A stretch of 64,000 nucleotides of DNA from Thermaerobacter marianensis (GTDB lineage Bacteria; Bacillota; Sulfobacillia; DVGY01): positions 1,240 through 65,239 of the forward strand of contig DYGY01000009.1 in the NCBI GenBank assembly GCA_020724425.1. Reading direction: 5' to 3'. The position numbers were made by a program, and so were the translations under genes. The notes beneath the pieces are model-generated. The model worked only from the letters and a program-made list of their open reading frames with translations. It had not been told where the DNA came from and did not search any database. Positions 1-64,000 of this stretch are shown piece after piece (position 1 is the first letter of the stretch; every line of letters begins with the position of its first letter).

Positions 1-360
1 TAGGTAGAGGACCATTAGTCCACTGAGGATGGCAAAAATACTGTTCTTGGATTGGTTCAGTTTAGAGATGGTGTAGGCAGAGAAGATGTAGCCTAAAAGA
101 AAACCAAAGGTTGGTTTGGTGATGTAGGCTATACCACCGTAGGGTGGTGATGAAAATATGGGTAGGCCCATAAGACCAAGGAAAAGATAAAGGGTCATGC
201 TTAATGCTGCAGCCCTTGGTTTGAGAATAAGGCCTGTGAGCATGACTACAAAGGGTACTAGGCTAAAGGGGACTATTCCCACGCCGATTCTCCCAATAAT
301 TGCTGCTACTGCTGCTAGAGCGGCAAAGAGTGCTGCTAATGTTAGTTCTCTTGTTGACAT
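1..360 (-). CDS. bioY: BioY-like biotin ECF transporter S component (partial, C-terminus beyond window start)
   Basis: Minus-strand ATG at 360-358 preceded by GGAGG (rc of 371-375). Translation MSTRELTLAALFAALAAVAAIIGRIGVGIVPFSLVPFVVMLTGLILKP...GLPIFSSPPYGGIAYITKPTFGFLLGYIFSAY is all-hydrophobic with a BioY-like GLP.F...GG...PT.G(Y/F)L.G motif. The ORF runs off the window edge. Confidence 0.55.
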   Translation of the reverse strand, partial: MSTRELTLAALFAALAAVAAIIGRIGVGIVPFSLVPFVVMLTGLILKPRAAALSMTLYLFLGLMGLPIFSSPPYGGIAYITKPTFGFLLGYIFSAYTISKLNQSKNSIFAILSGLMVLYL

Positions 361-459
361 ATTATCTAACCTCCTAGGTATTCTTGTTTAGATATTGTTA
401 ACCAATTTCCTGCCGATAGGTTAACAATAGTTTAGCACGCTTATGGGTTCTTCCGAATA

Positions 460-1293
460 GTGTATCGGAGAACCGTGTTGGAGGTTATGCGTATGAATAT
501 GGCTTTTTGTCAGGTGGGGGAAGGAATAGAGAGGAGTTGCAAGCCAAGGGTTAAGGGTTTGACGATGATTCTTGATAAAGGTCTTGGTTTGGAAGCTACT
601 GCTGACTATTTGGAGTTAGTGGGGGACTATGTTGATTTGATTAAACTTGGGTTTGGTACCGGAGCACTGTACAGAAAGGAGTATCTAAAAGAGAAGATAC
701 GTCTGATTAGTTCGTATGATATTGAAGTTTATCCAGGAGGGACGCTGTTGGAAGCGGCCATCTGGCAGGGAAGGGTTGAGGAATTCTTTAAAGAGGTTAG
801 CAATCTTGGTCTAAATATTGTTGAGGTCTCCGATGGCACGATTGAAATTAGTCTTAGAGAACGTGAAAGAATGATTAGAAAGGCAATGGATTATGGTTTT
901 CGGGTACTTAGTGAAGTGGGTAAGAAGCAGGTATCTGAACAACTAGGGATTGAACAGATCAGGCAAACCATTCAGGTGGATTTGGCAAATGGTGTGGAAA
1001 AGATTATTGTTGAAGGTAGGGAGAGTGGTAGGGCGGTAGGAATTTATGATAATCATGGTCATATTGAAAAGGATGAGCTGGAATATATCCTGTCTTTAGT
1101 GCCTGATAGAGATCTAATCATCTGGGAGGCACCAAGGAAGGAACAGCAAGAACAGTTGTGTTTGCTTTTGGGTCCTGATGTGAGTCTTGGCAATATTGCC
1201 TTAGAAGAGGTTATGGCCCTTGAAGCTTTGCGAAGGGGTTTAAGAGGGGATACTTTGAAGCAATTGAGGATGAATAGGAAGGTCTATGGTTAA
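460..1293 (+). CDS. (2R)-phospho-3-sulfolactate synthase (ComA/YitD family)
   Basis: 277-aa ORF with KPR..GLTMILDKGLG and an overall ComA-family (TIM-barrel) pattern. The true start may be the internal Met at about 490-502. Confidence 0.7.
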   Translation: MYRRTVLEVMRMNMAFCQVGEGIERSCKPRVKGLTMILDKGLGLEATADYLELVGDYVDLIKLGFGTGALYRKEYLKEKIRLISSYDIEVYPGGTLLEAAIWQGRVEEFFKEVSNLGLNIVEVSDGTIEISLRERERMIRKAMDYGFRVLSEVGKKQVSEQLGIEQIRQTIQVDLANGVEKIIVEGRESGRAVGIYDNHGHIEKDELEYILSLVPDRDLIIWEAPRKEQQEQLCLLLGPDVSLGNIALEEVMALEALRRGLRGDTLKQLRMNRKVYG

Positions 1294-1330
1294 GATAGGG
1301 GGAGTGATTATTTTGATAGGCGGTTGATAA

Positions 1331-2542
1331 TTGGTGAAGAGTGAGACTAGGGTGTGGTTCTCTGTTTTGATGTCAGTTCCCTTTGTCATGGTGACTAGTA
1401 ATTCGCTTTTGATTCCTCTTTTGCCCAGTCTGCAGGAGAATTTGCGGGTTGGGCTCTTTGAGGTTGGCTTAATTATAACAGCTTTTTCTATTCCGGCAGG
1501 GTTAACTATTCCTCTGGCTGGTTATCTTTCTGATCTTTGGGGTCGAAAGAAGATAATGGTGCCAGCACTGATTCTTTTTGGTTCAGGAGGTCTAGTGGCT
1601 GGTCTAGCTGCCATGGTGATGGATGATCCCTATTATGTGATTCTTGGGGGTAGAGTTCTTCAGGGGATTGGTGGAGGAGGTACTTATCAGATAGCGATGG
1701 CCTTGGCAGGTGATGTTTTTCAGAGTCAGGAGAGGAGTAAGGTTTTGGGTTTGTTGGAAGCGGCTAATGGGGTTGGTAAGGTTGTTAGTCCGATTCTAGG
1801 TTCGGCTTTGGCGTTGGTTCTCTGGTATTTGCCATTCTTTTTATATCCAGTTTTGGGTTATCTCTCGGGGTTTGGTGTCTTAAGGTTTGTCAAGGAACCA
1901 AAGCGAGAGAGGATGGTTAGCTGGGCTGAAAAGAAACAGGCCTTAAAAGAGACTTTTAGGGATAAGGGTAAAGCATTGATGGTCTTGGCTTTTAATGGCT
2001 TTTTGATCCTGTTCTTTCTGTTTGGCATCTTGAGTTTCTACTCTGATGTTTTGGAAAAGACTTATCACTTAGGACAGTTTGTCAGGGGATTGGTTGTGGC
2101 AATTCCTGTAGGTTTAATGGCCCTTACTTCCTGGTTAACAGGAACATTCTTGCAGGAAAGGATTGCTAAGATCTTAAAAATTTTAATTGTTTTGGGTCTC
2201 TTTATGATTGCTATTAGTCTGTTTTTGGTATCGTTTGTTAGGGAGTTGTATCTGTTGCTTTTAGTGGTGTCAATTCTTGGGGTTGGTAGTGGACTGGTGC
2301 TTCCTGCCATAAATCTACTTGTTACTAGCGCTATTGGTCAGGCTGAGAGAGGAACAATTGTTTCTCTGTATGGTTCAGTTAGATTTTTTGGTGCAGCACT
2401 TGGGCCGCCTGCATTCGGATTAGCTGTTTCGTGTTTACAGTTATGGAGCTTTATAGGTGGCGGAATGGTGATTTCAGCAATATTTCTGACGGCATTAATT
2501 GTTAATCAATCCCAACTACTACCTGATAAACTACAATCCTAA
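1331..2542 (+). CDS. MFS transporter
   Basis: 403 aa, about 12 hydrophobic segments, LSDLWGRKK MFS loop motif between TM2 and TM3. Confidence 0.75.
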   Translation: MVKSETRVWFSVLMSVPFVMVTSNSLLIPLLPSLQENLRVGLFEVGLIITAFSIPAGLTIPLAGYLSDLWGRKKIMVPALILFGSGGLVAGLAAMVMDDPYYVILGGRVLQGIGGGGTYQIAMALAGDVFQSQERSKVLGLLEAANGVGKVVSPILGSALALVLWYLPFFLYPVLGYLSGFGVLRFVKEPKRERMVSWAEKKQALKETFRDKGKALMVLAFNGFLILFFLFGILSFYSDVLEKTYHLGQFVRGLVVAIPVGLMALTSWLTGTFLQERIAKILKILIVLGLFMIAISLFLVSFVRELYLLLLVVSILGVGSGLVLPAINLLVTSAIGQAERGTIVSLYGSVRFFGAALGPPAFGLAVSCLQLWSFIGGGMVISAIFLTALIVNQSQLLPDKLQS

Positions 2543-2905
2543 TAGTCCGGGTAATAAATTGCCAACATTATCAATGAATGGATTCGTATTCTAAATAATT
2601 ATTTTTCACTAAATAGATTTATTTAGTATAATAAATTATCGAAAAAATCTGTTATAGTAAGATTGCAATTGGTATTAGTATGCATTTTAAGATAGGCAGG
2701 ACGGATTATGTACTAATTTACTCCATAAATACCGTAAACTTTTCTTTGAAACTTAGATATATAGTGTTAGAATTAAGAAAGAGATAGGTGGTCAGTGTAA
2801 AATGGTAAGGATATCAAGACGAAATCTTGTCTACTAAAGGATTGACAAGTGGCAGGATTTTTGGCATTGATATTGAATAGACACTGAGCGCAAAAAACCT
2901 TAAGA

Positions 2906-4027
2906 ATGGGGGTCATTTCAACAATGAAGAAGATGAGAAAGATGGGCATGCTTGCTTTAGTACTCGTCTTGTCCTTAACATTGCTAGCAGGTTGCGGTTC
3001 TAAGGATGACGCTAAGCAAGACGCTCCAGCACCAGCCCCAACTGGTGAAGAGCCATTAAAGATTGGTTTGGTTTTTGATGTTGGTGGTAGAGGTGACTTG
3101 TCCTTCAACGATATGGCATATGCCGGGTTGGAGAGAGCAAAGCTGGAGTATGGTGACAAAATCGAGATCGAATATCTAGAGCCAGCAGGTTCTGGAGATA
3201 ATCGTGAAGAGCTAATGCGTCTTTTGGCTCAGCAGGGTTATGATCTGATTTTTGGTGTTGGCTTCATGTTTACTGAGCACATTGATAAATTGTCTAAGGA
3301 GTTCCCAGATGTTAAGTTTGGTTTGATTGATGGTTACATTCCTGACTTAACTGCTGACTCCAATGTCGTTTCCTTGTTGTTCACCGAGCATGAGGGTTCC
3401 TTCTTGGTTGGTGCAGCTGCAGCATTGAAGAGTGAGAATAACTCTATTGGTTTCATTGGTGGTATGCAGATTCCTTTGATTCAGAAGTTTGAAGCTGGCT
3501 ATATGGCTGGTGCATACTATGTAAATCCTGATATTAAGATTCAAAGTGACTACATTGGTACCACTGGTGATGCTTTCCGTGATCCTGTTAAGGGCCGTGA
3601 ATTGGCATTGTCTCAGTATCAACGTGGTGCAGACATCATCTATCATGCTGCCGGTGCATCTGGTACAGGCTTGTTTGAAGCTGCTGTTCAGACCGGTAAC
3701 TTGGCAATTGGTGTAGATGCTGATCAGTCTCTAACAGTGTCTGAGGCTCAGCGTTCTCACGTGTTAACAAGTATGATGAAGCGTGTTGATGTTGCTGTAT
3801 ACAACACTATCGTTGACTTAGTTGAAGGTAACTTTGAAGGTGGCTACCATATGTTTGGTTTAGCTGAAGAAGGTGTTGGCTATGCAGTAAACGATTTCAA
3901 TCGTGAAATGATGGCTGACATTGTTGATGAACTAGAAGTTATCAAAGGAAAAATTATTGACGGTGAAATTGTAGTACCTGTTGACATGGAAGATTTGGCA
4001 GAGTTCAAAGCTTCTTTGGGCAACTAG
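2906..4027 (+). CDS. BMP-family (PnrA/Med-like) ABC transporter substrate-binding lipoprotein
   Basis: Signal peptide plus lipobox LLAGC. GLVFDVGGRGDLSFND and IGFIGGM motifs typical of basic-membrane-protein nucleoside-binding SBPs. Start may be 2924-2942. Confidence 0.8.
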   Translation: MGVISTMKKMRKMGMLALVLVLSLTLLAGCGSKDDAKQDAPAPAPTGEEPLKIGLVFDVGGRGDLSFNDMAYAGLERAKLEYGDKIEIEYLEPAGSGDNREELMRLLAQQGYDLIFGVGFMFTEHIDKLSKEFPDVKFGLIDGYIPDLTADSNVVSLLFTEHEGSFLVGAAAALKSENNSIGFIGGMQIPLIQKFEAGYMAGAYYVNPDIKIQSDYIGTTGDAFRDPVKGRELALSQYQRGADIIYHAAGASGTGLFEAAVQTGNLAIGVDADQSLTVSEAQRSHVLTSMMKRVDVAVYNTIVDLVEGNFEGGYHMFGLAEEGVGYAVNDFNREMMADIVDELEVIKGKIIDGEIVVPVDMEDLAEFKASLGN

Positions 4028-4055
4028 TTATTATTTCGCCCGATAGCCTATGAAA

Positions 4056-4096
4056 AGGTAGGGGTGACGCGTATTATTCGTCACCCCTATATTTTG
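4056..4096 (+). terminator. Intra-operon stem-loop (AGGGGTGACG...CGTCACCCCT) followed by ATATTTT; attenuating terminator between SBP and ATPase genes
   Basis: Perfect 10-bp inverted repeat with a T-rich tail in the 110-bp gap between the SBP gene and the ATPase gene. Confidence 0.55.
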
Positions 4097-4138
4097 CCTA
4101 AGGTAGGGCAGACAAGATTGGTTTGAGGAGAGAGGGAA

Positions 4139-5668
4139 ATGGTGTCCCGCGACCTAGTTATTGAGACAAAAGGTTTACGCAAGAGTTTTCCCGGGGTTCT
4201 CGCTAATGACCAGATTGACATTGATATCCGACGGGGTGAGGTTCACGCTATTGTTGGAGAGAATGGTGCTGGTAAGAGTACTCTGATGAAAATGCTTTGT
4301 GGTCTTTATCAACCGGATGCTGGTGAAATCTTTCTAAATGGTGAGAAGATTGAACTTAGTGATCCTGGTAAGGCTATTAAGTTGGGAATCGGTATGGTTC
4401 ATCAGCATTTTATGCTTATTCCCAGATTTTCTGTAACTGAGAACATCATCCTCGGTGCGGAGAATTCTAATCGTGGTGTTCTTAATTTTAAGAAAGCTCA
4501 TGCTGAGGTTGAGGAACTATGCAAGAGGTATGAGTTTGATCTTAATCCTAAAGAACTTGTTGCTGATTTGTCTGTTGGTGAACAACAGAGGGTTGAGATT
4601 TTGAAGGTTCTATATCGTGGTGCAGAAGTCATTATCATGGATGAACCTACAGCCGTACTCGTTCCTCAGGAAGTTGACGAGCTGTTTAAGAACTTAAAGC
4701 TTCTAGTTGAAGCAGGCAAGACTGTTATTTTCATCAGCCATAAATTAGATGAGGTTCTTGAGATTTCTGATAGGATTACTGTTTTAAGACGTGGTCAGAA
4801 GATTGGTACGGTTAATAAGGAAGATACCAACAAGAAGCATCTAGCTGAGATGATGGTTGGTCGTCCTGTGCTCTTCACCGTTGAGAAGGGTGAAGCAGAT
4901 GTGGAGGGTACTGTTCTTGAGATTAATGATTTACATTATTCAGAGAACGGACAGGCAATACTCAATGGGGTTAATTTCGAAGTTAAAGCCGGAGAAATTT
5001 ACGGAATTGCTGGTGTTGAAGGAAATGGACAGACGGAGTTAGTGGAAACTATTGTAGGTTTACGTAAGCCTGCAAGTGGGTCAGTTAAGCTTTTGGGCAA
5101 GGATATTACCGGTAAGGAAGTTGTGGATATCCGTAAGGAAGGAATCGGTTTTGTCCCGGAGGACAGGCATAAGAGAGGTTTGGTCTTGCCGATGACTGTA
5201 GCGGAGAATAGCATCCTTGGCAAGCATAATTCTAAAGATTTGAAAAAAAGCTTATTGCTTGACTATAAGAAGATTGAAGCACTAACAAAGCAGTATATCA
5301 CAGATTATGATATCCGTGTTTCTTCACCTCAGGTCGAGATCGGTAACTTATCTGGTGGTAATCAGCAGAAGGTTATTCTGGCAAGAGAGTTTAGTGGTGA
5401 ACCTAACTTGATTATTGCAGCTCAACCTACTAGAGGTCTCGATGTCGGTGCTATTGAGTTCGTGCGTAAAGAGTTAGTTAAAGCAAGGGATGCAGGGAAA
5501 GCTGTTTTGCTTATTTCTGCTGATCTTGAAGAAGTTATGGCTATGAGTGATAGAATCGGTGTTATCTATAATGGTCGTATCACCTCAGAATTCTTGCCCG
5601 AAGAGGTTGACCATCAACAGCTTGGTCATTACATGCTGGGTAGTGAGAAGGAGGGAGCTGCAAAATGA
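4139..5668 (+). CDS. ABC transporter ATP-binding protein with two fused ATPase domains (sugar/nucleoside type)
   Basis: 509 aa. Walker A GENGAGKST and a second P-loop GVEGNGQTE, signature LSVGEQQR and LSGGNQQK, Walker B IIMDEPT. Confidence 0.9.
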   Translation: MVSRDLVIETKGLRKSFPGVLANDQIDIDIRRGEVHAIVGENGAGKSTLMKMLCGLYQPDAGEIFLNGEKIELSDPGKAIKLGIGMVHQHFMLIPRFSVTENIILGAENSNRGVLNFKKAHAEVEELCKRYEFDLNPKELVADLSVGEQQRVEILKVLYRGAEVIIMDEPTAVLVPQEVDELFKNLKLLVEAGKTVIFISHKLDEVLEISDRITVLRRGQKIGTVNKEDTNKKHLAEMMVGRPVLFTVEKGEADVEGTVLEINDLHYSENGQAILNGVNFEVKAGEIYGIAGVEGNGQTELVETIVGLRKPASGSVKLLGKDITGKEVVDIRKEGIGFVPEDRHKRGLVLPMTVAENSILGKHNSKDLKKSLLLDYKKIEALTKQYITDYDIRVSSPQVEIGNLSGGNQQKVILAREFSGEPNLIIAAQPTRGLDVGAIEFVRKELVKARDAGKAVLLISADLEEVMAMSDRIGVIYNGRITSEFLPEEVDHQQLGHYMLGSEKEGAAK

Positions 5669-6834
5669 ACTACAAATACAAGGATTGGTTAATGCAAATA
5701 GCCTTTACTTTTGGTGCTATATTGTTTGCAATGTTTATTGGCTCCCTGGTCATCATGTTCATTGGCAAGAATCCTATTACTGTGTATCAGTCAATGTTGC
5801 AATTTACTTTTGGGCGCAGTGATAGTATCGGTGCTATTCTGTTTAAGAGTACACCTTTGATATTTGCTGGTCTGGCGGTGGCTCTAAGTTTCCGAGTAGG
5901 GTTGTTTAACATTGGTGCGGAGGGACAGTATTTTATTGGTGCTTTAGCTGCGTCTATTGTTGGTTTCAGTTTACAAGGTCTACCGTGGTTCATTCACCTG
6001 CCACTGGTAATTTTGGCTGGTATGGCTGGTGGTATGTTATGGGCTTTGATTCCGGCGTTACTTAAGGTCAAACGTGGGGCTCATGAGGTTATCACTACGA
6101 TTATGATGAACTATATCGCCTATTCAGTGGTTCATTATTTTGTAGCTGACTTGTTCCTAGATAAGGCTCAGAATCTGCCTAAGGGTTATGGAAGTCCGAT
6201 GGTTCGCATGCCTAAGATTCTTGAGTCTGCGAGAATGCCCACTATGCATGATTTTGTTGGTATCTTTGGCGTAGAGATGCCAAGGTATATATATCTTAAC
6301 TGGTTCTTTGTAATCGGGATTTTGCTAGCAATAGCTGTTTATATACTGATTTGGAAAACTCCTTTTGGTATGGAGATTAGAGCTGTTGGACAGAATCCTC
6401 ATGCTTCTGAAACAGTTGGTATTCAATCAAAGAAGGTCTATCTGAAGACTTTCCTTATAAGTGGTGCTATTGCAGGTCTGATTGGTCTTAGTGACCTTCT
6501 GGGCTATATAGGCTACATGGATACAGATTTCCCAAGAGGTTATGGTTTTACCGGTATTGCTGTAGCTCTATTAGCTAACAACAATGCATTGGGTGTTGTT
6601 TTAGCAGCTCTGCTGTTTGGTTTCTTAAGAAGGGGAGCCGAAGGTTTGCAAGCAATTGAACAGATTCCAATGGATGTAGTTGTTATTCTTGAGGGTGTTA
6701 TCATTCTGAGTATCGTTGTTGCTTCTCAGTTGATGAGAAGATATTTCAAGACTCAGGAGAAGAAGAGAGAAAAAGAAAGTCAGAAAACGAGTGCTTCTGA
6801 TGGGGACAAGGAGGGGCTAGAGAATGTTGAATGA
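5665..6834 (+). CDS. ABC transporter permease (BMP/ribose-type)
   Basis: Polytopic membrane protein. ATGA overlap with the upstream ATPase gene. Typical operon order SBP-ATPase-permease-permease. Confidence 0.8.
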   Translation: MNYKYKDWLMQIAFTFGAILFAMFIGSLVIMFIGKNPITVYQSMLQFTFGRSDSIGAILFKSTPLIFAGLAVALSFRVGLFNIGAEGQYFIGALAASIVGFSLQGLPWFIHLPLVILAGMAGGMLWALIPALLKVKRGAHEVITTIMMNYIAYSVVHYFVADLFLDKAQNLPKGYGSPMVRMPKILESARMPTMHDFVGIFGVEMPRYIYLNWFFVIGILLAIAVYILIWKTPFGMEIRAVGQNPHASETVGIQSKKVYLKTFLISGAIAGLIGLSDLLGYIGYMDTDFPRGYGFTGIAVALLANNNALGVVLAALLFGFLRRGAEGLQAIEQIPMDVVVILEGVIILSIVVASQLMRRYFKTQEKKREKESQKTSASDGDKEGLENVE

Positions 6835-7747
6835 GCTATTTTCACCTGATATGATGGCCTCTGCAATCCGGTTAACTATCCCCATTTTGTTAGCTGCTCT
6901 TGGAGCAATATATTCAGAACGAAGCGGTGTAGTTAACATTGGTCTTGAAGGTATGATGGTTGTCGGTGCTTTCTGGGCAGCCTGGGGTTCCTTCAATTAC
7001 GGACCAGTAGTTGGTATTCTCTTTGGTATCACGGCTGGTATGGTCCTAGCCTCGATACATGCGTTAGTGACTGTAACTTTTAAAGTAAATCAGATTGTTA
7101 GTGGTGTGGCGTTAAATGTGCTTGCTGCGGGTATAAGCAGGTTCTCGAGTTTGTCCATTTTCGGCATGGCAACTACTAGCCCTCACGTTTCTGGTTTACC
7201 TAAGATGACTATTAAGCCTCTAGCAGAGATATCTTGGCTTAAGCCTTTGGTTACTGAGTTTTCTATCTTGATTCCTATCTCATTTATTTTGGTAGGGGTA
7301 ACTGTATGGGTTCTCAAGTATACCACCTTTGGTTTGAGATTGCGTGCTGCTGGTGAGAATCCTGAGGCTGCCGATACATTAGGTATTAATGTATTTAAGA
7401 TGAGATATGCTGGTATTATTATCAGTGGTGCTTTTGCAGGTCTTGCCGGTGCCTACCTATCTATCGAGCATACCGGTATGTATGTTGAAGGTATGACTCA
7501 GGGTAAAGGTTATATCGCACTTGCTGCTATGATCTTTGGTAACTGGTCTGCAATTGGAGCCATGTTTGCTGCCTTGCTGTTCGGTTTTGCCGAGGCAATC
7601 AGTTTAAGACGAATTACAACACTGGTACCATATCAGTTCATCAAGATTATTCCTTACCTGTTGACTATTATCGTTGTTAGTGGATTTGTTAAGAAGTCTG
7701 ATCCACCGGCAAAGGTTGGCACAAATTACGAACGTGGTGAAGGATAA
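6824..7747 (+). CDS. ABC transporter permease (second permease)
   Basis: Polytopic membrane protein whose start overlaps the previous permease gene. Confidence 0.8.
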   Translation: MLNELFSPDMMASAIRLTIPILLAALGAIYSERSGVVNIGLEGMMVVGAFWAAWGSFNYGPVVGILFGITAGMVLASIHALVTVTFKVNQIVSGVALNVLAAGISRFSSLSIFGMATTSPHVSGLPKMTIKPLAEISWLKPLVTEFSILIPISFILVGVTVWVLKYTTFGLRLRAAGENPEAADTLGINVFKMRYAGIIISGAFAGLAGAYLSIEHTGMYVEGMTQGKGYIALAAMIFGNWSAIGAMFAALLFGFAEAISLRRITTLVPYQFIKIIPYLLTIIVVSGFVKKSDPPAKVGTNYERGEG

Positions 7748-7751
7748 AGAA

Positions 7752-7784
7752 AGAAGGCATCGGTCATGACCGATGCCTTTTATA
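7752..7784. terminator. Bidirectional rho-independent terminator between convergent genes
   Basis: AGGCATCGGTCATGACCGATGCCT hairpin followed by a TTTT run. Confidence 0.7.
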
Positions 7785-7796
7785 TATTAAGGGGGG

Positions 7797-9098
7797 TTAA
7801 TTAGCTTTACTGAACATGGCCTTAACTTTACTCTTAAGAGTTTGTTCAGGTTCCAATACTGGATCAAAACCCCGGAAGAAGTAGTAGTATAGGAGGCTTG
7901 CACCAGCATACATAGTTGCAGTAATGTAGTATGGGAGGGTATAGGAGACATTGGCCATGAGCCAGCCACCCAATTGAGCACTAACTGCAAATCCTAGTTG
8001 CCAGGATATATTCAGGATTCCACTGGCGGTAGCGCGTTCTTTTTCTGGAATTACATGCATGGCAAAAGCTTGAGTTAATGGACCAGACATGTTCATAAGA
8101 CCCTGGCGAATCCACATGGAAACTGCCACAAACCAGATGTTGCCGCTCCAGACTATCATCAGCATGAAAGGTACTGAGAGGAGCTGAGCCCAGACAATGG
8201 TGCGAATTCGCCCATACTTGGCTGCTAACACTGGTGCCAAGAGCATAGCTAAAGCGGTGAATATGGCTGACCAACTAAAGATAAAGCCAATCTGTCCTGA
8301 TGTTGCACCTACATATTGATCTAGAAAGATGCTCATAAAGGGGATAACTAAACCAGCGCCCATCGAAATTATCAGTGAAGGTGTTAATAGTTTTAGGAGG
8401 AGCATTGGCTCACTTAACCCCAAAAATCCCTTCTTTTCTATGGTATCTGTAGGGTTTTCGGTGCTTGACTTTTGTTTAGGTGTTGGTGTAGCCATTAACA
8501 TGGGTACCATAGCTGCTATCAAGAAGATTCCTGCAAAGATTAGAGTCCATTGATAGGCTGAAGCTGAATCCGGATTGTGGCCCATTGTTAGGGAGATCCC
8601 TCTTGGCATCAAGCCTGCGAGAATACCTCCAAATGCTCCAGAGAGCATAGTGGCTGCCTGTTCCACACTGAAAAGATAGTCTCTTTCTTCCTCTTTGCTG
8701 TTATCAGCCAAGAATGGTGCGAAAGCAACTGCAGCAAGGGCACTAGCGATACCGCCGACAACTGAGAACAGAAGCAAGGCAGTGTAGTATGGGAAAATGA
8801 CTTTCCCAAAGGCACCGATGGTTCCAAGGCCGAGGGCGAGAACTAAGCCGTTTTTATGACCATAGCGATCACTGAAACGTCCAGCTGGAATGGCAAAGAT
8901 TACGGTGGCGACAGATGTTACAAGAATCAGTGTGCCAAGGAAGTCTTCGGTATAGTCAAGTCTTAGCAGAAAGATGTTGTAGATGACTCCATTCATACTC
9001 ATGTTAAGACTGAAAAGGAAGATTGCTAGCAAGAATAACTTCGCATTACGAGAAAATGACTTTATTCTTTTATGATAATCTGAGAAAAAGAGAGCCAT
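7797..9098 (-). CDS. MFS transporter
   Basis: 433 aa, multiple TM helices, RFSDRYGHK motif (MFS loop 2-3). Confidence 0.75.
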   Translation of the reverse strand: MALFFSDYHKRIKSFSRNAKLFLLAIFLFSLNMSMNGVIYNIFLLRLDYTEDFLGTLILVTSVATVIFAIPAGRFSDRYGHKNGLVLALGLGTIGAFGKVIFPYYTALLLFSVVGGIASALAAVAFAPFLADNSKEEERDYLFSVEQAATMLSGAFGGILAGLMPRGISLTMGHNPDSASAYQWTLIFAGIFLIAAMVPMLMATPTPKQKSSTENPTDTIEKKGFLGLSEPMLLLKLLTPSLIISMGAGLVIPFMSIFLDQYVGATSGQIGFIFSWSAIFTALAMLLAPVLAAKYGRIRTIVWAQLLSVPFMLMIVWSGNIWFVAVSMWIRQGLMNMSGPLTQAFAMHVIPEKERATASGILNISWQLGFAVSAQLGGWLMANVSYTLPYYITATMYAGASLLYYYFFRGFDPVLEPEQTLKSKVKAMFSKAN

Positions 9099-9196
9099 AA
9101 AAAAACCTCCTATTGCCGAACTATTGATAGTGTACCTTAATATTATTAATATGTCAATTAAAAATATTAAAAGAATACTTAAAGGAGTCTAAAAAG

Positions 9197-9934
9197 GTGT
9201 CTAACTACTTAAACTTCGCGTATCTTTACGATCAGCTTATGGCTGATGTGCCTTATGACAGCTGGATTGATTATGTTGAACAAATCCTTGAAGAATTTAA
9301 GGTTACACCTAAAAGAGTATTGGATCTGGCCTGTGGTACTGGTAACACGACTTTACCCTGGGCTAAGAGAGGCTATGAAGTTATCGGTCTTGATCAATCA
9401 GAGACAATGCTAGAGATTGCTCGGATGAAAGCGAAGTCTCTTAAAATCGATTTTGTTCAGGGGGATATGAGGAGGTTTATTCTGCCTGAACAGGTTGACC
9501 TGGCTGTCTCTTTATATGATAGCCTCAATTATCTTCTTGAAGCACAGGATATACAGTATACTTTAGACGCAGTTTGTCAGGCATTAGTTCCCAATGGACT
9601 ATTCATTTTTGACATGAACACGCAATATAAGCTTGAACAGGTAGAGGATGACATTTTTTTCTGGGAAGGGGACTGTGGCGATTTAATTTGGAAGCAAAAA
9701 TATGATAAGAGAGATGGAATTTGGAGCATAGAACTGATAGGATATGTTAGGGGAGACAACGGATATGTAAAGTTCAAGGAGTTACATAGGGAAAAGGCTT
9801 ATCCCGCTTCCAAAGTTGAAGAAATGGCTAACAGGGCAGGTTTTGAAGTGCTAGGTGTGTATGAAGCATATAAGCTTTCGGAGCCAAGTCCGGTCAGTTC
9901 GCGTATTTTTTATGTTTTAAAGAAGGGTGATTAA
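9197..9934 (+). CDS. Class I SAM-dependent methyltransferase
   Basis: VLDLACGTGNTT (motif I) and EVIGLDQSETML (motif II). GTG start 10 nt after AAGGAG. Confidence 0.75.
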   Translation: MSNYLNFAYLYDQLMADVPYDSWIDYVEQILEEFKVTPKRVLDLACGTGNTTLPWAKRGYEVIGLDQSETMLEIARMKAKSLKIDFVQGDMRRFILPEQVDLAVSLYDSLNYLLEAQDIQYTLDAVCQALVPNGLFIFDMNTQYKLEQVEDDIFFWEGDCGDLIWKQKYDKRDGIWSIELIGYVRGDNGYVKFKELHREKAYPASKVEEMANRAGFEVLGVYEAYKLSEPSPVSSRIFYVLKKGD

Positions 9935-9936
9935 CT

Positions 9937-11013
9937 ATGCAGATTGGTATTATGGGTTTATCCATGGTAGGAAAGACAACAATGTTTAATCTTCTGACAA
10001 AGACCGCTTCAGAAACAAAGGTAGGTCAAAAACAGGTGAATGTGGGGGTAGCAAAGGTGCCGGATCAGAGGATTGACTGGTTAGCTGAGTTATATAATCC
10101 TAAAAAGGTCACCTATGCTGATATTAAGTTTAAAGATATTCCTGGTCTTATCCCGGGAGAATATGACAAAAAGAAGTTAAACGAATTCTTTGCTGATGTG
10201 CGAGAAGTGGATGCTGTTGTAATGGTATTAAGAAGTTTTAGAGAGGAATCTGTACCTCCTGCTTTAGATGATATTGATCCCTTAAGAGAAGCAGATACCC
10301 TCATGACTGAGCTTTTCCTAGCTGATCTTGGTCATGTCGAAAGTCTTCTAGAGAGATATCAGAAGAACAAAAAGAAGACCAAGGAAGAGGAGTTACAGGT
10401 AGGAATCCTTGAGAAATGTCTTGTGGGTTTAGAAGAAGAAAAGCTTCTTAGCCAAATAGGGTTAACAGATGAAGAGAGGTTTCTTTTGAGAGGTTTTGGT
10501 CTGCTCACCCTAAAACCATTAATCTTTGCTGTTAATGTGGATGAAGAGAATCTTAAAGATAAGCAGTTTGCCAAGAAAGAGGAATTAGGTGAGTATGCTA
10601 AGGAACGGGGAATCTCTCTTTTATCATTCTGTGGTACAGTTGAGGGTGAGATTTCACAGATGAGTGAAGAAGATAAGGAACTGTTCATGGCTGAGTATGG
10701 GATTGAAGAATCAGGTATTGATCGTCTAGCCAAGACTGTTTATGAGTTGATGGGTCTTTTCTCCTTCTTTACTGTTGGTGAGGATGAGGTAAGGGCCTGG
10801 ACCATAAAGAAGGGTACAAAGGCTAGAGAGGCGGCCGGGAAGATTCATTCTGATATTGAACGGGGTTTCATTAAAGCTGAAGTGGTTTCTTATGACATCT
10901 TAAGAGATCTTGGAAATATGAAGCTTGTAAAGGAACAAGGCCTCTGGAGGCTTGAAGGTAAAGAATATGAGGTTTGTGATGGGGATATCATTAATTTTAG
11001 ACATAATACTTGA
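9937..11013 (+). CDS. ychF: Redox-regulated ribosome-binding ATPase YchF (Obg family GTPase)
   Basis: N-terminal P-loop GIMGLSMVGKTTMFN, 358-aa length, coiled-coil insert and C-terminal TGS-like region, as in YchF. Confidence 0.85.
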   Translation: MQIGIMGLSMVGKTTMFNLLTKTASETKVGQKQVNVGVAKVPDQRIDWLAELYNPKKVTYADIKFKDIPGLIPGEYDKKKLNEFFADVREVDAVVMVLRSFREESVPPALDDIDPLREADTLMTELFLADLGHVESLLERYQKNKKKTKEEELQVGILEKCLVGLEEEKLLSQIGLTDEERFLLRGFGLLTLKPLIFAVNVDEENLKDKQFAKKEELGEYAKERGISLLSFCGTVEGEISQMSEEDKELFMAEYGIEESGIDRLAKTVYELMGLFSFFTVGEDEVRAWTIKKGTKAREAAGKIHSDIERGFIKAEVVSYDILRDLGNMKLVKEQGLWRLEGKEYEVCDGDIINFRHNT

Positions 11014-11042
11014 GACCGGACTATTCCGGTCTTTTCTCTATT
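11014..11042. terminator. Bidirectional terminator (AGACCGGACTATTCCGGTCT + TTTTCTC)
   Basis: Perfect hairpin directly after the ychF stop and overlapping the 3' end of the convergent deacetylase gene. Confidence 0.65.
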
Positions 11043-11809
11043 AGTTCTGAAAGAAAGACAAACTTGATTCCCCGCGCTTCTAGTTGGGGATAGATGCTGG
11101 CTATCGCTTTTACGGTTATAGTACCTCCTTCTGGTCCCACATGACCGATTCCTATTGCATATCCTTGTTCTAGAGCGATTTCTCCTAAGCGTATTAGTTG
11201 CCTTTCAATGGCTTTTTGGTCTTTAACGTTATCAAGAAATATGTCTCGCTTGAAGTGTGGGACATCAATACTTGTAGCTATTTCCTGAACTACCGAGTCT
11301 GAGGTTGTGAGGCTATCAAGGAAGTATAGGTCATTTTCTTTGGCTATTGAAAGGATTATTTGCATGATGCGTTTGTCCGCTGTTGCTTTAGAACCCATGT
11401 GGTTATTCATGCCTTTGGCATACCTAATTTCTGTAAGGCTTTCTCTAATACGCTTTTCTATTTCTTCATCTGTTAGATTGGTAGTAATTCCTTTAGGGCC
11501 TAACCAGCTAGCCTTACCATAGTTGGGTTCTAAAGGAATATGCAAAATTACCTCCTTGTTAGCTTGATGAGCTAAAGTGGCATCACTTTGACTGTGCTCT
11601 AGCCCTGGGATAACGGCTACAGTGATAGGGATATCAAGGGCAAGTAAGGCATCTGTACCTTCCCCGTGGTTACCAAAGTCATCAATGACTATGGCTATAT
11701 ATGCTCTAGGTTCTGGTTCAGTCAAGAATACTGGCATGAACAGAAGAAGAGATATGAAGATAAAACTGAATGAGAGTTGTTTTTTGGTTAGAACAAGGTA
11801 CATAAGCAT
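11021..11809 (-). CDS. Divergent polysaccharide deacetylase family protein (YibQ-like), membrane-anchored
   Basis: N-terminal hydrophobic anchor, then AIVIDDFGNHGEGTDALLALDIPITVAVIPG and MNNHMGS, typical of the divergent polysaccharide deacetylase family. Confidence 0.65.
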   Translation of the reverse strand: MLMYLVLTKKQLSFSFIFISLLLFMPVFLTEPEPRAYIAIVIDDFGNHGEGTDALLALDIPITVAVIPGLEHSQSDATLAHQANKEVILHIPLEPNYGKASWLGPKGITTNLTDEEIEKRIRESLTEIRYAKGMNNHMGSKATADKRIMQIILSIAKENDLYFLDSLTTSDSVVQEIATSIDVPHFKRDIFLDNVKDQKAIERQLIRLGEIALEQGYAIGIGHVGPEGGTITVKAIASIYPQLEARGIKFVFLSELIEKRPE

Positions 11810-11904
11810 CTCTCCTTGCTGCTATATATGCAAGAAAATTGTCGAATATTGCAGGGGATGAAAGAGGGATTAGAGAAATTTATGTTTAGAAGGGAGGTTT
11901 TCTT

Positions 11905-12096
11905 ATGGTAGGTATGATCGAATTATTTGTGGCTTTAATTTTTGTAGGTCTCATTGTTATTCTTCCCTATTGGAAGATATTCTCTAAGGCTGGGTTCCCT
12001 GGGTGGTATAGTTTTCTGTTGTTAGTGCCAATCTTAAATCTTATTATGATTTTCTATCTAGCTTTTGCTGAATGGCCAATTCACAAGGAAGAGTAG
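11905..12096 (+). CDS. Small two-TM membrane protein (hypothetical)
   Basis: 63-aa ORF with two hydrophobic helices, followed by a hairpin terminator. Confidence 0.4.
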   Translation: MVGMIELFVALIFVGLIVILPYWKIFSKAGFPGWYSFLLLVPILNLIMIFYLAFAEWPIHKEE

Positions 12097-12132
12097 AGGT
12101 TAGAATCCTTCGCAAGAAGGGTTCTTTTTTAA
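12097..12132 (+). terminator. Rho-independent terminator (CCTTCGCAAGAAGG + TTCTTTTTT)
   Basis: Hairpin plus T-run immediately after the stop of the small membrane protein gene. Confidence 0.65.
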
Positions 12133-12141
12133 GATTAATGA

Positions 12142-12201
12142 CGAACACCTGTTTGACAAGCGCAAGAAAAACAAGTATACTAGAAATGCGAACAAATGTT
12201 C
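12142..12201 (+). promoter_or_regulatory. Sigma-A promoter (TTGACA-17-TATACT) overlapped by two Cheo/LexA-type boxes (CGAACACCTGTTTG and CGAACAAATGTTC)
   Basis: TTGACA at 12153-12158, a 17-nt spacer, TATACT at 12176-12181. The first box (12142-12155) overlaps the -35 element; the second (12189-12201) lies just downstream of the -10. Both fit the Gram-positive SOS-box consensus CGAAC-N4-GTTCG. Confidence 0.65.
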
Positions 12202-12218
12202 CTTGAGGAGTGAGGAAA

Positions 12219-13388
12219 ATGACTCGCTATCTAGTCTACCTAGAAATCGAAGGCTTTTATTCAAGGGTATTAATAAGGCAGAAACCTGAATTAAAGAATC
12301 AGGCTATTCTGATAGTGGAAAAGGGTCAGGTAGTGGATGTTTCTCCGGAAGCTGCTGAGTTAGGGATTAAGGCTGGAGATAGTTTAAAAGCTTCACATAG
12401 AAAGCTTACGATTATTAATTATCGGGATATTGACGTTCAAGAGATGTTATATGCTTTGGGAAATATATACTATTCTTTAACACCGGAGATAGAGTTTGCT
12501 AGGGAGAATCAGGTCTGGTTAGGTATTACTGTCAGGTCAGATCAGGAAGTGGAAGAATTCATTCGTTATCTTAGTTCGCTTTTGGTACCTGAGTTTGGTC
12601 ACTGGTTAAGGTTTGGGTATTCCTCTTCGAAGATAGCTGCTAGAGTCGGTGCTGATTTAACTAAACTAGATAATTTACCTTATGGCTTTATGCAGAAGGT
12701 GATGAGCAGAGGTGTTATGGCGTTAGTGAAAAAGAGGGGTGCTTTGGCTAATGTTCCTTTGGAGTATCTCTGGTTTTTAGATAAAAAGAAACTTAGGGAG
12801 TTGGAGTTTAAGGGGATTAGCCGGTTAGGGCAGTTTCTTGAGCTTAATAGTTTTAGAGATAAGTTGCAGGTCAATTTCCCGGCAAGGATTGTTGAGAAGA
12901 GGGCTGTCTTAAAGGATGTTAGTTTCTTCTCTTTAAGGCATGTGATCCGTGAGATTGCTATTGGGTTAGGTAAAGAGTTAGATAGGGGTAATGAGGGGTT
13001 ACGGGTTATTGAATTAAGAGTGGTTTATGGTGGAAAGGTTATCAGGAAGCAAAGACATTTTAGCAGGGCTCAACAGAAGCTTGAAGGTGCCTTAGTTATT
13101 CTTTTAGATAAGGTTTTAGCTGAAATAGGGATAGACGAGGTTAGTGAATTAGTGGTCTATGGGTACCATTTTGAGAGCTTAAAGGTCGAGCAGTTAGATC
13201 TTTTTGGGCAGAAACAGGAAAGAGATATCGGTGAATTGATAGCTCATTTGAATAAGGGGTTAGGTAAAGAGAGGATTTATCTGGCTAATAGGATTGAGGT
13301 ATCAAGAAGAGAGAAGATGCTTAACTATTGGGATCCATATAGGAGTAGGGTTAGTTATGAAGATAATTTGCAAGCAAATAGAGGTTAA
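12219..13388 (+). CDS. imuB: ImuB-like Y-family DNA polymerase homolog (probably catalytically inactive)
   Basis: N-terminus YLVYLEIEGFYS aligns with the DinB/UmuC start (L.LD.D.FFASVE) but the catalytic aspartates are replaced. Sits directly upstream of the DnaE2-like gene. Start taken at ATG 12219 (GAGGAG RBS); the ORF track used GTG 12210. Confidence 0.6.
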   Translation: MTRYLVYLEIEGFYSRVLIRQKPELKNQAILIVEKGQVVDVSPEAAELGIKAGDSLKASHRKLTIINYRDIDVQEMLYALGNIYYSLTPEIEFARENQVWLGITVRSDQEVEEFIRYLSSLLVPEFGHWLRFGYSSSKIAARVGADLTKLDNLPYGFMQKVMSRGVMALVKKRGALANVPLEYLWFLDKKKLRELEFKGISRLGQFLELNSFRDKLQVNFPARIVEKRAVLKDVSFFSLRHVIREIAIGLGKELDRGNEGLRVIELRVVYGGKVIRKQRHFSRAQQKLEGALVILLDKVLAEIGIDEVSELVVYGYHFESLKVEQLDLFGQKQERDIGELIAHLNKGLGKERIYLANRIEVSRREKMLNYWDPYRSRVSYEDNLQANRG

Positions 13389-13416
13389 GGAGAAAAAATT
13401 TGGGTATAACAGGAAT

Positions 13417-13581
13417 ATGTATGAGATTTCTGAGGTTTTAGATAGCTGGAGGGACATAGGGGCTTGGTGGGAAGATGAAGAGGAAAAGAGGTTCTGGCGG
13501 GTTTCTTTGCATAATGATCTGACTGCAGAAATTTTCTATATTCCTAATAAAAAGAAATGGTATCTATATAGATTGTGGTAG
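13417..13581 (+). CDS. Small hypothetical protein (54 aa, acidic/Trp-rich) between imuB-like and dnaE2-like genes
   Basis: ATG at 13417 (MYEISEVLDSWRDIGAWWEDEEEKRFW...) in the 200-bp gap. The ORF track extends it upstream to 13294, overlapping imuB in another frame. No recognisable domain. Confidence 0.3.
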   Translation: MYEISEVLDSWRDIGAWWEDEEEKRFWRVSLHNDLTAEIFYIPNKKKWYLYRLW

Positions 13582-13594
13582 GGGGAAGAACCTT

Positions 13595-16500
13595 GTGGAT
13601 TTTGTACATCTGCATGTTCACTCTCCGTTTTCTTTTTTGGACGGTGGTAGTGAGATTAGGAATTTAGTGAAAAGGGCCAAGGAATATGGGATGTCAGCTC
13701 TGGCATTAACTGATCATAACAGTTTGGCAGGAGCTGTACAGTTTCAAAAGGAGTGCGAAAAAGAAGGACTTAAAGCTATCCATGGAGCAGAAGTTACTTT
13801 AGAAAGTGGAGGACATCTAGTTCTTTTAGCTCGGGGACAGGAAGGATATCATAATCTATCTAGATTGCTGACTAAGGCTCATTTAGTTAATGAACGATTA
13901 CAGCCTATGGTCAGCATTAGATCTCTTTGGGAATATCAAGAGGGATTAATTGCTTTATCTGGCTGTCGTAGAGGAGAAGTTCCCTCTTTGCTCTTGAAGG
14001 GAAAACTAAAAGAGGCGAAAGAGAAAGCAGAGATATACAGGGATATCTTTGGGGGGAGGTTTTATCTAGAAATCCAAAACCTTTATATACCCGGGGATGT
14101 TGCTTTAAACAGAAAGCTTAAAGAGTTAGGGGAAGAAACAGGGATTAAATTAGCAGGTACTAATAATGTGCATTACCTAGACAAAGAGGATTTTCCTGTT
14201 CATGATCTTTTAACCTGTATTCGTCTGGGCTTAACTTTAGAGGAGGTCCATCAAGAACGGAGATTAAATGCAGAGAACTATCTTAAATCAACAGCTAAGA
14301 TGTATGAGGTATTAGCTGACTATCCCGAAGCTATTGAAAATACTCTGGCTATTGCTGATTTATGTGAGCCAGGTTTAGATATGACCAAGAGATATTATCC
14401 TGCCTATTTGTATCCCAAAGAGTATCGGAGTGCAACAGCCTACTTAAAAGAACTAGTCTATGCTGGAGCTAAAGAGAAGTATGGGAGGATATCTAGAACT
14501 TTACGGGAACGGATAGAGCATGAACTCTTTGTTATTGATAGGCTTAAGTATAGCGACTATTTCCTTTTAGTATGGGATGTGGTTCAGCATGCTAAGGAAA
14601 AGGGGATAAGGTATGCTGGTAGGGGTTCTGCTGCTGATTCTGTTATAGCATATAGCTTATCTATTACAGAGGTTGATGCTTTTAAGAGAGGTCTGCTATT
14701 TGAAAGATTTATCTCTTTAGAAAGAGCTGAAAGTCCTGATATTGATATTGATTTTGATGCTAGGTACAGGGATGATGTCAGTGCTTATGTATATGTAAAG
14801 TATGGGGAAAGGCATGTGGCAGCTGTAGCTACCTATCATACGTTTCAGGCTAGATCCGCTTTAAGGGAGCTGGGTAAGGTTTTAGGGTTTTCTGCAAAGG
14901 AGGCTGATATTTTAGCTAAAAGGGTACCCTATTATCTTTCTGATATGGGGGATCTCTTTAACAGGGTACCTGAAATTAAGAATATGAATCTCTCTTCTGT
15001 TAAGTATAAACAGCTACTGTATTATGCTAAAAAGATTATTGATCTGCCAAGGCATCTTGGGACTCATTTAGGAGGTTTAGTTATTACCAATCTACCGGTA
15101 ACTGATCTATCTCCTTTACAAAAGTCAGCTAAAGGGGTTAATGTTATCGGGTTTGACAAAAGGGCTGTAGAGGATTTAGGGTTGTTAAAACTAGACCTTT
15201 TATCATTACGCACCATGTCAGCTATTGAAGACAGTATTAAAATCATTAGGGATTTGGATTATGAAAAGATACCTTTAGATGATAAAGAGACTTACAAGAT
15301 GTTGCATGCAGGAGAGACTGTAGGGGTCTTTCAGTTGGAGAGTGCTGCTCAAAGAGCTTTACAATCAAAATTAAAAGCAGATAATTTTGAGGATATTGTA
15401 GCAAGTTTAGCTTTGATTAGACCAGGACCTATTCAGGGGAACATGGTTGATCCTTTTATAGCTAGACGGAAAGGAAAAGAGAAAATTAGCTATCTTCATC
15501 CTGATTTAGAGCCTATTCTAAAAAAGACTTATGGGGTTGTTTTGTTTCAGGAACAGGTGATAGAGATTGCTTCAGTTATTGCCGGCTTTACTCCAGGAGA
15601 ATCAGATCAGTTACGGAGGGTTATGACCCATGCACGTTCTAGCAGGGATATGGAGGAAATAGGGGGGGTCTTTTTAAGAAAAGCTCAAGCAAATGGGGTT
15701 AGTATACAGACAGCCAAGGAAATCTTTTCATATATTGCTGGGTATGCCAGTTATGGCTTTAATGAGGCTCATGCCACAGCGTTTGCCTATACTGCTTACA
15801 AAACAGCCTATCTTCTAAGGCATTATCCAGCAGAATACTATTGCTCCTTATTAAATCATCAACCTATGGGATATTACCCGGTCAATACTCTTTGCCTATT
15901 AGCTAAACAGAGGGGTATACAGGTGTTGCCTTTAGATATTAATGAAAGTGAGATAGATTTTTCTGTAGAGAAGGGCAATATCCGGATAGGCCTTAAACAG
16001 CTTAAAGGACTAAGGGAAAAGGAACAGCAAGCAATTAGTACTACAAGATCTACGGGCAGGTACCTATCATACAAGGATTTTATTGAACGTTTGGGTTCTA
16101 GAGTATGTAAGGATTCCTTGAGCAACCTTGTTAAGGTAGGGGCTTTTGATAGCTTAGAGGAAAACAGAAGGGCTCTCTTATGGCAAAAACCAGTGGCAGA
16201 TGCCTCTCCTTTAGAGAAATGGGCCTATGAGATAGAGCTAACAGGAATAGAGAGTCAAGTATCCTTTATGGGGTTAACAAGAGATAGATTAAAAGGATTT
16301 ACTTTAAGCACAGAAGTGAAAAGGAAGATTGGTAAGAAGATATGGTTGGCAGGCTGGCCAATTAGGCCTCATAGGCCACCAACCAAAAGTGGGAAGGTTG
16401 TTGTCTTTTTTTCTCTACAGGATGAGGTTGGTTTAGCAGAGGTGACTATGTTCACATCATCCTATGAAAAATATGGACAGCTAATTTTTGGGGAACATAT

Positions 16501-16600
16501 ACCTCTAGGGATTTATGGGGAGGTATTCTCTCGGGATGGAGCTATAAGTGTGAATGCAGAAGTTGTTAAAGACTTGCGGGATTTGTTAACAAAGGAATGA
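13595..16600 (+). CDS. dnaE2: Error-prone DNA polymerase III alpha subunit, DnaE2-type
   Basis: 1001 aa. N-terminal PHP domain HLHVHSPFSFLDGGS, polymerase core motifs, C-terminal OB fold. Its short length relative to replicative DnaE/PolC, imuB adjacency and SOS boxes indicate a DnaE2/ImuC-type enzyme. GTG start after GGGGGAAG. Confidence 0.75.
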   Translation: MDFVHLHVHSPFSFLDGGSEIRNLVKRAKEYGMSALALTDHNSLAGAVQFQKECEKEGLKAIHGAEVTLESGGHLVLLARGQEGYHNLSRLLTKAHLVNERLQPMVSIRSLWEYQEGLIALSGCRRGEVPSLLLKGKLKEAKEKAEIYRDIFGGRFYLEIQNLYIPGDVALNRKLKELGEETGIKLAGTNNVHYLDKEDFPVHDLLTCIRLGLTLEEVHQERRLNAENYLKSTAKMYEVLADYPEAIENTLAIADLCEPGLDMTKRYYPAYLYPKEYRSATAYLKELVYAGAKEKYGRISRTLRERIEHELFVIDRLKYSDYFLLVWDVVQHAKEKGIRYAGRGSAADSVIAYSLSITEVDAFKRGLLFERFISLERAESPDIDIDFDARYRDDVSAYVYVKYGERHVAAVATYHTFQARSALRELGKVLGFSAKEADILAKRVPYYLSDMGDLFNRVPEIKNMNLSSVKYKQLLYYAKKIIDLPRHLGTHLGGLVITNLPVTDLSPLQKSAKGVNVIGFDKRAVEDLGLLKLDLLSLRTMSAIEDSIKIIRDLDYEKIPLDDKETYKMLHAGETVGVFQLESAAQRALQSKLKADNFEDIVASLALIRPGPIQGNMVDPFIARRKGKEKISYLHPDLEPILKKTYGVVLFQEQVIEIASVIAGFTPGESDQLRRVMTHARSSRDMEEIGGVFLRKAQANGVSIQTAKEIFSYIAGYASYGFNEAHATAFAYTAYKTAYLLRHYPAEYYCSLLNHQPMGYYPVNTLCLLAKQRGIQVLPLDINESEIDFSVEKGNIRIGLKQLKGLREKEQQAISTTRSTGRYLSYKDFIERLGSRVCKDSLSNLVKVGAFDSLEENRRALLWQKPVADASPLEKWAYEIELTGIESQVSFMGLTRDRLKGFTLSTEVKRKIGKKIWLAGWPIRPHRPPTKSGKVVVFFSLQDEVGLAEVTMFTSSYEKYGQLIFGEHIPLGIYGEVFSRDGAISVNAEVVKDLRDLLTKE

Positions 16601-16645
16601 TGGGAACCCATGCCGAATTCTCTAGCAGAAAGGAGTTGAATCTAT

Positions 16646-16876
16646 ATGATGCAATTTATTGACCTTATAATTTTGGCAGCTATTTACTGGCTTTTAGCTA
16701 CCTCCATTAATTCTCTTAAATTGGATAATCTTTTTAGTGATCCTGATAGTGAAGGGGCCAAGACCATTAAAGGTTTCATTGTTATCATTGCCGGCTGGCT
16801 AATCTTTAAGTATGTTGCCTTACCTTTATTCGCTTTTATCTTCCAATTAATAAATACAATTAGGTGGATGTTCTAG
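16646..16876 (+). CDS. Small membrane protein (hypothetical)
   Basis: 76 aa, two hydrophobic segments. Confidence 0.35.
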   Translation: MMQFIDLIILAAIYWLLATSINSLKLDNLFSDPDSEGAKTIKGFIVIIAGWLIFKYVALPLFAFIFQLINTIRWMF

Positions 16877-16880
16877 GGGA

Positions 16881-17525
16881 ATGTTAGAGAAGATTTATGA
16901 AGAGTTATATAACGCTTATGGTCCCCAGGACTGGTGGCCAGCTGATGAACCTTTTGAAGTGGTTGTTGGGGCTATTCTGACTCAGAATGTCTCCTGGAGC
17001 AATGTTATTAAGGCTATCAGGAACCTAAAAGAAAGAGATGTGCTTAGTTTTGAGGGCATGAAGAACATACCTACTGAAGAATTAGCCTTGTTGATTAAAC
17101 CTACCGGATACTATAACTCTAAGGCAAAGAAATTGAAGGCTTTTCTAAGTTATCTTGAGGAGTATGGTTCCTTAGAGAATCTATTCAGAAAGCCTTTAGA
17201 GTCTTTAAGGACAGAGCTCCAAAATGTCTATGGTATCGGTCCAGAGACTGCTGATGCTATACTCTGTTATGCAGGAGAGTATCCTGTTATGGTTATTGAT
17301 GCCTACACCATCAGGATTCTAAGCAGGATGGGGATTATTGATGTGAAAGCAAACTATCATGAGGTCCAGGAGCTTTTCCATAGGGAATTAGCAGGGGATA
17401 CCCAGTTATATAATGAGTATCATGCTTTGTTGACACGGTTGGCCAAAGAGGTCTGTCTGAAGAAGAAGCCATTGTGTGCTAGCTGTTCCTTGGTTCAATA
17501 TTGCAAACAAATAGGGGTAGAGTAG
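16881..17525 (+). CDS. HhH-GPD superfamily DNA glycosylase (endonuclease III-like) with C-terminal 4Fe-4S cluster loop
   Basis: VVVGAILTQNVSW, helix-hairpin-helix GIGPETAD, and C-terminal Cys cluster C..C..C...C. Confidence 0.7.
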   Translation: MLEKIYEELYNAYGPQDWWPADEPFEVVVGAILTQNVSWSNVIKAIRNLKERDVLSFEGMKNIPTEELALLIKPTGYYNSKAKKLKAFLSYLEEYGSLENLFRKPLESLRTELQNVYGIGPETADAILCYAGEYPVMVIDAYTIRILSRMGIIDVKANYHEVQELFHRELAGDTQLYNEYHALLTRLAKEVCLKKKPLCASCSLVQYCKQIGVE

Positions 17526-17668
17526 GCATGTCTTACTATATTTTGCAGGGGAAATATGAGAAATGTCGAACAATGGCAATATCAGAATAGGAAAGGGGTA
17601 TATACCACAAGGAACTTTAGAGCCGAATAGTGCTAGTTCAAAATTAGTATCTTAGGGGGCAGATATTT

Positions 17669-18769
17669 ATGATGATGTTGACCAAAGATACGCTTCATGA
17701 GCTAATGCAGATAGAGGCTGAGTTTTGTGTTTCAATCTTTATGCATACTCATCGTGCTGGCAAGGAGATAGAGCAGAACTACATTCGCTTTAAGAATCTG
17801 ATTCAAAAGACTGAGTCAGATCTATTGAATCGGGGTCTGCGTTCTCGAGAGGTCAGTAGTCTTTTGGAGCCTGCTAGGAAGCTATTGGCTGATGGTCATT
17901 TCTGGCGTCATCAGAGTGATGGTTTGGCGGTTTTTATTGCTCCTGATTTTTTCAAGTATTTCCGGGTACCACATGGTTTTGAAGAATCTTTGGTGGTTTC
18001 TGATAGGTTCTATATTAAACCCTTAATGCCTTTGCTGACTGGTGATGGCATTTTTTATATTCTGGCAGTGAGTCAGAATAGGGTGAGACTATTGCAGGGG
18101 ACAAAACATAGTGTAAGTGAAGAGGATCTAGAAGATCTGGCAGTTCAGTTGCAGCAAGCATTGGAATATGAATATGAAAAACAGCTACAGATGCGGAGTC
18201 AGGGACCTGAGGGTATGATCTATCACGGTCATGGGGGAGATGAAAGCAGAGAGAGTGTTCTTAAGTATCTAAGGCTAGTGGATTCTGGTTTGAGAGACTT
18301 TCTTAGACATGAAAGAGCTCCTCTTGTTTTTGCTGGTGTGGAATATCTGTTTCCGATGTATAAAGAGGTGAATACCTATCCTTTTCTGCTTGAGAGAGCG
18401 CTGCCGGGTAATCCTGAGGATGTTAGTGCGGGAGAATTGCATAGGCAGGCCTGGAATATAGTTGAACCATATTTTAAGAGAGAACAACAGCAAATTATTG
18501 AACAGTATCAAGTGTTAGCTGGAACAGGTCTATCGGGGTCAGCGGTTGAAGAGGTAATGTCTGCGGCGTACTTTGGTAGGGTAGAGGTATTGATGATTGA
18601 ATCGGGGAGCAGGGTTCTTGGTAGTTATGATAGGGAACATGATAGGGTAGAGGTGGGAGATAGAGATCTTTTAAATCTCATGGCTGTCTATACTCTATTA
18701 AATCGTGGCACAGTATACGTTATGAATGATGTTCCAGATAGGCCGGTAGCGGCCATCTTCAGGTACTAG
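17669..18769 (+). CDS. Hypothetical protein (366 aa), partner of rubredoxin
   Basis: No confident family assignment. Its 3' end (18680-18769) is repeated at 24007-24107. Confidence 0.5.
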   Translation: MMMLTKDTLHELMQIEAEFCVSIFMHTHRAGKEIEQNYIRFKNLIQKTESDLLNRGLRSREVSSLLEPARKLLADGHFWRHQSDGLAVFIAPDFFKYFRVPHGFEESLVVSDRFYIKPLMPLLTGDGIFYILAVSQNRVRLLQGTKHSVSEEDLEDLAVQLQQALEYEYEKQLQMRSQGPEGMIYHGHGGDESRESVLKYLRLVDSGLRDFLRHERAPLVFAGVEYLFPMYKEVNTYPFLLERALPGNPEDVSAGELHRQAWNIVEPYFKREQQQIIEQYQVLAGTGLSGSAVEEVMSAAYFGRVEVLMIESGSRVLGSYDREHDRVEVGDRDLLNLMAVYTLLNRGTVYVMNDVPDRPVAAIFRY

Positions 18770-18822
18770 TTAGAGTATTCCCCATAACCTGGATAGAATG
18801 GTGTGAGGAAAGGGAATAGAGT

Positions 18823-19080
18823 ATGGCCAAATATGTGTGTAGAGCTTGTGGTTATGAATACTTTGATCCAGTTGGGGACATTATTTGTGTTTTAGGGATA
18901 GATGATTTGCCAGAGTCAGGGGTTTGTCCAAATCGTGCTCTGCAATCAGTTGTTAGACAGTCTGACGTACGGATCTGTGCGGGAAATGCCCAAAAACTGG
19001 GCATTTCTACCGCGATTTTTAAAATGAAGGCTCCCAGGGCATGCACTTCTTATTGTGACAGAAGGATGAAAATATTATAA
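18823..19080 (+). pseudogene. Disrupted rubredoxin (N-terminal CxxC knuckle intact, second CPxCG knuckle lost)
   Basis: MAKYVCRACGYEYFDP... matches the intact rubredoxin at 24173-24343 for about the first 30 codons and then diverges (VCPNRALQ instead of VCPVCGA). Confidence 0.55.
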
Positions 19081-19138
19081 TCAGCTAAACGGACTGATTT
19101 CCATGAAATATATGCATGGAATAACAAAGGAGACGTAA

Positions 19139-20128
19139 ATGAAGGGAGCAAAGTGTCGGACATATATAATAGGTGTACTAGCTATTGTCGGGATGATTTT
19201 AATCAATGGGTGTACCATGCAAACTGAGCCTACAGAACCGAAAAAAGTAGTTCCCCATATTGAAAGATGGGGTATCTACTATTTAGATCTTTCTACCGAG
19301 CTTGTTGAACTTATTTACAGTACTGACAAGGAGATTAGCGGCATTAGTTTGGATCATACTGGTGAGAGACTTGCGTTTTCACTTAAAGGAAGTGCAGAAA
19401 TTCTTGATGCAAGTTCGGAAATTTATACCATCCATACAGATGGGGCGAAGCTACAACGTCTTACCAACAATAATCACTTTGATGCCTATCCCTCTTTTTC
19501 GTTAGATGGTTCAAAGATTGTTTTTCTTTCCAAGCGTAACAGTACATTGTCTCTTTATGTGATGAATATTGATGGGGATAAACAACAGAAACTGTATGAT
19601 TCGGGCGGGCATGATGCGGATGTCAATTGGGGAAGATGCGGACTTATTGTTTTTACCCGAAACCATCAGATATGGTCCTTAGAGTCGGATGGGACAGAAC
19701 CGAAACAAATAACTGATCCACCTAATACTGGCCAGTGGGGATCTGCAAATCTACCCATTGGAGATTATGATCCACGATTGAGTCCGGATTGCTCAAAAGT
19801 CCTTTTTGCGCGCTTGGAGGACCCTAATACAACCCATGGTGGCTACAATCTCTTTGTTATTAATGTAGATGGAACGGAAGAGACTCGCCTGACAAATAAT
19901 GGGTATACTCAGGGTATGCCAAGTTGGTCTCATTCAGGAGATAAAATTGCTTATGTCGTGGCTGCTATCAACAACCAAGGTAAATTTGATATACACATGA
20001 TGGATGCTAACGGAACGAATAATCACAAAATAACGCCGGACTACTTTCCTGATAATTTCTTAGCTCATCAGGCAATTTTCTCAACAGACGATGCTGGGAT
20101 TTTTTTTATTGGACAATGGTGGGAGTGA
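19139..20128 (+). CDS. TolB-like beta-propeller (PD40/WD40-like repeat) lipoprotein
   Basis: Lipobox LINGC. Repeated PD40-like motifs (SLDGSKIVFLS, SPDCSKVLFAR, SHSGDKIAYVV). Confidence 0.6.
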   Translation: MKGAKCRTYIIGVLAIVGMILINGCTMQTEPTEPKKVVPHIERWGIYYLDLSTELVELIYSTDKEISGISLDHTGERLAFSLKGSAEILDASSEIYTIHTDGAKLQRLTNNNHFDAYPSFSLDGSKIVFLSKRNSTLSLYVMNIDGDKQQKLYDSGGHDADVNWGRCGLIVFTRNHQIWSLESDGTEPKQITDPPNTGQWGSANLPIGDYDPRLSPDCSKVLFARLEDPNTTHGGYNLFVINVDGTEETRLTNNGYTQGMPSWSHSGDKIAYVVAAINNQGKFDIHMMDANGTNNHKITPDYFPDNFLAHQAIFSTDDAGIFFIGQWWE

Positions 20129-20341
20129 ATTAGTTGCTGGTGGCATATCAGGTACACATGACCCAGGACATTTATCGGTAAGGGTGAATGGGGTCTGGGG
20201 CGAACCCTAGCTGATCCTTTCCCAGTTCGCGGGAACGCCACGCTAGATGACGATGGCTGGCCATTATTATGAAGATGGTGTGATGATTAAGGCCGACATT
20301 TAACTAGCTTATAGAGAGCAATAATTCTTAGGAGACTCAAA

Positions 20342-21502
20342 ATGAAATCAAAACATATTATCGGCATTATATTGGTATTAACAATTGTCGGCGCTGTTCT
20401 TATGAGAGGTTGGACTGACCAACCAATCATTCCTGAACAAGAAGAAAATGAAACGATAAACTATCCTAGGATGGCTAGCTGGTTAGCCAAAAAGGAAGAA
20501 ATAATTAACAGTGAAAAACCATTTGATCTGGTAATGACAGGCTGGTTTACTCCAGAGGAGGCAAATAAGATCAGGTCGCAAAATCCTAATGCCCTTCTTC
20601 TTGCCGGTTTAACAGTGAATTGGATCTATGACGGTGAAGAATGGATGACACTTTTGACTACAGTGGCCAATTACGGCAGAGATAATGCTATAGAAATAAC
20701 TGAAGAGATGTATTTACACAACGTGAGTGGAGAAAGATGTGCTTTTGGATGGGCGTCCGAAGAATGGGGTCATGCTGAAATATATGCAATGGATCCAAGG
20801 AATGAGCAATGGATAGAACTTATCGTATCGTTTTATGAAACCGTTTTGAACCAACCCCAGCACGACGGCATTATAGTGGACATGGTTACAGAATGGTCTC
20901 CCTGCTCAGAGGCAATAAGTGGTGAAGAATGGGTAGAGGCAACTAAAGCAATCATGGAAAAAATAAAGAACCTCAATGGAGAAAACAAGTTGGTTATCTT
21001 TAATTCAGGTAGGGATATCTCCGAGATAGATGCGTATAAAGGCTATTTTGATGGTTATCTTATGGAGAACTCTCTTGGAAGCTGGGGTGTTACCTTTGAT
21101 GAGGCATTGGAAGAAGCAAAGAGCGGCTATACTATAATTTATGCTGTTGATACCGACGATACGGGGCAGGTAGACTTGTATAGAATGAGGCTAGGTCTAA
21201 CATTAAGCCTTCTTAACGACAACACCTATTTTGCATATGATCTAGGTCCCCGTGACCATGGTCAGGCATGGTGGTTTTCGGAATATGATGTAGACCTGGG
21301 TGAGCCCCTAGGGGAATATTACCAGAAAGATAATGCTTACTGGCGGGAGTTTGAAAAAGGATTTGTTGTCTCTTCTCCCTATGCTGAAATACATATTAAT
21401 TTTGCAAGAGAATATATGGATGTGACAACTGGGATAACGGCAAAATCATTTTTAATAGAACAGGGTGATGGAAGGATATTTATTGAATTTCTAAGCAATT
21501 GA
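20342..21502 (+). CDS. Secreted/membrane-anchored hypothetical protein
   Basis: N-terminal signal anchor MKSKHIIGIILVLTIVGAVLM. No recognisable domain. Confidence 0.45.
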   Translation: MKSKHIIGIILVLTIVGAVLMRGWTDQPIIPEQEENETINYPRMASWLAKKEEIINSEKPFDLVMTGWFTPEEANKIRSQNPNALLLAGLTVNWIYDGEEWMTLLTTVANYGRDNAIEITEEMYLHNVSGERCAFGWASEEWGHAEIYAMDPRNEQWIELIVSFYETVLNQPQHDGIIVDMVTEWSPCSEAISGEEWVEATKAIMEKIKNLNGENKLVIFNSGRDISEIDAYKGYFDGYLMENSLGSWGVTFDEALEEAKSGYTIIYAVDTDDTGQVDLYRMRLGLTLSLLNDNTYFAYDLGPRDHGQAWWFSEYDVDLGEPLGEYYQKDNAYWREFEKGFVVSSPYAEIHINFAREYMDVTTGITAKSFLIEQGDGRIFIEFLSN

Positions 21503-21519
21503 TTAAGGAGGAGAATAGA

Positions 21520-23979
21520 ATGATAATATCAGCAAAAAAACCCATCACGGCCATAATTGCCATTTTGCTCCTTCTTATCCTTGCATCGCTTATAATAAAG
21601 GACCCGGGAAGGGATACTGAAGGGATGCTTTTGCCTGGAGAAATGACCGTTACGCCCCTGCCTGAGGGAACGGACGAAGTAAGATTTCCCACTACTGAAA
21701 TCGGAACCATGAGCACTGTGGAAATCTTTCAGATAGAAAATACGGGACAAAAAGGGACAGGAGTATTTGACGTATCCCTGACGGGACCGGCATCCGGTAA
21801 TTTTATAATCCAGGGCCTTCTGGAAAACAAGAGCCTGGGACCGGGGGAAAATATTACATTTGCTGTTTACTTTATTCCTCAGGAGCCAGGTACACATACG
21901 GCATCCTTGTTAATAACAACCGAACTGAACGGTGTCAGGGAGAGTACGATCAATGTGACGGGAACAGCAGTCAGAAGTTTTGATTATCCGTTGCTTCCCC
22001 CGCGGTCCCCGGAACCGCCTGTGGCTGTTATTGCGGCCTTCGAAGGAGATAAGATCATGATAACCTGGAATGATGCTCCAAATGCTTCGCTGCCAGAGAG
22101 TTATAATCTTTATATTTCCTCTGAGCCGTTTCCGCCTGATAGTGAAATAAATTTTTCCGGCTCAAACTTGCCGAGCAATATTTCCAAGATTAGCAATGCC
22201 TCAAGACCGTATCTTCACTTAGATTATTCTCTAAACCAAACGCTTTATTTTGCGGTATCTTCCCAGAACGACATCGGGGAGGGAAGGTTATCGGAAACTG
22301 TATCCGTGAGGCCTTCAACAACATATTATGTCAGTTCCTTAAACGGTAATGACTCAAATGACGGCCTTTCTCCTAAAACTCCATGGAGAACGCTGGAAAG
22401 AGTTAATTCTCACCAGTTTAAACCGGGGGAGTTTATTCTTTTTGAAAAGGGGACCGAATATTTTGGCAGAATTGACGTCAAGCATTCAGGTCTAGACGGA
22501 ATGCCGATAACATACGGTGCCTATGGAGAAGGAGAAAAGCCCGTAATCAGTGGAATCGGTCAGGTACCAGGATGGGATGATCCGGGATCGTGGAATGAGG
22601 AAGGGGACAATATCTGGTCCATCTATTACGGCCCCTGGAAGATTGCAAACAGGCTCTGGCTTTCGGGCGAAGAATTCATGAAAGCAAAAGGACTTGATTA
22701 CATTGATTCAGTTTACATGTGGTATGCTGAGTATTTTGCTGATGAAGGGGAGAGCATAATTTATCTCTATTCCCAGGGCAACCCAGCAGAAAATTATACT
22801 GACATCAGGGAAGCCAGTGCCTTCGGAACCCCCTTTGTTTTTTGGAGTTCAGACCATATTACTCTTTCTGGCCTAGATATCAGGGGTGGAGGTAATAATA
22901 TGGATATTATCAGTTCCTCAAACCTGATTATTGAAGACTGCCTGATTGGTAATGGTGCAACAATGGGTATTAATGTTGTTGGTGTATGGACCGGATTAAC
23001 CGGTCCCGAAAGCCGTTCGGATAACGGCATTATTAGAGGTTCTGTTATCGACTCCGGTTTTCGCTTTGAATATAATTATCCGAATGTACAGACACAGGAT
23101 GGGATATTGATGACAGATAATGCCAGCGGCTGGAGAATATACGGTAATGAAGTCAGGGACTGGGGACACTCGGGAATAAACCTTATCCAGAGGACCGAGG
23201 GAACGGTGGTTGCAGCTAATCATATTTATGCCAATTATTTCACCTCCGAAGGGATTACCTATGGAAGAGCCTGGGAGGTTTCCGGAGAGCATAACGATGC
23301 GGAAAACAATCATTTTTACCATAATCTTGTTAAGAATACCTCCGTCCACATCCAGATTGGGGGATATAACAATTATGTTTATTACAATATTATTGATACT
23401 GTAAGAAACAGCCCCATAATGCCCTATCCTACAGGAAGCGGCATTGTGCTGATACCCGGAGTTGGCTCTAATAATAACAAAATATTCAATAATATTATCT
23501 ATAATACGGAAAGTGCGGGGATTGTGATTCCGGACTGGCATGGCAGTACCAGTACACGCTACAACGAAGTGTATAACAATATTATAATTAATTGTGGATG
23601 GGGAGCTGAGGAAACACTGCTTCATGCCGGAATTGCCTTAACCTATAGAAGTCACGTTGACGAGCCACCGGCCTCGGAATTTAACATCATAAAAAACAAC
23701 ATTGTTTACTCAGAGTATTCTGAAGCGGTGGCACACCATAGAGGTAACTTACTAACAATAGGTCAGTTTAATAACAAGAACGGCATACTGGGAGATACCA
23801 TCAGCGAAAATTATTTTTTTAACCCCGGGCTGGCTTCTTCCGATGAGGGAAATTATTTGCCTACAGTATTATTTATCATCATTGATAACGGGGTTACGGT
23901 GATGGAAACCTTTGATTTACTAGGAAACCCGGTGCCATCGGGAGAAAGGGCGGATATTGGTCCCTATGAATTTAGATGA
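21520..23979 (+). CDS. Right-handed parallel beta-helix repeat protein (pectate-lyase fold), N-terminal TM anchor
   Basis: Start ATG 21520 after AAGGAGGAG. N/G-rich PbH1-type repeats (NNIIYNTESAGIVI, NNIIINCGWGA, NNIVYSEY). About 820 aa. Confidence 0.6.
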   Translation: MIISAKKPITAIIAILLLLILASLIIKDPGRDTEGMLLPGEMTVTPLPEGTDEVRFPTTEIGTMSTVEIFQIENTGQKGTGVFDVSLTGPASGNFIIQGLLENKSLGPGENITFAVYFIPQEPGTHTASLLITTELNGVRESTINVTGTAVRSFDYPLLPPRSPEPPVAVIAAFEGDKIMITWNDAPNASLPESYNLYISSEPFPPDSEINFSGSNLPSNISKISNASRPYLHLDYSLNQTLYFAVSSQNDIGEGRLSETVSVRPSTTYYVSSLNGNDSNDGLSPKTPWRTLERVNSHQFKPGEFILFEKGTEYFGRIDVKHSGLDGMPITYGAYGEGEKPVISGIGQVPGWDDPGSWNEEGDNIWSIYYGPWKIANRLWLSGEEFMKAKGLDYIDSVYMWYAEYFADEGESIIYLYSQGNPAENYTDIREASAFGTPFVFWSSDHITLSGLDIRGGGNNMDIISSSNLIIEDCLIGNGATMGINVVGVWTGLTGPESRSDNGIIRGSVIDSGFRFEYNYPNVQTQDGILMTDNASGWRIYGNEVRDWGHSGINLIQRTEGTVVAANHIYANYFTSEGITYGRAWEVSGEHNDAENNHFYHNLVKNTSVHIQIGGYNNYVYYNIIDTVRNSPIMPYPTGSGIVLIPGVGSNNNKIFNNIIYNTESAGIVIPDWHGSTSTRYNEVYNNIIINCGWGAEETLLHAGIALTYRSHVDEPPASEFNIIKNNIVYSEYSEAVAHHRGNLLTIGQFNNKNGILGDTISENYFFNPGLASSDEGNYLPTVLFIIIDNGVTVMETFDLLGNPVPSGERADIGPYEFR

Positions 23980-24006
23980 CCAGACAGGGGATAGGGACTT
24001 AGAGAT

Positions 24007-24107
24007 TATATAAGTTTGATGGCTGTCTATACTCTACTAAATCGTGGCACAGTACATGTGATGAATGATGTTCCAGATAGGCTGGTAGCGGCCATCTTCA
24101 GGTACTA
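24007..24107 (+). repeat. Diverged (~85-90%) copy of the 3' end of the 17669-18769 gene
   Basis: ATGGCTGTCTATACTCT(A/A)TTAAATCGTGGCACAGTA...GCGGCCATCTTCAGGTACTAG is shared with 18680-18769. The homology continues into the rubredoxin genes. Confidence 0.8.
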
Positions 24108-24172
24108 GTTAGAGTATTTTCCTCATAACCTGGTTAGTATAGAGGTAATAGTGTGAGGAAAGGAAATAGAGT

Positions 24173-24343
24173 ATGGCCAAATATGTGTGTAGAGCTTGTG
24201 GTTATGAATACTTTGCTCCAGCTGGGGATATTATTGGTGTTTTTGCTCCTAAGACAGGGATAGATGATTTGCCAGATACATGGGTTTGTCCGGTCTGTGG
24301 AGCTGATAGGGAGAGTTTTGAAAAGGAAGAAGCCGATTTTTGA
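24173..24343 (+). CDS. rub: Rubredoxin
   Basis: 56 aa: MAKYVCRACGYEY...WVCPVCGADRESFE, two canonical CxxC(G) knuckles. Confidence 0.85.
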   Translation: MAKYVCRACGYEYFAPAGDIIGVFAPKTGIDDLPDTWVCPVCGADRESFEKEEADF

Positions 24344-24378
24344 GGGTGCGCCTTAGGGATTTTCAATCCCGGAAAAAT

Positions 24379-24406
24379 ATCGGCATAGTTTGGTTTTTAT
24401 TACCGG

Positions 24407-24424
<18 letters not shown>
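24379..24424. terminator. Hairpin ATCGGCATAG...CTATGCCGAT + TTTT (bidirectional)
   Basis: 10-bp inverted repeat downstream of rubredoxin and of the recombinase 3' fragment. Confidence 0.5.
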
Positions 24425-26161
<1,737 letters not shown>

Positions 26162-26166
26162 TTATT

Positions 26167-26310
26167 TCAAGATTTGCTGTACCGTTCAGTATTCATGCGT
26201 TTCAGCTTGTCATAGGCAGTTTCTTTGGCAGTGCTGCTGACCGCTGATTCTATAATGTAAAGCGTATCACCGATTACCTTTTCGGTAACGCTAATGGTCT
26301 TCTCAGCCAT
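26167..26310 (-). CDS. Small hypothetical protein (47 aa) of the integrated element
   Basis: ATG at 26310 preceded by GGAGGAG (rc of 26318-26324). The ORF track extends it to 26451 without an RBS. Confidence 0.35.
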   Translation of the reverse strand: MAEKTISVTEKVIGDTLYIIESAVSSTAKETAYDKLKRMNTERYSKS

Positions 26311-26548
26311 AAGGCACTCCTCCTTTCTGACCTTGGGGGTAGGGGGTAATAAATCCTTACACCCTTTCGAACGTGCAATGGGCGTGGGTTTTCGCGCAAA
26401 AAAACGCGGATTCAAAGGGTGTATTAAGGGGACAACCGGGATAAAATGCATATAATAATAAACTTGATGTGTATTTCATCTTGAAAAGTACCATTTTTAA
26501 GTGAAAAGGCACAGCAGGGTATTCCACTGTGCCTTTTCGTCATATATT

Positions 26549-26962
26549 CTAACCGTTGGTCTCGGTATTCATCTGAATTACCTTCACTACCTCCGGGCGG
26601 ATAAGTTTTCCGTCAATAAACTCAAAGGTAAGGTAACCCATCTGGTCGAGCAGGGCAAACTTCTCTGAGAGTGCCCTCACGCTGACAGGGCTTCTGCAGA
26701 TAACCCAGTAGTAGCTGAAATCACCGAATGCAATAGGCTTAGAACCGGACTCCATATCCGGCATAAACTCCGATATAAATACCTTTTTGCCAAGGATGGT
26801 ATCGTCGCTGTTGCGCCAGAGGTAGTTTGCGGCTTCATCAGTCATTGTGCGAAGGGCAAGGGCTGTGTCGCACATGGCATGGGCGTACTCATCGGAATAG
26901 TAAGTGTGCTGCGGTCGCAGCAGAGTACCTTCCTTATTCATTTTCATAAGTGGATAATTCAT
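26549..26962 (-). CDS. Hypothetical protein of the integrated element (137 aa)
   Basis: Clean ORF in the GC-richer island. No recognisable motif. Confidence 0.4.
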   Translation of the reverse strand: MNYPLMKMNKEGTLLRPQHTYYSDEYAHAMCDTALALRTMTDEAANYLWRNSDDTILGKKVFISEFMPDMESGSKPIAFGDFSYYWVICRSPVSVRALSEKFALLDQMGYLTFEFIDGKLIRPEVVKVIQMNTETNG

Positions 26963-27077
26963 GATTTTTCCTCCTCAAATTAAGATGTTTGAATGTGATT
27001 GATGGTATTTCCTGTAGATACAATTGCTGAGCGTTCGTCATGATGAATCGCTATAGCTATTCCTCCCTCTGGTGATA

Positions 27078-27400
27078 CTTCCGGTGACAGAAGTGACGGT
27101 TCAGTGACAGTAATTTTGATGAACTGTCACGCTGAAAAGCGGCTCGTAGCAAGGCTTTTAAAGCTCAGTGACAAAAGTGACAGAACTTTTCATTTTATAC
27201 TCACAACGACTCATAATCTTTTCCTTGTTCTCTGTACTTTTCCAAACTTTATTTTTCCCGCTAAAAAGTTTGAAAGACTGTCACTGCTGTCACTTGTGGC
27301 TGGAAACCCTTGATATATGGGCTTTTTGACGGTCACAGTTATCTGTGAGAACTGTCACTCGACTGTCACTTCTGTCACTTTTAAGCAAGAAATTCTGTGC
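27078..27400. repeat. Iteron-like array: about 12 copies of GTGACAG/CTGTCAC in two opposed clusters flanking an AT-rich spacer (putative origin)
   Basis: GTGACAG at about 27085, 27103, 27177, with variants GTGACGG and GTGACAA. CTGTCAC at about 27124, 27279, 27288, 27351, 27362, 27372. AT-rich 27185-27270 lies between the clusters. Immediately adjacent to the P4-type primase remnant. Confidence 0.6.
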
Positions 27401-27493
27401 TGTCATAACCATAAGCCTTCTTGTACTGCTCCTTTACCTCAATAGTAAGGGTGAGGTTTTTATAATAGGTGCCTTTATTGGTATGAACGGTCA

Positions 27494-28477
27494 TTATGTC
27501 TCTCTGAACTCTTTGGCTGTCTTGGCAAAGCCGTTATTGTTGTCATGGCACCATGCCCTGTAAACATCGTAGATGCGGCTCGTTGTAGCGGAATCATTAA
27601 ACTTGCCGCCTGACCGTTGGCACATACATTCCTCATAGAAGGAGATCACAGTATTGTTCTCCGACATATATTGTTCTCTTGCAAGGCTTACACTGTCCGG
27701 CTCGGAAAAGCTGTATTCGTGTGCAATGACCGTCTGCAGCGCCTTAACAGCCTTGTAGACTATGCCATCACGCTCGGCATACATTTTGTGTCAAGGAGTG
27801 TTTTGTCCTGCTGGTTCTTTGGAATAACATTAGGGCAACGTACCACTATGATGCGGTCATAGACCCATTTGCCATCATCGCCGCCAAACTTGGGAAGTCT
27901 GTTCATGCAAAACCAGGGCAGCCCGTTGTAGGTGAACTCAAAGGTGCTGTCCTTTGAACTCGGCATAAAGCCTGTCGCCGCCGGTAATTTTTTAAATGTT
28001 TTCAACTCATCTACGGATAGAAAACTCATGTCAGAGCTACCGGCAAGGCGGGTGCCATATATCGCGCCGGTGCCGAAACGCGCTTCAATCTCCTTAAGGT
28101 CGATTCCTATGAAGTTACCCTTGCCGAGCAACCGCTCTACAAGACTCTTTAGCTGAGATTTGCCGGTGTCGCCATCGCCAACAAAGTGCTTTTTTCATTA
28201 GCCATCCCTTGATGTTGGAGATGCATACACCGATAAACTCAAGGAGCAGGTGGTCTATGGCCTTGTCTCCGTCTGTGAGTGTGTGCATATACCTGTCGAA
28301 GACCGGCGTAGGCGTTTCCCTTCTCGTCCAGTTGCACGGAATCTGAATGGTGGAGAGGATATCCGGGGAGTGTGGTACAAGAATGACTTCATCTGCAGTA
28401 ATACGGAGCAGACCATTTTTCGATTTTTGACATTGTAGTGAAGTACTTGTTGTTTGGATTAGGTTAAAGGGAAACAA
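27494..28477 (-). pseudogene. Phage/plasmid P4-family primase-helicase C-terminal region, frameshifted (3 ORF fragments)
   Basis: Reading through the fragments gives ...GDGDTGKSQL... (Walker A) followed by FIGIDLKEIEARFG and a C-terminal PriCT-like region. A frameshift lies at the A6 run near 28195, and another between 27760 and 27784. Confidence 0.6.
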
Positions 28478-28503
28478 AATTACATATTGCTAATACTCGT
28501 TGT

Positions 28504-29436
28504 TCATTTTAGCCCGGCTTTATACATCAATTCTTCTATAATAACCCTATATTTTAAAATGTGCGGCTTAATATCTTGCTGGGTGGTGTTAAACCAAATT
28601 TTATGGGCTGAATAATTGCCGAGATCCTTAAATAGTACCATGTCCTGACAAGTATTTGCTGACAGTGCCAAAGTGGTATTTTGCTCCGCATTTCTGATTA
28701 TTTTATCAAGGGTTGAGTGCCGCCCACTGTTTCCGGTGATTTCCTCCTCAATACCAAGGTTTTGGTATGATAGTACCAAAAGCCCTTCTAATAGCCGCCT
28801 CATCATCACTGCTGTACAGTCAAAGAGATTATTCTCATAACTCGCGTTAATCTGCTTGCATAAGGATCGAATATTAGGCGAGAGGTTTTCGAAAATTGGA
28901 GTTGGAAGAATCGTTCCGTCTTGCTCAATACTAGTTTTGTCTTCATCTTCCCAGTGGTTTATATCATCAATCCATTTTTCCATAGCATCAGACCATTGCG
29001 ACCAATTTCGAGATGAATTGATCAGCCTGTTTACTTCAGTCTGTAAATCCTTCAAAATTTGGTTATCTGTCCAGCCTGATTTTCTTAGGGCTAATATGTA
29101 TCTGTAAAGGATATCATCTACTTTATAATCATTCCAATATGCATATATTTTTTTGCACTTGTTCTTGATATGGGATATCTCTTGGTCAATAGGGTTTTGA
29201 GACCTGTTGTAAGCTATTCCCCCAAGCTTGTTTAAAAATTCATTAACTGATTCTTGAGTTAAGGCTCCATCTTTGTCATAATGAAAATACTGTTTTATGC
29301 CAATATCAATGCATTCAATCAGCAGTTCATATGGATACTTCCTAATGACTTGTGCCAATTGTGCTTTGCCCCTCTCGTTAAGCGAATATGGCGCTATTTT
29401 TTCATTCACCATGCTTTCAATCTTTTTACGCCCCAT
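28504..29436 (-). CDS. DUF4145-like domain protein (Abi-like accessory gene of type I R-M loci)
   Basis: C-terminal region (ANTCQDMVLFKDLGNYSAHKIWF) resembles DUF4145. The gene is markedly AT-richer than the neighbouring hsd genes. Confidence 0.45.
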   Translation of the reverse strand: MGRKKIESMVNEKIAPYSLNERGKAQLAQVIRKYPYELLIECIDIGIKQYFHYDKDGALTQESVNEFLNKLGGIAYNRSQNPIDQEISHIKNKCKKIYAYWNDYKVDDILYRYILALRKSGWTDNQILKDLQTEVNRLINSSRNWSQWSDAMEKWIDDINHWEDEDKTSIEQDGTILPTPIFENLSPNIRSLCKQINASYENNLFDCTAVMMRRLLEGLLVLSYQNLGIEEEITGNSGRHSTLDKIIRNAEQNTTLALSANTCQDMVLFKDLGNYSAHKIWFNTTQQDIKPHILKYRVIIEELMYKAGLK

Positions 29437-29447
29437 AAAGATTTACC

Positions 29448-30791
29448 TTATTTCAATTTCTCACAAAGAGGCAGGACTTCTTCGATTTTAGCAACAATGC
29501 GCTTTTGCTCAGCAAGGGGAGGGAGGGGAATCAATTGCTGTTTCAGCAGTACATAATGTCGTGCATATCCTCTGTTTCTCAACTGCCCTGAAGCATATAT
29601 CATCCAATAATACAGGAACTTGGGATATACAAGGATGCCTTTGTGAAATTTAGTGCCATCCGCTCCAATCACGAAAGGAAAATCGATATACTTCACATTC
29701 CTTGTATGATCTCCAAACATAACCAAAGGCAGATCATTAATAACTTTCTCCCTTTGGTTTGTATAACCGTCAATAAGTGACTGGCCCTGGCTAACTACAG
29801 GAAAATCGCCTTCCGGCGATATTTCCTTGGTTTGAATCTGATTTTCTCTGTTACCGACTGCATAAGTAACACTCTCAATTTTTGTCCAAAACCAGCTCTC
29901 CGGAATATCAAACGGTATCTCATCCTCTGAAATTTCAGGTAATGGCTTTTCTTTTTTGATTTTACCTTCCTTGATGAGTCGCTGCTTTTCGGCCTGAATC
30001 TGTTGATAAAGTTCCTCGCCAGTTCCTTCCTCCGGGCGCTGTTCGACCAGTTTGCCCTGGATTGCCAACTGGAGGATGGATTTCTGCAGGTCGCTCGGAA
30101 AACGCTTATTAAGCTCCTCCAACTTGTTCCATGCCTTTTCATAGCGATCTACATACGGTAGCAATTCTTCGATTTTAGCAACAATGCGCTTTTGCTCAGC
30201 AAGGGGAGGGAGGGGAATCAATTGCTGTTTCAGCAGTACATAATGTCGTGCATATCCTCTGTTTCTCAACTGCCCTGAAGCATATATCATCCAATAATAC
30301 AGGAACTTGGGATATACAAGGATGCCTTTGTGAAATTTAGTGCCATCCGCTCCAATCACGAAAGGAAAATCGATATACTTCACATTCCTTGTATGATCTC
30401 CAAACATAACCAAAGGCAGATCATTAATAACTTTCTCCCTTTGGTTTGTATAACCGTCAATAAGTGACTGGCCCTGGCTAACTACAGGAAAATCGCCTTC
30501 CGGCGATATTTCCTTGGTTTGAATCTGATTTTCTCTGTTACCGACTGCATAAGTAACACTCTCAATTTTTGTCCAAAACCAGCTCTCCGGAATATCAAAC
30601 GGTATCTCATCCTCTGAAATTTCAGGTAATGGCTTTTCTTTTTTGATTTTACCTTCCTTGATGAGTCGCTGCTTTTCGGCCTGAATCTGTTGATAAAGTT
30701 CCTCGCCAGTTCCTTCCTCCGGGCGCTGTTCGACCAGTTTGCCCTGGATTGCCAACTGAAGAATGCTGTTTTTCAATTCCTGTGGGGTCAT
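29448..30791 (-). CDS. hsdS: Type I restriction-modification specificity subunit HsdS with two identical target-recognition domains
   Basis: 447 aa. Conserved HsdS spacer motifs (LPPLAEQKRIVAKIEE). Residues about 7-226 are repeated exactly at about 237-447. Confidence 0.85.
   Translation of the reverse strand: MTPQELKNSILQLAIQGKLVEQRPEEGTGEELYQQIQAEKQRLIKEGKIKKEKPLPEISEDEIPFDIPESWFWTKIESVTYAVGNRENQIQTKEISPEGDFPVVSQGQSLIDGYTNQREKVINDLPLVMFGDHTRNVKYIDFPFVIGADGTKFHKGILVYPKFLYYWMIYASGQLRNRGYARHYVLLKQQLIPLPPLAEQKRIVAKIEELLPYVDRYEKAWNKLEELNKRFPSDLQKSILQLAIQGKLVEQRPEEGTGEELYQQIQAEKQRLIKEGKIKKEKPLPEISEDEIPFDIPESWFWTKIESVTYAVGNRENQIQTKEISPEGDFPVVSQGQSLIDGYTNQREKVINDLPLVMFGDHTRNVKYIDFPFVIGADGTKFHKGILVYPKFLYYWMIYASGQLRNRGYARHYVLLKQQLIPLPPLAEQKRIVAKIEEVLPLCEKLK
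29478..30756. repeat. Perfect 690-bp direct tandem duplication inside hsdS (copy 1 about 29478-30167, copy 2 about 30168-30756)
   Basis: CTTCGATTTTAGCAACAATGCGCTTTTGCTCAGCAAGGGGAGGGAGGGG... occurs at 29477 and again at 30167. Identity continues for about 590 bp until 30757. Confidence 0.9.
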
Positions 30792-32275
30792 TCTTTAGTA
30801 CCTCCTAAAAGAGCCGTAATTTCGGCAAGTACACGGTCAATTTCCGCATTCAAAGATGCACGTTTCTCCTCGTATCGCTGAATCAGATCCATCGGGTCAA
30901 GAATCTCTTCCTCCTCATGGGGATAGCCGCACAGGTCGAGGTTATAACCAAAATCATCTGTAAGCTGCTTTACTGTGTATTTTTTCGCCTTATCGAAGCC
31001 GTCTATATTGATTTCCTGCCTGTTATTCCACCATTCAATGACCGGGGCAAAATGCTCTAACTTCATTGGCTTTGTCTTGGAGAAATGCTTGTAACCCTCC
31101 GGCATATCCAGACGGTAGTACCATGTTTCCGTGGTAGGCCCTGTACGGTCAAAGAATAAAAGGTTTGTAGTTATTGACGTGTAGGGCGAGAACACGCTGC
31201 CCGGTAAACGGATTATAGTATGCAGATTAAACTCGGATAGCAGTTTCTTTTTGATGGCAACCTTGGCATTGTCAGTGCCGAACAGGAATCCGTCCGGGAG
31301 AATTACCGCCGCACGACCGTTTTTCTTTAGGCGGTACATGATAACAACCATAAACAAATCCGCCGTTTCACTGCTGGTAAGATCAGATGGGAAGTGGTTT
31401 TTTACATCAGCCTTTTCACTACCGCCGTACGGGGGATTCATTAAAATAACGTCGAACTGGTCATCTTCCGTGTAATCCAGCACATCACGCAGCAGGGAGT
31501 TTTCATGGTAGATTCTGGGCACGTCCAGACCATGCAGCAGCATATTGGTAATGCACAGCATATACGGAAACTGCTTCTTCTCAATGCCGTAGATGGAATC
31601 ATCATATTTAACCCGGTCATCCGTTGTCTTTATTTGGGGCGCCAGTTCCTTCAGCCAGCTAACAATAAAGCCACCAGTACCGCAGGCAAAGTCCGCCATC
31701 CGCCCACCAATTTTCGGCTGTATCATTTTGGCCATAAAATCCGTGACCGCACGGGGCGTATAAAATTCACCGGCAGAACCTGCGCTCTGCAATTCACGCA
31801 GGATGGATTCATAGATTTCGCCGAATGCGTGGCTCTCCTCATAATCGCTTAAATCCAGTTCATCGATGACGTTGATGACCTGACGAAGCAATACACCATC
31901 CTTCATATAGTTGTTAGCGTCCTCAAAAGTAGTTTTAACAATAGATTTCTTAAGAGGAGTATCTGGTGTAACATTAAGATTCTTCAATGTAGGAAACAGG
32001 GTATTGTTGACAAAGTTCATCAGAGTATCGCCGGTCATAGCTTTGCCGCTTTTATCATCCACAGCCCAATTTCTCCAACGACACTCTTCCGGAATGATGG
32101 ACTGATAATTATCATCATCTATTTCCCAGTCATCTTCTCTGGTATCATATATCTTTAAAAACAGCATCCATGAAAGCTGCTCTATCCGTTGTGCATCACC
32201 ATTAATACCGGCATCATTGCGCATAATGTCACGAATTCTTTTTATAAAATTCGATAAACTGCTCATATTAATCAA
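30788..32275 (-). CDS. hsdM: Type I R-M DNA methyltransferase subunit HsdM (N6-adenine)
   Basis: N6-MTase motif IV NPPYGG (ILMNPPYGGSEKAD), motif I region DFACGTGGF, N-terminal HsdM-N domain. Confidence 0.9.
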   Translation of the reverse strand: MINMSSLSNFIKRIRDIMRNDAGINGDAQRIEQLSWMLFLKIYDTREDDWEIDDDNYQSIIPEECRWRNWAVDDKSGKAMTGDTLMNFVNNTLFPTLKNLNVTPDTPLKKSIVKTTFEDANNYMKDGVLLRQVINVIDELDLSDYEESHAFGEIYESILRELQSAGSAGEFYTPRAVTDFMAKMIQPKIGGRMADFACGTGGFIVSWLKELAPQIKTTDDRVKYDDSIYGIEKKQFPYMLCITNMLLHGLDVPRIYHENSLLRDVLDYTEDDQFDVILMNPPYGGSEKADVKNHFPSDLTSSETADLFMVVIMYRLKKNGRAAVILPDGFLFGTDNAKVAIKKKLLSEFNLHTIIRLPGSVFSPYTSITTNLLFFDRTGPTTETWYYRLDMPEGYKHFSKTKPMKLEHFAPVIEWWNNRQEINIDGFDKAKKYTVKQLTDDFGYNLDLCGYPHEEEEILDPMDLIQRYEEKRASLNAEIDRVLAEITALLGGTKE

Positions 32276-34614
32276 CCTGCCTTGTAAATTTCTTCTTCTA
32301 ATTCCTTAATTGCTCTGAGATATCCATCCTTACCGCCGAAGAATTGTGCAATCCTTGAAGGTTTGCCAAATTTCTGAAACGGATCAAGCTTTAAAATCTC
32401 AGTTTTCTCGATTTCGTATATCCCGGCGTTCATATACTTATCCAAAAGAGCCTCCAGCACCTCGCGAGCTGCGCCCTTATACTTATTTAAGAAATCACGC
32501 TTCTTGACATTATTGGCGCGTTCTTGGCGCGTCAGCGGTTTCTGGTCAAACGCAACATGACAGATAAAATCAAAATCGTCCACATCCGCCATATTCCGAT
32601 CTGCTTTCAGATTTTCCAGGTTGATGCCGCGCTCCAAAAACAAGGCCCTGATGTTTTCTTTCTTCTCCTCGACAGACCAATGGCGGATAAAATTATCTAG
32701 AGAAGCATATGTACCCAAAACATTTGACTTGGTGTAATCGATAATGCTTTCCTGCCGAAGCAGCTTACCGTTAGCGTCATAAACAGAAACAATCTTGCCG
32801 ATTATTTCAACCTTACAACCGTTTGCATCAACAATAGGCTTTTCTTTCGGTTCTGAGTCTGGGCCATAAGGTGTATCAGGGCCAGGTTCGGAAATATGAC
32901 TGTCGCCTTTACCGTAATTGTCATCTTGCTCAATGGGGCCATCCCACTCTGGATCAGCAAACAGGCGCGTCACATTACGAAAGTCCATGACCACAAAGTG
33001 TGTTTTTCCTTCCTTCTCACGAACCCGGGTACCACGTCCGATAATTTGCTTGAATTCAGTCATAGAGCCTATCATCTGGTCAAGGACAATCAGTTTAGTC
33101 ATCTTGCAGTCAGCGCCAGTAGAAAGGAGCTTAGATGTTGTTGCAATAACCGGATATGGGGAAGAAACAGAGATGAAATAGTCGAGTTTGCTCTTGCCGT
33201 ATGAGTTACTGCCGGTTATGCGAACCACGTAATCGGGATTCTGCTTGACCATATCGGCGTTTAGGTTGTTAAGCGCAATCCGCATCCGTTCGGCGTGATC
33301 CTCGTTGGCGCAGAACACAATCGTCTTCTGCATTCTGTCAGTACTTTTCAAGTATTCCGTAATCTCTTTGGCAACCTCATATGTACGGTCTTCGATGATG
33401 ATTTTGTAGTCAAAGTCACTGTTTGTATAAATACGGTCTTCAATCTCATTGCCGTTCTTGTCCCGCTGGCCTTTATATGGACGCCAGCCTTCACCAATGT
33501 TGGTGCGGATATTGATAACCCTAAACGGAGCAAGGAAACCGTCTTCGATACCTTCACGGAGACTGTAAGTGTATATTGGCTCTCCAAAATAATCAATATT
33601 GGAGATATATTTTGTTTCCTTCGGAGTAGCAGTCATACCAATTTGCGTAGCTGACGAGAAATATTCGAGAATCTTGCGCCAGTTGCTGTCTTTTTTCGCT
33701 GACCCGCGATGACACTCATCTACGATGATGAGGTCGAAGAAATCCTTATGGAACAGCTTGGCAAGACGGCTGACGGTTTCGTCTTCATCGCTTTCGCACT
33801 CGTCATCCTCCCGGTCTGTCAACTGCTGATACAGAGAGAAATAGACCTCATAGGAGGTGACGGTTATAGGATCATCCTTGGCAAAATTGATTTTATGAAT
33901 CGTTTTCGCCAACGGTGCAAAATCTTGCTGAATCGACTGATCAACAAGAATGTTGCGGTCAGCAAGATAAAGTACCTTTTTCTTGATGCCACTCTTTAAC
34001 AGGCGATAGACAATCTGGAAAGCAGTGTATGTCTTGCCGGTGCCGGTTGCCATGACAAGTAGAATCCTCTGCTGTCCCCTGGCGATAGCTTCTACCGTGC
34101 GGTTGATAGCATTGCGCTGATAATAGCGCGGTGGGTATGTTGTCTGGCTTGTGTAGTAGGGCTGATCTATGATTTGCTTTTCGTTGTCAGTCAGACCTAC
34201 ATCCATCTGATACCGGTCTATTAATTCATCAGGAGAGGGAAACTCGGACAAAGGAATCTCTCGTTCCTGGCCGGTTATAAAGTCATGCTCATAAAAAGCG
34301 TCACCATTAGAACTGTAGGCAAAAGGCACATCAAGCATCCGGGCGTAGGTCATGGCCTGTTGCAAGCCGTATGATACAGTGTGGTTGTTGTCCTTTGCCT
34401 CAACTATGGCAATGGGTTTATTTGGATTTATATAAAGAATATAGTCAGCCTTTTTCGGCTTTTCACGGAACACAAAATTTCCCTTTAGGTTAATCTTACC
34501 TTCCGTGATTTTTGTTTCCATCGTTATATGGTCAAGGCTCCATTTAGCGGTGATTGCCGGAGTGATATATCGGAGCTTGATATCTTCTTCGGTCATCAGT
34601 TTTTTATCAATCAT
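32272..34614 (-). CDS. hsdR: Type I restriction enzyme R subunit HsdR
   Basis: N-terminal PD-(D/E)xK nuclease region (IVEAKD), SF2 helicase motifs LVMATGTGKT (I) and IVDECHR (II). 780 aa is a shorter-than-average HsdR. Confidence 0.85.
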   Translation of the reverse strand: MIDKKLMTEEDIKLRYITPAITAKWSLDHITMETKITEGKINLKGNFVFREKPKKADYILYINPNKPIAIVEAKDNNHTVSYGLQQAMTYARMLDVPFAYSSNGDAFYEHDFITGQEREIPLSEFPSPDELIDRYQMDVGLTDNEKQIIDQPYYTSQTTYPPRYYQRNAINRTVEAIARGQQRILLVMATGTGKTYTAFQIVYRLLKSGIKKKVLYLADRNILVDQSIQQDFAPLAKTIHKINFAKDDPITVTSYEVYFSLYQQLTDREDDECESDEDETVSRLAKLFHKDFFDLIIVDECHRGSAKKDSNWRKILEYFSSATQIGMTATPKETKYISNIDYFGEPIYTYSLREGIEDGFLAPFRVINIRTNIGEGWRPYKGQRDKNGNEIEDRIYTNSDFDYKIIIEDRTYEVAKEITEYLKSTDRMQKTIVFCANEDHAERMRIALNNLNADMVKQNPDYVVRITGSNSYGKSKLDYFISVSSPYPVIATTSKLLSTGADCKMTKLIVLDQMIGSMTEFKQIIGRGTRVREKEGKTHFVVMDFRNVTRLFADPEWDGPIEQDDNYGKGDSHISEPGPDTPYGPDSEPKEKPIVDANGCKVEIIGKIVSVYDANGKLLRQESIIDYTKSNVLGTYASLDNFIRHWSVEEKKENIRALFLERGINLENLKADRNMADVDDFDFICHVAFDQKPLTRQERANNVKKRDFLNKYKGAAREVLEALLDKYMNAGIYEIEKTEILKLDPFQKFGKPSRIAQFFGGKDGYLRAIKELEEEIYKAG

Positions 34615-34835
34615 GTATTATCACTCCTTTCCGCATCCGGAATGTAGTCCATGATATCACCATAATTACAACCAAGTGTGCTGCAAATCTTATCCAAAAC
34701 ATTAAGCATGACTGCCTCATCCCGACGCAGTTTAGTCATGGTGTTTGGGGATATGCCAGAGGCTTTACGCAAGTCTGCCTTGCTCATTTTCTTATCCACA
34801 AGCAGTTTCCAAAGTTTATTGTATGAAACAGCCAT
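34611..34835 (-). CDS. XRE-family helix-turn-helix transcriptional regulator (possible controller of the hsd operon)
   Basis: 74 aa, MSKADLRKASGISPNTMTKLRRDE = HTH_3 motif. Its stop overlaps the hsdR start (ATGA). Confidence 0.75.
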   Translation of the reverse strand: MAVSYNKLWKLLVDKKMSKADLRKASGISPNTMTKLRRDEAVMLNVLDKICSTLGCNYGDIMDYIPDAERSDNT

Positions 34836-34885
34836 AATTAAGCCTCCAATGCCATATTTTAGAACATTATATCACACAGCCAATA

Positions 34886-34901
34886 ATCTCTCAAGACCTT
34901 G
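34886..34901. promoter_or_regulatory. Palindromic operator-like site TCTCAAG-AC-CTTGAGA upstream of the HTH-hsdR operon
   Basis: Perfect 7-bp inverted repeat about 50 bp upstream of the HTH gene start, in the promoter region. Confidence 0.4.
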
Positions 34902-34938
34902 AGAAGAATTCGCAAAATAAGATTAAGTCCAAAAAGAA

Positions 34939-34980
34939 AGACTGCACTAAAGGTTTTATCCTTCGGTGCAGTCTTTGTTG
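34939..34980 (-). terminator. Rho-independent terminator of the histidine phosphatase gene (minus strand)
   Basis: AGACTGCAC...GTGCAGTCT hairpin with a T-run on the minus strand (AAAAAGAAAG on plus). Confidence 0.6.
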
Positions 34981-35066
34981 TCGAGCCTCCACTTGAAGAG
35001 AGTCGGTCAAAAATTTACTTGTTTTCGCAAATCCCTATGACTAACTCCCTTTTGAGGGCTTCTTCC

Positions 35067-35681
35067 TTACAGATGGGGAGTCAGGTTTAGGTCCTGTACT
35101 TCCCATTTTCCATTCTTATGGGTTACCAGGGTAAGAGAGGTGTTATCTACCCGGAGATGGGTCTTTTCATAGGGATGCATGTCCTGAATATGGCCAACAA
35201 AGCTACGAATTGCACCTCCGTGGGTCAGGACAATGGCAGGTTGATTTTTCTTGGCAATATCCTCTAGGGCTGCTTGGATTCTTGAAAGGAATTGTCTGTC
35301 TGATTCTCCACCACCTGGTCTTGGTATATTCCAGGGGTCTTTACGCCAGTTAATTAAGAAGTCACTGTAGCCTGATTGTATCTCTTCCCAGGTTAGTCCC
35401 TGCCAGGCGCCCACATGGATTTCCCTGAGGCGGTTATCTATAGAGATCTCTAGGGGTGGGCTGTGTTCTTTAGCGATGAGATCTGCTGTATCATAGGCCC
35501 TTTTAAGATCACTTGAGTATATCAGGCTGGCAGGATACTCTTTGAGGTAGTCTGCTAGTTTCTGTGCTTGTTCTTCTCCGGTTTTGTTAAGGGGTACATC
35601 CCAGTGTCCCTGGTATCTTCCTGTAGCGTTTGCTTCTGTTTCTCCATGTCTTATCAACAGTATTTCTGGTATTTCCCTCAC
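35067..35681 (-). CDS. Histidine phosphatase family protein (phosphoglycerate mutase/CobC-like)
   Basis: LIRHGETEAN (RHG catalytic motif), about 200 aa. Confidence 0.8.
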   Translation of the reverse strand: MREIPEILLIRHGETEANATGRYQGHWDVPLNKTGEEQAQKLADYLKEYPASLIYSSDLKRAYDTADLIAKEHSPPLEISIDNRLREIHVGAWQGLTWEEIQSGYSDFLINWRKDPWNIPRPGGGESDRQFLSRIQAALEDIAKKNQPAIVLTHGGAIRSFVGHIQDMHPYEKTHLRVDNTSLTLVTHKNGKWEVQDLNLTPHL

Positions 35682-35687
35682 CTCTTT

Positions 35688-36971
35688 TCACCTATTAGTA
35701 TAACCTTGTTGGTATTGACTGGCCAGTATATTTAGTGCTTCCAATAGTTCTAAAGTGAACTCTTGAGAGGTTAGCTCCTTTTTGAGTAGCTTTAGTATGA
35801 GAGGTGGGAGGATATCCTGATATAGAGTGATTTCTAAGACTCTTAGATCTGGGTTAGCATGATACTTAGGGTAGAGTTGAGTTGAATGATCCTGCCAGCC
35901 TGGATTAAGGCCATAGTCTGCCCAAGAGATAACTTCTTGGGGATCTAAATATGAGGGAATGACATTGAGTTCTTTAGCAAAGAAGGTTGTTTCATAGCGA
36001 CTGAAGAAACGGGCAAACTCAATGGCTGCTCTTGTATGGTCACTCCCCTTATAGTTTTCCTGGCGAAAGATGAGGAGATGGCTTCCCTGAATAAAGGCAT
36101 AGTTATTGAGAATCTCCTTAGTATTAAGGGAGTTGGTGTTTGCTGCTGGCAAGAACAGGGCTCTCTCTGTGACAAATAGTTGGTGGGCTTTCTCTGAGAT
36201 GACTAGAGAGTTAGTGCTGTTTAGTTCTAAAAGAAGTTCTGCTGTTTCCTGTATCGTAGCTTCACTCCAAGCAGGGGTACCATTAGGTTGAAAGGGATAT
36301 GGTTGTTTTAGGAGAGTTATTAGATCTCTAAAGAGTTCACCTGTTTGGAGAGGATGGTATACCAGCCCATACTGGGCTTTGCTCTTTGAAAGGATATTGG
36401 GGATGTTATCAAAATCCCAGGGTGAGAGGTCTTCAGTATATTCGTGTTTAGTTATATAGGCGGAGTAGTTAAGCCAGCGAGGAAAGCCCCAGAGATGATC
36501 AGCATAGGTGACTTCTTTTAGTGCTGCGGGGAGATAGCTGGTCAGTTCTTCGCCGGAAAGATAACCATCAATAGGTATCTGTAGGGAAGATAGAACCGGA
36601 CCATGATAGAGATTAGTATATACATCAGGGGGATTACCTTTCTTAAGGGCTTCAGCTAGTTTTTCCTCTGCTTTGGCAGGAGAGATAAGGATGTATTCAA
36701 CGAAGATATTAGGGTAGAGAGCAGAGAAGTCTTTTAGGGCTTCACTTACAAGATCCATATAGCGGGTATTAACTAGGAGTTGATCCGGACTCTGGATATC
36801 TTGAGTAGCTGTTAAGGGAATGAGTTGATCCCAAAAGACTATTTGGTATTCCTTTTCGGGATCAATGTTGGCGAAATGATCTATAGCCGCGTTATCCTCT
36901 GGTGAAGAGGAAAATGAAAACCAGACTAATATCAGTGCTAGCAAGAAAAGGAAATATCTAAGGTATTGCAT
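35688..36971 (-). CDS. Secreted protein, possible extracellular solute-binding-like protein
   Basis: N-terminal signal anchor. 427-aa size and composition are compatible with family-1 SBPs, but there are no adjacent permeases. Confidence 0.35.
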   Translation of the reverse strand: MQYLRYFLFLLALILVWFSFSSSPEDNAAIDHFANIDPEKEYQIVFWDQLIPLTATQDIQSPDQLLVNTRYMDLVSEALKDFSALYPNIFVEYILISPAKAEEKLAEALKKGNPPDVYTNLYHGPVLSSLQIPIDGYLSGEELTSYLPAALKEVTYADHLWGFPRWLNYSAYITKHEYTEDLSPWDFDNIPNILSKSKAQYGLVYHPLQTGELFRDLITLLKQPYPFQPNGTPAWSEATIQETAELLLELNSTNSLVISEKAHQLFVTERALFLPAANTNSLNTKEILNNYAFIQGSHLLIFRQENYKGSDHTRAAIEFARFFSRYETTFFAKELNVIPSYLDPQEVISWADYGLNPGWQDHSTQLYPKYHANPDLRVLEITLYQDILPPLILKLLKKELTSQEFTLELLEALNILASQYQQGYTNR

Positions 36972-36983
36972 TTTACCACCCCG

Positions 36984-37718
36984 TTAATCTTTTAATCCCA
37001 GGAGGTAGAAGAATTCCTGGTCTGCTTTACCGGTTAAGGGCTGCTGGTAGAAGAGTTGAGCTTCTTTTATGGCTATGGTTGTTTGGGGACCGAAGTAGCC
37101 ATCGATATTACCTGGGTTAAATCCTAGTGCTCTTAAGCGATGCTGAAGGATTAATACGTCTTTTCCTGTGGAGCCTTCCTTTAAGTTTCGGTTAAAGGAA
37201 GACTCAGGCAAGGCACCATGGAAAACCACTTTGGTACCTAGAGGGATCATCTCAAATAGTTCTTCTACCTGTTTGTTATGCATTCTGATGCAACCAGCAC
37301 TTTCATTATCACCAATAGTCCAGGGTTCATCTGTACCGTGGATTCCATAGATACCCCAGGGTACATTAACTCCCAACCAGCGAGTACCAAAGCCACCACC
37401 CCAGTCTTTGCTTTTTGAGATAATTCTGAATTCACCAACTGGCGTTGGGGTCTCTGGTTTACCAATTGCCACTGTATATTCCTTTTCAAGGACATTATCG
37501 ATATAGACCTGTAATTTCCGTTTATCTAAATCTACGGCTATGAGATAATGGGAGGGGTCCTGCTTATCTTCTGGAGCTAAGGTTAACCAGGTTAGCTGAT
37601 TCTCCATAACCAATGGATAGGTTAACAGGAAAGGTGCTCCATAATAGGGGCTGGCTAGAAGAAGAATAGCTAATGTCACAAAAGCGACAATCTTTGACAT
37701 AATATCACCTACCATCAA
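36984..37718 (-). CDS. L,D-transpeptidase (YkuD domain) with C-terminal peptidoglycan-binding domain
   Basis: Catalytic motif HGT...GCIRM. C-terminus LQHRLRALGF...DGYFGPQT = PG_binding_1. Confidence 0.85.
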   Translation of the reverse strand: MMVGDIMSKIVAFVTLAILLLASPYYGAPFLLTYPLVMENQLTWLTLAPEDKQDPSHYLIAVDLDKRKLQVYIDNVLEKEYTVAIGKPETPTPVGEFRIISKSKDWGGGFGTRWLGVNVPWGIYGIHGTDEPWTIGDNESAGCIRMHNKQVEELFEMIPLGTKVVFHGALPESSFNRNLKEGSTGKDVLILQHRLRALGFNPGNIDGYFGPQTTIAIKEAQLFYQQPLTGKADQEFFYLLGLKD

Positions 37719-37796
37719 TGTCTAAACATATATCTATGTGAGGATTAGTGTAATTATGAAGAGGGAAAACGGGGTCAGGGGATAAATATACAGGAG

Positions 37797-38267
37797 GTGA
37801 GAGTTTTGCTTAATATTGTTCTGGTTGAACCAGAGATTCCTCAGAATACAGGGAATATTGCTAGGACCTGTGTGGTAACAGGGGCTAAGCTGCATCTTGT
37901 AGGGCCTTTAGGCTTTTCGATAGATGATCGTTCCCTAAAAAGAGCTGGTATGGACTACTGGCAGGATCTTGACTGGCAATACTATTCAAGCTTACAGGAG
38001 TTTATGGAAAGCTATCCTGAGGGAAGATTCTGGTATCTATCCACCAAGGGAAAGAAGAACTATACAGATGCCTCTTTCACAGAGACTGATTTCTTGGTTT
38101 TTGGTAAGGAAACTGCGGGACTACCAAAGGATCTTCTAGCTAGCAATGAGGAAAGGGTTATCAGGATTCCCATGAAACCTGATACAAGATCTTTGAACTT
38201 ATCTAACTCTGTAGCTATTGTCCTTTATGAAGCTCTAAGACAGGTTGGTTTTAAGTCACTTTTTTAG
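37797..38267 (+). CDS. trmL: tRNA (cytidine/uridine-2'-O)-methyltransferase TrmL (SpoU family)
   Basis: LNIVLVEPEIPQNTGNIART... plus the SPOUT knot region. The likely true start is TTG 37806, 9 nt after GGAGG. Confidence 0.85.
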   Translation: MRVLLNIVLVEPEIPQNTGNIARTCVVTGAKLHLVGPLGFSIDDRSLKRAGMDYWQDLDWQYYSSLQEFMESYPEGRFWYLSTKGKKNYTDASFTETDFLVFGKETAGLPKDLLASNEERVIRIPMKPDTRSLNLSNSVAIVLYEALRQVGFKSLF

Positions 38268-38277
38268 GGGGACTCAT

Positions 38278-39138
38278 ATGAGGGTAGCGACTGTTCAGTT
38301 AATCAGACAGGGGAGTATAAGGCAGGAAGACCTGATTATAATCCTTGATGCAGTTATCAAGAAGTCTAAAAGATATGGGGCAGGGCTTGTTGTTTTGCCA
38401 GGACAGGTAGGGCTTTTGATTGGTGAAGCTTTAAAAGGCAAAGAGATATTGGAACCAGATGATGTTTCCTTTCAGGGTATAGATACTGTCTATCATGCCT
38501 GGAGCAAACAGTTTGCTACATACTACAATATCTCTTTAACTTTGGGTTCATACTGGGTAGAGGAAGAAGAACTTTTTAGTGTGGCCTATCTGTATAACCA
38601 GAAGGGAGAGGTTCTTTTAAAACAGGGGCAGATTCAGCTTTCAGAGAAAGAGAGATCCTGGGGTATAAAGCCGTATCAAGAGATAAATGTGGCAGAATTT
38701 CAGGATGGGTATGTTCTTGGTTTTGCTTTAGGTTTAGATAACTATGCACCTGAACACTACCGTATTCTTAATCTGCAGGGAGCTAATTTGGTACTGGGTC
38801 TTTCCACTGAGTGGGGTATGAATGATCAGCTAGCAGGTATCTGGCAGCTGGTTCAGCAGAATCAGGTATATGCCCTAGAGAGTTCCCTTGTGGGTGATAT
38901 GGTGTCTGGAGGGCTTGGCATCTTTGGTCCCTGTGAGATAACTCCTTTAGAGTCTGGAGTTATCTGTGATGGTTCTGCTCTGGTAGAAGAAAGACCTGTA
39001 GACATGGAGATTCAGGGGAATAGTTTGCAGGCGAGAATCTGTATGGCTGACCTGTCTTTAGAGAGTCTTTTAGGAATTAGGAAGAGCTATCCCATTAATG
39101 ACCTGTATAATGTGCAGCTTTACAGGAGGTGGCTCTGA
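38278..39138 (+). CDS. Carbon-nitrogen hydrolase (nitrilase superfamily) homolog lacking the catalytic Glu/Cys (pseudoenzyme?)
   Basis: Alignable to the downstream paralog, but VVLPGQ replaces VVFPE and no Cys is found at the expected GxxxC position. ATG 38278 after GGGGGA. Confidence 0.5.
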   Translation: MRVATVQLIRQGSIRQEDLIIILDAVIKKSKRYGAGLVVLPGQVGLLIGEALKGKEILEPDDVSFQGIDTVYHAWSKQFATYYNISLTLGSYWVEEEELFSVAYLYNQKGEVLLKQGQIQLSEKERSWGIKPYQEINVAEFQDGYVLGFALGLDNYAPEHYRILNLQGANLVLGLSTEWGMNDQLAGIWQLVQQNQVYALESSLVGDMVSGGLGIFGPCEITPLESGVICDGSALVEERPVDMEIQGNSLQARICMADLSLESLLGIRKSYPINDLYNVQLYRRWL

Positions 39139-40235
39139 TGGGTTTTCTTGCTAACCTAAAGGATTATGCAGGCAGACAGTGGTTAGAATACTTGACTAAG
39201 TCAGACCGGGTGCTAAGAAGGTTAGATCATCTAGAGAGGAACCTACCTTGGCAGGAAAATGAGGTGGAGCAGACTAGAGTTGCTGCCATTCAGGCTGAAT
39301 TGGTTTTTGTAAATAGGGTTGAACCCTATGTGGATATTATGTATTTGGCGTGTAAGGAAGCTAAAGAGAAGGGTGCTAAACTTGTTGTATTCCCTGAGGA
39401 CAATGGGACCCATCTCTTGGGGCTCTTACCTGGATTCAATAGGTTGATTAAATCTCTTGATGGGGGCAAGATATCTGTTGGTAAAGAGGAAATATTGATT
39501 GCTGATGTTTTTAGGTATGCAGGTCCCTACACAGAGAGAGTATATCTAACCCTGTTTTCTGAATTAGCAAAAAGGTTTAGGATGTATGTCCATGGGGGTA
39601 GTGTGATTCTACCTAGAACAGATGGTAAGGTGTATAATACTGCTTTTCTTTTTGGACCGGATGGGAAGGTTCTTTTAAGACAGGATAAGCTGCATCTGAT
39701 GCCAATGGAGGTGGAATGGGGCTTAACTCCTGGAAGTATTGTTGAGGTTGTTGATACTGAGTTAGGTAGGATAGGTATGCCTGTCTGTATGGATGCCACA
39801 TACTTTGAGACTTTTAGGATTCTTTCTAATATGGGGGCAGAAATAATTCTTTTGCCAACTGCCAATCCTGAGGAATATAATCGGTTTAAGGCTTTACGGG
39901 GAATCTGGCCAAGGGTGCAGGAAACACCTGTATATGGAATAAGGAGCAGTATGGTTGGCTCTTTGGCAGGTTTTAAGCTTACAGGAAAGGCAGGCATTTT
40001 TGCTCCTAGAGAACTAACAGAGAAAAGAGATGGGATTTTGGCTGAGTTTGCCAATCCAGAAGGGGTTGGCTTAGTATTTGCAGATCTGGATATGCCGGGT
40101 TTAAGAGCCTACAGGGAAAGAACTAGAACAGAACAGGTAGATGCCCAAAGGATATATTCCAGATATTTGCCTAGAATTTATAAGGTAGGTGCAGAGGATG
40201 CGGAAGATACTGACAGTACCAGAAGAGATCACTGA
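39129..40235 (+). CDS. Carbon-nitrogen hydrolase family protein (nitrilase/amidase-type)
   Basis: E-K-C triad context: LVVFPED, RQDKLHLMP, GMPVCMDATYFE. Confidence 0.7.
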   Translation: MALMGFLANLKDYAGRQWLEYLTKSDRVLRRLDHLERNLPWQENEVEQTRVAAIQAELVFVNRVEPYVDIMYLACKEAKEKGAKLVVFPEDNGTHLLGLLPGFNRLIKSLDGGKISVGKEEILIADVFRYAGPYTERVYLTLFSELAKRFRMYVHGGSVILPRTDGKVYNTAFLFGPDGKVLLRQDKLHLMPMEVEWGLTPGSIVEVVDTELGRIGMPVCMDATYFETFRILSNMGAEIILLPTANPEEYNRFKALRGIWPRVQETPVYGIRSSMVGSLAGFKLTGKAGIFAPRELTEKRDGILAEFANPEGVGLVFADLDMPGLRAYRERTRTEQVDAQRIYSRYLPRIYKVGAEDAEDTDSTRRDH

Positions 40236-42066
40236 TCCAGGCAGGAGTTATCTAACAGGTAATGAATATGTGTCTCTTCCAGTAGTTAATGTTGATGGTA
40301 GTCTTGATCGGCTTAATGTCTTAAGTATGAGGAAGACAGGGTTATTAGAGATTATCGGGCAGTATGACAGACCATTAATGAAGCCTTTTGTAATGGTGGC
40401 TGAAAAGGATCTAATGGATACTGAGCTGCAATGGCAGAGGAGATATTCCTGGTTACCTGAGTTTGTTTCTAAAAGTGTTGAGGGACTAACTGTGAGAGGC
40501 ACTATTTTTGCTCCTCTTGGAGAAAAGGGTTTTGTCTATCATTTAGAGGTGGCCAATGAGGGTGAGGCTAGGGAGATAGAGATTGGTTTAAGGGGTTCCT
40601 GGGGAGGGCTCTTGCAAACTGTCTATACTGAAAGATATTTACCCTTTACAAGAACTATTGAGTTTAACAAATGGTCTGAAGGGCTTGTTTTTGAGGCATT
40701 GGGTTCTTCAGCCCTAATTGGCATGGCTATTGGTTCTTCTGTACCTACAGAGACTATCTGGGCTGGGTACCCTGACAAAGTAATTTTGCCACCTGAGTCC
40801 TTGCCACGGGGTATTCCCTTTACCACCACCCATAGAGCTAGGTTGGGTAAAGGAGAGACTAAAGAGGTTTCCTTCTTTGTAGCTGTTAACCGGGAAAAGG
40901 ATGGTGCTAGAACTACGGTTGTCCATCTAAAAAGACGGGGAGCCAAGAAAATGCTAGAGGAAACCCAAAAGTGGTTGGCTGCTAGATATCGTAAGGATGA
41001 GTCCTTAGCTTTAACAGAGAAGCTTAATCTCAATCTCTTCTTCAACTACTTCTATGCACAGGGACTAACTATTGATACTGAAGAGCTGGTGCTTGTAACT
41101 TCAAGGTCTCCTAGGTATTATGTTAGTGCTGCTTTCTGGGCTAGAGATGCTTTGCTATGGAGCCTACCCGGCATTATTCTTATCGATGCCAATCAGGGCA
41201 GGAAGGTTTTAGAGACAGCCTATACAACCTATGGCAAAAATCTAGGTATTCATAGTTTGTATATTGATGGTACGGTACTTTATCCCGGTTATGAACAGGA
41301 TGAGCTTGTAGCCTATATTGTTGCTGTTGATACCTACCTTAAGGAGACTAAAGACTACTCTATCCTAAATGAAGAGTGGTTTGAAAAAGGGATAAGGGAT
41401 ATTCTAACTATTTTAGCTGAAAAGAGAGATACAGATACCGGTCTTTATGAGACTTTCCTCTGTCCCTCAGATGATCCGGCAACCTATCCTTATCTAACCT
41501 ATGATAATGTTTTGACCTGGAAGGCCTTAAAGGTTCTTTCTGAGATCTATCGTTATACCGGGTCATATAAGGATGCGGAACTAAAAGAGGAAGAAGCTAG
41601 AGAACTTAAGGAAAGTATTTCAAAGTATTGTGTGGTTGATGGCCCTAAGGGAAAGATGTTTGCCTGGTCTGTTGATGGGAAAGGGAATTATGAGCTTTAT
41701 GATGAGCCTCCGGGAAGTCTTGAACTTCTAACCTATTATGGTTTTCTTGATAGCAATGAGCCCTTGTATATTAATACGATGGCCTGGCTATATTCGGAAG
41801 CCAACCCATACTATTATGAAGGCAGGTTTAGTGGTTTAGGGTGTCAGCATGCAGAACATCCCTTTGTGATGAATGTCTTTAATAGGTTGCTTCAAGGAAG
41901 GGATGAGGCAACAATTGAGCTTTTAGAGTCTGCTAGATGGGATAATGGTCTGGCTTGTGAAAGCTTTTCTAAGGATACCGGGGTTGTAAAGACGGGGGCT
42001 GCTTTTGCCACCTGTGCTGGTATGCTAGGTTATGCCATGGTGTATTCTCGGAGGGAAAAACAATGA
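40189..42066 (+). CDS. Hypothetical protein, possible (alpha/alpha)6-barrel glycoside-hydrolase-like enzyme
   Basis: 625 aa. Aromatic/acidic-rich motifs (FWARDALLWSL, TYDNVLTWKAL) are reminiscent of six-hairpin glycosidases. No firm family call. Confidence 0.3.
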   Translation: MQRMRKILTVPEEITDPGRSYLTGNEYVSLPVVNVDGSLDRLNVLSMRKTGLLEIIGQYDRPLMKPFVMVAEKDLMDTELQWQRRYSWLPEFVSKSVEGLTVRGTIFAPLGEKGFVYHLEVANEGEAREIEIGLRGSWGGLLQTVYTERYLPFTRTIEFNKWSEGLVFEALGSSALIGMAIGSSVPTETIWAGYPDKVILPPESLPRGIPFTTTHRARLGKGETKEVSFFVAVNREKDGARTTVVHLKRRGAKKMLEETQKWLAARYRKDESLALTEKLNLNLFFNYFYAQGLTIDTEELVLVTSRSPRYYVSAAFWARDALLWSLPGIILIDANQGRKVLETAYTTYGKNLGIHSLYIDGTVLYPGYEQDELVAYIVAVDTYLKETKDYSILNEEWFEKGIRDILTILAEKRDTDTGLYETFLCPSDDPATYPYLTYDNVLTWKALKVLSEIYRYTGSYKDAELKEEEARELKESISKYCVVDGPKGKMFAWSVDGKGNYELYDEPPGSLELLTYYGFLDSNEPLYINTMAWLYSEANPYYYEGRFSGLGCQHAEHPFVMNVFNRLLQGRDEATIELLESARWDNGLACESFSKDTGVVKTGAAFATCAGMLGYAMVYSRREKQ

Positions 42067-42965
42067 AGGTCTTTATCTATCATCCTCGGATAAGAGAGGA
42101 GTATGTTAGGATTTTTGATGAACTAAGGCCTGATATACCCTTAAGTGATGATCCCAAAGAGGCTGATGTAATTTTTGGCTGGAAGGTACCAGGAGAGTAT
42201 CTTCATCCCAATCTTAAGTGGTATCAATCCATGGGAGCAGGGGTTGATGATGTAATTCCCTATCTTAAAGATAGAGACATATTGCTAACTCGGGTTGAGG
42301 ATCTTTTTGCAGAGAAAATGGCTGAGTATGTCTTGGCATACATGTTAGCTTTAAGTCAGGATGTAAAATCTATCTTTAAGCAACAGGAAGAGAAAGAATG
42401 GCTACCTTTTACACCGGGATTGCTTGCTAGTCAGAGTGTACTAATTTTAGGTGTTGGTTCTATCGGGAAAAGAATTGGCTTTCTACTTAATCAGGTAGGA
42501 ATGACTGTTTATGGCTTGGCCCGTAAGACAACAGCTGCTGAAGGTTTTAAGTATATATATTCTTCTAAAGAAGATCTTGTTAATGTTTATGGCAAAATTG
42601 ATTTTGTGGTTAATGTTATGCCTTTAACTGAGGCAACTAGAGACTTTCTTTCAGGTACTGAGTTTGACCTGATGGTTAAAAACCCATATCTAATTAATAT
42701 TGGTAGGGCACATACCCTAGTTGAAGAAGATACCTATCAGGCATTAAAGAGTGGGCAGTTAAAAGGAGCTATCCTCGATGTTTTCTGGGAAGAACCCTTA
42801 CCTTTGGATAGTTCCTGGTGGCAACTAGGAAATGTCATAGTCACCCCTCATCTTTCCGGACCGAGTGTTCCTAAAGAGGTGGCTCAGTTTTTCTTTGCTA
42901 ATTATGATTGCTTTATTAAGAAACAGGATTTAAAGGGACTGGTAGATTTTACTGCTGGATACTAA
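42063..42965 (+). CDS. D-isomer-specific 2-hydroxyacid dehydrogenase family (NAD(P)-binding)
   Basis: Rossmann fold GVGSIGKRIG. Catalytic region GRAHTLVEEDTYQALKSGQLKGAILDVFWEEP (R/E/H context). Confidence 0.8.
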   Translation: MKVFIYHPRIREEYVRIFDELRPDIPLSDDPKEADVIFGWKVPGEYLHPNLKWYQSMGAGVDDVIPYLKDRDILLTRVEDLFAEKMAEYVLAYMLALSQDVKSIFKQQEEKEWLPFTPGLLASQSVLILGVGSIGKRIGFLLNQVGMTVYGLARKTTAAEGFKYIYSSKEDLVNVYGKIDFVVNVMPLTEATRDFLSGTEFDLMVKNPYLINIGRAHTLVEEDTYQALKSGQLKGAILDVFWEEPLPLDSSWWQLGNVIVTPHLSGPSVPKEVAQFFFANYDCFIKKQDLKGLVDFTAGY

Positions 42966-43016
42966 CCTCGAATTAGAGTTTTTCCTATCGGGGAAACTCT
43001 AGACGAGGTGATTTGA

Positions 43017-43418
43017 ATGTATCGTTGGCTGGTTATTGCTCTTTTGCCTTTGCTTTTAACTGGTTGCAATTTTGGTAGTCCTGCTAAACAACCCGAACCC
43101 TCTGATGCTCAGATTAAGATGGCAGTGGAGGAGAAACTGAAGACAGAAGAAATGAGGGCTCTGATTAGAGAGACTATTAGGGAACAGCAGGCTGAACTGA
43201 CTGCTCAGGAGATTGTCGTTTCCACTGAGGGTCAGAAGGTTATGCAGGAAGAGATGAAAAAGCTAATGGAGGCTCCTGAGGTACAAAAAGCTTTAGAGGA
43301 TGCTGTTAAGAAAGCCATGGAGAGTCCACAAGTACAGAAGACTATGGAAGAAGGAGTCTTAAAGTCTCTTCAGCAAATATTGCAAAAAGCAGGGCAGGGT
43401 GGCCAAGAACAGCAGTAA
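43017..43418 (+). CDS. Lipoprotein with E/K/Q-rich repeats (hypothetical)
   Basis: Lipobox LLTGC. Repeated PEVQKALEDAVKKAMESPQVQKTMEEGV units. Confidence 0.5.
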   Translation: MYRWLVIALLPLLLTGCNFGSPAKQPEPSDAQIKMAVEEKLKTEEMRALIRETIREQQAELTAQEIVVSTEGQKVMQEEMKKLMEAPEVQKALEDAVKKAMESPQVQKTMEEGVLKSLQQILQKAGQGGQEQQ

Positions 43419-43456
43419 ATGGTGCCCAGTTCTCTAGATACCATGATATAATATAG

Positions 43457-44308
43457 GTGGATAGAGAAATAGGGGGTGGAGTCGTGGTCTATATCTACGC
43501 AACCATAATTGTTTTCCTCCTCTTTTTGGTCTTGGCTGCTGAACATGTATTAAATCGTTATGTTCATACAAGAAACAGCAAGAGGGTCCTTTTTGCTGAA
43601 ACAGGCCTAGGAATTATCTTAGGTGTACTTTTGTCTGTATATTTTTGGCCAGAAGGGCCTTTTTATGCAGTTGTTTTGACAGCCATGGGGCTGTCTTTTG
43701 CCATTGTGGTTCTTCTGACTTTGGCAACTGTAGAGTTCTGGAGAACTCGCAAACAAAAGGCATATGATCAGGAAATTAGGGGTTTGAGGAAAGAATTGGA
43801 TGATTGCCGGGCAGATCTTGAAAAGTTCTCTTTTAAGATAAGGGAGTTAGAGAACAAGAAAAGCCTTATTGAACGGAGAAACCAGGAAGAACTAGCCAAG
43901 CAATCAAGCCTGTTAGATCAGGTGGAAGGTTGGAAACAGGGAGAAGGATTGGCAAGGGTTCGTTCTGTCAAGGTTGAAGACTGGCAAAATGAACTAAAGA
44001 TTCTCAGTCTGGAAGCATTAGAGGAAAGAGAAAAGGAAGTTAACAGGCTGCTAGTTGAAGCTACAGAGCTTGCTGATTCAGAAAGACATCAGCAACTAGT
44101 TACTCAACTTAACCTTATCCGTTTAGAAGTTATTAAGCGTAAGCTTGATGAACCAAATAGACAGATTAGGGAACTACAAAAAGAGATCTTTGAAGTGAGT
44201 AGTAAGCTAGAGTGGAAACATAAAGAACTCAAAGTCATAGAAGAGAATCTGCAGCACTGGAAAGAACTTAAAAAACAGTTCTTAAGAGAAAGGGTCCGCC
44301 TCGATTAG
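43457..44308 (+). CDS. Membrane-anchored coiled-coil protein (hypothetical)
   Basis: Three N-terminal TM segments, then a long heptad-like E/K/L-rich region. Confidence 0.45.
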   Translation: MDREIGGGVVVYIYATIIVFLLFLVLAAEHVLNRYVHTRNSKRVLFAETGLGIILGVLLSVYFWPEGPFYAVVLTAMGLSFAIVVLLTLATVEFWRTRKQKAYDQEIRGLRKELDDCRADLEKFSFKIRELENKKSLIERRNQEELAKQSSLLDQVEGWKQGEGLARVRSVKVEDWQNELKILSLEALEEREKEVNRLLVEATELADSERHQQLVTQLNLIRLEVIKRKLDEPNRQIRELQKEIFEVSSKLEWKHKELKVIEENLQHWKELKKQFLRERVRLD

Positions 44309-44324
44309 AAAGGGGGTTCCTGAG

Positions 44325-44750
44325 GTGAGTCATATAAGTACCTATGAAGCCGATATCGCATTGCCTATAGAAGAAGGAGAAGAACTTGAAGACTCTTTAG
44401 GCTTTCAGTTGTTAAGACAGGCAATGGAAGTAATGGCAGAGGAACATAACGGTTTTCTAAGCAAAGAGATTACCGACTATTTTGGTGAAAAGAGCAGGGT
44501 AGATCTAGCACTTATCACTAAGAAGTTTCCTGTGGGTCTTGGCGTAAATGTGGATAGAAAAACCGGTACCTTAAAGTTCCTTTATGATGATTATGGTTAT
44601 GATGCAAAACTGATAGAGGAACTAAAGAATCAGATTAAGCAGAACTATACCTCTTTGGCTGTGGCTCAGGCCCTAAAGGACTTAAACTACAGGGTTGAGC
44701 TTGAGGAGAACAATGCTGAAAAGAAGGTAGTTATCCGCGGCTATATATAA
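44325..44750 (+). CDS. DUF1257 (Ycf35-like) family protein
   Basis: MSHIS... N-terminus and a C-terminal AVAQALKDLNYRVELEE...KKVVIRGY pattern, as I recall for Ycf35/DUF1257. GTG start after GGGGG. Confidence 0.5.
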   Translation: MSHISTYEADIALPIEEGEELEDSLGFQLLRQAMEVMAEEHNGFLSKEITDYFGEKSRVDLALITKKFPVGLGVNVDRKTGTLKFLYDDYGYDAKLIEELKNQIKQNYTSLAVAQALKDLNYRVELEENNAEKKVVIRGYI

Positions 44751-44763
44751 GGAGCTGAGGAGA

Positions 44764-44997
44764 ATGTCAGATCAAAAAATTGAGATAGTGGTAAACAAAG
44801 AGGGGAAGCTTGAGGTTGAGTTTACTGGTTTCCCCGGTGAACTCTGTTATGCTGAAGCAGAGAGATTAGAAAAGATTTTAAAAAAGTTTGGTGTGTCAGT
44901 TAAAGCAACTGAACTTATTGCCAAGTCACCAGAACAGATAGCTTGTGAACTCGGTCTTGCGGAAAAAGAGGAGGGGATTCGCCCTGAAAGAGATTAA
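44764..44997 (+). CDS. DUF2997-like small protein
   Basis: 77 aa. KIEIVVNKEGKLEVEFTGFPGELC fits the (I/L)EFxIHPDG(R/K)VExxVxGxxGxxC pattern of DUF2997. Confidence 0.45.
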   Translation: MSDQKIEIVVNKEGKLEVEFTGFPGELCYAEAERLEKILKKFGVSVKATELIAKSPEQIACELGLAEKEEGIRPERD

Positions 44998-45133
44998 ACT
45001 AGAGATTGGCATTCATCCTGACGGGGTAGAGATCTATGAGCATGGTGATGAGGAACTGACAGAGGAGTTTTTGGCTAAGTTAAGAGAGTATGGTATTAAG
45101 ACAGAGAAAATCTTTGCTTCTCCCTGTGGTTAG
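44945..45133 (+). CDS. Possible second DUF2997-like small ORF (overlapping, alternative frame)
   Basis: KLEIGIHPDGVEIYEHGDEELTEEF also fits the DUF2997 pattern. Strong RBS AAAGAGGAGGGG at 44965 but no canonical start close after it; the ATG at 44945 lacks an RBS. Confidence 0.25.
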   Translation: MNSVLRKKRRGFALKEIKLEIGIHPDGVEIYEHGDEELTEEFLAKLREYGIKTEKIFASPCG

Positions 45134-45135
45134 AG

Positions 45136-46803
45136 GTGATATATTTGCATGAATATCTTGATGATAACTGGTTAAGGGCAGGAGCCCTTAAAAGAAAAAG
45201 CAACTATTCACCAGTCATTATCTTTGAAACGACAGACCCTAAACGCCTTGAACAGATGAAGAGGTTTGTTCGTTCCCATGAGGAGTTTACAAACTATGAA
45301 CATGTTTTTGTTTATGATCAATGGCAGGGTCTTTTGAAGTTGAATGATAAGGGGACATGGGATGTATATAAAAAGCCTGCCGGCAATTCCTCTTTAAGCA
45401 GAAGGGTTAGTGGTCAGGAAGGTATTGAGCTTGCCAATATGAGATCGTCCTTAAGGGAAGTGGATGGATTCTTTAAGCAGGGTAAAACCCTGTTTATTCT
45501 TCAAAACCTTTCTGAAAGCAGAGAGTGGGAGTCGGGTCTGCAATCAGCGTTAAGATCCTGGGCTGTGGACCTAGACGTTATCTCCAAGGGTTCAACTATC
45601 TTTGTTCAAACTGCTGATGCTAGCAGCATTGTGGACAAGTTTACAAAGGAATTGGTAGTTATAATTACGGTTGATCCTGCTTCAGAAGATGAACGGAAGG
45701 GTATCTTAGAGAGTGTTGCTAAAGAGCTGGAGGTTAAGCTAACTAGGAATGTTATCTCTGAGCTGGTGGTTTCCACAGCGGGTTTGAATCTCCATCAGTT
45801 AGAGAGTATTCTCTTAGAGTCCTTTTATACAAGGGGTGCTTTTGAGCTAGGTGAGATTAAAAAGCTTAAAGCTGATCTTGTCAAGAAGTCGGGAGTCTTA
45901 GAGGTTAAAGACCCTATCTTTGGTTTTGATGATATCGGGGGTTATGGGGCTAGCAAGCAATTTGTAAAGAGATACATTGTTAATGTCTTAGAAGAGTCTG
46001 ACCGGGCTATGCAGTTCTCTTTATCCTTGCCAAAGGGTGTTCTTCTTTTTGGACCTCCGGGTACCGGGAAGAGTCTTTTTGCTCATGCTTTGGCTAAGGA
46101 AGTGAAGTTGCCGTTTATCACACTTTTGACTGAGAATGTATATTCCAAGTGGTTTGGTGAGTCTGGGCAGAATATGTCTCAGGCTATCAAGATGGCAGAG
46201 AAGATGTCTCCAGCCATTGTCTATGTTGATGAAATAGATCGTTTCGGTAGGAGAGGGCAAGGTTTTGGTGATTCGGCAGGGGAAGAGTCTAGAAGGGTTT
46301 TTTCCCAATTTTTAGAGTGGTTGGGGAAGCCGGATCGGGAGGCTATCATTGTTGGTACAACCAATGTTCCTGAACATCTAGATGAAGCCTTTATTCGGAC
46401 AGGGAGATTTGATTACAAGATTCCTTTCCTTTATCCTGGGGATCGGGCTAGGTTAGAGATTCTGTTAGTTCATTTAGGTTTGAAGCCGGGTGTAAGGAAA
46501 AAAGCTGTACCCTTAGGGACATCAGAGGAGTCTTTTCTAGACTTTCTGTATGATGAGATTGTTCCTGCTACCCAGTACTTTTCAGGAGCGGAAATTGAGG
46601 AGCTTGTTACCCGGGCTAAGAGAATCGCCTTTACCCTTAAGGCAAACACTTTAGAACCCCAGCATCTGCAAAAGGCAGCAGATACCTTTAGGATAAATCG
46701 TAAGGAACGGGAGAGATCTGTTTCTTTGTATATAAAGCAGGCTCAGGAATATACTGATGATCAGATGTTTCTTGATGAATGGATTAAGGAAATGGGTCTA
46801 TGA
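45136..46803 (+). CDS. AAA+ ATPase (classical clade, single AAA module) with about 270-aa N-terminal domain of unknown function
   Basis: Walker A LLFGPPGTGKS, Walker B VYVDEIDRF, SRH/arginine region TTNVPEHLDEAFIRTGRFDYKI. Confidence 0.85.
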   Translation: MIYLHEYLDDNWLRAGALKRKSNYSPVIIFETTDPKRLEQMKRFVRSHEEFTNYEHVFVYDQWQGLLKLNDKGTWDVYKKPAGNSSLSRRVSGQEGIELANMRSSLREVDGFFKQGKTLFILQNLSESREWESGLQSALRSWAVDLDVISKGSTIFVQTADASSIVDKFTKELVVIITVDPASEDERKGILESVAKELEVKLTRNVISELVVSTAGLNLHQLESILLESFYTRGAFELGEIKKLKADLVKKSGVLEVKDPIFGFDDIGGYGASKQFVKRYIVNVLEESDRAMQFSLSLPKGVLLFGPPGTGKSLFAHALAKEVKLPFITLLTENVYSKWFGESGQNMSQAIKMAEKMSPAIVYVDEIDRFGRRGQGFGDSAGEESRRVFSQFLEWLGKPDREAIIVGTTNVPEHLDEAFIRTGRFDYKIPFLYPGDRARLEILLVHLGLKPGVRKKAVPLGTSEESFLDFLYDEIVPATQYFSGAEIEELVTRAKRIAFTLKANTLEPQHLQKAADTFRINRKERERSVSLYIKQAQEYTDDQMFLDEWIKEMGL

Positions 46804-46805
46804 GG

Positions 46806-46838
46806 TACAGCCGGTCTAAGACCGGCTGTCTGGCAGGT
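46806..46838. terminator. Bidirectional terminator (ACAGCCGGTCTTAGACCGGCTGT)
   Basis: Perfect hairpin between the convergent AAA ATPase gene and the SASP gene. Confidence 0.65.
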
Positions 46839-46861
46839 TAAGGAGGAAGGTGAGGTTTCAC

Positions 46862-47056
46862 CTACCTACGGCCATAAGGGTTAGTTTGACTAGCCATCTG
46901 TTGTTGTGCCATCGCTACTGCAAGTTTGGTTAAACTACCACAAGCGGCTGAAGGTACAGAGCCCCACCCATCGCGACGAACCTGCTCAGCTACCCCCATT
47001 TGTGCCGCCAATTCAGCCTTTAATTCTTCGGACATAATTCCTCTACGTCTAGGCAT
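46862..47056 (-). CDS. Alpha/beta-type small acid-soluble spore protein (SASP)
   Basis: 64 aa. ELAAQMGV...GSLTKLAVAMAQQQ matches the two conserved SASP blocks (EIA.E.GV, GGEITKRLV..AEQQ). Confidence 0.8.
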   Translation of the reverse strand: MPRRRGIMSEELKAELAAQMGVAEQVRRDGWGSVPSAACGSLTKLAVAMAQQQMASQTNPYGRR

Positions 47057-47122
47057 ATTAGTTAAACCTCCTTGCTCTTAGCATATACCCTTGATGGAAA
47101 AAATATATATGCCAAGTATTTG

Positions 47123-48469
47123 CTAATGAGGCACTCTATAGTTTTTAATTATCTCATTGTATCTAGATACTTCCTTTTGCCAGGTTGTTTCATCAAAGCC
47201 TAGTTCTTTTTGAAAGATTGCTTTGAATTGTTGAATATCAGTGTCTAGAGATACTAACCCTATCCTTGTTCTTCGTAAAAGAAAGTCATCGAGATGGACT
47301 ACATGGGTATCTTTAAGGCTGTCTTTTGCAATAAGGGTGAAACCTTGCTGTTTTTTGATATCTCTTAGGTTTAGTTCTCCTGAAAGTCTTTTTAATGCTT
47401 GATAAGCCACTAACCTAAAGGTTGTTAACTTACCACCGGTAATATGAAGAACCCTGTTATCTTTTTCAAAGAATACCTCCCTTGATTCCTCTGAAGGGTT
47501 CTTTTTCCCTGTTCCTACCACTCCTCTGATACCGGCAAAGGTGGAGAGGATATCCTCATCACTTACCTGTAGAGAAGGAAAGATGTGGGCTAGGGCTGAG
47601 AGAAGATACTCCTTTTCTGCTAGCGAGATAGATGGTTCCAGATTAAGATTATGGTGGTGGTCCACATCTGTTGTGCCTAGAAGGGTTGTTCCCTGCCAGG
47701 GGAAGATGTATAGGGGTCTATGGTCTTGTGGATGCAGAAAACTAACTGCTTCTTTGATGGGAACCTTCTCATGTTTAAGGATTAAGTGGCTGCCTCTTAG
47801 TGGTCTGATTAGTGGTTCTTCTTTTCTTAGTTTGTCTACCCAGGCTCCGGTAGCATTAATGATAGCTTTTGCCTTTAGGGTGTATATCTCTTCAGTTTCT
47901 TCATCTCTAAAGGTGATATGACCATTAGAGATTTCTAAGACTTTAGCGTAGTTTAGCAGTGTTGCTCCGTTAGCTTCTGCTGTTAGAAGAATACTTAAGA
48001 CTAGTTTTGCATCATCGGTTTTGGCATCATGAAAAAGATAGCCACTAGATTCCTCTAGTTCAGGCATGATCTCCTTAAGGTTTTTTTGATATTTGTGGTC
48101 TTGATGTTTAGCAAGGAAATCATAGATAGTTAGACCTAGACCATAAAGGAAACGGTCAGAGGTATTGTGACAGGGCAGGATAAATCTTAGGGGCTCCACT
48201 AGGTCTTTAGCATCTCTTAATAGTTCTTCTCTTTCTTGGACTGATTGTTTGGTAAGGGAGATATGGCCTTGTTTAAGGTATCTAAGACCTCCATGGACCA
48301 GTTTGCCTGAACGACTAGAGGTACCCCAGGCGAAATCCCTTTGTTCAAGAAGTATGGTTTTAAGTCCAATTTGGGTAGCCAGAAGGGCTACTCCAGCACC
48401 GGTTATACCGCCACCAATAATGATGAGATCAAAGTCTTGTTTTAGCTTTTCAAGGCTATCTGCCCGCAT
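47123..48469 (-). CDS. FAD-dependent glycerol-3-phosphate dehydrogenase/oxidase (GlpA/GlpD family)
   Basis: DLIIIGGGITGAGVA dinucleotide fold and SSRSGKLVHGGLRYL, as in GlpA/GlpD. Confidence 0.75.
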   Translation of the reverse strand: MRADSLEKLKQDFDLIIIGGGITGAGVALLATQIGLKTILLEQRDFAWGTSSRSGKLVHGGLRYLKQGHISLTKQSVQEREELLRDAKDLVEPLRFILPCHNTSDRFLYGLGLTIYDFLAKHQDHKYQKNLKEIMPELEESSGYLFHDAKTDDAKLVLSILLTAEANGATLLNYAKVLEISNGHITFRDEETEEIYTLKAKAIINATGAWVDKLRKEEPLIRPLRGSHLILKHEKVPIKEAVSFLHPQDHRPLYIFPWQGTTLLGTTDVDHHHNLNLEPSISLAEKEYLLSALAHIFPSLQVSDEDILSTFAGIRGVVGTGKKNPSEESREVFFEKDNRVLHITGGKLTTFRLVAYQALKRLSGELNLRDIKKQQGFTLIAKDSLKDTHVVHLDDFLLRRTRIGLVSLDTDIQQFKAIFQKELGFDETTWQKEVSRYNEIIKNYRVPH

Positions 48470-48479
48470 AAGCTACCTC

Positions 48480-50051
48480 CTAAAAGAGCTTACCTGGATT
48501 TAAAATATTCTCAGGGTCAAAAAGCATTCCTAGAGTACCAAGGACTTGGAGACCCAAAGCCCCTTTTTCTCTTGAGAGATAGGGGAGGTGATCTTTTCCC
48601 ACACCGTGTTGATGACTGATGGTGCCACCCCATTGGATAATAGTCTCACTAGCAAGACCTTTAAGTATCTGCCATTTCCTTAGATTCTCTTCTGGGCTGT
48701 CACTGAGTTTGTAGATATAGGTGGTGTATACACTACAACCATCTGTATACATATGACTTACATGGGTAAAGGTATGCACTTTCTCCTTATCTAAACCATT
48801 GCTGATTTTTTCTTGTAGGTCACGGATTAACCCCAGAGCCTTCCCCCAAGGTATTGCTGTTTCCAAGGTATCTACCGCATAGCCCAGTTCCCAGAGGGTA
48901 TTACGGAGATAGGGAGTCTTAAATCTTGATTTATGCCATTCTGAACCAAAAACAGGCACATGAACCCCGTTATATTGCTTGATAGTGTTTCTTATGGACT
49001 TTTGTGAAGATACCTCTTCTTTGGTACCGGCTATTCCATAGAGAAGAAGAACCTTGTTCTCACCAATACCTCTAAAACCAAGGAGTGTTTCCAAGATAGA
49101 TATTTGTTGTGCTCTTCCTGCTAAGGCTAGGGTTGTGATTGTCTCTATTTCTGTGCTGAGTCTTAGCATAGTTAAGGGAGTTCTTTGTCGGGAGAGCTCA
49201 CGGATTGCTTTTAGACCATGAGAAAAGGTTGGGAAGAATACGGCTTTGAATATTTCTCTTTCCGGGAGCTTATGGATTCTAACGGTGGCTTCGGTAAGGA
49301 TGCCATATCTGCCCTCAGAGCCAAGGATAATCTCTTTAAGATCTGGTCCTGCCGCACTAGCAGGGAAGGGTGGTAGATTGAGTTCACCATGAGGGGTGAT
49401 GAACTTTCCACCAAGGAACATTCTTTCTATTCGACCATAACCCAATGATTGCTGGCCACTAGACCTTGTCGCTATCCAGCCACCTAAGGTTGAATATTCA
49501 AATGATTGGGGGAAATGCCCTAAGGTATAGCCCTTTTCATTAAGAATGGCCTCTAGATCTAATCCATTAATGCCAGCTTGGAAGGTTGCAGTATGGTTCT
49601 CCTCATTGAGATGCATTAGTTTGTTCATTTTGCTTAGATCTACCGTGATGGTAGGTTTGGCATTGTATATATTGATATGGCCAACCACACTTGTTCCTCC
49701 CCCGTAGGGGATTAGGGCGATATCATTATCATAGGCATAGTTAATCAGGCTCTTTATATCCTGATTGCTTTGAGGATAGGCGACTCCAGCGGGAAAGTAT
49801 TCAATGTTACCACTGCGTAAAGCAATCCAATCAGGCAGGCTCTGACCTCTAGCATGCCTTACTCTATCAAAAGAATCAGTTGTGACAAGCTTGTGGCCAA
49901 TGTGACTTTGTGGCACTTTTTTTGTGAGTTCTTCCAAAGAGATATCTTGAGGTTTTCTTGAAGGACCTAGTTTGGATTCTAAAAAAGACAAGGCTGATTC
50001 ATGTAAGGGATATTCCACTTCGATGTTGCCCCAACCGTTCCAGCGTTTCAT
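48480..50051 (-). CDS. FAD-linked oxidase, alkyldihydroxyacetone-phosphate synthase (ADPS/AGPS)-like
   Basis: FAD_binding_4-type N-domain. DRVRHARGQSL...IPYGGGTSVVG resembles the AGPS DRVFRAHG...IPIGGGTSV block rather than the GlcD-type G.GTG motif. Confidence 0.55.
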   Translation of the reverse strand: MKRWNGWGNIEVEYPLHESALSFLESKLGPSRKPQDISLEELTKKVPQSHIGHKLVTTDSFDRVRHARGQSLPDWIALRSGNIEYFPAGVAYPQSNQDIKSLINYAYDNDIALIPYGGGTSVVGHINIYNAKPTITVDLSKMNKLMHLNEENHTATFQAGINGLDLEAILNEKGYTLGHFPQSFEYSTLGGWIATRSSGQQSLGYGRIERMFLGGKFITPHGELNLPPFPASAAGPDLKEIILGSEGRYGILTEATVRIHKLPEREIFKAVFFPTFSHGLKAIRELSRQRTPLTMLRLSTEIETITTLALAGRAQQISILETLLGFRGIGENKVLLLYGIAGTKEEVSSQKSIRNTIKQYNGVHVPVFGSEWHKSRFKTPYLRNTLWELGYAVDTLETAIPWGKALGLIRDLQEKISNGLDKEKVHTFTHVSHMYTDGCSVYTTYIYKLSDSPEENLRKWQILKGLASETIIQWGGTISHQHGVGKDHLPYLSREKGALGLQVLGTLGMLFDPENILNPGKLF

Positions 50052-50179
50052 AATAAATAAGCCACCTCCGTTGGTGGCTTATTTCTACATAATTAGTTTC
50101 CTACCTGCTTATCTAGGTTTAGCCTTTGTGGTTTCAAAGGATCAGCTGTTATATGTGGATAGGGCGCTGTTTCCGCGCC

Positions 50180-50887
50180 CTATCCTAGTTGTCTGAGTTT
50201 TAGATCAAATCTCTTATATAGTGCTAGTATCCAGACTAATGCATAGATTAGACCTATGCCTAGATACAGCCAGGCTGTTTCTCCCTCAAGGATTAACCAG
50301 AACGCCTTTACTGGCCAGTATGTGGGTAGAATACCTAGGAGGAGTTTCCAGTCTGAGGCTATCCAGAAGTCTGCTAAAGGGCCAATCATCATGATACCAA
50401 AGGCCTTCATAATAGCTAAACCCTCCACTTTGTTGTTGGCAAAACCAACTAACAAGAGCAGTGTCACTATTGAAAATAGTGAGGCCACTAGAGCCACGGG
50501 AATCACCTTAGCCCAAAGAGAGTTATCCATTAGCCCGGTTACCGGTAGGGTAATCATGACATAGATAAAACTAAAGATTGTGGTTGTGATAATTCTGTAA
50601 AGGGTATAGCTATTTACTGAAACAGGGGTAACCTGTAGGGCAGTTAGGATTCTGTCATCTCTTTCATCAAGCATAAGAAAGCCAAAAGCTACCCCGGCTA
50701 ACATGGGAATCTCTAGAATGATAAACAGTGCGAGGGCTACAGGGTAGAAGGCCTCATACTGGGGATAGGTTGATAGCAGTCTTAAGAACAATACCAGAAT
50801 CCATGGAGCTATTAACAGATAGGTCAAGAGGCTATCCCTTCTAATGGTTCTAACATCATTCATTCCTAAGGCTGATACAAGTTTCAT
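50180..50887 (-). CDS. ABC-2 family exporter permease
   Basis: 235 aa, six hydrophobic segments. Confidence 0.65.
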   Translation of the reverse strand: MKLVSALGMNDVRTIRRDSLLTYLLIAPWILVLFLRLLSTYPQYEAFYPVALALFIILEIPMLAGVAFGFLMLDERDDRILTALQVTPVSVNSYTLYRIITTTIFSFIYVMITLPVTGLMDNSLWAKVIPVALVASLFSIVTLLLLVGFANNKVEGLAIMKAFGIMMIGPLADFWIASDWKLLLGILPTYWPVKAFWLILEGETAWLYLGIGLIYALVWILALYKRFDLKLRQLG

Positions 50888-51594
50888 TAGATTTTGCCTC
50901 CTCTCTCTGCTACCACATACCTTTGAAAACTGTTCTGGGATACTTTAATGAGGATCCCTATCCAGATTAGCATATAGAGGATTCCATATATCAGTTCCCA
51001 GGTCTCTATAGGGTTAAAGGCGTGATAGATTAAGAGCATGGCTCCCTGAGTGGGTATTAAATAGAAGAGGATGCTATCAGATACCCCAAAAAGATAGAAG
51101 AGAGGGACATTCATTAACAGCATGTAGATTTGACCTGGAATAACAAAGTCGCTGATTGAACTATATGGTGCCACACTTATTAGGCCTAATAGTAGGGCAA
51201 ACACTGACATCAAAGATACTCCAACTAGAAGCCAGAATATGCTGAAGTTCCAGCCATAGGTGAATACTGTCATAATCATACTGACTACCAAGGCCATCAG
51301 AGTCAGGGAAACCAGTTTGGCTGAGAGATACTCCCTATACGTTAACGGAGTTACTACCAAGGCATAAAGACTTCTTTCACTCTTTTCAAAAAGAATCTGT
51401 CCGGCAATAAAGAAAAAGCCGATTACACTAAGATCAACAAAGACAAGCATTGGTACCATAGAGGAAAGACTCTCTTCTGGCATTGATTTTAGGACAACAA
51501 TCCAGACTAAGGTAAGGAAGGCTGCAGCGTATAAAAGACCATAGCGCTGCTGCAAGCGAAAGTCTAGTTGCAGAGCTTTCTGAAAACGCATCAT
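50887..51594 (-). CDS. ABC-2 family exporter permease
   Basis: 235 aa, six hydrophobic segments, overlapping its neighbours. Confidence 0.65.
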   Translation of the reverse strand: MMRFQKALQLDFRLQQRYGLLYAAAFLTLVWIVVLKSMPEESLSSMVPMLVFVDLSVIGFFFIAGQILFEKSERSLYALVVTPLTYREYLSAKLVSLTLMALVVSMIMTVFTYGWNFSIFWLLVGVSLMSVFALLLGLISVAPYSSISDFVIPGQIYMLLMNVPLFYLFGVSDSILFYLIPTQGAMLLIYHAFNPIETWELIYGILYMLIWIGILIKVSQNSFQRYVVAERGGKI

Positions 51595-52445
51595 ATGAGT
51601 TCCCTCCCGGTTACTCTGATGAAGATGTCCTCTAGGGTTGACTCCAAGGTATGGATTGTCTGGATATTCTCATTCTTGATTAGATTAATGAACTTCCCAT
51701 TATCTCCTAGTTGATCTAAAGAGAATTCTTCTTCTAGAAGTTCATTTTCTTTTAGGTATGCTACCTTAACAATTCTTTCTCCCTGCTGGATCTTTAGTTT
51801 TCTAGGTGAGTCAACGAGCACTATCTTGCCATCAACGATAAAAGCCACTCTATCACAGAGTTCATCAGCTACAGTCATGTTATGGGTGGTTAAAAAGATG
51901 GTATGGCCTTTCTTTTTCTCCTCAAAGATCATGTCCTTGATATTTCTGGCATTGATAGGATCTAGTCCCGCTGTGGGTTCATCCAAGAAAAGCAACTCAG
52001 GTTTGTTGATAAGAGCTCTAATGAAGTTTAGCCTCATCTGCATTCCCTTGGAATAGTTGGCCACTCTGGTGTTAGCATCTTCCTGTAAGCCTACCTTTTC
52101 CAAGAGTTCCATCGGGTTTTCTGTTTCACTGGCATACAAAGACTTAAAGAATTGAAGATTTTCAAGTCCGGTTAGTTTCTGATAGTGGTTTGGCATTTCA
52201 AAGGAGACTCCGATGCGTTCATAGTATGATTTACCCAAAGTATTAAGGTCTTTACCAAAGATCTCTACAGAGCCTTGATATTGCTTTAGAAGACCGATAA
52301 GGATTTTCTGGGTCGTACTTTTTCCTGCTCCACTAGGTCCTAGGAAACCAAGTATTTCACCTTTCTTGACATCAAAGCTGATGTCATCCACCGCTAGCTT
52401 CTCACTTCCTTCATACTGGAATGACAGGTTTTCTACACGAATCAT
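51591..52445 (-). CDS. ABC transporter ATP-binding protein
   Basis: Start MIRVENLSF at 52445 after GGAGG. Walker A GPSGAGKST, signature YSKGMQMR, Walker B LLFLDEPT. The ORF track extends 50 codons further upstream without support. Confidence 0.85.
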   Translation of the reverse strand: MIRVENLSFQYEGSEKLAVDDISFDVKKGEILGFLGPSGAGKSTTQKILIGLLKQYQGSVEIFGKDLNTLGKSYYERIGVSFEMPNHYQKLTGLENLQFFKSLYASETENPMELLEKVGLQEDANTRVANYSKGMQMRLNFIRALINKPELLFLDEPTAGLDPINARNIKDMIFEEKKKGHTIFLTTHNMTVADELCDRVAFIVDGKIVLVDSPRKLKIQQGERIVKVAYLKENELLEEEFSLDQLGDNGKFINLIKNENIQTIHTLESTLEDIFIRVTGRELI

Positions 52446-52596
52446 AGGCACCCTCCTTATGGAATTATGTACAAGCATTGACCAGTTGGTCAACTTTAGT
52501 ATACTCCTTGCCGACCAAGTGGTCAATATCTTTTGAGTAAACTTTATGTCTGCTTTTGAATACCCTATAGGCAGAATGATTTGGAGGAGGGTCACA

Positions 52597-53505
52597 ATGG
52601 ATTTTGTTCATGAATCACTGAGACAAAATCAGTTTTGGCTTCACATTATGGAGGAGCATGCCCTGTTCATTAGACTGGGACTACCTTGTAATGAGACGAA
52701 TCTGATTAATGAAGCGAAAAAGCTTGAGGATCTTTTTGGGAAGCTATATCAGAGGTCACTTAAGCTTCCTAGAACAAGAGAAGCAGTATTAAACTTTAAT
52801 GAGGAAGTATTAAGGGCACTAGACCAGATTATCGACTTTAAGAGTATAGTATTAGCCCGACAGGTTACCTGTAATATTGGTGGTTTTAATTTTCCTTTAC
52901 TACTTGATCATGTCAGAAGAGAAGCTATTCGTTTTAGGGTTATTCTCATTAGACTTCAGAATGATATTGAGCTACCTTTAGCTGAAGAGATGCTCCAGGA
53001 AGAGCTTTTCTGGTCAAGGATTATGGGAGAGCATGCCCATTTCATTCATCATCTTTTAGATCCTTCTGAACGAAGGGTCATTGAACAGACTGTTGAATTA
53101 GCAAAAACCTTTGAAACGCTTTCACTTCAGGGAGCGGATTTAGAGTCTATGCTTGTTCCCAGTGCCTTTGAGAACTGGTTACTACCTGAAAACCTCCGGG
53201 AGATTCCACCGGGTCTGGGTAATTTGCCTAAGCCTCTATTGATACCTCGGTTAAGAAGGTTTAATGATGAGGTTAAAGAGAGTGTTATGACTATTAAGAT
53301 TTTTAAGGAGCAAGCTCTGGCACTTCTTAAAGCCTGCCAGGTACTAAGCGTAATTCCTATTCCTTTGGCCCATCATGTTCTTAGAGAAGCAGAAATGGCT
53401 TTAGAGGATTTAGCGATGTTTGATCATAGGGTTGCGGAGAAGACAGAAACCAGAACAACAGAAGAAAAGCCGGTTGTTCGTAGAACCTATAGATATAAGA
53501 GTTGA
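52597..53505 (+). CDS. DUF2935-like hypothetical protein (tandem FW..IM.EHA.FI repeats)
   Basis: Start ATG 52597 after GGAGGAGGG. Internal repeat FWLHIMEEHALFIRL / FWSRIMGEHAHFIHH. Confidence 0.5.
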   Translation: MDFVHESLRQNQFWLHIMEEHALFIRLGLPCNETNLINEAKKLEDLFGKLYQRSLKLPRTREAVLNFNEEVLRALDQIIDFKSIVLARQVTCNIGGFNFPLLLDHVRREAIRFRVILIRLQNDIELPLAEEMLQEELFWSRIMGEHAHFIHHLLDPSERRVIEQTVELAKTFETLSLQGADLESMLVPSAFENWLLPENLREIPPGLGNLPKPLLIPRLRRFNDEVKESVMTIKIFKEQALALLKACQVLSVIPIPLAHHVLREAEMALEDLAMFDHRVAEKTETRTTEEKPVVRRTYRYKS

Positions 53506-53506
53506 G

Positions 53507-53535
53507 GCATGGGTTTCCATGCCTCACTCTATAGA
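53507..53535. terminator. Bidirectional terminator (GAGGCATGGGTTTCCATGCCTC)
   Basis: Perfect hairpin between the convergent genes. Confidence 0.6.
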
Positions 53536-54195
53536 TAACCTTATTTTCTTTTGCATAGAAGCTACTATATCAAGGTCTATACCCAGTTTGGCCAGTATTA
53601 TTAAGGTTAGACCAGTAATACTGAATATACCTCCGATGATATATAGCTCTGGTAACAGGTAGTTTAGGTTATCTCCATGTGATGGCCCGGCGTATAAAGG
53701 GGTGCTTAAGAGTCCTAAACCTGCTGCTAAGAGTGCCATACCTGCAGGTGTTCCATAGGAACGGAATTTACCCATGGGTCTATTAAGATCAACCTTTAAG
53801 AGTTTAATGAAGACAAGGAAAAGAATAGTTAGTATTGCTAGGTATACTCTGACTGCTGCTGGCATGGTGCTGCCCCTTAACATGTTTGAGTACCACATGT
53901 GGACTGCTCCTGAAGCTATAGCTATCAGCATGGTTATGATAGCTGTATTGAAGGCCCACTTTTCACCCTTAAGGAAACCATAGGTGACTATTGAGGCTAC
54001 AAATCCTGCCATTAAGGTGATAACTGTAATTACTTGATAGATTGCTGAGTATTCTGCGTAGTGCTCAAAGCCTTCCCAGTTTTCTGCTCTAAAGACAAAG
54101 GGGATGAGATTAGAAGGAAATATATAATATTCAGGAAAAATATCCAGGACATAGCAGGAATTCGAGAACCTACAGAGAACGACAATATTAACCAA
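53524..54195 (-). CDS. Integral membrane protein (hypothetical)
   Basis: 223 aa, 6-7 TM helices. Divergent from cas3. Confidence 0.5.
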   Translation of the reverse strand: MVNIVVLCRFSNSCYVLDIFPEYYIFPSNLIPFVFRAENWEGFEHYAEYSAIYQVITVITLMAGFVASIVTYGFLKGEKWAFNTAIITMLIAIASGAVHMWYSNMLRGSTMPAAVRVYLAILTILFLVFIKLLKVDLNRPMGKFRSYGTPAGMALLAAGLGLLSTPLYAGPSHGDNLNYLLPELYIIGGIFSITGLTLIILAKLGIDLDIVASMQKKIRLSIE

Positions 54196-54321
54196 TAATC
54201 GTATCCTCGTATGCTTTCCATGTTTTCTTCTGATCTATCGTCCAGTCTTTTTACGTTTATACAAGGAATCTCCAAATAGTGTGAAATTGAGCTTTATGAT
54301 TAATTATAAGGATGTGTATGT

Positions 54322-56478
54322 ATGGACTATCCAATAGCTCATTCCAAGAATAGTGATGAAAAATGGCATTATTTGCGAGAGCACTTGATTGAGGTAGCAA
54401 ATATGACCCACACTTTCTCTAGCACAATGTATCAAGGAAAATTTGGTGCACTTGCCTGGTTAGTTGGGCTTGCTCATGATATTGGTAAGATGGATTCCCG
54501 TTTTCAAGAGTATCTCATGGCAATCCAAGAGGGAAGATCAGCTACAAAAGTTCCACATGCTCCTTTAGCAGCTTATCTGCTATATCGTCTAAAAGAACCA
54601 ATTAAGACAGTTGGGCCTCTAACTGTTGGGGGACATCATTCAGGTGTAAGTGAGATTGGTAATCTTACTGCAAAACTAGCAAACTATGAGTTGGATTCTG
54701 GCCTTGAAGAGTCCATGCGTAATAGTCTAACAGAGATGATTTATGAGCAAAAGCTTACAACAGAAATAACTCCATCGCTCAATTCTCTACAAACGGAGAT
54801 GCTTATAAGAATGCTTTTTTCTGCTTTAGTTGATGCTGATAGATTAGACACTGAAAGACATTTTGACTCTAATACGTCTAGGTTGCGAGCTCATAAAGTT
54901 ACTTTGACTGACTTGGCGAAAAGATTTAAGAATAATCAGGATGAACTTATATTAGGGGTACAGGATAAGCTCTCCAAGGTAAGTGTAGTTCGTAATGAAG
55001 TCTATCAAGCATGTTTGGATGCTGCTAAGGGTAAACCTGGTTTTTATAGACTGACAGTACCAACCGGGGGAGGAAAGACAAGGAGTTCACTGGCGTTTGC
55101 TTTAGATCATGCCATTAAGAATGGGCTCAGAGGCATATTTTTTGCCATACCTTACACCAGCATAATTGATCAGACTGCACAAGTGTACAGGTCGATTCTT
55201 GGAGATGATGCAGTGCTTGAGCATCACAGTCAAAGAAACATTACTGATACTGAGGACTATAGTGAGCAAAAGCTTAGATTAATGCTAGCAGAAGAAAATT
55301 GGGACATGCCGGTTATTGTCACAACGAATGTCCAGTTGTTAGAAAGTCTATTTTCTAACAGCCCTTCAAAATGTAGAAAAATCCATCGTCTAGCTAACAG
55401 TGTCATTGTATTTGATGAGGCTCAGACTCTACCTGTGGAACTACTCAAACCTACGCTCGATGCTTTACGAGATTTAGTTGAAAACTATGGTTCTACGGTA
55501 GTTTTATCTACTGCCACTCAACCAGCTCTGCAATCTAGTTACTTATCAGAGCTTGATATTAAAGAGATTGTACCTGATAATGCTCAGCATTTCGAGCAGT
55601 TGAGGAGAGTTCAGTATAGAAGTTTAGAAGAACTACTAACAATGGAAGCGTTAGCCGAAGAAGTTTCTCGACATGAACAAGTGCTAGTTATCTTGAATAC
55701 CAGGAAAAGTGCTGTAGAGCTTGTGAAAACTTTAGATTCTCCGTATTGCTTCCACTTATCGACCCTTCTTTGTGGGTCTCATCGCAGAAAGATATTGCAA
55801 GAGGTTAGACAGCGACTTAACTATGGACATCCCATTCAGCTCATCAGTACTCAGGTTATCGAAGCAGGTGTTGACCTTGATTTTCCAGTTGTTTATCGTG
55901 CACTAGGTCCCCTTGATCGAATTGTTCAAGCAGCTGGTCGTTGTAACAGGGAAGGAAAATTAGACTATGGTTCAACTGTGATATTCGAGCTGGAAAATGA
56001 TAGAGCTCCGAAAGGACCATATAAGGCGGGTCTTGAGAAATCTAAACTGATTTTGTCTGAATACTCATCACCAGAGATATTGCATGATCCTAAGGTCTTT
56101 GATGAGTACTTTATCCAGTTGTATGATTCCTTAGGTAATAACTTGGATAGATATAACATTCAAGATATGAGAGAAAGGCTCAACTTTCCCGAGGTAGCTG
56201 CCAGGTATCGGCTTATCCCCGAGAAGACTATTCCCGTTTTGGTCAGATACGGTGATTACATGACTACACTTAAGAGCTGGGAAGAGTATCCATCCAGAGA
56301 GACATGGAGACTGCTTCAACCATATTTAGTAAGCATTTATGAGAGTGAAGCAAAGATACATTTCAGAGATGGACTCTTGACCGAGGTTTCTAACGGACTT
56401 TATATGTGGGAGGGGGTATATGATGAAGTACTTGGTTTGAGTGCTATACAGCGTGATCCTAGTGATTTGATTACTTAA
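54322..56478 (+). CDS. cas3: CRISPR-associated nuclease/helicase Cas3 (HD domain + SF2 helicase)
   Basis: N-terminal HD motif (LVGLAHDIGKMD), helicase motif I VPTGGGKT, motif II VVFDEAQ. Confidence 0.9.
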   Translation: MDYPIAHSKNSDEKWHYLREHLIEVANMTHTFSSTMYQGKFGALAWLVGLAHDIGKMDSRFQEYLMAIQEGRSATKVPHAPLAAYLLYRLKEPIKTVGPLTVGGHHSGVSEIGNLTAKLANYELDSGLEESMRNSLTEMIYEQKLTTEITPSLNSLQTEMLIRMLFSALVDADRLDTERHFDSNTSRLRAHKVTLTDLAKRFKNNQDELILGVQDKLSKVSVVRNEVYQACLDAAKGKPGFYRLTVPTGGGKTRSSLAFALDHAIKNGLRGIFFAIPYTSIIDQTAQVYRSILGDDAVLEHHSQRNITDTEDYSEQKLRLMLAEENWDMPVIVTTNVQLLESLFSNSPSKCRKIHRLANSVIVFDEAQTLPVELLKPTLDALRDLVENYGSTVVLSTATQPALQSSYLSELDIKEIVPDNAQHFEQLRRVQYRSLEELLTMEALAEEVSRHEQVLVILNTRKSAVELVKTLDSPYCFHLSTLLCGSHRRKILQEVRQRLNYGHPIQLISTQVIEAGVDLDFPVVYRALGPLDRIVQAAGRCNREGKLDYGSTVIFELENDRAPKGPYKAGLEKSKLILSEYSSPEILHDPKVFDEYFIQLYDSLGNNLDRYNIQDMRERLNFPEVAARYRLIPEKTIPVLVRYGDYMTTLKSWEEYPSRETWRLLQPYLVSIYESEAKIHFRDGLLTEVSNGLYMWEGVYDEVLGLSAIQRDPSDLIT

Positions 56479-56488
56479 GGGAGGAGGA

Positions 56489-57214
56489 TTGATATTGAAT
56501 AATTCGCAATATGATGTAGCGGTCAAATTTGAAGGCGAGCTTGCTTGTTTTACCAGACCAGAGTTTAAGGTAGAACGAGTTACCTATCCAGTCATAACTC
56601 CTTCAGCAGCTAGAGGAGCTTTAGAGGCAATCTTCTGGAAGCCAGAGTTCAGGTGGGAAATTAGAGAAATCTGGTTATTAAAGCCAATTAAGCAAATTGC
56701 CATTATGCGTAACGAAGTAGATAGTCGGCAGAGTAACAGAACCGATGGTTTCTTTATAGAAGATAAACGACAGCAACGAACAAGCTTATTTCTAAAGGAT
56801 GTATCTTATCTCATATTCGCTGATGTAAGGCTTAAGGAAGATGTTGATTTTCACAAGAAAAAATATATCGAGCAATTTAATCGGCGAGTGGAAAAAGGAC
56901 AATGTCACCATCAACCATATTTAGGGACGAGAGAGTGTTCGGCTTATTTTGATTCCCCCGCTGGTAATGAAGTCCCTAAGGATATCGATATGGAAATTGG
57001 AAACATGTTGTTTGATATAGCCTATCGTAGTAGTGAAAACAAGCAGGATATGAAGTTTGTGAGACATCTTGATAATGAGGCTCACATAGTTGATGGATAC
57101 GTTCAACCTTTGTATTTTATGGCTAATCTAGATAAAGGCATCCTGAAGGTACCAGTAAGTAAATACCAGGAGCTGTATAGATTGGAGGGAGTAAATGTTA
57201 AGGGAATTAGTTGA
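56489..57214 (+). CDS. cas5: Cas5, subtype I-C (Cas5d)
   Basis: Position and size match Cas5d. N-terminus VKFEGELACFTRPEF... is typical. The true start is probably TTG 56495. Confidence 0.8.
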   Translation: MILNNSQYDVAVKFEGELACFTRPEFKVERVTYPVITPSAARGALEAIFWKPEFRWEIREIWLLKPIKQIAIMRNEVDSRQSNRTDGFFIEDKRQQRTSLFLKDVSYLIFADVRLKEDVDFHKKKYIEQFNRRVEKGQCHHQPYLGTRECSAYFDSPAGNEVPKDIDMEIGNMLFDIAYRSSENKQDMKFVRHLDNEAHIVDGYVQPLYFMANLDKGILKVPVSKYQELYRLEGVNVKGIS

Positions 57215-59054
57215 GAAAGCAGATGAATTAGAGCATAGAGGTAAATTGAATCCTATTGGATATAAACGTTATAGTGACCCTATTGCCTGGGTTGTGCATC
57301 TTTATCCTGACGAAGATCGTATAGAGCTTGAAGAGTATGAAGGGGAAAATCGACCACGGGCTCAGTCTTCAAGAACCAGTGGGGTATATCCTTATCCGTT
57401 TGCTGATGAAGCTTCCTATGTCTTGGGAATTAAAGAGATGCCTAAAGATAAGATAGATAAAAAGGCATCGAAGAAACATCAAGCATACTTAGCGTTATTA
57501 GATGAAATGGCCCAATCTGAATATTTCCAAGAACCTTTACTTCAGGAAGCAACCTCAACAATCATTAAAAAATTAACAGATGGATCTATTGCTGAGACCT
57601 TTGCTATTAAAGAGATCTACGCTAAGGATTGGATTACATTTGTCTATGAAAAGGATAAGTTAAGGCACCAACATTTGCATGAGATCGAAGCTACAAGAAT
57701 ATTTTGGGCAAACAAGACAGAACAAGAATTTTGCACTACGGAACGGTATCAGTGTGCTATCTGCGGTAAAGAGAAGCGAGTTGCACTTAAGTCACCTAGT
57801 AGCATAGTAGTTATGGGAAGCAATCGGCAGTTAATGAGCTTTAACAAGAATTCCTTTGTATCTTATCGGTATAAGCAGGATGAAGCTCACTTAGGTGTCT
57901 GCCAAGCCTGTGCAGAGAAATCTACTCAAGCACTTGATCATCTGGTGCGGACTCAATCATATACCCTCTTTGAAGATAAACCAATGAGTGGTCAACCAAA
58001 GAGTGATAGCGCTAGAAATCAAGTTGCTGTCTATTGGTTGAAACAAGATGTAGATTTCTCTTTAGAGGGACAATCAATGAATCTTTTAGATCTGTTTTCT
58101 GTTCCAATGTCTCTTCCTACTAATGATGAGATTGTAACAACGGAGGAGTTAATTAAGAAGTTTCTAAAGCTTCCTTCCGAGCAGTCCCAAGGTGCCATTA
58201 ATATCGATAAGAATACATTTTATCTCTCAATCATTAGTCCAAATGGACCTGGGCGGATCGCTGTTAGGGATTGGTTTGAAGTATCAGCTGACAAGGTACA
58301 GGAATCGCTAGTCAATTACCTGGATTCTTTGAGGTTGATAGGAACCAATGGTAAACCCAGTAGGCCATATACCATTTATCAGTTGCTTCAACCCCTAAAG
58401 GATACTGACCCTAACATGGCTAGGGCCCTGTTGAGAAGTGCATATTTAGGCGAGAGGCCTCCTTTCTCTGTATTCCAGACAGCCATAAGGAGGTTACGTG
58501 TGACCGGTGTACGTGATGGCAGTCTTTCAAGCACTAGAAAAAGCGAACACGAACGGGAGTTAGCGGCAACTGAAGTATGGCAAAGACTGTGTTCAATTAT
58601 CAAGTTCTATCTGACATTCGGAACGGAGGAGGCAATAAGCATGGAAAAACTCGACAGTAGCAGGAACATCTCTGCATATCAATCAGGACGACTTTTGGCA
58701 ATATTGGAAGATGTTCAGCGGCAGGCATTAGGTAATACCTTGTCATCTACTCTTGTCGACCGATATTATGGTTCTGCTTCAACTGCACCATCTACCGTAT
58801 TCCCTTTGTTATTAGGTATGGCTACTAAGGCACACATGCCAAAAGTGCGTAAGAATCAGAGGGGGTACACATATCTAGAAACGTTATTAGAGGATGTTAT
58901 GTCGGCAATTGATAAGACTGGAGGTTTTAAGAGAACCCTATCGTTATTAGAACAAGGAGAATTTGCCCTCGGATTCTATCACCAGCGTGCAGAGCTCAAA
59001 AGTAGATTTGCTAAAAATCAAGAGGAGGTAACAGCTGATGGAGATGTATCTTGA
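57195..59054 (+). CDS. cas8c: Cas8c (Csd1), subtype I-C large subunit
   Basis: 619-aa gene between cas5d and cas7. Internal Cys pair CAICGK...C..C. Operon synteny. Confidence 0.8.
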   Translation: MLRELVEKADELEHRGKLNPIGYKRYSDPIAWVVHLYPDEDRIELEEYEGENRPRAQSSRTSGVYPYPFADEASYVLGIKEMPKDKIDKKASKKHQAYLALLDEMAQSEYFQEPLLQEATSTIIKKLTDGSIAETFAIKEIYAKDWITFVYEKDKLRHQHLHEIEATRIFWANKTEQEFCTTERYQCAICGKEKRVALKSPSSIVVMGSNRQLMSFNKNSFVSYRYKQDEAHLGVCQACAEKSTQALDHLVRTQSYTLFEDKPMSGQPKSDSARNQVAVYWLKQDVDFSLEGQSMNLLDLFSVPMSLPTNDEIVTTEELIKKFLKLPSEQSQGAINIDKNTFYLSIISPNGPGRIAVRDWFEVSADKVQESLVNYLDSLRLIGTNGKPSRPYTIYQLLQPLKDTDPNMARALLRSAYLGERPPFSVFQTAIRRLRVTGVRDGSLSSTRKSEHERELAATEVWQRLCSIIKFYLTFGTEEAISMEKLDSSRNISAYQSGRLLAILEDVQRQALGNTLSSTLVDRYYGSASTAPSTVFPLLLGMATKAHMPKVRKNQRGYTYLETLLEDVMSAIDKTGGFKRTLSLLEQGEFALGFYHQRAELKSRFAKNQEEVTADGDVS

Positions 59055-60132
59055 TCCGACAAAGAGACATGACTTTGTGTTGTTGTTCGATGTGACTAAC
59101 GGTAATCCTAATGGAGATCCGGATGCGGGTAATATGCCACGTATTGACCCAGAAACCAGCCATGGTTTTGTTACTGATGTGGCTCTAAAGAGAAAGATCA
59201 GAGATTATGCTGTACTGGCTCACGATAAGGAGATATTTATTCAAAGCAAGATGGCTTTAAATAGTCTATATTATCAGACCATGCATGAAGAGGGTTTTGC
59301 TTTGCCTGAAGCCAGTATTGATAATGTTAGATTTCTAGAATGGCTAGCAGACAAGCAGTTATCTCTGTTTAGAGTTGATCTAGAAAATAGAAGGGTTGTT
59401 TATCTTGACCAAGCAAAAGAAAAACAGATTGTTAAGAATCTTGTAGAAGAGGTTGGGGTTATTCCTGAAGAGTATGAGGCTATAGTGAAACAGATGATAG
59501 ATATGTTGGCAAAATTGGAAGAAAAGAACAACATATCGGCTAAAGATCGTGATCAGATTAAGGATGCAATGGTTAGGCGCTATTATGACATTCGGATGTT
59601 TGGTGCTGTGTTAACTGCTGGAACCAATGCTGGTCAGGTTCGTGGTCCACTGCAGATTACCTTTGCTCGTTCTGTATCTCCCATTTTGCCAATGGATATC
59701 AGTATAACTAGAATCGCAATTACCAGAGAGGAAGATAAGAGAAACAAGAAGACCGAAATGGGCCGAAAAGCCATTATTCCTTATGGCCTATACCGTGCAC
59801 ATGGGTTTTATAATCCGAAACTAGCTGAACTTCTAACTAGATCTGGTAATCCGGTGACTCGTGAGGACCTTGAGGTAATATGGAAGGCACTTCAAAATAT
59901 GTTTGATTATGATCGTTCTGCTGCTCGTGGTGAGATGGTCTTTCGTGGATTATATGTCTTTAGCCATGATGATGAAAAAGGGTTGGGTAATGCTAACGCT
60001 CATAAGTTATTTGATTGTATCAAAATTGATCAAATAACAACAGATGTTCCACCTCGTTCAATCAATGACTATCGCATCATGATTAATGATGACAACCTGC
60101 CCACAGGTATTACACTAACAGAGTTCTCTTAA
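59038..60132 (+). CDS. cas7: Cas7, subtype I-C (Csd2)
   Basis: Position after cas8c. DVTNGNPNGDPD and glycine-rich loop motifs typical of Csd2/Cas7. Confidence 0.8.
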   Translation: MEMYLDPTKRHDFVLLFDVTNGNPNGDPDAGNMPRIDPETSHGFVTDVALKRKIRDYAVLAHDKEIFIQSKMALNSLYYQTMHEEGFALPEASIDNVRFLEWLADKQLSLFRVDLENRRVVYLDQAKEKQIVKNLVEEVGVIPEEYEAIVKQMIDMLAKLEEKNNISAKDRDQIKDAMVRRYYDIRMFGAVLTAGTNAGQVRGPLQITFARSVSPILPMDISITRIAITREEDKRNKKTEMGRKAIIPYGLYRAHGFYNPKLAELLTRSGNPVTREDLEVIWKALQNMFDYDRSAARGEMVFRGLYVFSHDDEKGLGNANAHKLFDCIKIDQITTDVPPRSINDYRIMINDDNLPTGITLTEFS

Positions 60133-60137
60133 GACTC

Positions 60138-60827
60138 ATGTTTAGTGATGATGAGTTAGTACCCATATCTGCTCTTCAACATTTAGTCTTTTGTGAACGC
60201 CAGTGGGCTCTTATTCATCTTGAACAAGTATGGTTTGAGAATATCTTAACCACCCAAGGTAAAATACTTCATGAACGGGTAGATGAAGCAGAGCGAGAGG
60301 TTCGTGGTGATGTTATTATCGTACGTAGTCTGCAAATACGATCATTGCAGTTAGGCCTGATTGGTAAGGCTGATGTAGTGGAATTTCATGAAACTAAAGA
60401 TCGTCGTGATGCAATAAGGTTTAAGGATCAACCGGGCTGGTGGATACCTTTTCCTGTAGAGTATAAGAGAGGGAAACCCAAAATAGATGAAAGCGACAAA
60501 GTGCAACTGTGTGCTCAAGCCTTATGTTTAGAGGAGATGCTTAGTATCAATGTACATGAGGGTGCTTTGTTCTATGGCACCCCTCATCGGCGGAGTATTG
60601 TGCAGTTTGATCAAGGTTTGCGTTCGAATACGAAGCAGTATATTGATAAACTTCATGAAATGACTGAGGCTCAGATGACTCCACCGGCATCCTATAGAAA
60701 ACGGTGTACTAATTGCTCTTTACAAGACTATTGTTTACCTAAAACAACTGATGGGCAAAATAGCGCCCAAGCCTATATTGACAGTCTCTTAGCTGATTTA
60801 GGAAGAAAGCGAGATGATTCTGTGTGA
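60138..60827 (+). CDS. cas4: Cas4 (RecB-like nuclease with 4Fe-4S Cys cluster)
   Basis: N-terminal C (LQHLVFCERQ), nuclease motifs, C-terminal C..C.....C cluster (RCTNCSLQDYC). Confidence 0.85.
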   Translation: MFSDDELVPISALQHLVFCERQWALIHLEQVWFENILTTQGKILHERVDEAEREVRGDVIIVRSLQIRSLQLGLIGKADVVEFHETKDRRDAIRFKDQPGWWIPFPVEYKRGKPKIDESDKVQLCAQALCLEEMLSINVHEGALFYGTPHRRSIVQFDQGLRSNTKQYIDKLHEMTEAQMTPPASYRKRCTNCSLQDYCLPKTTDGQNSAQAYIDSLLADLGRKRDDSV

Positions 60828-61855
60828 AACATCTTCTTAATACACTCTATGTTACTACGCAAGGAGCTTACCTTTCTAAAGAGGGCGAAACTGTCTGTGT
60901 ATATCTCGATAAAGAGCTTAAGTTACGAGTCCCTATTCACACTCTAAGTAGTATAGTCTGTTTTGGACAGGTTACTTCTAGCCCTTTTCTAATGGGATTT
61001 TGTGGTGAACGGAATGTAGCTATCTCGTACTTAACGGAAAGCGGACGTTTTCTTGCCCGTGTTCAGGGGCCTGTGTCTGGTAATGTTTTGTTACGGCGAA
61101 AGCAGTATCGTAAGGCAGATGATCCAGAAGAGAGTGCTAATCTAGCCCAATCAATGATATTAGGTAAAATTGTTAATTCTAGGACCGTATTGATGAGAAC
61201 CTTAAGAGACAATCCATCACTGTCAGGAACAGATGAAATTGAGTCAGCTGTTCATAGATTAGCTCAGATTGCAGACAAACAGAAAATGAGGCACTCATTA
61301 GATTGGGCTAGAGGTGCAGAAGGTGATGCAGCTAAGATCTATTTCTCGGTATTTGACCATATGATCATTGCACAAAAAGAAGACTTCTATTTTCGTGGTC
61401 GCTCTAGAAGACCACCAACTGATAACATGAACGCTTTGCTATCTTTTCTGTATACACTTCTTACTCACGATGTAGCTTCTGCACTGGAAGGCGTTGGTTT
61501 AGATCCTGCCGTAGGCTTTTTGCATAGGGATAGGCCAGGAAGGCCTAGTCTTGCTCTTGATATGATGGAAGAGCTTAGACCTGTCTTAGCAGACCGCTTA
61601 GCTTTGACTCTGGTAAATCGTCGGCAAGTACATGGTAAAGGATTTAATACTCGAGAATCGGGTGCTGTTATGATGGATGATGTCACTAGAAAAGAGGTCT
61701 TAGTAGCTTATCAATCTAGGAAACGTGATGAGATTACTCATCCATTCCTCAATGAGAAGGTTTCTTTTGGTCTAGTACCACACATTCAAGCCCTATTATT
61801 AGCTCGTTATCTTAGGGGAGATCTTGACGCTTATCCTCCATTTCGCTGGAAATGA
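60824..61855 (+). CDS. cas1: Cas1 integrase
   Basis: 343 aa. Conserved Cas1 acidic residues. Sits between cas4 and cas2. Confidence 0.85.
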   Translation: MKHLLNTLYVTTQGAYLSKEGETVCVYLDKELKLRVPIHTLSSIVCFGQVTSSPFLMGFCGERNVAISYLTESGRFLARVQGPVSGNVLLRRKQYRKADDPEESANLAQSMILGKIVNSRTVLMRTLRDNPSLSGTDEIESAVHRLAQIADKQKMRHSLDWARGAEGDAAKIYFSVFDHMIIAQKEDFYFRGRSRRPPTDNMNALLSFLYTLLTHDVASALEGVGLDPAVGFLHRDRPGRPSLALDMMEELRPVLADRLALTLVNRRQVHGKGFNTRESGAVMMDDVTRKEVLVAYQSRKRDEITHPFLNEKVSFGLVPHIQALLLARYLRGDLDAYPPFRWK

Positions 61856-61865
61856 GGTGACTCAT

Positions 61866-62156
61866 ATGATGGTATTAGTTACTTATGATGTTGAGACAGC
61901 GACTAAAGAAGGAAGAAGACGATTAAGAAAAGTTGCTAAGGAGTGCCAGAACGTAGGTCAACGAGTGCAAAACTCAGTGTTTGAATGTCTAGTGGATCCA
62001 GCCCAATTCGAGGAACTCAAGCATACCTTGATTAAGATAATAGATAAAGATAAGGACAGCCTTAGATTCTATTATTTAGGAGCCAACTGGAAGAGAAGAG
62101 TTGATCATATTGGTGCTAAACCAACTTATGATCCAGAGGGTTTCTTGCAGGTATGA
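61866..62156 (+). CDS. cas2: Cas2
   Basis: 96 aa, MMVLVTYDV... N-terminus. ATG 61866 is 5 nt after GAGGTGA; the ORF track used the upstream TTG 61824. Confidence 0.85.
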   Translation: MMVLVTYDVETATKEGRRRLRKVAKECQNVGQRVQNSVFECLVDPAQFEELKHTLIKIIDKDKDSLRFYYLGANWKRRVDHIGAKPTYDPEGFLQV

Positions 62157-62328
62157 TTTTGCGCGAACCCAAAGTGACCATGAGTTCCTTGTGGCATTCG
62201 CGATGTTAATGTACAAGGAATTAATGAACGATTATCCTTAGATAGTCTACATTTCGGAGCCTGTGATGAGTATGTTCGCGAATACGAACATTGAAATGCT
62301 TAGTCTTTGTGGGTTTGGAATGTATACA
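62157..62328 (+). promoter_or_regulatory. CRISPR leader
   Basis: 172-bp AT-rich non-coding stretch between the cas2 stop and the first repeat. Confidence 0.7.

Positions 62329-64000
<1,672 letters not shown>

Follow-up and report, generated by a model that had tools for sequence, protein, structure and literature searches.

A candidate LexA-repressed iPolY-ImuB-C-DnaE2 translesion-synthesis operon in Thermaerobacter marianensis

A Y-family polymerase homologue and a large C-family polymerase, encoded close together behind LexA-type boxes, raise the question of whether this locus is a damage-inducible mutagenesis cassette and, if so, of which type. We studied it within the whole 64-kb stretch of DNA analysed here (the window). 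The likely answer is a translesion-synthesis operon of three genes, repressed by LexA and belonging to the iPolY(ImuY)-ImuB-C-DnaE2 type. This type of cassette (iPolY/ImuY-ImuB-C-DnaE2, "DnaE2X") is already published, and the present locus is a very divergent example of it. The initial annotation had proposed an SOS-controlled imuB-like/dnaE2-like mutagenesis cassette, a proposal supported by boxes that are not random, a Y-family protein that appears to be dead, and a polymerase that falls in the DnaE2 clade. Both genes that it named are present, but it overlooked a third gene between them, which encodes 74 aa (13357-13581).

Gene content and promoter architecture

The cassette consists of three translationally packed genes on the + strand (12219-16600), for the Y-family protein, ImuB-C, and the C-family polymerase. 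The features of the locus are as follows:

12102..12131, + strand: intrinsic terminator (10-bp stem, 4-nt loop, T-run) of the preceding gene, which encodes a 63-aa membrane protein
12142..12155, + strand: LexA/Cheo-type box 1, CGAACACCTGTTTG (pattern CGAACN4GTTYS)
12153..12181, + strand: sigma-A type promoter, TTGACA-17-TATACT (11/12 consensus positions matched)
12189..12202, + strand: LexA/Cheo-type box 2, CGAACAAATGTTCC (pattern CGAACN4GTTYS)
12219..13388, + strand: inactive (predicted) Y-family polymerase, iPolY/ImuY-like, N-terminal part of a split ImuB, 389 aa (Pfam IMS, 40 bits)
13191..13205, + strand: putative beta-clamp-binding motif QLDLF, iPolY aa 325-329 (QxxLF consensus in alignment A1)
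13224..13343, + strand: iPolY C-terminal tail (RecA-NT-like helix-strand, then SRRExMLxxWDPxR)
13357..13581, + strand: standalone ImuB-C protein (Pfam DUF6504), 74 aa (PF20114, 24.6 bits, cut-off 24.2)
13595..16600, + strand: DnaE2-type C-family DNA polymerase, 1001 aa (Pfam domains, trees)
14165..14167, + strand: codon for N191, eighth PHP metal ligand (alignment to Taq Pol III alpha)
16646..16876, + strand: 76-aa predicted membrane protein (45-nt gap after the polymerase gene)
16881..17525, + strand: HhH-GPD DNA glycosylase (domain matches; 4-nt gap after the 76-aa gene)

The terminator at 12102-12131 is the 5' boundary of the operon. The 3' boundary is uncertain: no terminator-like site was found between 16600 and 17669, and the genes at 16646..17525 are a possible extension of the operon; neither the membrane-protein gene nor the glycosylase gene is conserved beside related cassettes. 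There is no lexA, recA, polC, or second dnaE in the window, and neither the repressor nor the replicative polymerase of the host was seen. The lack of imuA at the locus, already remarked upon in the initial annotation, holds, and is the rule for the published iPolY/ImuY-ImuB-C-DnaE2 variant (PMC6511836, PMC8072749, PMC12926913).

The promoter (-35 hexamer TTGACA at 12153-12158, 17-nt spacer, -10 hexamer TATACT at 12176-12181) is the best promoter-like site between positions 11000 and 18000. The final 3 nt of box 1 are the opening 3 nt of the -35 hexamer, while box 2 begins 8 nt past the -10 hexamer, lies between it and the RBS, and spans the expected transcription start. These two sites are the only matches to CGAACN4GTTYS in the window. 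Shuffled versions of the window contain on average 0.09 matches, and none of 100 shuffles reached two. A looser scan, allowing two mismatches, revealed nothing above chance elsewhere, and the only perfect GAACN4GTTC of the window is inside box 2. With 11 of the 12 promoter positions matched and two boxes against 0.09 expected, the near-consensus promoter overlaid by two Cheo/LexA-type boxes is confirmed.

A split ImuB

We set the start of the iPolY gene at the ATG at 12219 in view of the RBS at 12205-12210 (GAGGAG), and rejected the start called by the ORF finder, a GTG at 12210, for want of a usable RBS. The catalytic residues of the Y family are lost: alignments to Pol iota and Mycobacterium Dpo4/DinB show LEIE in place of VDLD and NQ in place of DE, and no member of the iPolY family alignment (A1) has DE at the catalytic site. 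This bears out the earlier remark that the DinB-like N-terminus lacks the catalytic Asp residues, and suggests that the protein is catalytically dead. Foldseek aligns the AF2 model (pLDDT 85.5) over its full length with Dpo4, Pol kappa, and Pol iota (E about 1e-18), and thus the complete Y-family fold is predicted to be kept. The protein is extremely divergent, its best non-self match among 1.84 billion representative proteins being 26% identical. Its profile matches the S. meliloti ImuB (E 3.9e-15), and homologues are found directly upstream of a DnaE2-clade gene in 17 related loci.

Two elements follow the polymerase-like part of iPolY. The first is QLDLF, which we take to be a clamp motif on the strength of the established QL[SD]LF consensus; its Q325 is invariant in alignment A1. 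The second is the C-terminal tail, made of the RecA-NT-like helix-strand DIGELIAHLNKGLGKERIYLA (aa 336-356) and the conserved motif SRRExMLxxWDPxR (aa 362-375), in which R363, R364, and L368 are nearly invariant in alignment A1. The AF2 model predicts a helix at positions 331-348, and hhalign places the tail against RecA N-termini in the expected register, if weakly (E 1.5e-3, probability 16%); the RecA-NT-like motif was detected neither by a Pfam DUF4113 scan nor by a PDB profile search.

The ImuB-C gene is in the +1 frame, overlaps the end of the iPolY gene by 32 nt, and has its own RBS (GGAG, 13342-13345). Gene calls for it exist in two independent assemblies from this species (L001, L002). 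Its Pfam score is barely over the cut-off (24.6 versus 24.2 bits), and PF20114 does not match the canonical S. meliloti ImuB. With phmmer we recovered equivalently placed small ORFs from Syntrophomonas-like and Bacillota loci (E 1e-14 to 2e-8), and the ImuB-C profile matches the 80-aa protein of the Deinococcus sp. D7000 lexA-polY-x-dnaE operon (probability 97.4%, E 1.3e-11). The link to the C-termini of canonical ImuB1 is weak (E 1e-3, probability 21%). For ImuB-C, AF2 predicts a beta protein of six strands (pLDDT 87), and we found no fold match for it in the PDB. The split into iPolY and ImuB-C is common to the related Bacillota and Deinococcus loci, and in Armatimonadota a single protein contains both the Y-family part and this domain. 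Hence, the ImuB homologue (389 aa) was rightly described as short, and what had been seen as a possibly different C-terminal region is resolved: ImuB is split, with its C-terminal domain on the separate 74-aa gene.

The polymerase and competing readings of the locus

The polymerase gene starts with GTG, preceded by an RBS (GGGGGAAG, 13581-13588). Pfam identifies PHP, palm/thumb/fingers, HhH, and OB domains, without the C-terminal tau-binding domain, and all three catalytic residues (D382, D384, and D534) are kept. In the PHP motif, HHDHEHCNH, N191 stands where active PHP exonucleases have Asp. A column analysis shows that nearly every DnaE sequence linked to such a cassette has the same Asn, as does the T. 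roseum DnaE2. Eight of the nine ligands are kept across Bacillota, Armatimonadota, and Thermomicrobium, whereas the site is decayed in proteobacterial DnaE2 (column analysis) and in the Deinococcus cassette polymerase (by eye). Given this conservation across phyla, the PHP site could still do something. The damage-induced complex might then serve primarily in gap filling or repair and not be mutagenic, its zinc site having some nuclease or other activity, possibly with the glycosylase that follows on the same strand with no intervening terminator. We find this improbable. Judged by sequence, the motif is the natural equivalent of D226N in the M. tuberculosis DnaE1, a change at the same ligand that abolishes the PHP exonuclease while zinc is still bound (PMC5636811). 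Furthermore, the glycosylase is not kept beside related cassettes, and UV mutagenesis in Deinococcus needs the imuY and dnaE2 of a homologous cassette (PMC8072749).

It is very unlikely that a different regulator, or no protein at all, binds the two palindromes instead of LexA and that the operon lies outside the SOS response. The window has no lexA gene and neither box is a perfect palindrome, but each is one position off the Bacillus consensus CGAACN4GTTCG, they are placed on the -35 hexamer and the transcription start, homologous cassettes elsewhere have lexA within the operon (PMC8072749), and relatives keep equivalent boxes. The two-box layout recurs in the Syntrophomonas relatives L011 and L068 (DnaE identity about 50%), which have one box at the position equivalent to box 1 and a near-identical counterpart of box 2 (GGAACAAATGTTCG) between the -10 hexamer and the RBS. 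Across 11-15 kb of the related loci L004, L011, L016, and L068, perfect GAACN4GTTC sites occur only where the cassette begins or shortly before it, ~50 nt or less from the annotated iPolY start in three of them and 195 nt upstream of it in L016, where the start is uncertain. In the Armatimonadota loci L017, L018, and L019, two CAAACAAyTGTTyg boxes ~50 bp apart occupy the same place.

Two NJ trees put the polymerase inside the DnaE2 clade (100% bootstrap) with proteobacterial DnaE2, the T. roseum DnaE2, and the Deinococcus cassette polymerase, though apart from the proteobacterial group. The E. coli DnaE1, clostridial and melainabacterial DnaE1, and Bacilli DnaE3 are outside this clade. Clustering with replicative DnaE1 or DnaE3 was looked for in these trees and is absent, and the proposed ~1000-aa, DnaE2-like paralogue of Pol III alpha is therefore borne out by the 1001-aa protein. 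The contrary view, that this is a replicative or replication-associated DnaE (DnaE1, or a DnaE3-like partner of PolC) next to an unrelated decayed DinB, agrees with the NCBIfam DnaE1 model scoring slightly above the error-prone one (875 versus 825 bits, both under their cut-offs), with the eight PHP ligands and three polymerase aspartates left intact, and with the missing C-terminal domain, which is not diagnostic because in Bacilli DnaE3 (L058, L060), too, the OB domain is the last one. We regard it as highly improbable, since the DnaE2 clade leaves out all sampled DnaE1 and DnaE3, the internal region with the clamp motif of every sampled replicative DnaE1 is deleted here, the gene is downstream of two LexA-type boxes, and the linkage to iPolY and ImuB-C extends across phyla.

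Finally, a frameshift mutation or assembly error (an imuB pseudogene), or programmed +1 frameshifting that produces a single ImuB, would be compatible with the 32-nt overlap in different frames, the 21 codons open in the +1 frame upstream of the small-gene ATG, and the fused versions in Armatimonadota, but deserves hardly any credence. Three independent assemblies of the species agree on the split, and it is found again, with differing overlap lengths, in eight or more further Bacillota loci, as well as in a plasmid-borne cassette of Deinococcus sp. D7000, where the overlap is 4 nt. We see no slippery sequence, the small ORF is equipped with an RBS and an ATG of its own, and ImuB-C is known from the literature as a recurrent standalone gene (PMC3765255, PMC6511836).

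Proposed mechanism and comparison with known systems

As a LexA-repressed translesion-synthesis operon, the locus would work as follows. In the undamaged cell, LexA dimers on both Cheo-type boxes, at the -35 hexamer and the transcription start, would silence the strong sigma-A promoter. DNA damage would free it through RecA-stimulated self-cleavage of LexA, and the three proteins would then be made from the tightly coupled genes. The dead iPolY would be a scaffold, bound to the beta clamp through QLDLF, and its RecA-NT-like helix would probably bind RecA as a substitute for the absent ImuA. The ImuB-C beta-barrel, the putative detached C-terminal domain of ImuB, would probably dock on the PHP domain of the polymerase, the presumed synthesis subunit with its active site intact. 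The natural Asp-to-Asn change at the PHP zinc ligand should abolish proofreading. We propose that a polymerase lacking both its own clamp motif and proofreading would therefore perform low-fidelity lesion bypass and generate damage-induced mutations.

Several known systems share parts of this organisation. The Geobacter sulfurreducens lexA-imuB-C-polY operon, also LexA-controlled and damage-induced, combines a standalone ImuB-C with a Y-family gene (PMC6511836), but its Y-family polymerase is active and DnaE2 is absent. The UmuD'/YqjX-type polymerases are SOS-induced, multisubunit, and error-prone, and pair a Y-family subunit, proposed to bind RecA via a RecA-NT-like motif, with a small accessory subunit (PMC6511836). 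Unlike in the present locus, that Y-family subunit is an active polymerase and there is no C-family polymerase; the UmuD' and YqjX accessory proteins are unrelated to ImuB-C. The canonical ImuA-ImuB-DnaE2 (ImuC) mutasome of M. tuberculosis, C. crescentus, and P. aeruginosa has a dead Y-family scaffold with clamp motif and ImuB-C, a DnaE2 catalytic subunit, and LexA control, as proposed here. By comparison, the present locus lacks imuA, has ImuB in two genes, and encodes a polymerase that is outside the proteobacterial DnaE2 group and has a nearly intact PHP motif.

The iPolY-ImuB-C-DnaE2 architecture and the proposed substitution of RecA for ImuA have been described (PMC6511836, PMC12926913). 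The putative 'DnaE2X-iPolY-ImuB-C-RecA' mutasome of the Kyrpidia tusciae type (Timinskas and Venclovas 2019, PMC6511836; Timinskas et al. 2026, PMC12926913) fits the present locus: its PolY is inactive and carries a RecA-NT motif, ImuB-C stands alone and is accompanied by a DnaE2, and RecA is the presumed substitute for ImuA in a genome without imuA. The present iPolY differs in being extremely divergent. By architecture and our own tree, rather than the authors' tree, the polymerase would belong to the DnaE2X group of Timinskas et al.

The Deinococcus cassette, from another phylum, is the only version with experimental support. It has an inactive Y-family protein, an ImuB-C of ~80 aa, and DnaE2 in the same order, no imuA, and SOS control. 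The two polymerases can be aligned over their whole length (29% identity, E 4e-131) and both fall in the DnaE2 clade, whereas the Y-family proteins have no detectable BLASTP similarity (E 1.1) and match only at the profile level. The Deinococcus operon includes lexA, where the present locus has LexA-type boxes only, and the PHP site of its polymerase is apparently decayed (pairwise alignment, by eye), against eight of nine ligands kept here. In D. deserti, induction of the operon needs RecA, and UV mutagenesis needs ImuY, DnaE2, and RecA; in D. ficus, it likewise depends on ImuY and DnaE2 (PMC8072749).

Operon, candidate regulatory sites and neighbourhood

The cassette begins downstream of an intrinsic terminator and runs to the end of a polymerase gene, all on the forward strand. 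Its features, by window position, are as follows.

12102-12131, + strand: intrinsic terminator closing the upstream gene for a 63-aa membrane protein
12142-12155, + strand: Cheo-type box 1, CGAACACCTGTTTG, with three bases in common with the -35 hexamer
12153-12158 and 12176-12181, + strand: promoter, TTGACA and TATACT separated by a 17-nt spacer, agreeing with the consensus at 11 of 12 positions
12189-12202, + strand: Cheo-type box 2, CGAACAAATGTTCC, starting 8 nt past the -10 hexamer
12219-13388, + strand: iPolY, an inactive Y-family polymerase of 389 aa, start codon ATG, RBS GAGGAG at 12205-12210
13357-13581, + strand: ImuB-C, 74 aa, in the +1 frame, with its own RBS and a 32-nt overlap with the first gene
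13595-16600, + strand: DnaE2-type polymerase, 1001 aa, with PHP, polymerase core, fingers, HhH and OB domains (Pfam)

The initial annotation had described a near-consensus promoter overlapped by two Cheo/LexA-type boxes, and the scans bear this out. The TTGACA-17-TATACT element is the top promoter-like site within 11-18 kb, and box 2 covers the expected transcription start because it begins so soon after the -10 hexamer. The pattern CGAACN4GTTYS has just two matches in the 64 kb, and these are the two boxes, each with one mismatch relative to CGAACN4GTTCG. Shuffled sequences contained a mean of 0.09 matches and none of the 100 shuffles had two. Sites with two mismatches occur elsewhere in the window at the frequency expected by chance. 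The pair is thus unique in 64 kb and equalled by none of the shuffles, and we therefore regard the observation as real and non-random.

Similar arrangements are found in related loci. The layout is equivalent in two of them (L011 and L068; polymerase identity to the window about 50%), with TTGACC adjoining a GAACATATGTTC-type box and a second box, GAACAAATGTTCG, between the -10 hexamer and the RBS. In these two and in L004 and L016, all from Syntrophomonas and Syntrophomonadaceae MAGs, no perfect GAACN4GTTC site occurs in 11-15 kb except at the cassette's 5' end or shortly upstream of it. The distance to the annotated iPolY start is at most about 50 nt in three of the four; in L016, where the start is uncertain, the site is 195 nt upstream. 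Three Armatimonadota loci (L017, L018 and L019) have a different box variant at the equivalent place on the promoter, namely a pair of CAAACAAyTGTTyg palindromes with a spacing of about 50 bp. In L004 (Syntrophomonadaceae chromosome OY781889.1), the gene of an SOS-response-associated peptidase (SRAP; 3729-4442) is directly upstream of iPolY-ImuB-C-DnaE2; the locus has a single perfect GAACN4GTTC box, which sits between that gene and the cassette. An SRAP gene is also directly upstream in three fetched proteobacterial imuA-imuB-dnaE2 loci. The scanned ORFs of the 64-kb window include no lexA, recA, imuA, polC or second dnaE. Overall, the promoter carries candidate LexA boxes that are kept in relatives, as would fit putative SOS (LexA/RecA) control.

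Two genes follow dnaE2 on the same strand (16646-17525), with gaps of 45 and 4 nt. The first encodes a predicted membrane protein of 76 aa and the second an HhH-GPD DNA glycosylase, whose best NCBIfam match, 3-methyladenine DNA glycosylase, is below the cut-off. There is no terminator-like site after dnaE2 up to 17669, and both genes may be co-transcribed with the SOS operon. Next (17669-19080) come a protein of 366 aa, with hits to several Pfam families of the bacterial eRF1-like (baeRF) type, and an ORF of 85 aa that matches no family; no link of either to the cassette was found. The flanking genes were not counted as core because the 63-aa and 76-aa membrane proteins, the glycosylase and the baeRF protein are not conserved beside related cassettes. 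An origin in a genomic island was rejected, since GC is flat (0.39-0.45) across the region.

The rest of the window includes a type I-C CRISPR-Cas system (54322-64000) with Cas3, Csd1/Cas8c, Cas7 and Cas1, and with ORFs at the positions expected for Cas5 and Cas4. Its array has at least 26 repeats of GTCGCTCCCCGTGCGGGAGCGTGGATTGAAAC with a period of about 66, from about 62329 past the window end; a 200-aa ORF at 62949-63551 lies within the array and was discarded as spurious. At 24407-28504, a large serine recombinase is present as a fragment of 232 aa (zinc ribbon and DUF4368, without the catalytic domain), followed by about 3.4 kb with only short, broken minus-strand ORFs. The segment looks like decayed mobile-element genes and adjoins a type I restriction-modification system (28504-34614). 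In 1-24000 and 36000-48000, where genes are on the + strand, the GC skew is markedly positive, at 0.1-0.38 in most 2-kb bins, as would fit a Bacillota-like chromosome with a strong strand bias. The 64 kb gave no tRNA or Rfam hits.

The inactive Y-family protein and the separate ImuB-C

A Pfam scan of iPolY finds only an IMS domain. Alignment with human Pol iota and with Dpo4/DinB of Mycobacterium shows LEIE in place of the catalytic VDLD, and NQ in place of the catalytic DE, in agreement with the previous description of a Y-family pseudo-polymerase devoid of the catalytic Asp residues. None of the 20 proteins in the family alignment of iPolY relatives has DE at this site. The AlphaFold model built on this alignment (pLDDT 85.5) aligns over 360-400 columns with Dpo4, Pol kappa and Pol iota (E about 1e-18), which means that none of palm, fingers, thumb and little finger has been lost. 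Hence, iPolY is a catalytically dead yet complete Y-family polymerase fold. Its relatives are few. In a word-indexed search of 5.8 billion proteins iPolY matched just itself, and searches of this type with iPolY or the small protein yielded nothing beyond the query or a 99% variant of it. With exhaustive HMMER against 1.84 billion representatives, iPolY had 41 hits at E <= 1e-3, of which the best apart from itself was 26% identical. There was no match to plasmids by tblastn, and the BLASTP comparison with Deinococcus ImuY was not significant.

The C-terminal part of iPolY contains several motifs. Q325 of the QxxLF motif is invariant in the family alignment, and the window sequence, QLDLF (aa 325-329), is a predicted beta-clamp-binding motif. 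An SRRExMLxxWDPxR motif at the C-terminus is nearly invariant in the same alignment. After the clamp motif, a helix (331-348) and a short hydrophobic stretch, with the pattern I337/I341/L344/L348...I353-L355, resemble the RecA N-terminal oligomerisation motif, which has been described for ImuB and UmuC (PMC6511836). The tail aligns in register with RecA N-termini by hhalign, weakly (E 1.5e-3, probability 16%), in a comparison with five RecA sequences, that of E. coli among them. A Pfam DUF4113 scan of iPolY gave no match for this motif, and the PDB profile search with iPolY found no RecA. The RecA N-terminal motif in iPolY is thus plausible but unproven.

The initial annotation had proposed a two-gene cassette with a short ImuB whose C-terminal region might differ. 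Both genes are present and the Y-family ORF is short, but a third gene had been missed: the C-terminal region exists as a separate ORF, the 74-aa ImuB-C, which ends 13 nt before the polymerase start codon. This ORF matches DUF6504 (PF20114) with 24.6 bits (cut-off 24.2) and is annotated as a gene in two further assemblies of this species, which share 99.6% identity with the window. An origin of the split by frameshift or pseudogenisation was rejected, given that the split is identical in three assemblies of the species.

The small protein has counterparts in other cassettes. Using phmmer, we found small ORFs in the equivalent position, between the Y-family and DnaE genes, in L004, L011, L016 and L068 (E 1e-14 to 8e-12) and in a Bacillota MAG (L003, E 2e-8). 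The ImuB-C profile, made from these ORFs, adds small ORFs in three more Bacillota loci (L006, L008 and L009); a search with the profile found 6 proteins. It also matches, weakly, the C-terminal 70-80 residues of Y-family proteins of 472-497 aa in L010, L012, L013 and L070 (E 6e-4 to 2e-3), and the domain can be recognised by eye at the C-terminus in L017 and L018. These six loci and L019, all from Armatimonadota/Chthonomonadales, encode the Y-family protein and ImuB-C as one ImuB-like fusion (472-503 aa), with the gene of a DnaE2-clade polymerase directly behind it; for L019, the fusion is deduced from a 503-aa length identical to that of L017/L018 and from near-identity with them. No imuA-like ORF was noticed upstream of the fused genes. 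Residues W31, W38, R48 and W68 are invariant over the standalone and fused forms. As the domain is found both detached and fused to the Y-family protein, it is ImuB-C by definition. A small protein of Syntrophomonas wolfei served as a seed when ImuB-C was defined (Aravind et al., PMC3765255).

Beyond these loci, tblastn of the 74-aa protein against 7.3 Gb of plasmids gave two hits only: a Thermaerobacter 'DUF6504 family protein' and an 80-aa 'hypothetical protein' from a Deinococcus sp. D7000 operon (lexA, Y-family polymerase, hypothetical protein, Pol III alpha). The ImuB-C profile aligns with the Deinococcus protein over 78 columns (probability 97.4%, E 1.3e-11). The comparison with four proteobacterial ImuB C-termini by hhalign and hmmsearch was weak and aligned on the WW motif, and PF20114 matched neither S. 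meliloti ImuB nor the T. roseum ImuB-like protein. The direct sequence similarity to canonical proteobacterial ImuB C-termini is thus weak. The AF2 model of ImuB-C is a six-strand beta protein (pLDDT 87) with no fold match in the PDB, which agrees with the published description of the domain as a beta-barrel of novel fold.

The polymerase and its PHP site

The polymerase scores 875 bits on the NCBIfam DnaE model and 825 on the 'error-prone' model, each under its own cut-off, so that its expected automatic annotation is plain Pol III alpha. We inferred neighbour-joining bootstrap trees from 57 full-length DnaE of related loci, E. coli DnaE1, a Streptomyces plasmid DnaE, T. roseum DnaE2 and four proteobacterial megaplasmid DnaE2 adjoining imuA and imuB; the Deinococcus cassette polymerase was added later. 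Both trees group the window protein, all cassette-linked proteins of Bacillota and Armatimonadota and every reference DnaE2 in one clade (100% bootstrap). Outside of it are E. coli DnaE1, the DnaE1 of Clostridia, Melainabacteria, Nitrospina and Desulfobacterales, and the DnaE3 of Bacilli. Clustering with replicative DnaE1/DnaE3, which together with the lack of any other dnaE in the organism had been named beforehand as refuting the claim that this roughly 1000-aa Pol III alpha paralogue is DnaE2-like, was therefore not seen. The nearest relatives are from unclassified Bacillota (53% identity) and Syntrophomonadaceae (about 50%).

All three catalytic aspartates (D382, D384 and D534) are retained. 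The region of the internal clamp motif (QADMF in E. coli) is deleted in the window protein, whereas all replicative DnaE1 sampled keep QxxxF. Judging from the sequence, this loss fits a polymerase that would reach the clamp via its Y-family partner. No residues follow the OB domain, against 78-98 in DnaE1 sequences, a group that has a tau-binding domain at the C-terminus. A replicative DnaE1/DnaE3 identity was rejected on these grounds: the protein is outside both groups at 100% bootstrap, and it has neither the QxxxF region nor residues past OB.

The nine-residue PHP signature, HHDHEHCNH, has a non-canonical Asn at the eighth ligand, shared with nearly all cassette-linked relatives and T. roseum. 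The Bacillota/Armatimonadota/Thermomicrobium branch keeps eight of nine PHP zinc ligands, whereas the PHP site is decayed in proteobacterial DnaE2 and appears so in the Deinococcus polymerase. In M. tuberculosis DnaE1, the D226N change at the equivalent ligand abolishes the PHP exonuclease while zinc is still bound (PMC5636811). The HHDHEHCNH signature may thus offer a simple explanation for the predicted lack of proofreading. This goes slightly beyond the literature, in that the signature conserved in this branch is the exact counterpart of the engineered D226N. We find it improbable that the PHP site of the branch is a preserved functional zinc centre instead of a relic. Such a centre could be a proofreading-dead, structurally needed docking site for ImuB-C, or a residual or altered nuclease site. 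If it were functional, the split-ImuB, RecA-dependent form would be the ancestral mutasome, and low fidelity would arise via one substitution that can be reversed experimentally (N191D).

Some side observations concern the polymerase gene. An indel near its 3' end (16560-16625) makes the protein 1009 aa long in L001 and L002 (Logan contigs of the same species), versus 1001 aa in the window and in two further contigs, one from JGI and one from Logan; relatives terminate at the end of the 1001-aa form. One MAG (JAKAUI01, Bacillota YP3.bin27) has two close DnaE2-clade polymerases on separate contigs (L006 and L066), with the iPolY/ImuB-C pair detected upstream of L006 only. Some Deinococcus species also carry two cassettes. 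The top plasmid hit to the window DnaE2 (36.8% identity) is in the Thermomicrobium roseum megaplasmid (L078, 2703-8168), in a cassette of a 357-aa RecA-domain protein, a 416-aa ImuB-like 'hypothetical protein' and an error-prone polymerase that also has HHDHEHCNH.

Proposed function and relation to known systems

The reading of 12142-16600 as an SOS-box imuB-like/dnaE2-like mutagenesis cassette is supported and sharpened by these analyses. We hold it to be probable that the locus as a whole is a LexA-repressed, damage-induced lesion-bypass operon made of a dead Y-family protein, ImuB-C and a proofreading-dead DnaE2. What is seen directly is the architecture, how it is conserved and which residues stand at the key sites; from these, the binding events and the mutagenic outcome are proposed to be as follows. 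LexA would repress the operon via the two boxes, and damage would induce it. The dead Y-family scaffold would then bind the clamp through QLDLF, and probably RecA too, ImuB-C would bridge to the PHP domain, and the proofreading-dead DnaE2 would copy across lesions.

DnaE2 systems are rare where replication is PolC-type, and the locus provides a clean example of a split-ImuB mutasome, with putative LexA-box control, in a deeply branching, uncultured Bacillota-like lineage. Standard annotation would overlook the system: the polymerase is below the NCBI 'error-prone' cut-off, the Y-family protein is nearly without detectable relatives, and the 74-aa gene is easily missed. The split (Bacillota, Deinococcus) and fused (Armatimonadota) forms are material for the question of how ImuB evolved. 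The current picture of SOS mutagenesis is unchanged.

Standalone ImuB-C was described beside DnaE2, with or without an inactive DinB, by Aravind et al. in 2013 (PMC3765255). In 2019, Timinskas and Venclovas reported operons in which an inactive Y-family polymerase is combined with standalone ImuB-C and DnaE2, with the Firmicute Kyrpidia tusciae as an example; in genomes of this type imuA was not found, and RecA is presumed to substitute for it (PMC6511836). Timinskas et al. (2026) named the polymerase group DnaE2X, viewed iPolY and ImuB-C as a split ImuB, and found the DnaE2X complex to be the sole DnaE2 complex that occurs with all three types of replication system (PMC12926913). The requirement of the cassette for damage-induced mutagenesis has been shown for Deinococcus homologues only, and RecA is needed in D. 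deserti both for induction of the operon and for mutagenesis (PMC8072749).

Like DnaE2X-type cassettes, the window locus has a Y-family protein with a disrupted active site, a standalone ImuB-C in the middle and a DnaE2-group polymerase, and its Y-family subunit bears a predicted clamp motif, QLDLF. It differs from the canonical ImuA-ImuB-DnaE2 system in two ways. As the initial annotation had stated, imuA is missing, both from the stretch that the terminator at 12102-12131 and dnaE2 enclose and from the other parts of the window. In addition, the Y-family ORF stops at 13388, and ImuB-C is encoded apart from it in a different frame. The locus thus fits the iPolY-ImuB-C-DnaE2 family, whose architecture is already published, on every testable feature, and is a new, very divergent cassette of this family in an uncultured lineage.

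Follow-up and report, generated by a model that had tools for sequence, protein, structure and literature searches.

The window, a stretch of 64,000 nucleotides, carries on its minus strand a four-gene restriction-modification (R-M) cassette that ends in an hsdS gene of unusual internal symmetry (Table 1). Its restriction subunit scores 1095.1 bits over the full length of NCBIfam NF046051, the EcoAI/FtnUII equivalog (cut-off 550); hsdM reaches 93.5 bits on TIGR00497 (cut-off 242.75), and hsdM and hsdS both fall below every curated equivalog cut-off in NCBIfam. The genes are tightly packed, with overlaps of 4 nt between the HTH gene and the start of hsdR and between hsdM and the start of hsdS, and hsdM is called at the same 492 aa in three further contigs (L003-L005). 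Its domain matches mark the cassette as a complete Type I system of the EcoAI group (Type IB). It resembles that group in that its hsdR passes the EcoAI/FtnUII equivalog and in that hsdR, hsdM and hsdS are all present, but it differs in its gene order, HTH-hsdR-hsdM-hsdS, and in the small HTH gene attached to it. The HTH gene lies upstream of hsdR in every related locus, and these loci stand in quite different chromosomal contexts; its 74-aa product may be the controller protein of a mobile R-M cassette.

The 310-aa gene that follows hsdS in the window occupies the same position in L104, L105 and L107-L116. In L095 (11206-12117) and L098-L102 that position is taken by an AbiJ-like gene of 303 aa, the L095 copy of which is recognised by PADLOC at 4e-83. 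A direct comparison of the 310-aa and AbiJ-like proteins found no similarity between them, and the position after hsdS looks like an exchangeable cargo slot.

Table 1. Genes of the cassette and parts of hsdS, in window coordinates.
Feature	Position	Strand	Evidence or remark
310-aa gene	28504..29436	-	11 nt downstream of hsdS; no Pfam, NCBIfam or PADLOC match
hsdS, specificity subunit, two TRDs	29448..30791	-	447 aa, ATG start
C-terminal unique codons VLPLCEKLK (9) + stop	29448..29477	-	homologous to the start of B
Repeat unit R, C-terminal slot (TRD2)	29478..30071	-	identical copy; translation
TRD core, C-slot copy	29520..29895	-	same comparison with relatives
Central conserved region B, 31 aa, LLPYVDRYEKAWNKLEELNKRFPSDLQKSIL	30072..30164	-	sole non-repeated interior stretch
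Repeat unit R, N-terminal slot (TRD1)	30165..30758	-	100% identical to 29478-30071, offset 687
TRD core, N-slot copy	30207..30582	-	R positions about 177-552; part specific to this recognition domain
N-terminal unique codons MTPQELKNSIL (11)	30759..30791	-	homologous at protein level to the end of B
hsdM, N6-adenine methyltransferase, 492 aa	30788..32266	-	PF02384 (N6_Mtase) + PF12161 (HsdM_N); PADLOC MTase_I 5e-177
hsdR, EcoAI/FtnUII-family restriction subunit, 780 aa	32272..34614	-	ResIII + EcoEI_R_C domains
Cro/C1-type HTH gene (HTH_26), 74 aa	34611..34835	-	PF13443 1.6e-23

The product of hsdS is matched twice by Pfam PF01420 (Methylase_S, 1.5e-17) and by the PADLOC Specificity_I model (2e-125), and it resembles, weakly and in the helix region, the S subunits of known structure from EcoKI and EcoR124. 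An offset scan of the gene revealed 594 nt that recur without a single mismatch at a distance of 687 bp, or 229 codons, so that the repeat is in frame and the two copies encode the same 198 aa. No comparable identical run exists within hsdS at offsets of 684 or 690. A general repeat search returned the same pair in a shorter form, and Tandem Repeats Finder missed it because the longest period it considers is 500. The preliminary description had reported an hsdS reading frame with two identical target-recognition domains (TRDs) in a perfect, in-frame repeat, and the intact frame, the uninterrupted run, the codon-multiple period and the paired Methylase_S matches agree with this. Its estimate of about 590 bp of identity came close to the exact tract of 594 bp, whereas its period of 690 bp must be corrected to 687 bp.

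Three pieces of the gene lie outside the repeat, namely the 93 bp between the copies and the two ends, and the gene therefore reads, in its own orientation, as the MTPQELKNSIL codons (A), unit R, spacer B, unit R again, and the VLPLCEKLK codons with the stop (C). Each unit comprises the end of a conserved helix with a long conserved linker, a TRD core of about 125 aa, and the opening part of the conserved helix that follows (LAEQKRIVAKIEE). The limits of the core were placed where relatives depart from the window, and the tract is unchanged in relatives that carry it in the N slot and in those that carry it in the C slot. An N terminus of the MTPQELKNSIL type is common to all relatives, the terminal pieces and B match the corresponding parts of related alleles, and B is 96.8% and 90% identical at the nucleotide level to the central regions of L099 and L104. 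Since B and both gene ends match those of normal relatives, the layout is the standard one for a two-TRD specificity subunit and contains no new junction. The tandem duplication proposed in the preliminary description thus does not describe the gene: the 93-bp spacer is an ordinary central conserved region, and the standard layout implies that the event was the replacement of a TRD in one slot. Birth of the gene by duplication of a half-size hsdS was considered and rejected as well, because the middle of B, YEKAWNKLEELNKRF, is absent from both gene ends and B as a whole is the relatives' central region. The window gene is likewise not itself a half-size, single-TRD hsdS, being 447 aa long with two TRDs.

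Conserved repeats flank both slots in the hsdS genes of relatives, and this sets the level of internal similarity to be expected in the family. In eight relatives the linker that precedes each domain forms an intragenic repeat with 76-89% identity over ~170-200 nt, and the helix that follows each domain one with 87-96% identity over ~50-60 nt. An exact repeat of 594 nt is far above chance and above this family norm.

The TRD of the window is not confined to one slot among its relatives. The 21 closest proteins, which are 66-72% identical to it overall, carry the window TRD with 129-130 identical residues out of 135; 18 of them have it in the C slot (P0017-27, P0031-37) and three in the N slot (P0028-30), and the partner TRD in those 21 is always a different one. 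The same TRD twice was found in 0 of the 119 protein matches examined. Eight JGI contigs (L006-L013), found with a degenerate TRD pattern, contain unit R at 93-95.6% nucleotide identity to the window; L006 and L011 have it in the N slot, the other six (L007-L010, L012, L013) in the C slot. Between L006 (N slot) and L012 (C slot) the unit has zero differences across R positions 160-551, while their hsdM genes are only 90% identical, and this contrast means that the TRD core moved between slots and between lineages recently. Two other TRD types, here called K and Y, also occur in both slots of cassettes whose hsdR is 95.6% identical in nucleotides to that of the window: K in the C slot of L095, L098, L100, L102 and L110 and in the N slot of L104, L105 and L107, Y in the C slot of L111, L113 and L116 and in the N slot of L115. 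The preliminary description had proposed a comparison with related hsdS alleles and had suggested that the gene might be a snapshot of specificity switching; the comparison supports this, in that the window TRD, K and Y each switch slots and relatives carry the same unit in either one.

The family also contains alleles that depart from the usual pair of different TRDs. A half-size hsdS of 223 aa, with TRD K alone, lies at 9824-10495 of L094 (GCA_900198705.1, FZPS01000179.1, a contig of 2.56 Mb), in a cassette whose hsdR is 95.6% identical to the window's; it may have arisen by a true deletion or represent a collapsed twin. It is the sole true half-size allele among the apparent candidates, those in L030, L045, L050 and L066 having proved to be the second halves of frameshifted or split genes. 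Among ~45 full-length hsdS genes adjoining hsdM homologues in GTDB genomes, a single one has similar halves, that of L072 (~4368-5780 of CALXSV010000209.1, Clostridia MAG E12__bin57), where they are 84% identical in nucleotides and 83% in amino acids over 614 nt, with a period of 753 nt and 97 mismatches. So many mismatches mean that the diverged twin cannot be an assembly loop, and the example shows that same-TRD alleles both occur and persist in this hsdS family. The L072 gene is like that of the window in its gene family, its unit boundaries and its use of one TRD type in both slots, but its twin, now diverged, is old or was independently assembled, whereas the window's is exact. Altogether TRD1 equals TRD2 in 2 of the ~185 alleles examined, a count drawn from samples that are not independent. 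Short ENA contigs also encode three family members, P0048 (744 aa), P0064 (722 aa) and P0056 (621 aa, cut), in which three different TRDs alternate with two central regions; they reflect either chimeric assembly through the conserved regions or genes that really have three domains.

A perfect repeat of this length raises the question of whether the two copies are present in the organism. The exact hsdS protein is a singleton and derives from one NCBI contig of 65,632 bp. A gapped exact pattern covering window 29860-30299 was used as the probe for contigs that run from TRD core across B to TRD core, and none was found in JGI metagenome, GTDB genome or IMG/VR contigs; the degenerate TRD pattern had no match in IMG/VR. 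A homology search with the junction segment returned matches that were all of at most 392 aa, and the query's own protein was missing among them.

The gene is reached by three short-read assemblies, from the same strain or one nearly identical to it, and all of them stop just inside the outer edges of R. In JGI 3300029893, the contig that approaches from the hsdM side (L003) ends 79 nt inside R, at window 30680, and the contig from the downstream side (L001) begins 77 nt inside R, at window 29554; both are 100% identical to the window. Their reach into R is slightly unequal, 79 nt as against 77 nt. A Logan contig of SRR5011275, present on the hsdM side only and also 100% identical to the window, ends 30 nt inside R, as do Logan contigs of SRR9997720 on both sides; Logan assembles with k=31, so that 30 nt is k-1. 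In a de Bruijn graph, contig ends about one k-mer inside R are the signature of a sequence that is entered from, or left to, two contexts. That the locus is a hotspot for assembly trouble, as had been predicted, is plain from these breaks in the JGI and Logan contigs. Because all three assemblies branch at R, a single-copy A-R-C gene is excluded for those samples. The 77 nt on the C-terminal side include ~26 nt that are specific to the window TRD, and this TRD must accordingly occupy the C slot and also continue into something besides the C terminus; in the NCBI contig, the N-slot copy of R runs on into B. Over the first 77 nt of the unit, the window has one sequence at the N slot and at the central position, where aligned relatives have copies that differ within the gene. 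These breakpoints favour a real R-B-R structure, with which they fit without amounting to proof, and we hold it quite probable that the two-copy arrangement is real in the organism.

The strain sampled in SRR9997720 is distinguishable from that of the window. Its contig L004 differs from window 30729-44614 at 44 positions, 43 of them in the chromosomal flank 36228-44130 and one in the cassette, at position 33052. The R-M cassette is thus more alike between the two strains than its surroundings are.

The best-placed alternative, which we nevertheless regard as unlikely, is that an assembler collapsed near-identical variants and threaded a path A-R-B-R-C that no single molecule carries, the variants being alleles or strains of the community with the unit in different slots, or parts of a tangled graph of related cassettes. 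Such a mis-threaded path would likewise yield a perfect repeat with its edges at branch points. The arrangement is present in one contig only and three other assemblies fail to pass the region, the cassette family is common and multi-allelic in biogas-type metagenomes, and the chimera-like three-TRD proteins P0048, P0056 and P0064 from short contigs suggest that chimeric paths do arise. On the other side, the relatives that carry the window TRD are only 93-96% identical to it in the unit and 79-90% in hsdM, and no alternative TRD was found attached to the flanks of this strain. The contig breaks are also harder to explain in this way: the 77 nt of the window TRD's own end in the C-side JGI contig place R in the C slot, and since the first 77 nt differ between the slots of aligned relatives, a heterologous allele would not stop the hsdM-side contig where it does stop. 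The same pattern of breaks recurs in a second strain and sample, and L072 provides a natural, diverged twin.

It is very improbable, by comparison, that the repeat is real and its copy number wrong, whether as a half-size A-R-C gene acting as a homodimer or as a gene with more than two units. The family does contain a half-size allele of 223 aa (L094), and short-read graphs are unable to count the turns of a loop. Yet a single-copy gene has no branch, and the assemblies break at the edges of R; B can appear only if R is joined to it on both sides; and three or more TRDs misfit the M2S1 architecture.

If, as we think, both copies are real, they most likely arose when one slot was recently overwritten, non-reciprocally, with the content of the other. 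The whole unit, from the linker through the TRD to the beginning of the following helix, would be transferred by gene conversion ('domain movement'), with the conserved stretches on either side of each slot priming homologous recombination between misaligned hsdS copies; a crossover within B between alleles that hold the unit in opposite slots would be an equivalent route. That the two copies agree throughout their 594 nt indicates a recent event. With an inter-strain divergence of 0.3-0.5%, about two differences would be expected were the copy as old as the split between the strains, a deficit that is not significant. The complete identity also leans towards a copy made within the gene rather than an imported allele; no other hsdS allele was found on this strain's background. 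A search for a signature of the slot of origin in the conserved linker found none, the linker being a mosaic among relatives without slot-specific bases. The earlier suggestion of a recent duplication or gene conversion is in this way narrowed to its second half: conversion or intragenic recombination is the best origin, and a junction of the kind a new duplication would leave is missing. As an account of the locus as a whole, we think it probable that this is a canonical two-domain hsdS of the EcoAI family in which one unit fills both slots as the result of copying and which would read a palindromic target.

In Type I specificity subunits, each TRD reads one half-site. Transferred to the other slot, a TRD recognises the reverse complement (PMC3983042), and a dimerised half-HsdS, engineered from S. 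aureus CC398-1, methylates the palindrome ACC N5 GGT (PMC6158711). Taken together, one half-site per TRD, the reverse-complement rule and the half-HsdS palindrome lead us to expect a rotationally symmetric split target for the twin HsdS, in agreement with the symmetric bipartite site proposed in the preliminary description. One S subunit with two identical TRDs, spaced by normal central and terminal helices, would bind two HsdM, and m6A methylation, with restriction by HsdR, would fall on a site composed of the half-site, a spacer and the reverse complement of the half-site.

The presence of the same TRD in both slots of a specificity gene is a known and already published phenomenon of domain movement (DoMo), described in Type I and Type IIG specificity genes of Helicobacter pylori (Furuta et al. 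2011, PMC3077401; Furuta et al. 2014, PMC3983042). There, the Type IIG S gene HPV225_1544 carries one TRD in both of its slots, genes with a single TRD are known as well (PMC3077401), and a palindromic Type I-like motif, RGA N7 TCY, is known from strain F32 (Furuta et al., PMC3077401/PMC3983042). The window family shares with the H. pylori system the occurrence of one TRD in TRD1 or TRD2 according to allele and the presence of intragenic flanking repeats. Unlike it, the window belongs to an uncultured Bacillota-like host from digester-type metagenomes and to a cassette of the EcoAI family, and its copies are 100% identical over the full 594-nt unit with the conserved flanks included. A second parallel is given by half-size or truncated HsdS proteins that act as homodimers, among which EcoDXXI, deletion mutants of EcoR124I and NgoAV are cited in PMC10030836. 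These too would place two identical TRDs in each methylase complex, and the family has a natural 223-aa form of its own in L094. In the window, by contrast, both TRDs lie in one polypeptide of 447 aa with an intact central region, so that S need not dimerise and the normal central helix fixes the spacing.

The original description of domain movement did not settle its mechanism (PMC3077401). That the twin allele is real and also a fresh intermediate of domain movement is a reading to which we give slightly less than an even chance. If it is true, slot switching in hsdS proceeds by a copy step that moves a whole 594-nt unit together with its conserved flanks, and this step passes via a symmetric, palindrome-reading enzyme before the other slot is replaced. 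A real twin would in any case be a clean natural example, from an uncultured anaerobe, of a new Type I specificity obtained by the reuse of one recognition module, with a conversion tract so far unblurred by mutation and end points that can be read directly. It predicts a palindromic split m6A motif, which is open to testing, and reads that confirm the arrangement, together with such a motif, would make the locus a remarkably clear record of the step in which domain movement copies a unit. The twin allele leaves the knowledge of Type I systems unchanged. The locus is also one at which short-read metagenome assemblies break or may thread wrongly, and MAG-derived hsdS alleles of this family should therefore be treated with care.

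The least probable of the alternatives, with hardly any likelihood in our view, is that the twin is one state of a programmed, recombinase-driven hsdS shufflon, as in Mycoplasma or the pneumococcal ivr/tvr loci: hsdS alleles are very diverse and fragments of a serine recombinase (24407-26137) lie 3.3 kb downstream of the gene, but tblastn and blastn found no second hsdS or silent cassette in the 64-kb window, the recombinase is a large serine enzyme of integrase type that is broken, accompanied by TnpW and a capsid fragment, and absent from related cassettes, and the one inverted-repeat pair (I1) is no inversion site, because one and the same imperfect palindrome, which lies within each R copy, makes up both arms, and these are only 77% complementary. 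A phase-variable shufflon was accordingly rejected for want of a second hsdS, an inversion site and a dedicated recombinase.

The recombinase region (24407-26137 and 26549-26962, both on the minus strand) has some features of its own. The large serine recombinase is fragmented in the window as it is in the JGI contig L001, whereas in the Logan contig L002, which shows a 1-nt gap difference, the part with the recombinase domain forms one ORF of 353 aa. TnpW and a phage capsid fragment of 137 aa adjoin the split gene, and the region looks like a decaying integrated element beside the R-M cassette. Further from hsdS, a direct repeat of ~250 nt with 87.6% identity (18655-18893 and 23994-24243, 5.3 kb apart) flanks the genes at 19139-23979.

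What the first reader, a model, noticed from the sequence alone, without database searches (positions are those of the whole stretch)
43017..46803. Six-gene operon ending in a DUF1257 / DUF2997 / AAA+ ATPase module of unknown function, located between two defence loci
Tightly spaced genes (gaps 14-39 nt) encode a lipoprotein with E/K/Q repeats, a TM-anchored coiled-coil protein, a Ycf35/DUF1257-like protein, one or two DUF2997-like mini-proteins and a classical-clade AAA+ ATPase. The ATPase carries a 270-aa uncharacterised N-domain. The operon ends at a perfect bidirectional terminator. I recall the DUF1257-DUF2997-AAA triad as a conserved gene neighbourhood with no known function. Its position between a type I R-M island and CRISPR-Cas, and its ATPase-plus-small-partner composition, make it a candidate uncharacterised system. 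A defence role or membrane-remodelling or quality-control role would fit.
Basis: partly seen in the sequence, partly recalled or inferred. Interest (0 to 1): 0.7.

Follow-up and report, generated by a model that had tools for sequence, protein, structure and literature searches.

The report
Conserved AAA+ ATPase cassette, function unknown
This is a five-gene chromosomal cassette conserved across many Bacillota: a membrane-anchored coiled-coil protein, three small partner proteins (one unannotated and always ending in Cys-Gly) and a Cdc48-like protein-unfolding ATPase; it is related to the long-orphaned cyanobacterial and plastid Ycf35/DUF2997/AAA gene sets and looks like stress or quality-control machinery rather than phage defence.

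Summary
The conserved unit is five genes, g2–g6 (43484–46803). The lipoprotein g1 is never co-conserved (0 of 71 loci).

g2–g3–g4–g5–g6 are colinear in every genome locus and close-clade metagenome locus with enough upstream DNA. g3–g4–g5–AAA persists in a clade only 32–39% identical.

Pfam membership:
- DUF1257 on g3 is sub-threshold (15.8 bits against 22.2).
- DUF2997 on g4 is sub-threshold (19.5 bits against 24.1).
- Both are rescued by orthologue sets, profile–profile comparison with bona fide members, a shared MSH N-terminus, and annotated DUF1257–DUF2997–AAA triads on cyanobacterial and Bacillus plasmids.

New finding: g5 is skipped by public gene calls. It ends in an invariant Cys-Gly-stop in 36 of 36 genome and 56 of 56 metagenome loci.

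Defence is not supported. Flanks elsewhere are housekeeping, and the family-specific domain is absent from phage, plasmid and viral collections.

Best reading: a membrane-tethered AAA+ unfoldase with thiol-bearing adaptors. The function remains inferred.

The parts
43017..43418 (+). g1: 133-aa lipoprotein (lipobox LLTGC) with weak GerD-like similarity. It is adjacent to the cassette but is NOT part of the conserved unit.
   Evidence: ORF. Pfam GerD E 6.2e-5 (23.4 bits, cut-off 29.5). NCBIfam spore_GerD 37.5 bits against a cut-off of 100. No tblastn hit in any of 71 related loci.
43444..43452 (+). Extended -10-like element TGATATAAT between g1 and g2; a possible own promoter for g2-g6 (inferred).
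   Evidence: Read from the sequence. Not flagged by the sigma-70 scan, because no -35 match was found.
43484..44308 (+). g2: membrane-anchored coiled-coil protein. It has 3 N-terminal TM segments and a cytoplasmic coiled coil of about 190 aa carrying the invariant motif W-x4-G-x2-R-x-R-x6-W. The ORF is open from GTG 43457, but the likely start is GTG 43484, just after the SD GGGGTGGAG.
   Evidence: (public gene call of 274 aa). Co-conserved upstream of g3 in 63 of 71 loci. An analogous TM plus coiled-coil gene lies directly downstream of the AAA gene in the divergent clade.
44325..44750 (+). g3: 141-aa Ycf35/DUF1257-like protein that starts MSH, with a KA1-like alpha+beta fold.
44764..44997 (+). 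g4: 77-aa DUF2997 mini-protein with the invariant motif GF.GE.C..E.
   Evidence: Pfam DUF2997 E 8.8e-4, 19.5 bits, below the 24.1 cut-off. 19 of 27 orthologues match, best E 3.8e-6. hhalign against bona fide DUF2997: probability 94%, E 9.7e-8. Alignment.
44984..45133 (+). g5: mini-protein of about 49 aa with an invariant C-terminal Cys-Gly. It is unannotated in public gene calls. The ORF is open from 44945. The SD GAGGAGGGG at 44968-44976 points to a non-canonical start (CTG 44984 or ATT 44993). It is a distant paralogue of g4.
   Evidence: Conserved cluster c3. CG-stop in 36 of 36 genome loci with all synonymous codons used, and in 56 of 56 metagenome loci. hhalign g4 against g5: E 7e-5, probability 63%. 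No Pfam match.
45136..45945 (+). g6 D1: degenerate AAA+ module lacking Walker A (FET.DPKR) and Walker B (IIQN), with a lid-like ATAGLNLHQLESILLES motif. It is the family-specific domain. The probable true start of g6 is TTG 45145.
45946..46803 (+). g6 D2: active classical-clade AAA+ module with Walker A GPPGTGKS, Walker B VYVDEID, pore loop KWFGES, sensor 1 TTN and Arg fingers RTGRFD, plus a lid and a C-terminal helix.
   Evidence: Pfam AAA E 2.4e-32. Walker A, pore loop, sensor 1 and Arg fingers; Walker B read from the translation. The nearest solved relatives are the D2 rings of Cdc48/p97/VAT at 226 bits, then AFG2, NVL and Rix7, with FtsH at 116 bits.
46807..46829 (.). Perfect 11-bp GC-rich inverted repeat (ACAGCCGGTCT / AGACCGGCTGT) between the convergent g6 and SASP-like genes. 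It is a plausible bidirectional terminator hairpin but has no T-tract.
   Evidence: Not flagged by the terminator scan.

Best explanation
g2-g6 encode a chromosomal, vertically inherited protein-remodelling machine that works at the membrane.

Shown: g6 is a Cdc48-like tandem AAA+ protein. Its N-terminal ring module (D1) has lost nucleotide binding. Its D2 module keeps every motif needed for ATP-driven threading of a polypeptide through a central pore.

Inferred:
- g6 forms a hexamer. The dead D1 ring serves as the oligomerisation and docking platform. The D2 ring does the unfolding or extraction.
- g2, a three-TM protein with a long cytoplasmic coiled coil and an invariant W..G..R.R..W patch, tethers or organises the ATPase at the cytoplasmic face of the membrane.
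- g3 (Ycf35/DUF1257-like, KA1-type adaptor fold), g4 (DUF2997) and g5 (its Cys-Gly-tailed paralogue) are stoichiometric adaptor or regulatory subunits. They select substrates or gate the ATPase.
- Their invariant cysteines, one in a surface loop of g4 and one on the C-terminal tail of g5, most likely act as a thiol switch or metal/Fe-S ligand pair. This would couple activity to redox or metal status.

The system is the Bacillota counterpart of the cyanobacterial and plastid DUF1257(Ycf35)-DUF2997-AAA sets. In cyanobacteria the Ycf46 AAA ATPase lies in a three-gene operon that is strongly stress-induced. The physiological role I favour is stress-responsive quality control of membrane-proximal proteins, not immunity.
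For: - Five-gene colinearity: g2 in 63, g3 in 65 and g4 in 57 of 71 species-level loci. Every locus lacking g3 has no upstream DNA. g5 forms a conserved cluster.
- g3-g4-g5-AAA persists at 32-39% N-domain identity. There a TM plus coiled-coil gene sits directly downstream of the AAA gene.
- Tight spacing or overlap of g3/g4/g5/g6 suggests stoichiometric co-translation.
- D2 motifs are intact (Walker B by eye). The nearest solved relatives are Cdc48/p97/VAT D2 unfoldase rings.
- g2 topology: basic residues follow TM1 and TM3, which puts the coiled coil in the cytoplasm. It carries an invariant motif.
- g3's fold matches KA1 adaptor domains.
- The g4 Cys and the g5 Cys-Gly are invariant under protein-level selection.
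- Homology to bona fide DUF1257, DUF2997 and the triad AAA. Annotated triads exist, one of them next to an Hsp70 gene.
- DUF2997-ycf35 lie beside a ferredoxin in cyanobacteria (PMC4284462) and in a cyanophage.
- The ycf46 operon is stress-, redox- and ppGpp-induced (PMC7496141; bioRxiv 10.1101/2025.07.21.665879).
- Flanks are housekeeping. Some family members carry intein-like insertions.
Against: - No experiment or complex model supports any physical interaction.
- The substrate is unknown.
- A thiol or metal role for the cysteines is inferred from invariance and from ferredoxin and Nfu neighbours. The Nfu and HypE-like neighbours are confined to one subclade.
- I could not verify that slr0373/slr0376 (Synpcc7942_0416/0418) are DUF1257/DUF2997 proteins. 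I also could not verify that the plasmid triad ATPases are true Ycf46 orthologues, so the link to ycf46 stress biology is indirect.
- hhalign probabilities for g3 (74%) and for D1 (64%) are moderate. The templates held only two sequences each.
- Canonical triads lack both g5 and g2, so the Bacillota system may work differently.
- A third, very divergent ATPase subclade lacks all the partners.
Confidence: 0.4

Rival explanations
1. Anti-phage defence system: the ATPase with its small partners senses infection and triggers abortive infection, as an IetAS-like or other AAA-based system does.
For: - In this window the cassette lies between a type I R-M locus and a type I-C CRISPR-Cas locus.
- g6 hits PADLOC IetA models at E 2e-27 and NCBIfam IteA at 88 bits.
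- On cyanobacterial plasmids the canonical triads sit among RloB, zeta-toxin, AAA_21 and DUF4007 genes.
- Canonical DUF1257 is common on plasmids and in cyanophages.
Against: - The IetA hits cover only the generic AAA module and fall far below the family cut-off (88 against 510 bits). There is no IetS protease and no effector domain of any kind.
- g2-g5 have no credible PADLOC hit: no match below E 0.01.
- The R-M and Cas genes are about 8 kb away on each side, with housekeeping genes in between.
- 124 flanking proteins from 23 loci show no recurring defence system. They show syntenic housekeeping genes instead.
- 55-64% identity across species and stable synteny point to vertical descent, though copy number per genome was not tested.
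- The N-domain has no relative in the phage, plasmid or viral-contig collections.
Confidence: 0.08
2. Cofactor or metal-centre maturation chaperone. g3, g4 and g5 carry or assemble an Fe-S or other thiol-bound cofactor, with the g5 Cys-Gly tail acting as a swinging arm. The AAA+ inserts the cofactor into a membrane-associated client, in the manner of the MoxR, CbbQ or CoxD type of ATPase or of HypE/HypC-type carriers.
For: - Invariant Cys in g4 and an invariant terminal Cys-Gly in g5, which becomes C-x3-C-G in the divergent clade.
- Ferredoxin lies next to DUF2997-DUF1257 in cyanobacteria and in phage P-SSM2, where PurM and a carbamoyltransferase are also adjacent.
- A HypE-like AIRS gene lies directly upstream of the cassette and an Nfu gene directly downstream in one subclade: 29 of 44 and 22 of 60 loci.
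Against: - The HypE-like and Nfu neighbours are confined to one lineage. They are absent from this window and from the other clades.
- g6 is a Cdc48-type threading ATPase with an aromatic pore loop, not a MoxR-type one.
- One Cys per small protein is too few for a cluster unless the proteins oligomerise.
- No client enzyme is conserved nearby.
Confidence: 0.15
3. Ubiquitin-like or sulfur-carrier-type tagging system. g5 is a minimal beta-grasp-like modifier whose C-terminal glycine is activated and conjugated. The Cdc48-like ATPase then processes the tagged proteins.
For: - The invariant C-terminal glycine sits immediately before the stop codon.
- g5 has a beta-beta-alpha-beta sequence pattern, read by eye from the alignment.
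- From my own knowledge, Cdc48 and proteasomal ATPases elsewhere act on Ub-, SAMP- or Pup-tagged substrates; g6's D2 is Cdc48-like.
Against: - No E1/ThiF-like, PafA-like, E2 or JAB protease gene is conserved in or near the cassette.
- The penultimate residue is Cys, not Gly.
- g5's core of about 46 aa is smaller than known beta-grasp modifiers.
- No structural model of g5 was obtained.
Confidence: 0.07
4. Sporulation- or germination-specific machinery, a SpoVK-like role in spore-forming Bacillota.
For: - g1 is a GerD-like lipoprotein, and an alpha/beta-type SASP-like gene lies just downstream.
- SipL/SPOCS, SH3 and CAP-domain genes recur near the cassette in one lineage.
- The Bacillus halotolerans plasmid triad also sits near a SASP gene.
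- Source databases label the family COG 'SpoVK/Ycf46/Vps4'.
Against: - g1 and the SASP gene are not co-conserved with the cassette: 0 of 71 and 4 of 71 loci.
- The sporulation neighbours are limited to one lineage.
- Homologous triads occur in cyanobacteria, which do not form endospores.
- No sporulation sigma-factor promoter was established.
Confidence: 0.1

Closest known systems
Cyanobacterial and plastid Ycf35 (DUF1257) / DUF2997 / Ycf46-type AAA ATPase gene sets, including the annotated DUF1257-DUF2997-AAA triads on Pseudanabaena, Geminocystis, Nostoc, Planktothrix and Bacillus halotolerans plasmids
   Same: - The three core components are the same and are adjacent.
- g3 shares the MSH N-terminus and aligns over 111 columns.
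- g4 shares the G..G..C loop, with hhalign probability 94%.
- The ATPase has the same architecture of an N-terminal degenerate module plus a C-terminal AAA, at 508-553 aa, and aligns into D1.
- Function is unknown in all of them.
   Different: - The Bacillota version adds two conserved genes that are absent from the canonical sets: the TM coiled-coil protein g2 and the Cys-Gly-tailed g5.
- g3 has an insertion of about 20 residues and fails the Pfam threshold.
- The Bacillota version is chromosomal and syntenic, whereas these examples are plasmid-borne.
- The DUF2997-DUF1257 pair also occurs without any AAA, next to ferredoxin.
- I could not test whether the chromosomal ycf46 operon partners (slr0373, slr0376) are DUF1257 or DUF2997 proteins.
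Cdc48 / p97 / VAT and AFG2/SPATA5, NVL/Rix7 (type II classical-clade AAA+ unfoldases)
   Same: - Tandem AAA+ architecture.
- D2 is most similar to the D2 rings of these proteins: 226 bits to Cdc48.
- The aromatic pore loop KWFGES and the SRH arginines are present.
- The D1 fold is closest to AFG2.
   Different: - There is no double-psi-barrel N-domain.
- D1 has lost Walker A and Walker B entirely.
- NCBIfam CDC48 scores 124 bits against a cut-off of 802.
- The partners are unrelated to the UBX or Ufd1-Npl4 cofactors.
FtsH with HflK/HflC (a membrane-tethered AAA+ quality-control machine organised by membrane-anchored coiled-coil or SPFH proteins)
   Same: A classical-clade AAA+ ATPase operates at the cytoplasmic face of the membrane together with a membrane-anchored scaffold protein. 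This is an analogy of layout only, based.
   Different: - g6 has no TM segment and no protease domain.
- g2 is not an SPFH protein.
- FtsH similarity is lower than Cdc48 similarity: 116 against 226 bits.
IetAS anti-phage system (IetA AAA ATPase plus IetS protease)
   Same: The AAA module of g6 matches the IetA models at E 2e-27.
   Different: - The match is limited to the generic AAA domain.
- NCBIfam IteA scores 88 bits against a cut-off of 510.
- There is no IetS-like protease, and the partners are different.

Membership tests
Pfam DUF1257 / Ycf35 (PF06868) | Score at or above the Pfam gathering threshold of 22.2 bits | tested here: not met
   g3 scores 15.8 bits, E 0.017. 0 of 43 orthologues match at E<=0.01. 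The divergent-clade g3 scores 16.6 bits. Positive controls score 103.9 and 57.3 bits.
Pfam DUF1257 / Ycf35 (PF06868) | Remote homology to bona fide members, by profile-profile comparison | tested here: inconclusive
   hhalign of the g3 set against two bona fide DUF1257 proteins gives probability 74%, E 2.8e-5, over 111 columns from residue 1. The g3 HMM picks only the DUF1257 proteins among the plasmid and phage proteins.
Pfam DUF1257 / Ycf35 (PF06868) | Characteristic N-terminal MSH motif, reported for essentially all Ycf35 proteins in PMC13060386 | tested here: met
   g3 starts MSHISTYE. Most orthologues start MSH(I/V)S(S/T)Y, and M1 and S2 are invariant. The bona fide members start MSHF.
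Pfam DUF2997 (PF11211) | Score at or above the Pfam gathering threshold of 24.1 bits | tested here: not met
   The window's g4 scores 19.5 bits, E 8.8e-4.
Pfam DUF2997 (PF11211) | Family-level homology, from the orthologue set and profile-profile comparison | tested here: met
   19 of 27 g4 orthologues match at E<=0.01, best 3.8e-6. hhalign against bona fide DUF2997 gives probability 94%, E 9.7e-8. The G..G..C loop is shared.
Pfam DUF2997 (PF11211), tested for g5 | Any detectable similarity of g5 to DUF2997 | tested here: not met
   No Pfam hit for any of 36 g5 orthologues. hhalign against bona fide DUF2997 gives probability 0.6%. g5 is linked only indirectly, to g4, at E 7e-5 and probability 63%.
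DUF1257-DUF2997-AAA conserved gene neighbourhood | The three genes are adjacent and co-conserved across genomes | tested here: met
   Colinear in 65 of 65 genome loci with upstream DNA for g3 and in nearly all metagenome loci, including a 32-39% identity clade. Annotated triads occur on plasmids.
Classical-clade AAA+ (PF00004) | Walker A, Walker B, aromatic pore loop 1, sensor 1, and a second region of homology with two arginines | tested here: met
   PF00004 at 112.6 bits. GPPGTGKS, KWFGES, TTN and RTGRFD found by motif search; Walker B VYVDEID read from the translation.
Ycf46 (cyanobacterial and plastid AAA ATPase) | Orthology to slr0374 / Synpcc7942_0417, including the N-terminal domain | not testable with these tools
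   No Ycf46 reference sequence or model was reachable. Source databases label homologues 'SpoVK/Ycf46/Vps4 family'. hhalign of D1 against the N-domain of the cyanobacterial triad ATPases gives probability 64%, E 6.7e-5. That those plasmid ATPases are Ycf46-like rests on my recollection of the Ycf46 N-terminal motif.
CDC48 family (NCBIfam TIGR01243) | Full-length match above the cut-off, with an N-domain and two active AAA rings | tested here: not met
   124 bits against a cut-off of 802.65. D1 lacks the Walker motifs. There is no double-psi-barrel N-domain.
IetAS / IteA anti-phage ATPase | Match above the family cut-off, plus a partner IetS protease | tested here: not met
   NCBIfam IteA scores 88 bits against a cut-off of 510. 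The PADLOC IetA hit is limited to the AAA module. There is no protease in the cassette.
GerD spore germination lipoprotein (tested for g1) | NCBIfam NF040801 or Pfam PF17898 above the cut-off | tested here: not met
   37.5 bits against 100, and 23.4 bits against 29.5. The match is colinear in two stretches, so g1 is GerD-like only.

The most novel reading that the evidence does not exclude
The Cys-Gly-tailed mini-protein g5 is a new kind of small protein 'handle'. It would be a covalent or redox-active C-terminal thiol arm: a carrier, a tag or a switch. It would work with DUF2997 and Ycf35 to load or gate a Cdc48-like unfoldase at the membrane. The whole assembly would be the Bacillota form of an ancient redox-coupled proteostasis system whose reduced versions survive as the orphan ycf35 and ycf46 genes of cyanobacteria and plastids.
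Probability: 0.15. Interest if true: 0.8.

Novelty: new variant of a known kind. Interest (0 to 1): 0.55.

Why it matters
Ycf35 (DUF1257), DUF2997 and Ycf46 are long-standing orphans of cyanobacterial and plastid genomes. The papers I could search assign none of them a mechanism.

This work shows four things:
- A clear Bacillota homologue exists as a tightly conserved five-gene cassette.
- The ATPase is a Cdc48-like tandem AAA+ with a dead D1.
- A membrane coiled-coil partner is also conserved.
- An unannotated mini-protein with an invariant C-terminal Cys-Gly is also conserved.

Together these give concrete, testable handles: point mutants, trap mutants, and mass spectrometry of a 5-kDa protein. 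They may be usable in Symbiobacterium thermophilum, which I recall (not checked here) is culturable.

The work also removes a false lead. Proximity to R-M and CRISPR in one genome does not make this a defence system.

Finally, it shows that gene callers systematically miss a conserved component, possibly because of a non-canonical start.

Tried and rejected
- **Word-indexed searches.** The search with the N-domain profile returned only 12 fragments. The search with g3 returned 2 proteins. That second search was a poorly spent call, and it stopped me reaching the chromosomal cyanobacterial Ycf46 contexts.
- **Cluster look-up.** The listing of cluster members on distant representatives gave no organism names.
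- The diverse N-domain alignment A8 was too divergent for the metagenome scan.
- **No solved relative by sequence** for g3, g4 or g5.
- **BFVD** gave one unnamed viral match for g3.
- **HypE-like and Nfu neighbours.** I considered whether the HypE-like AIRS gene (c5) and the Nfu gene (c9) belong to the system. I rejected them as general components. They are restricted to one subclade and are absent from this window.
- **RBS artefact.** I considered whether the g5 terminus is an RBS artefact of g6. I rejected this because all synonymous Cys and Gly codons and all three stop codons are used. The distance to g6 varies from -10 to +1834 nt.
- **g5-like ORFs** in the cyanobacterial, phage and Bacillus plasmid triads: none found.
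- **Sigma-70 promoter and terminator scans** gave numbers no higher than shuffled controls.
- **Rfam and tRNA scans** of the window: nothing found.

Full report
**1. Observation**

The six + strand ORFs are present at the stated coordinates.
- g1 (43017-43418) has a lipobox (LLTGC) and E/K/Q-rich repeats.
- g2 has three hydrophobic segments followed by a coiled coil that is 43% charged.
- g6 has a PF00004 AAA domain at E 2.4e-32.
- A perfect 11-bp inverted repeat (46807-46817 / 46819-46829) follows the g6 stop, between convergent genes. It has no T-tract and was not flagged by the terminator scan.

Pfam recovers DUF1257 on g3 and DUF2997 on g4 only below the gathering thresholds: 15.8 against 22.2 bits and 19.5 against 24.1 bits. 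It recovers nothing on g5.

A type I R-M locus (29448-34614, - strand) lies upstream. A type I-C cas operon lies downstream from 54322. Its array has 26 repeats from 62328. Each locus is separated from the operon by about 8 kb of housekeeping genes. These include a His phosphatase, YkuD, SpoU, CN hydrolases, a GH125-like protein and a 2-hydroxyacid dehydrogenase on one side. On the other side are a SASP-like gene, two FAD oxidoreductases, an ABC transporter and DUF2935.

**2. What is conserved**

The ATPase has more than 120 full-length homologues at 55-62% identity. I fetched 71 species-level genome loci. Nearly all are Bacillota MAGs, including Symbiobacterium and Fermentithermobacillaceae.

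tblastn with each window protein gave these counts:

| Gene | Loci with a hit, of 71 |
|---|---|
| g2 | 63 |
| g3 | 65 |
| g4 | 57 |
| g5 | 19 |
| g1 | 0 |
| either flanking gene | 0 |

The order is always g2-g3-g4-(g5)-g6. The six loci lacking g3 all have the ATPase at a contig edge.

Clustering crude gene calls showed that g5 is in fact a conserved family, c3, present in 36 loci. Public gene calls on the window's own contig skip g5. They leave a 147-nt gap there.

A metagenome scan added 63 loci. HMMs built from the orthologue sets found g2-g3-g4-g5-AAA colinear in the close clade. They found g3-g4-g5-AAA in a divergent clade at 32-39% N-domain identity. In that clade a multi-TM plus coiled-coil gene lies directly downstream of the ATPase. 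In L126 it overlaps the ATPase stop codon. A third, very divergent ATPase group (L074, L132, and probably L122 and L130) lacks the partners.

The conserved system is therefore five genes, g2-g6. g1 is a lineage-specific neighbour.

An extended -10-like TGATATAAT (43444-43452) lies between g1 and g2. A strong SD precedes GTG 43484, which suggests that g2-g6 can be transcribed on their own. This is an inference.

**3. The parts**

**g6.** The 270-aa N-domain modelled confidently (pLDDT 86, pTM 0.81).
- It lacks Walker A (FET.DPKR) and Walker B (IIQN) but keeps a lid-like ATAGLNLHQLESILLES motif.
- D2 has all the catalytic motifs and a KWFGES pore loop (Walker B read).
- D2 is closest to the D2 rings of Cdc48/p97/VAT at 226 bits, well ahead of FtsH at 116 bits.
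- g6 is thus a Cdc48-like tandem AAA+ with a dead D1 and no Cdc48 N-domain.
- The D1 family has 387 representative clusters among 1.84 billion proteins. Two of them carry intein-like insertions.

**g3.**
- It starts MSH, the motif reported for essentially all Ycf35 proteins (PMC13060386).

**g4.** It has an invariant GF.GE.C..E loop.

**g5.**
- It has a core of about 46-55 aa and is a distant paralogue of g4 (hhalign E 7e-5).
- It ends in Cys-Gly-stop in 36 of 36 genome loci. The codons used are TGC 25 and TGT 11 for Cys. For Gly they are GGT 11, GGA 7, GGC 10 and GGG 8. All three stop codons are used, and the distance to g6 varies from -10 to +1834 nt.
- It also ends in Cys-Gly-stop in 56 of 56 metagenome loci. 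In the divergent clade the tail is C-x3-C-G.
- This is selection on the protein terminus, not on the g6 RBS.
- In the window, g5 has a strong SD but only CTG or ATT at the right spacing.

**g2.** It carries an invariant W-x4-G-x2-R-x-R-x6-W patch in its coiled coil.

**4. Relation to DUF1257, DUF2997 and Ycf46**

19 of 27 g4 orthologues hit DUF2997. None of 43 g3 orthologues hit DUF1257 at E<=0.01.

tblastn of full-length g6 against annotated plasmids found cyanobacterial AAA ATPases that align into D1. NCBI annotates their neighbours as DUF1257 and DUF2997 proteins:
- Pseudanabaena: Hsp70 - DUF1257 - [AAA_21 ATPase + hypothetical] - DUF2997 - AAA (508 aa) - WD40.
- Geminocystis, Nostoc and Planktothrix.
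- A 203-kb Bacillus halotolerans plasmid: AAA (553 aa) - hypothetical - DUF1257 - hypothetical - DUF2997.

These proteins pass Pfam clearly. My HMMs pick exactly their counterparts among them.

| Comparison (hhalign) | Probability | E-value |
|---|---|---|
| g4 set vs DUF2997 | 94% | 1e-7 |
| g3 set vs DUF1257 | 74% | 2.8e-5 |
| D1 vs triad-ATPase N-domain | 64% | 6.7e-5 |
| g5 vs DUF2997 | 0.6% | 0.098 |

None of these canonical sets has a Cys-Gly-terminal ORF.

The DUF2997-DUF1257 pair also occurs without an ATPase. It sits next to ferredoxin Fed7 in cyanobacteria (PMC4284462). It sits next to ferredoxin, PurM and a carbamoyltransferase in cyanophage P-SSM2.

The literature gives no function for DUF1257 or DUF2997. 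Ycf46 (slr0374) lies in a three-gene operon induced by many stresses. It has been tied to CO2 utilisation (PMC7496141). In S. elongatus it is tied to RpaB- and ppGpp-dependent growth arrest (bioRxiv 10.1101/2025.07.21.665879). I could not obtain slr0373 or slr0376 to test whether they are DUF1257 or DUF2997 proteins.

**5. Defence or not**

Against a defence role:
- The recurrent neighbours are a HypE-like AIRS protein, DnaE, RsmD, Nfu, SipL/SPOCS, CAP, SH3, a GT2 glycosyltransferase, an ADP-forming acyl-CoA synthetase and FBPase.
- A batch scan of 124 flanking proteins from 23 loci found only PADLOC singletons: one TnpB/Cas12f-like protein, one Csx1-like protein and five mad2/mad3 hits. I suspect, but did not confirm, that the mad2/mad3 hits are ABC-type ATPases. 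The Pfam families in the same batch are housekeeping.
- The D1 domain has no relative in the phage, plasmid or IMG/VR collections.
- g2-g5 have no credible PADLOC hit (no match below E 0.01). The IetA and IteA hits on g6 are generic AAA matches far below the cut-off.

For a defence role: canonical triads on cyanobacterial plasmids do sit among TA-like and defence-like genes. So a conflict-related role for the wider family is not excluded. The Bacillota chromosomal clade, however, behaves like a housekeeping or stress module.

**6. Mechanism**

Shown:
- Tandem AAA+ with a dead D1 and a live D2 of the threading type.
- A membrane-anchored coiled-coil partner.
- Three small co-conserved partners with invariant cysteines.
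- Tight gene coupling.

Inferred:
- A hexamer is tethered at the membrane by g2.
- g3, g4 and g5 dock as adaptors or regulators, probably on D1.
- The g4 Cys and the g5 Cys-Gly tail act as a thiol or metal switch.
- The role is stress-responsive extraction or remodelling of membrane-proximal proteins.

| Reading | Confidence |
|---|---|
| Membrane-tethered AAA+ remodelling machine (best) | about 0.4 |
| Cofactor-maturation chaperone | 0.15 |
| Sporulation-specific role | 0.1 |
| Anti-phage defence | 0.08 |
| Ubl- or sulfur-carrier-type tagging | 0.07 |

The HypE-like (nearest PDB relative HypE) and Nfu neighbours are an attractive lead for chemistry on a C-terminal cysteine. They are confined to one subclade.

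**7. Verdict**

This is a real, strongly conserved system of unknown function. It is a new five-component Bacillota variant of the known but uncharacterised DUF1257-DUF2997-AAA neighbourhood.

Three points need correcting: g1 is not part of the conserved unit, the N-domain is a degenerate AAA+ module and not an unknown fold, and the terminator hairpin has no T-tract. The defence interpretation is not supported.

The most interesting new element is the unannotated mini-protein with the invariant Cys-Gly terminus.

Noticed in passing
window 44945-45133 (+): g5, a conserved mini-ORF, is not called by the public gene predictions on the same contig, which leave a 147-nt gap (L072 4853-5001). In the window it has a strong SD but no ATG, GTG or TTG at the proper spacing; the candidates are CTG 44984 and ATT 44993.
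   Followed up: yes
window 43017-43418 (+): g1 resembles the spore-germination lipoprotein GerD. The matches are colinear but below the cut-offs (NCBIfam 37.5 bits against 100; Pfam 23.4 bits against 29.5). It is not conserved next to the cassette in any related locus.
   Followed up: partly
window 46862-47056 (-): A 64-aa alpha/beta-type SASP-like gene (PF00269, E 0.0013, 19.1 bits against a cut-off of 22) converges on g6. Together with g1 it suggests the host is an endospore-forming Bacillota. An annotated alpha/beta SASP also lies near the triad on the Bacillus halotolerans plasmid (L145 6761-6973).
   Followed up: no
window 54322-61855 and 62328-63999: A type I-C CRISPR-Cas locus. Cas3, Cas5d and Csd1 were identified by Pfam. 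The downstream ORFs to 61855 were not scanned; I presume they are cas7, cas4 and cas1. The array has at least 26 copies of the repeat GTCGCTCCCCGTGCGGGAGCGTGGATTGAAAC and runs to the end of the window.
   Followed up: partly
window 28504-34614 (-): Type I restriction-modification genes: HsdR 32272-34614, HsdM 30788-32275 and HsdS 29448-30791. A 310-aa ORF with no Pfam hit lies downstream at 28504-29436.
   Followed up: no
P0147 (1013 aa) and P0156 (711 aa), distant members of the g6 family: Both carry large insertions inside the AAA domain, between the Walker B/sensor region and the TTN motif. The insertions end in HNS or HNT and look like inteins, a trait I associate with highly conserved housekeeping genes. 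This was read by eye and not tested against intein models.
   Followed up: no
L144 (Prochlorococcus phage P-SSM2, NC_006883) 1-3881: The cyanophage carries a DUF2997-like gene (PSSM2_178) and a DUF1257 gene (PSSM2_179, starting MSHFS) immediately after ferredoxin, PurM and a Nol-like carbamoyltransferase. There is no AAA ATPase. This echoes the cyanobacterial DUF2997-ycf35-fed7 cluster.
   Followed up: partly
L139 (Pseudanabaena galeata plasmid pPg_01) 1-7578: In this canonical triad, an AAA_21/AAA_15 ATPase and a 167-aa hypothetical are inserted between DUF1257 and DUF2997. By eye, the hypothetical has a PD-(D/E)xK-like motif. An Hsp70-family gene lies upstream and a 734-aa WD40 protein downstream.
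   Followed up: no
L045 3177-4214 (cluster c5) and L056 3265-3501 (cluster c9); also L092-L112 and L117: An AIR-synthase-related gene whose nearest solved relative is HypE (2z1e, E 1.9e-17) lies directly upstream of g2. An Nfu-type NifU-domain gene lies directly downstream of g6. Both are found in only one subclade and are absent from this window.
   Followed up: yes
window 43457-44308, residues 159-176 of the listed 283-aa ORF: There is a strictly invariant W159, R167, R169 and W176 (G164 at 92%) inside the otherwise poorly conserved coiled coil of g2. It is a probable docking site.
   Followed up: partly
window 42979-43002 (+): A GC-containing hairpin (GAGTTTTTCC tatc GGGGAAACTC) lies just after the 2-hydroxyacid dehydrogenase stop and before g1. 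It may terminate the upstream operon.
   Followed up: no
L126 6141-7313 (-) and 7684-8181 (-): The divergent-clade locus carries extra paralogues of the TM plus coiled-coil partner near the cassette: one full-length copy and one coiled-coil fragment.
   Followed up: no

Follow-up and report, generated by a model that had tools for sequence, protein, structure and literature searches.

The locus described here raises the question of why an anaerobic bacterium should keep a flavoprotein of the AGPS/ADPS family (P0001) directly beside a glycerol-3-phosphate dehydrogenase of the GlpD type (P0002). The DNA analyzed, hereafter the window, is a stretch of 64,000 nucleotides from an assembly assigned to Thermaerobacter marianensis. 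A preliminary description had proposed that the dehydrogenase supplies DHAP to the oxidase in a possible ether-lipid module, and both open reading frames were recovered, on the minus strand, at the coordinates that it had given (Table 1). The stop codon of P0001 and the start codon of P0002 are separated by a gap of 10 nt, and GGAGG precedes the start of P0002. Both genes are under purifying selection; the 27 strain differences listed over the two genes comprise 18 synonymous and 9 non-synonymous changes. After the GlpD-like gene, an SASP-like open reading frame occupies the place that an FGGY kinase usually takes in related loci. The host genome is 2.1 Mb in size and 92% complete. It belongs to an anaerobic member of Bacillota that probably forms spores and whose source samples are from subsurface, sludge or bioreactor.

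Table 1. Positions of the gene pair and of the features upstream of it, in window coordinates.
Feature	Position	Strand	Description
AGPS-like gene	48480..50051	-	AGPS/ADPS-family flavoprotein, 523 aa, P0001; GlpD-linked "PA3026 type"
GlpD-like gene	47123..48469	-	GlpD/GlpO-type FAD dehydrogenase paralogue, 448 aa, P0002
Strong hairpin	50055..50084	-	Ends 3 nt short of the start codon of P0001
11-bp GC-rich hairpin	50157..50185	-	Overlaps the stop codon of the ABC permease gene that lies upstream
ABC-2 exporter	50180..52445	-	Pfam ABC_tran, FLQE3_permease, ABC2_membrane; TIGR01188 drrA-like
ABC-2 exporter ATPase	51591-52445	-	Likely start ATG 52445
ABC-2 exporter permeases	50887-51594 and 50180-50887	-	Two genes

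Sequence comparison and a predicted model place P0001 in the AGPS family, and neither with GlcD nor with Dld. The Pfam domains are FAD_binding_4 (PF01565, E 2.3e-34) and FAD-oxidase_C (PF02913, E 3.2e-33). Among solved structures, the best match was Dictyostelium AGPS (2uuu; 267.5 bits, E 2e-78), and guinea pig AGPS (4bby) scored 226.7 bits (E 4e-66), while the best D-lactate dehydrogenase in the PDB reached 88 bits (E 4.5e-24). The GlcD model TIGR00387 gave 130 bits against a cut-off of 567.9 and NF008408 gave 60 bits against 897, both below the cut-off. When the predicted model (pLDDT 75.7) was compared by Foldseek, ranks 1-37 were AGPS chains (TMq 0.75-0.81, one at 0.66), followed by D-LDH at 0.62-0.67. 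The structural alignment with AGPS is full-length, with 26-29% sequence identity, and the whole AGPS fold is retained, including the N-terminal WNGWG element. The view that the 523-aa oxidase is ADPS-like, and not a glycolate or D-lactate oxidase, is thus borne out by the rankings of both PDB sequences and folds. Since P0001 lies in the AGPS family, the clustering with D-lactate or glycolate dehydrogenases that the preliminary description had named as evidence against its own proposal was not what was found. Its motif block was correct in part: IPYGGGTSV is present at residues 114-122, but the other part reads DRVRHARG, which is one residue off the mammalian-style DRV.RA.G. NCBI labels the homologues of P0001 merely as "FAD-binding oxidoreductase". 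AGPS has been reported to hold too little phylogenetic signal (PNAS 2026, PMC13012113).

The residues R419, Y578, H615 and H617 of guinea-pig AGPS align with R297, Y442, H480 and H482 of P0001, and R297, Y442 and H482 are unvaried in 12 homologues. Catalytic roles of Tyr578, Arg419 and His617 (guinea-pig numbering) were reportedly established by Nenci in 2012 and de Vet in 2000. The HHH loop of AGPS is incomplete in P0001, where the sequence is SHQHGVG and Q481 is the equivalent of H616. This replacement is the rule among 68 GlpD-linked homologues, 66 of which have Q at the middle position of the loop and 2 of which have H. The myxobacterium Archangium has two copies: a GlpD-linked HQH copy that is 50% identical to P0001, and a stand-alone HHH-type paralogue that is 33% identical. 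No conserved lipid gene context was found around the stand-alone HHH-type paralogues of myxobacteria.

The neighbouring protein had been described as of the GlpA/GlpD type, and its DAO FAD domain (PF01266, E 1.6e-51), its match to PDB 3da1 (E 1.7e-66) and its top ten folds, all GlpD/GlpO, agree with this. P0002 has the fold, the FAD motif and the conserved Arg/His/Lys positions in common with GlpD/GlpO (PDB 3da1, 2rgo, 2qcu). It differs from them in falling into a separate, AGPS-linked orthologous group, in scoring below the NCBIfam equivalog cut-off (NF008899, 263.7 bits against 360), and in its shortened C-terminal domain, in which the Pfam search found no DAO_C (PF16901); a deletion makes this domain about 65 aa shorter than in partner GlpDs. 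The identity of P0002 is 41-49% to the AGPS-linked GlpDs of other phyla and 29% to the GlpA of its own genome; to the second GlpD that is found in 4 of 5 module-bearing genomes it is 34-40%. In the tree, P0002 groups on a long branch with the AGPS-linked copies of Bacillota (support 94/96), and the AGPS-linked GlpDs are split from the other GlpDs by one change, with weak support (68/62). R63, H228, R315 and K347 are unvaried across the alignment of AGPS-linked GlpDs; we take these residues to fall in the glycerol-phosphate-binding motifs known from E. coli GlpD. Judged by sequence, P0002 is an orthologue of the AGPS-linked GlpDs, that is, a dedicated paralogue.

The pairing of the two genes is conserved. 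The GlpD-like gene lies directly downstream of the AGPS-like gene in 72 of 80 related loci and elsewhere in the locus in 2 more, and the pairing was also present in all 4 metagenome contigs. The 80 loci span at least seven phyla (Chloroflexota, Bacillota, Pseudomonadota, Myxococcota, Acidobacteriota, Gemmatimonadota and Actinomycetota). The link that the preliminary description had drawn between the two genes is therefore real. Its statement that the ADPS type is rare in bacteria holds within the phylum (7 of 300 sampled genomes), but not across bacteria, where the family is large (at least 8000 matches and more than 600 genome loci). Of the 80 loci, 48 also contain a XylB-like FGGY kinase. 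A FadR-type regulator with a FadR_C domain heads the operon in 21 loci, and AraC regulators are found in others; an Fe-alcohol dehydrogenase is present in the locus of one relative, and a sodium:solute symporter is added in one. Neither a FAR nor an acyltransferase was found in the 80 loci, nor was any lipid gene consistently linked to the module. These usual partners suggest a breakdown or salvage route at least as much as a synthetic one. The copy in the window is a minimal form of the module, without the kinase, without a FadR or AraC regulator, and with a GlpD shortened by 65 aa.

An ether-lipid role for this module was proposed in silico by Kotecka et al. in 2021 for PA3026-PA3024 of P. 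aeruginosa (PMC8151288), and the present copy is therefore no discovery by itself. In PA3026-PA3025-PA3024, as here, the gene for a GlpD paralogue comes directly after that for an AGPS-like FAD oxidoreductase, a likeness that rests on architecture and genus. The Pseudomonas loci matched by P0001 (48-51% identity) consist of a divergent AraC gene and then the AGPS-like, GlpD-like and FGGY kinase genes. In contrast to PA3026-PA3024, the locus in the window has no FGGY kinase, AraC/FadR regulator or linked lipid kinase, its GlpD is about 65 aa shorter, and its host is an anaerobic member of Bacillota. A phospholipase and a lipid kinase are induced along with the P. aeruginosa operon, which is in the GliR/PA3027 regulon and whose deletion was without phenotype (PMC8151288). 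With eukaryotic AGPS/ADPS (EC 2.5.1.26; 2uuu, 4bby), P0001 shares the fold, the WNGWG element and the equivalents of R419, Y578, H615 and H617. It differs in the HQH loop, in having GlpD as its partner instead of FAR and GNPAT, and in the absence of a peroxisomal context. According to a review (PMC9131029), genetic evidence exists for one bacterial AGPS only, MXAN_1676 (Agps) of Myxococcus xanthus (Lorenzen 2014). It shares its operon with a fusion of FAR and GNPAT and with a gene of the epimerase family, and ether lipids fell only a little when MXAN_1676 was disrupted. MXAN_1676 is thus a bacterial AGPS-family protein like P0001, but one that is linked to the FAR-GNPAT fusion and not to a GlpD. 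No functional study came up in literature searches on Rv2251/glpD1, on alkylglycerol cleavage or on alkyl-DHAP synthase operons in bacteria.

The proposal that the GlpD-like enzyme is there to supply DHAP was not supported. DHAP is a glycolytic intermediate, and a glpF-glpK-glpA-glpB-glpC operon, with a GlpP antiterminator, is present elsewhere in the genome; the paralogue is therefore unnecessary for DHAP supply. The glpK of this operon (contig C11) is the sole FGGY gene of the genome, and no FadR_C was found in the genome.

Alkyl-DHAP, the committed precursor from which membrane ether lipids derive, is the product of the sole known reaction of the AGPS family, whose mutationally defined catalytic residues are retained in P0001. 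In the model of Kotecka et al. and of the preliminary description, the GlpD-like enzyme would yield free DHAP, an acyltransferase would convert it to acyl-DHAP, and the AGPS-like enzyme would swap in a fatty alcohol to give alkyl-DHAP. We regard this model as possible but doubtful. In its favour, the pair is under purifying selection in a 2.1-Mb genome and has neither a catabolic-style regulator nor a kinase. In addition, no gene of the PlsA/PlsR type, the known anaerobic plasmalogen enzyme family with its HGD-D (2-hydroxyglutaryl-CoA dehydratase-like) domain (PF06050), was matched in the 92%-complete genome, while the control search was positive in two reference genomes; if the organism does make ether lipids, it would have to use a different route. 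The search for CarF/PEDS1 (PF10520) gave no match in the genome and none in the control either. The dedicated GlpD would, however, be superfluous for DHAP in this model, given glpABC and glycolysis. The search for a fatty-acyl reductase and an acyl-DHAP acyltransferase, which the preliminary description had suggested as a check, also told against it: in the 92%-complete genome, the FAR search (PF07993) gave three weak, epimerase-sized matches only, and the acyltransferase search (PF01553) gave a single 215-aa PlsC, with no second enzyme of the PlsC/GNPAT type found. In favour of the model, one of the three PlsY homologues of the genome is fused to an acyl-ACP-reductase-like domain, which could be a source of fatty aldehyde or alcohol; as the missing fatty-alcohol source this fusion is no more than a loose candidate, since in a set of 40 class relatives its family and the AGPS-like gene do not co-occur. 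The module is, moreover, common in Pseudomonas, Marinobacter and Massilia, none of which is known for ether lipids. Finally, the genetically supported MXAN_1676 is linked instead to the FAR-GNPAT fusion (PMC9131029).

We consider that the pair, a minimal copy of the PA3026/PA3025 type, may carry out two consecutive steps on a 1-O-substituted sn-glycerol-3-phosphate, a reading to which we give an even chance. In the first step, P0002 would oxidize C2 of a glycerol-3-phosphate head group that bears an acyl or alkyl group on C1. The substrate would be lysophosphatidic acid or 1-alkyl-glycerol-3-phosphate, and the product would be the matching glycerone (DHAP) derivative. In the second step, suggested by the chemistry of the family, P0001 would bind that ketone and form the flavin-N5 adduct typical of AGPS. 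The substituent at C1 would then be exchanged or released, with alkyl taking the place of acyl, or water or acyl that of alkyl. As to direction, we lean slightly towards an oxygen-independent salvage or cleavage of alkyl-glycerol phosphate over the synthesis of alkyl-DHAP. In favour of the two-step reading are the AGPS residues, the conserved pairing, the dedicated GlpD paralogue with its unvaried R63, H228, R315 and K347, the DHAP supply already covered, the usual partners and the purifying selection. The FGGY kinase, the FadR and AraC regulators, the alcohol dehydrogenase and the co-induction in P. aeruginosa would also fit a pathway for substituted glycerols.

Several facts count against the two-step reading. 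Since this copy has no kinase, salvage from free alkylglycerol would be incomplete, and FGGY kinases usually take soluble sugars or polyols, not lipids. GlpD enzymes are known to act on free glycerol-3-phosphate, and a 1-substituted substrate for P0002 is hypothetical. The replacement of the middle His of the HHH loop by Gln, and the loss of about 65 aa together with the long branch of P0002, also weigh against it, as does the lack of a phenotype of the P. aeruginosa operon deletion. In addition, some operon-bearing genomes have no other glpD or glpK (Kotecka et al., PMC8151288), and plain glycerol use would fit there.

Another explanation is that the substrate is soluble and not a lipid. The kinase, the GlpD-like enzyme and the AGPS-like enzyme would then process a substituted glycerol or polyol phosphate by a chemistry other than acyl/alkyl exchange. 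The XylB-like sugar kinase as the usual third gene, the sodium:solute symporter of one relative, the change from HHH to HQH and the lack of a consistently linked lipid gene are all consistent with this explanation. It is nevertheless improbable, since the FadR_C of the regulators that head the operon in 21 loci binds acyl-CoA, the P. aeruginosa operon is co-regulated with the phospholipase and lipid kinase (PMC8151288), and the entire AGPS fold, including the WNGWG element, is retained. That a redundant glycerol-3-phosphate dehydrogenase merely has as its neighbour a D-lactate, glycolate or 2-hydroxyacid dehydrogenase of the ordinary kind, such as one clearing D-lactate formed from DHAP via methylglyoxal, would suit the large oxidoreductase superfamilies of both proteins and the NCBI label, but is very improbable and already disfavoured, because the E-value of the AGPS match is over 50 orders of magnitude better than that of D-LDH/GlcD and its fold score is higher as well, the GlcD and GlcE models are far under their cut-offs, and the pairing with a distinct GlpD clade is conserved across phyla.

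The region upstream of the pair was also analyzed. The hairpin next to the AGPS-like start codon encloses the Shine-Dalgarno sequence GGAGGTG (50063-50069) and is U-rich on its 3' side, and it therefore looks like a terminator or a putative element sequestering the Shine-Dalgarno sequence. The GC-rich hairpin further upstream sets the ABC genes apart from the pair. The fold of 50040-50195 has an energy of -58.9 kcal/mol (z -8.2). As no Rfam family was matched within the window, the hairpins before the AGPS-like start fit no known riboswitch. The ABC-2 exporter was rejected as a part of the module, because it is absent from all 80 related loci and two strong hairpins lie in between. None of the sequencing runs listed as containing the region is recorded as RNA. 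In two bioreactor runs of one study labelled "metatranscriptomic WGA", patchy contigs cover both genes; that these runs represent RNA is a guess. No contig of the same two runs crosses 50016-50151, and one DNA run covers the whole region.

With the family of both proteins, the conserved catalytic residues, the gene pairing, the paralogue status and the purifying selection established, the pair is a lead on ether-lipid chemistry, as far as its sequence tells, and short of proof. The two-gene core is kept in a small anaerobic genome without the kinase or a lipid-responsive regulator, even though a complete glycerol operon is present. This fact argues that the unit of function is the pair itself, with a GlpD that serves some purpose other than glycerol use. 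A bolder version of the two-step reading, which we think unlikely, is that the pair would be a self-contained, oxygen-independent machine that makes or breaks the sn-1 ether bond at the level of lysophosphatidate. The GlpD paralogue would "borrow" hydrogen by oxidizing 1-acyl- or 1-alkyl-glycerol-3-phosphate to the DHAP form, the AGPS-like enzyme would swap acyl and alkyl or free the alcohol with water, and the hydrogen could then be handed back by the reduced flavin of P0002. If this is true, the machine would dispense with FAR, GNPAT, a separate alkyl-DHAP reductase and the O2-dependent alkylglycerol monooxygenase, and would give bacteria of anoxic habitats a means of ether-lipid turnover that was not known before. 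More generally, the module bears on how non-isoprenoid ether lipids are made in bacteria beyond the myxobacteria and the carriers of PlsA/Ger, and on how anaerobes break ether bonds in the absence of oxygen. Both matter when ether-lipid biomarkers from sediments and sludge are interpreted, and a true AGPS homologue that is tied in many phyla to a GlpD paralogue of its own is an obvious candidate in both cases.

The preliminary description regarded P0001, the 523-aa flavoprotein, as a relative of alkylglycerone-phosphate synthase (AGPS, or ADPS), and this assignment was borne out. Its domains are FAD_binding_4 and FAD-oxidase_C. Among all solved chains, the best sequence matches were Dictyostelium ADPS (2e-78) and guinea-pig AGPS (4e-66), far ahead of the top D-lactate dehydrogenase (4.5e-24), and the ADPS/AGPS alignments were near full length, covering the N-terminal WNGWG element. 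When the AlphaFold model (pLDDT 75.7, pTM 0.81) was searched with Foldseek, matches 1-37 were all AGPS chains (TMq 0.75-0.81, one at 0.66), followed by D-lactate dehydrogenases (0.62-0.67). Since AGPS came first in both rankings, and P0001 scored far short of the GlcD, GlcE and YdiJ cut-offs, a place among the D-lactate or glycolate dehydrogenases does not hold. By sequence and predicted fold, P0001 is thus a genuine AGPS-family protein.

In the solved-chain alignment, guinea-pig R419, T568, Y578, H615 and H617 correspond to R297, S432, Y442, H480 and H482 of P0001, and H616 is replaced by Q481. The resulting HQH loop was found in 66 of 68 homologues linked to a GlpD-like gene, and HHH in the other two. 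Q and H therefore interchange between orthologues, and HQH can be taken as the rule for this subfamily. Eukaryotic AGPS scored 267 bits against P0001, similar to two bacterial HHH-type clades, a stand-alone one of myxobacteria (241 bits, 32%) and a 482-aa one of class relatives (202 bits, 30%). At one locus of the third AGPS-like subfamily (482 aa, THHHGVG loop), a DeoR-type regulator gene precedes the AGPS-like gene and a gene for a 366-aa Cys-containing protein follows it.

The partner, P0002, contains a DAO domain and resembles GlpD/GlpO structures in sequence (3da1, 1.7e-66) and fold (TMq up to 0.88), at a score below the equivalog cut-offs (263.7 bits vs 360). Its C-terminal domain is, through a deletion, about 65 residues shorter than that of orthologues, which accounts for the lack of a DAO_C match. 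P0002 is 41-49% identical to the GlpDs following AGPS-like genes in other phyla and 29% identical to the host GlpA. Of five module-bearing genomes examined, four (Pseudomonas, Marinobacter, Massilia, Archangium) also encode a second GlpD, to which P0002 is 34-40% identical. In the tree, P0002 joined the linked Bacillota GlpDs at 94/96 on a long branch, and linked and other GlpDs were split by one change with weak support (68/62). We regard P0002 as a GlpD paralogue dedicated to its AGPS-like partner. Metagenomes from bioreactors, sludge and sediment contain a strain at 99.1% identity; 18 of the 27 listed differences across both genes are synonymous, so both, the shortened GlpD included, are maintained by selection.

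The two genes are 10 nt apart, with GGAGG inside the gap, and three ABC-2 exporter genes lie upstream on the same strand. The 128-nt spacer 5' of the AGPS-like start folds as two strong hairpins (-58.9 kcal/mol, z -8.2), which matched no Rfam family. The start-proximal hairpin contains the Shine-Dalgarno sequence, has a U-rich tail and stops 3 nt short of the ATG. These facts suggest that it may terminate the ABC transcript, gate translation of the AGPS-like gene, or both. Before the exporter operon lie two tandem promoter-like sites, whose -35 boxes coincide in part with two TTGACCAnnTGGTC(AA) palindromes. The palindromes resemble an operator pair, and the gene diverging from the operon encodes a DUF2935 protein and no obvious regulator. 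The ORF 3' of the pair has a strong ribosome-binding site (AAGGAGG) and resembles alpha/beta-type small acid-soluble spore proteins (Pfam SASP 19.1 bits, slightly below the cut-off of 22), which hints at a spore-forming host. A convergent AAA+ cassette lies beyond it.

Locations of the features discussed (window coordinates unless a contig is named; G000, host genome; G014, G022 and G027, class relatives)
Feature	Location	Strand	Description
P0001 gene	48480-50051	-	AGPS-like, 523 aa
P0002 gene	47123-48469	-	GlpD-like, 448 aa
SASP-like ORF	46862-47056	-	64 aa, directly 3' of GlpD-like gene
Two very stable hairpins	50055-50185	-	between ABC permease stop and AGPS-like start
Palindromes	52470-52530		putative operator pair
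Divergent gene	52546-53505		DUF2935 protein
Glycerol operon (L115)	G000:C11, L115 821-9446		
P0247 gene	G000:C35:142135-143793	-	563 aa, PlsY acyl-phosphate:G3P acyltransferase + acyl-ACP-reductase/PigE-N-like NAD(P) domain
Second copy	G000:C37:4235-5215		stand-alone
L095	G014:C69:1140-3692		third AGPS-like subfamily
L111	G027:C89, L111 10640-11845		pair + Fe-dependent alcohol dehydrogenase
L113	G022:C221, L113 3231-6195		pair + FGGY kinase + sodium:solute symporter

A locus scan that took a single genome for each species yielded over 600 loci, of which the best 80 were counted. The GlpD-like gene lay directly downstream of the AGPS-like gene in 72 and elsewhere in the locus in 2 more; in 3, the contig ended before pairing could be seen. 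A XylB-like FGGY kinase was present in 48 of these 80. FadR-type GntR regulators headed 21, chiefly in Chloroflexota and Bacillota, and divergent AraC regulators headed many of the proteobacterial ones. The pair also occurred in 4/4 metagenome contigs. Within the host phylum the type is uncommon (7/300 sampled genomes; 4/40 class relatives). Two class relatives carry the pair in the extended forms L111 and L113. The module shares its architecture with the PA3026-PA3025-PA3024 operon of P. aeruginosa (AraC regulator GliR), for which Kotecka et al. proposed in silico the route glycerol, G3P, DHAP, acyl-DHAP, alkyl-DHAP (PMC8151288). GliR overexpression induced this operon more than 100-fold and co-induced genes for a phospholipase and for a lipid kinase; deletion of the operon gave no phenotype (PMC8151288). 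The pair is a new, minimal member of this known, uncharacterised operon family.

The proposal that the GlpD-like enzyme supplies DHAP to the oxidase is not supported, because the host genome (2.08 Mb, 92% complete) already has a full set of anaerobic glycerol genes in one operon (glpF, glpK, glpA, glpB-like, glpC-like) with a GlpP antiterminator. The genome has no FGGY gene besides this glpK; adjacent to the operon are genes for a PlsY protein and an ApbA/PanE-family reductase. The search for ether-pathway partners in this 92% complete genome gave no convincing FAR and only one PlsC-type acyltransferase; neither an HGD-D (PlsA/PlsR) nor a FadR_C gene was found there. The sole genetically supported bacterial AGPS, that of Myxococcus, adjoins a FAR-GNPAT fusion (PMC9131029); P0001 is instead paired with a GlpD-like protein. 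One of three PlsY homologues, P0247, is fused to a reductase-like domain (PDB 4ppm, 1e-20; AAR 6jzu, 1e-11) and could act at the membrane as a source of fatty aldehyde or fatty alcohol. Among 40 class relatives, one other has a putative fusion, judged by the length of its open frame (628 aa, 53% identical), and most of the rest carry the reductase-like protein on its own (about 375 aa); across them, this reductase family did not co-track with AGPS-like genes.

Since a cell needs no private GlpD for DHAP, and in different phyla this GlpD clade is nevertheless inherited along with its AGPS-like partner, the most economical reading is that both enzymes would act sequentially on a glycerol phosphate already carrying a C1 substituent. 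AGPS substrates and products are DHAP-level 1-acyl/1-alkyl compounds. The GlpD paralogue would oxidise 1-acyl- or 1-alkyl-G3P to its DHAP-level counterpart, and the AGPS-like enzyme would next exchange or release the C1 group. In the synthesis direction, the GlpD step would replace GNPAT; in the breakdown direction, often with the kinase in front, ether lipids would be cleaved without oxygen. The usual partners (kinase, acyl-CoA-type or AraC regulators, alcohol dehydrogenase, phospholipase co-regulation) slightly favour salvage or cleavage, as does the abundance of the module in genera not, to our knowledge, known for ether lipids. Of the ether-lipid module first envisaged, the AGPS-family oxidase and its conserved GlpD pairing are real, and synthesis is plausible but unproven and not the best-supported direction. 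As the present copy has neither kinase nor regulator, synthesis would still be well in play in this organism.
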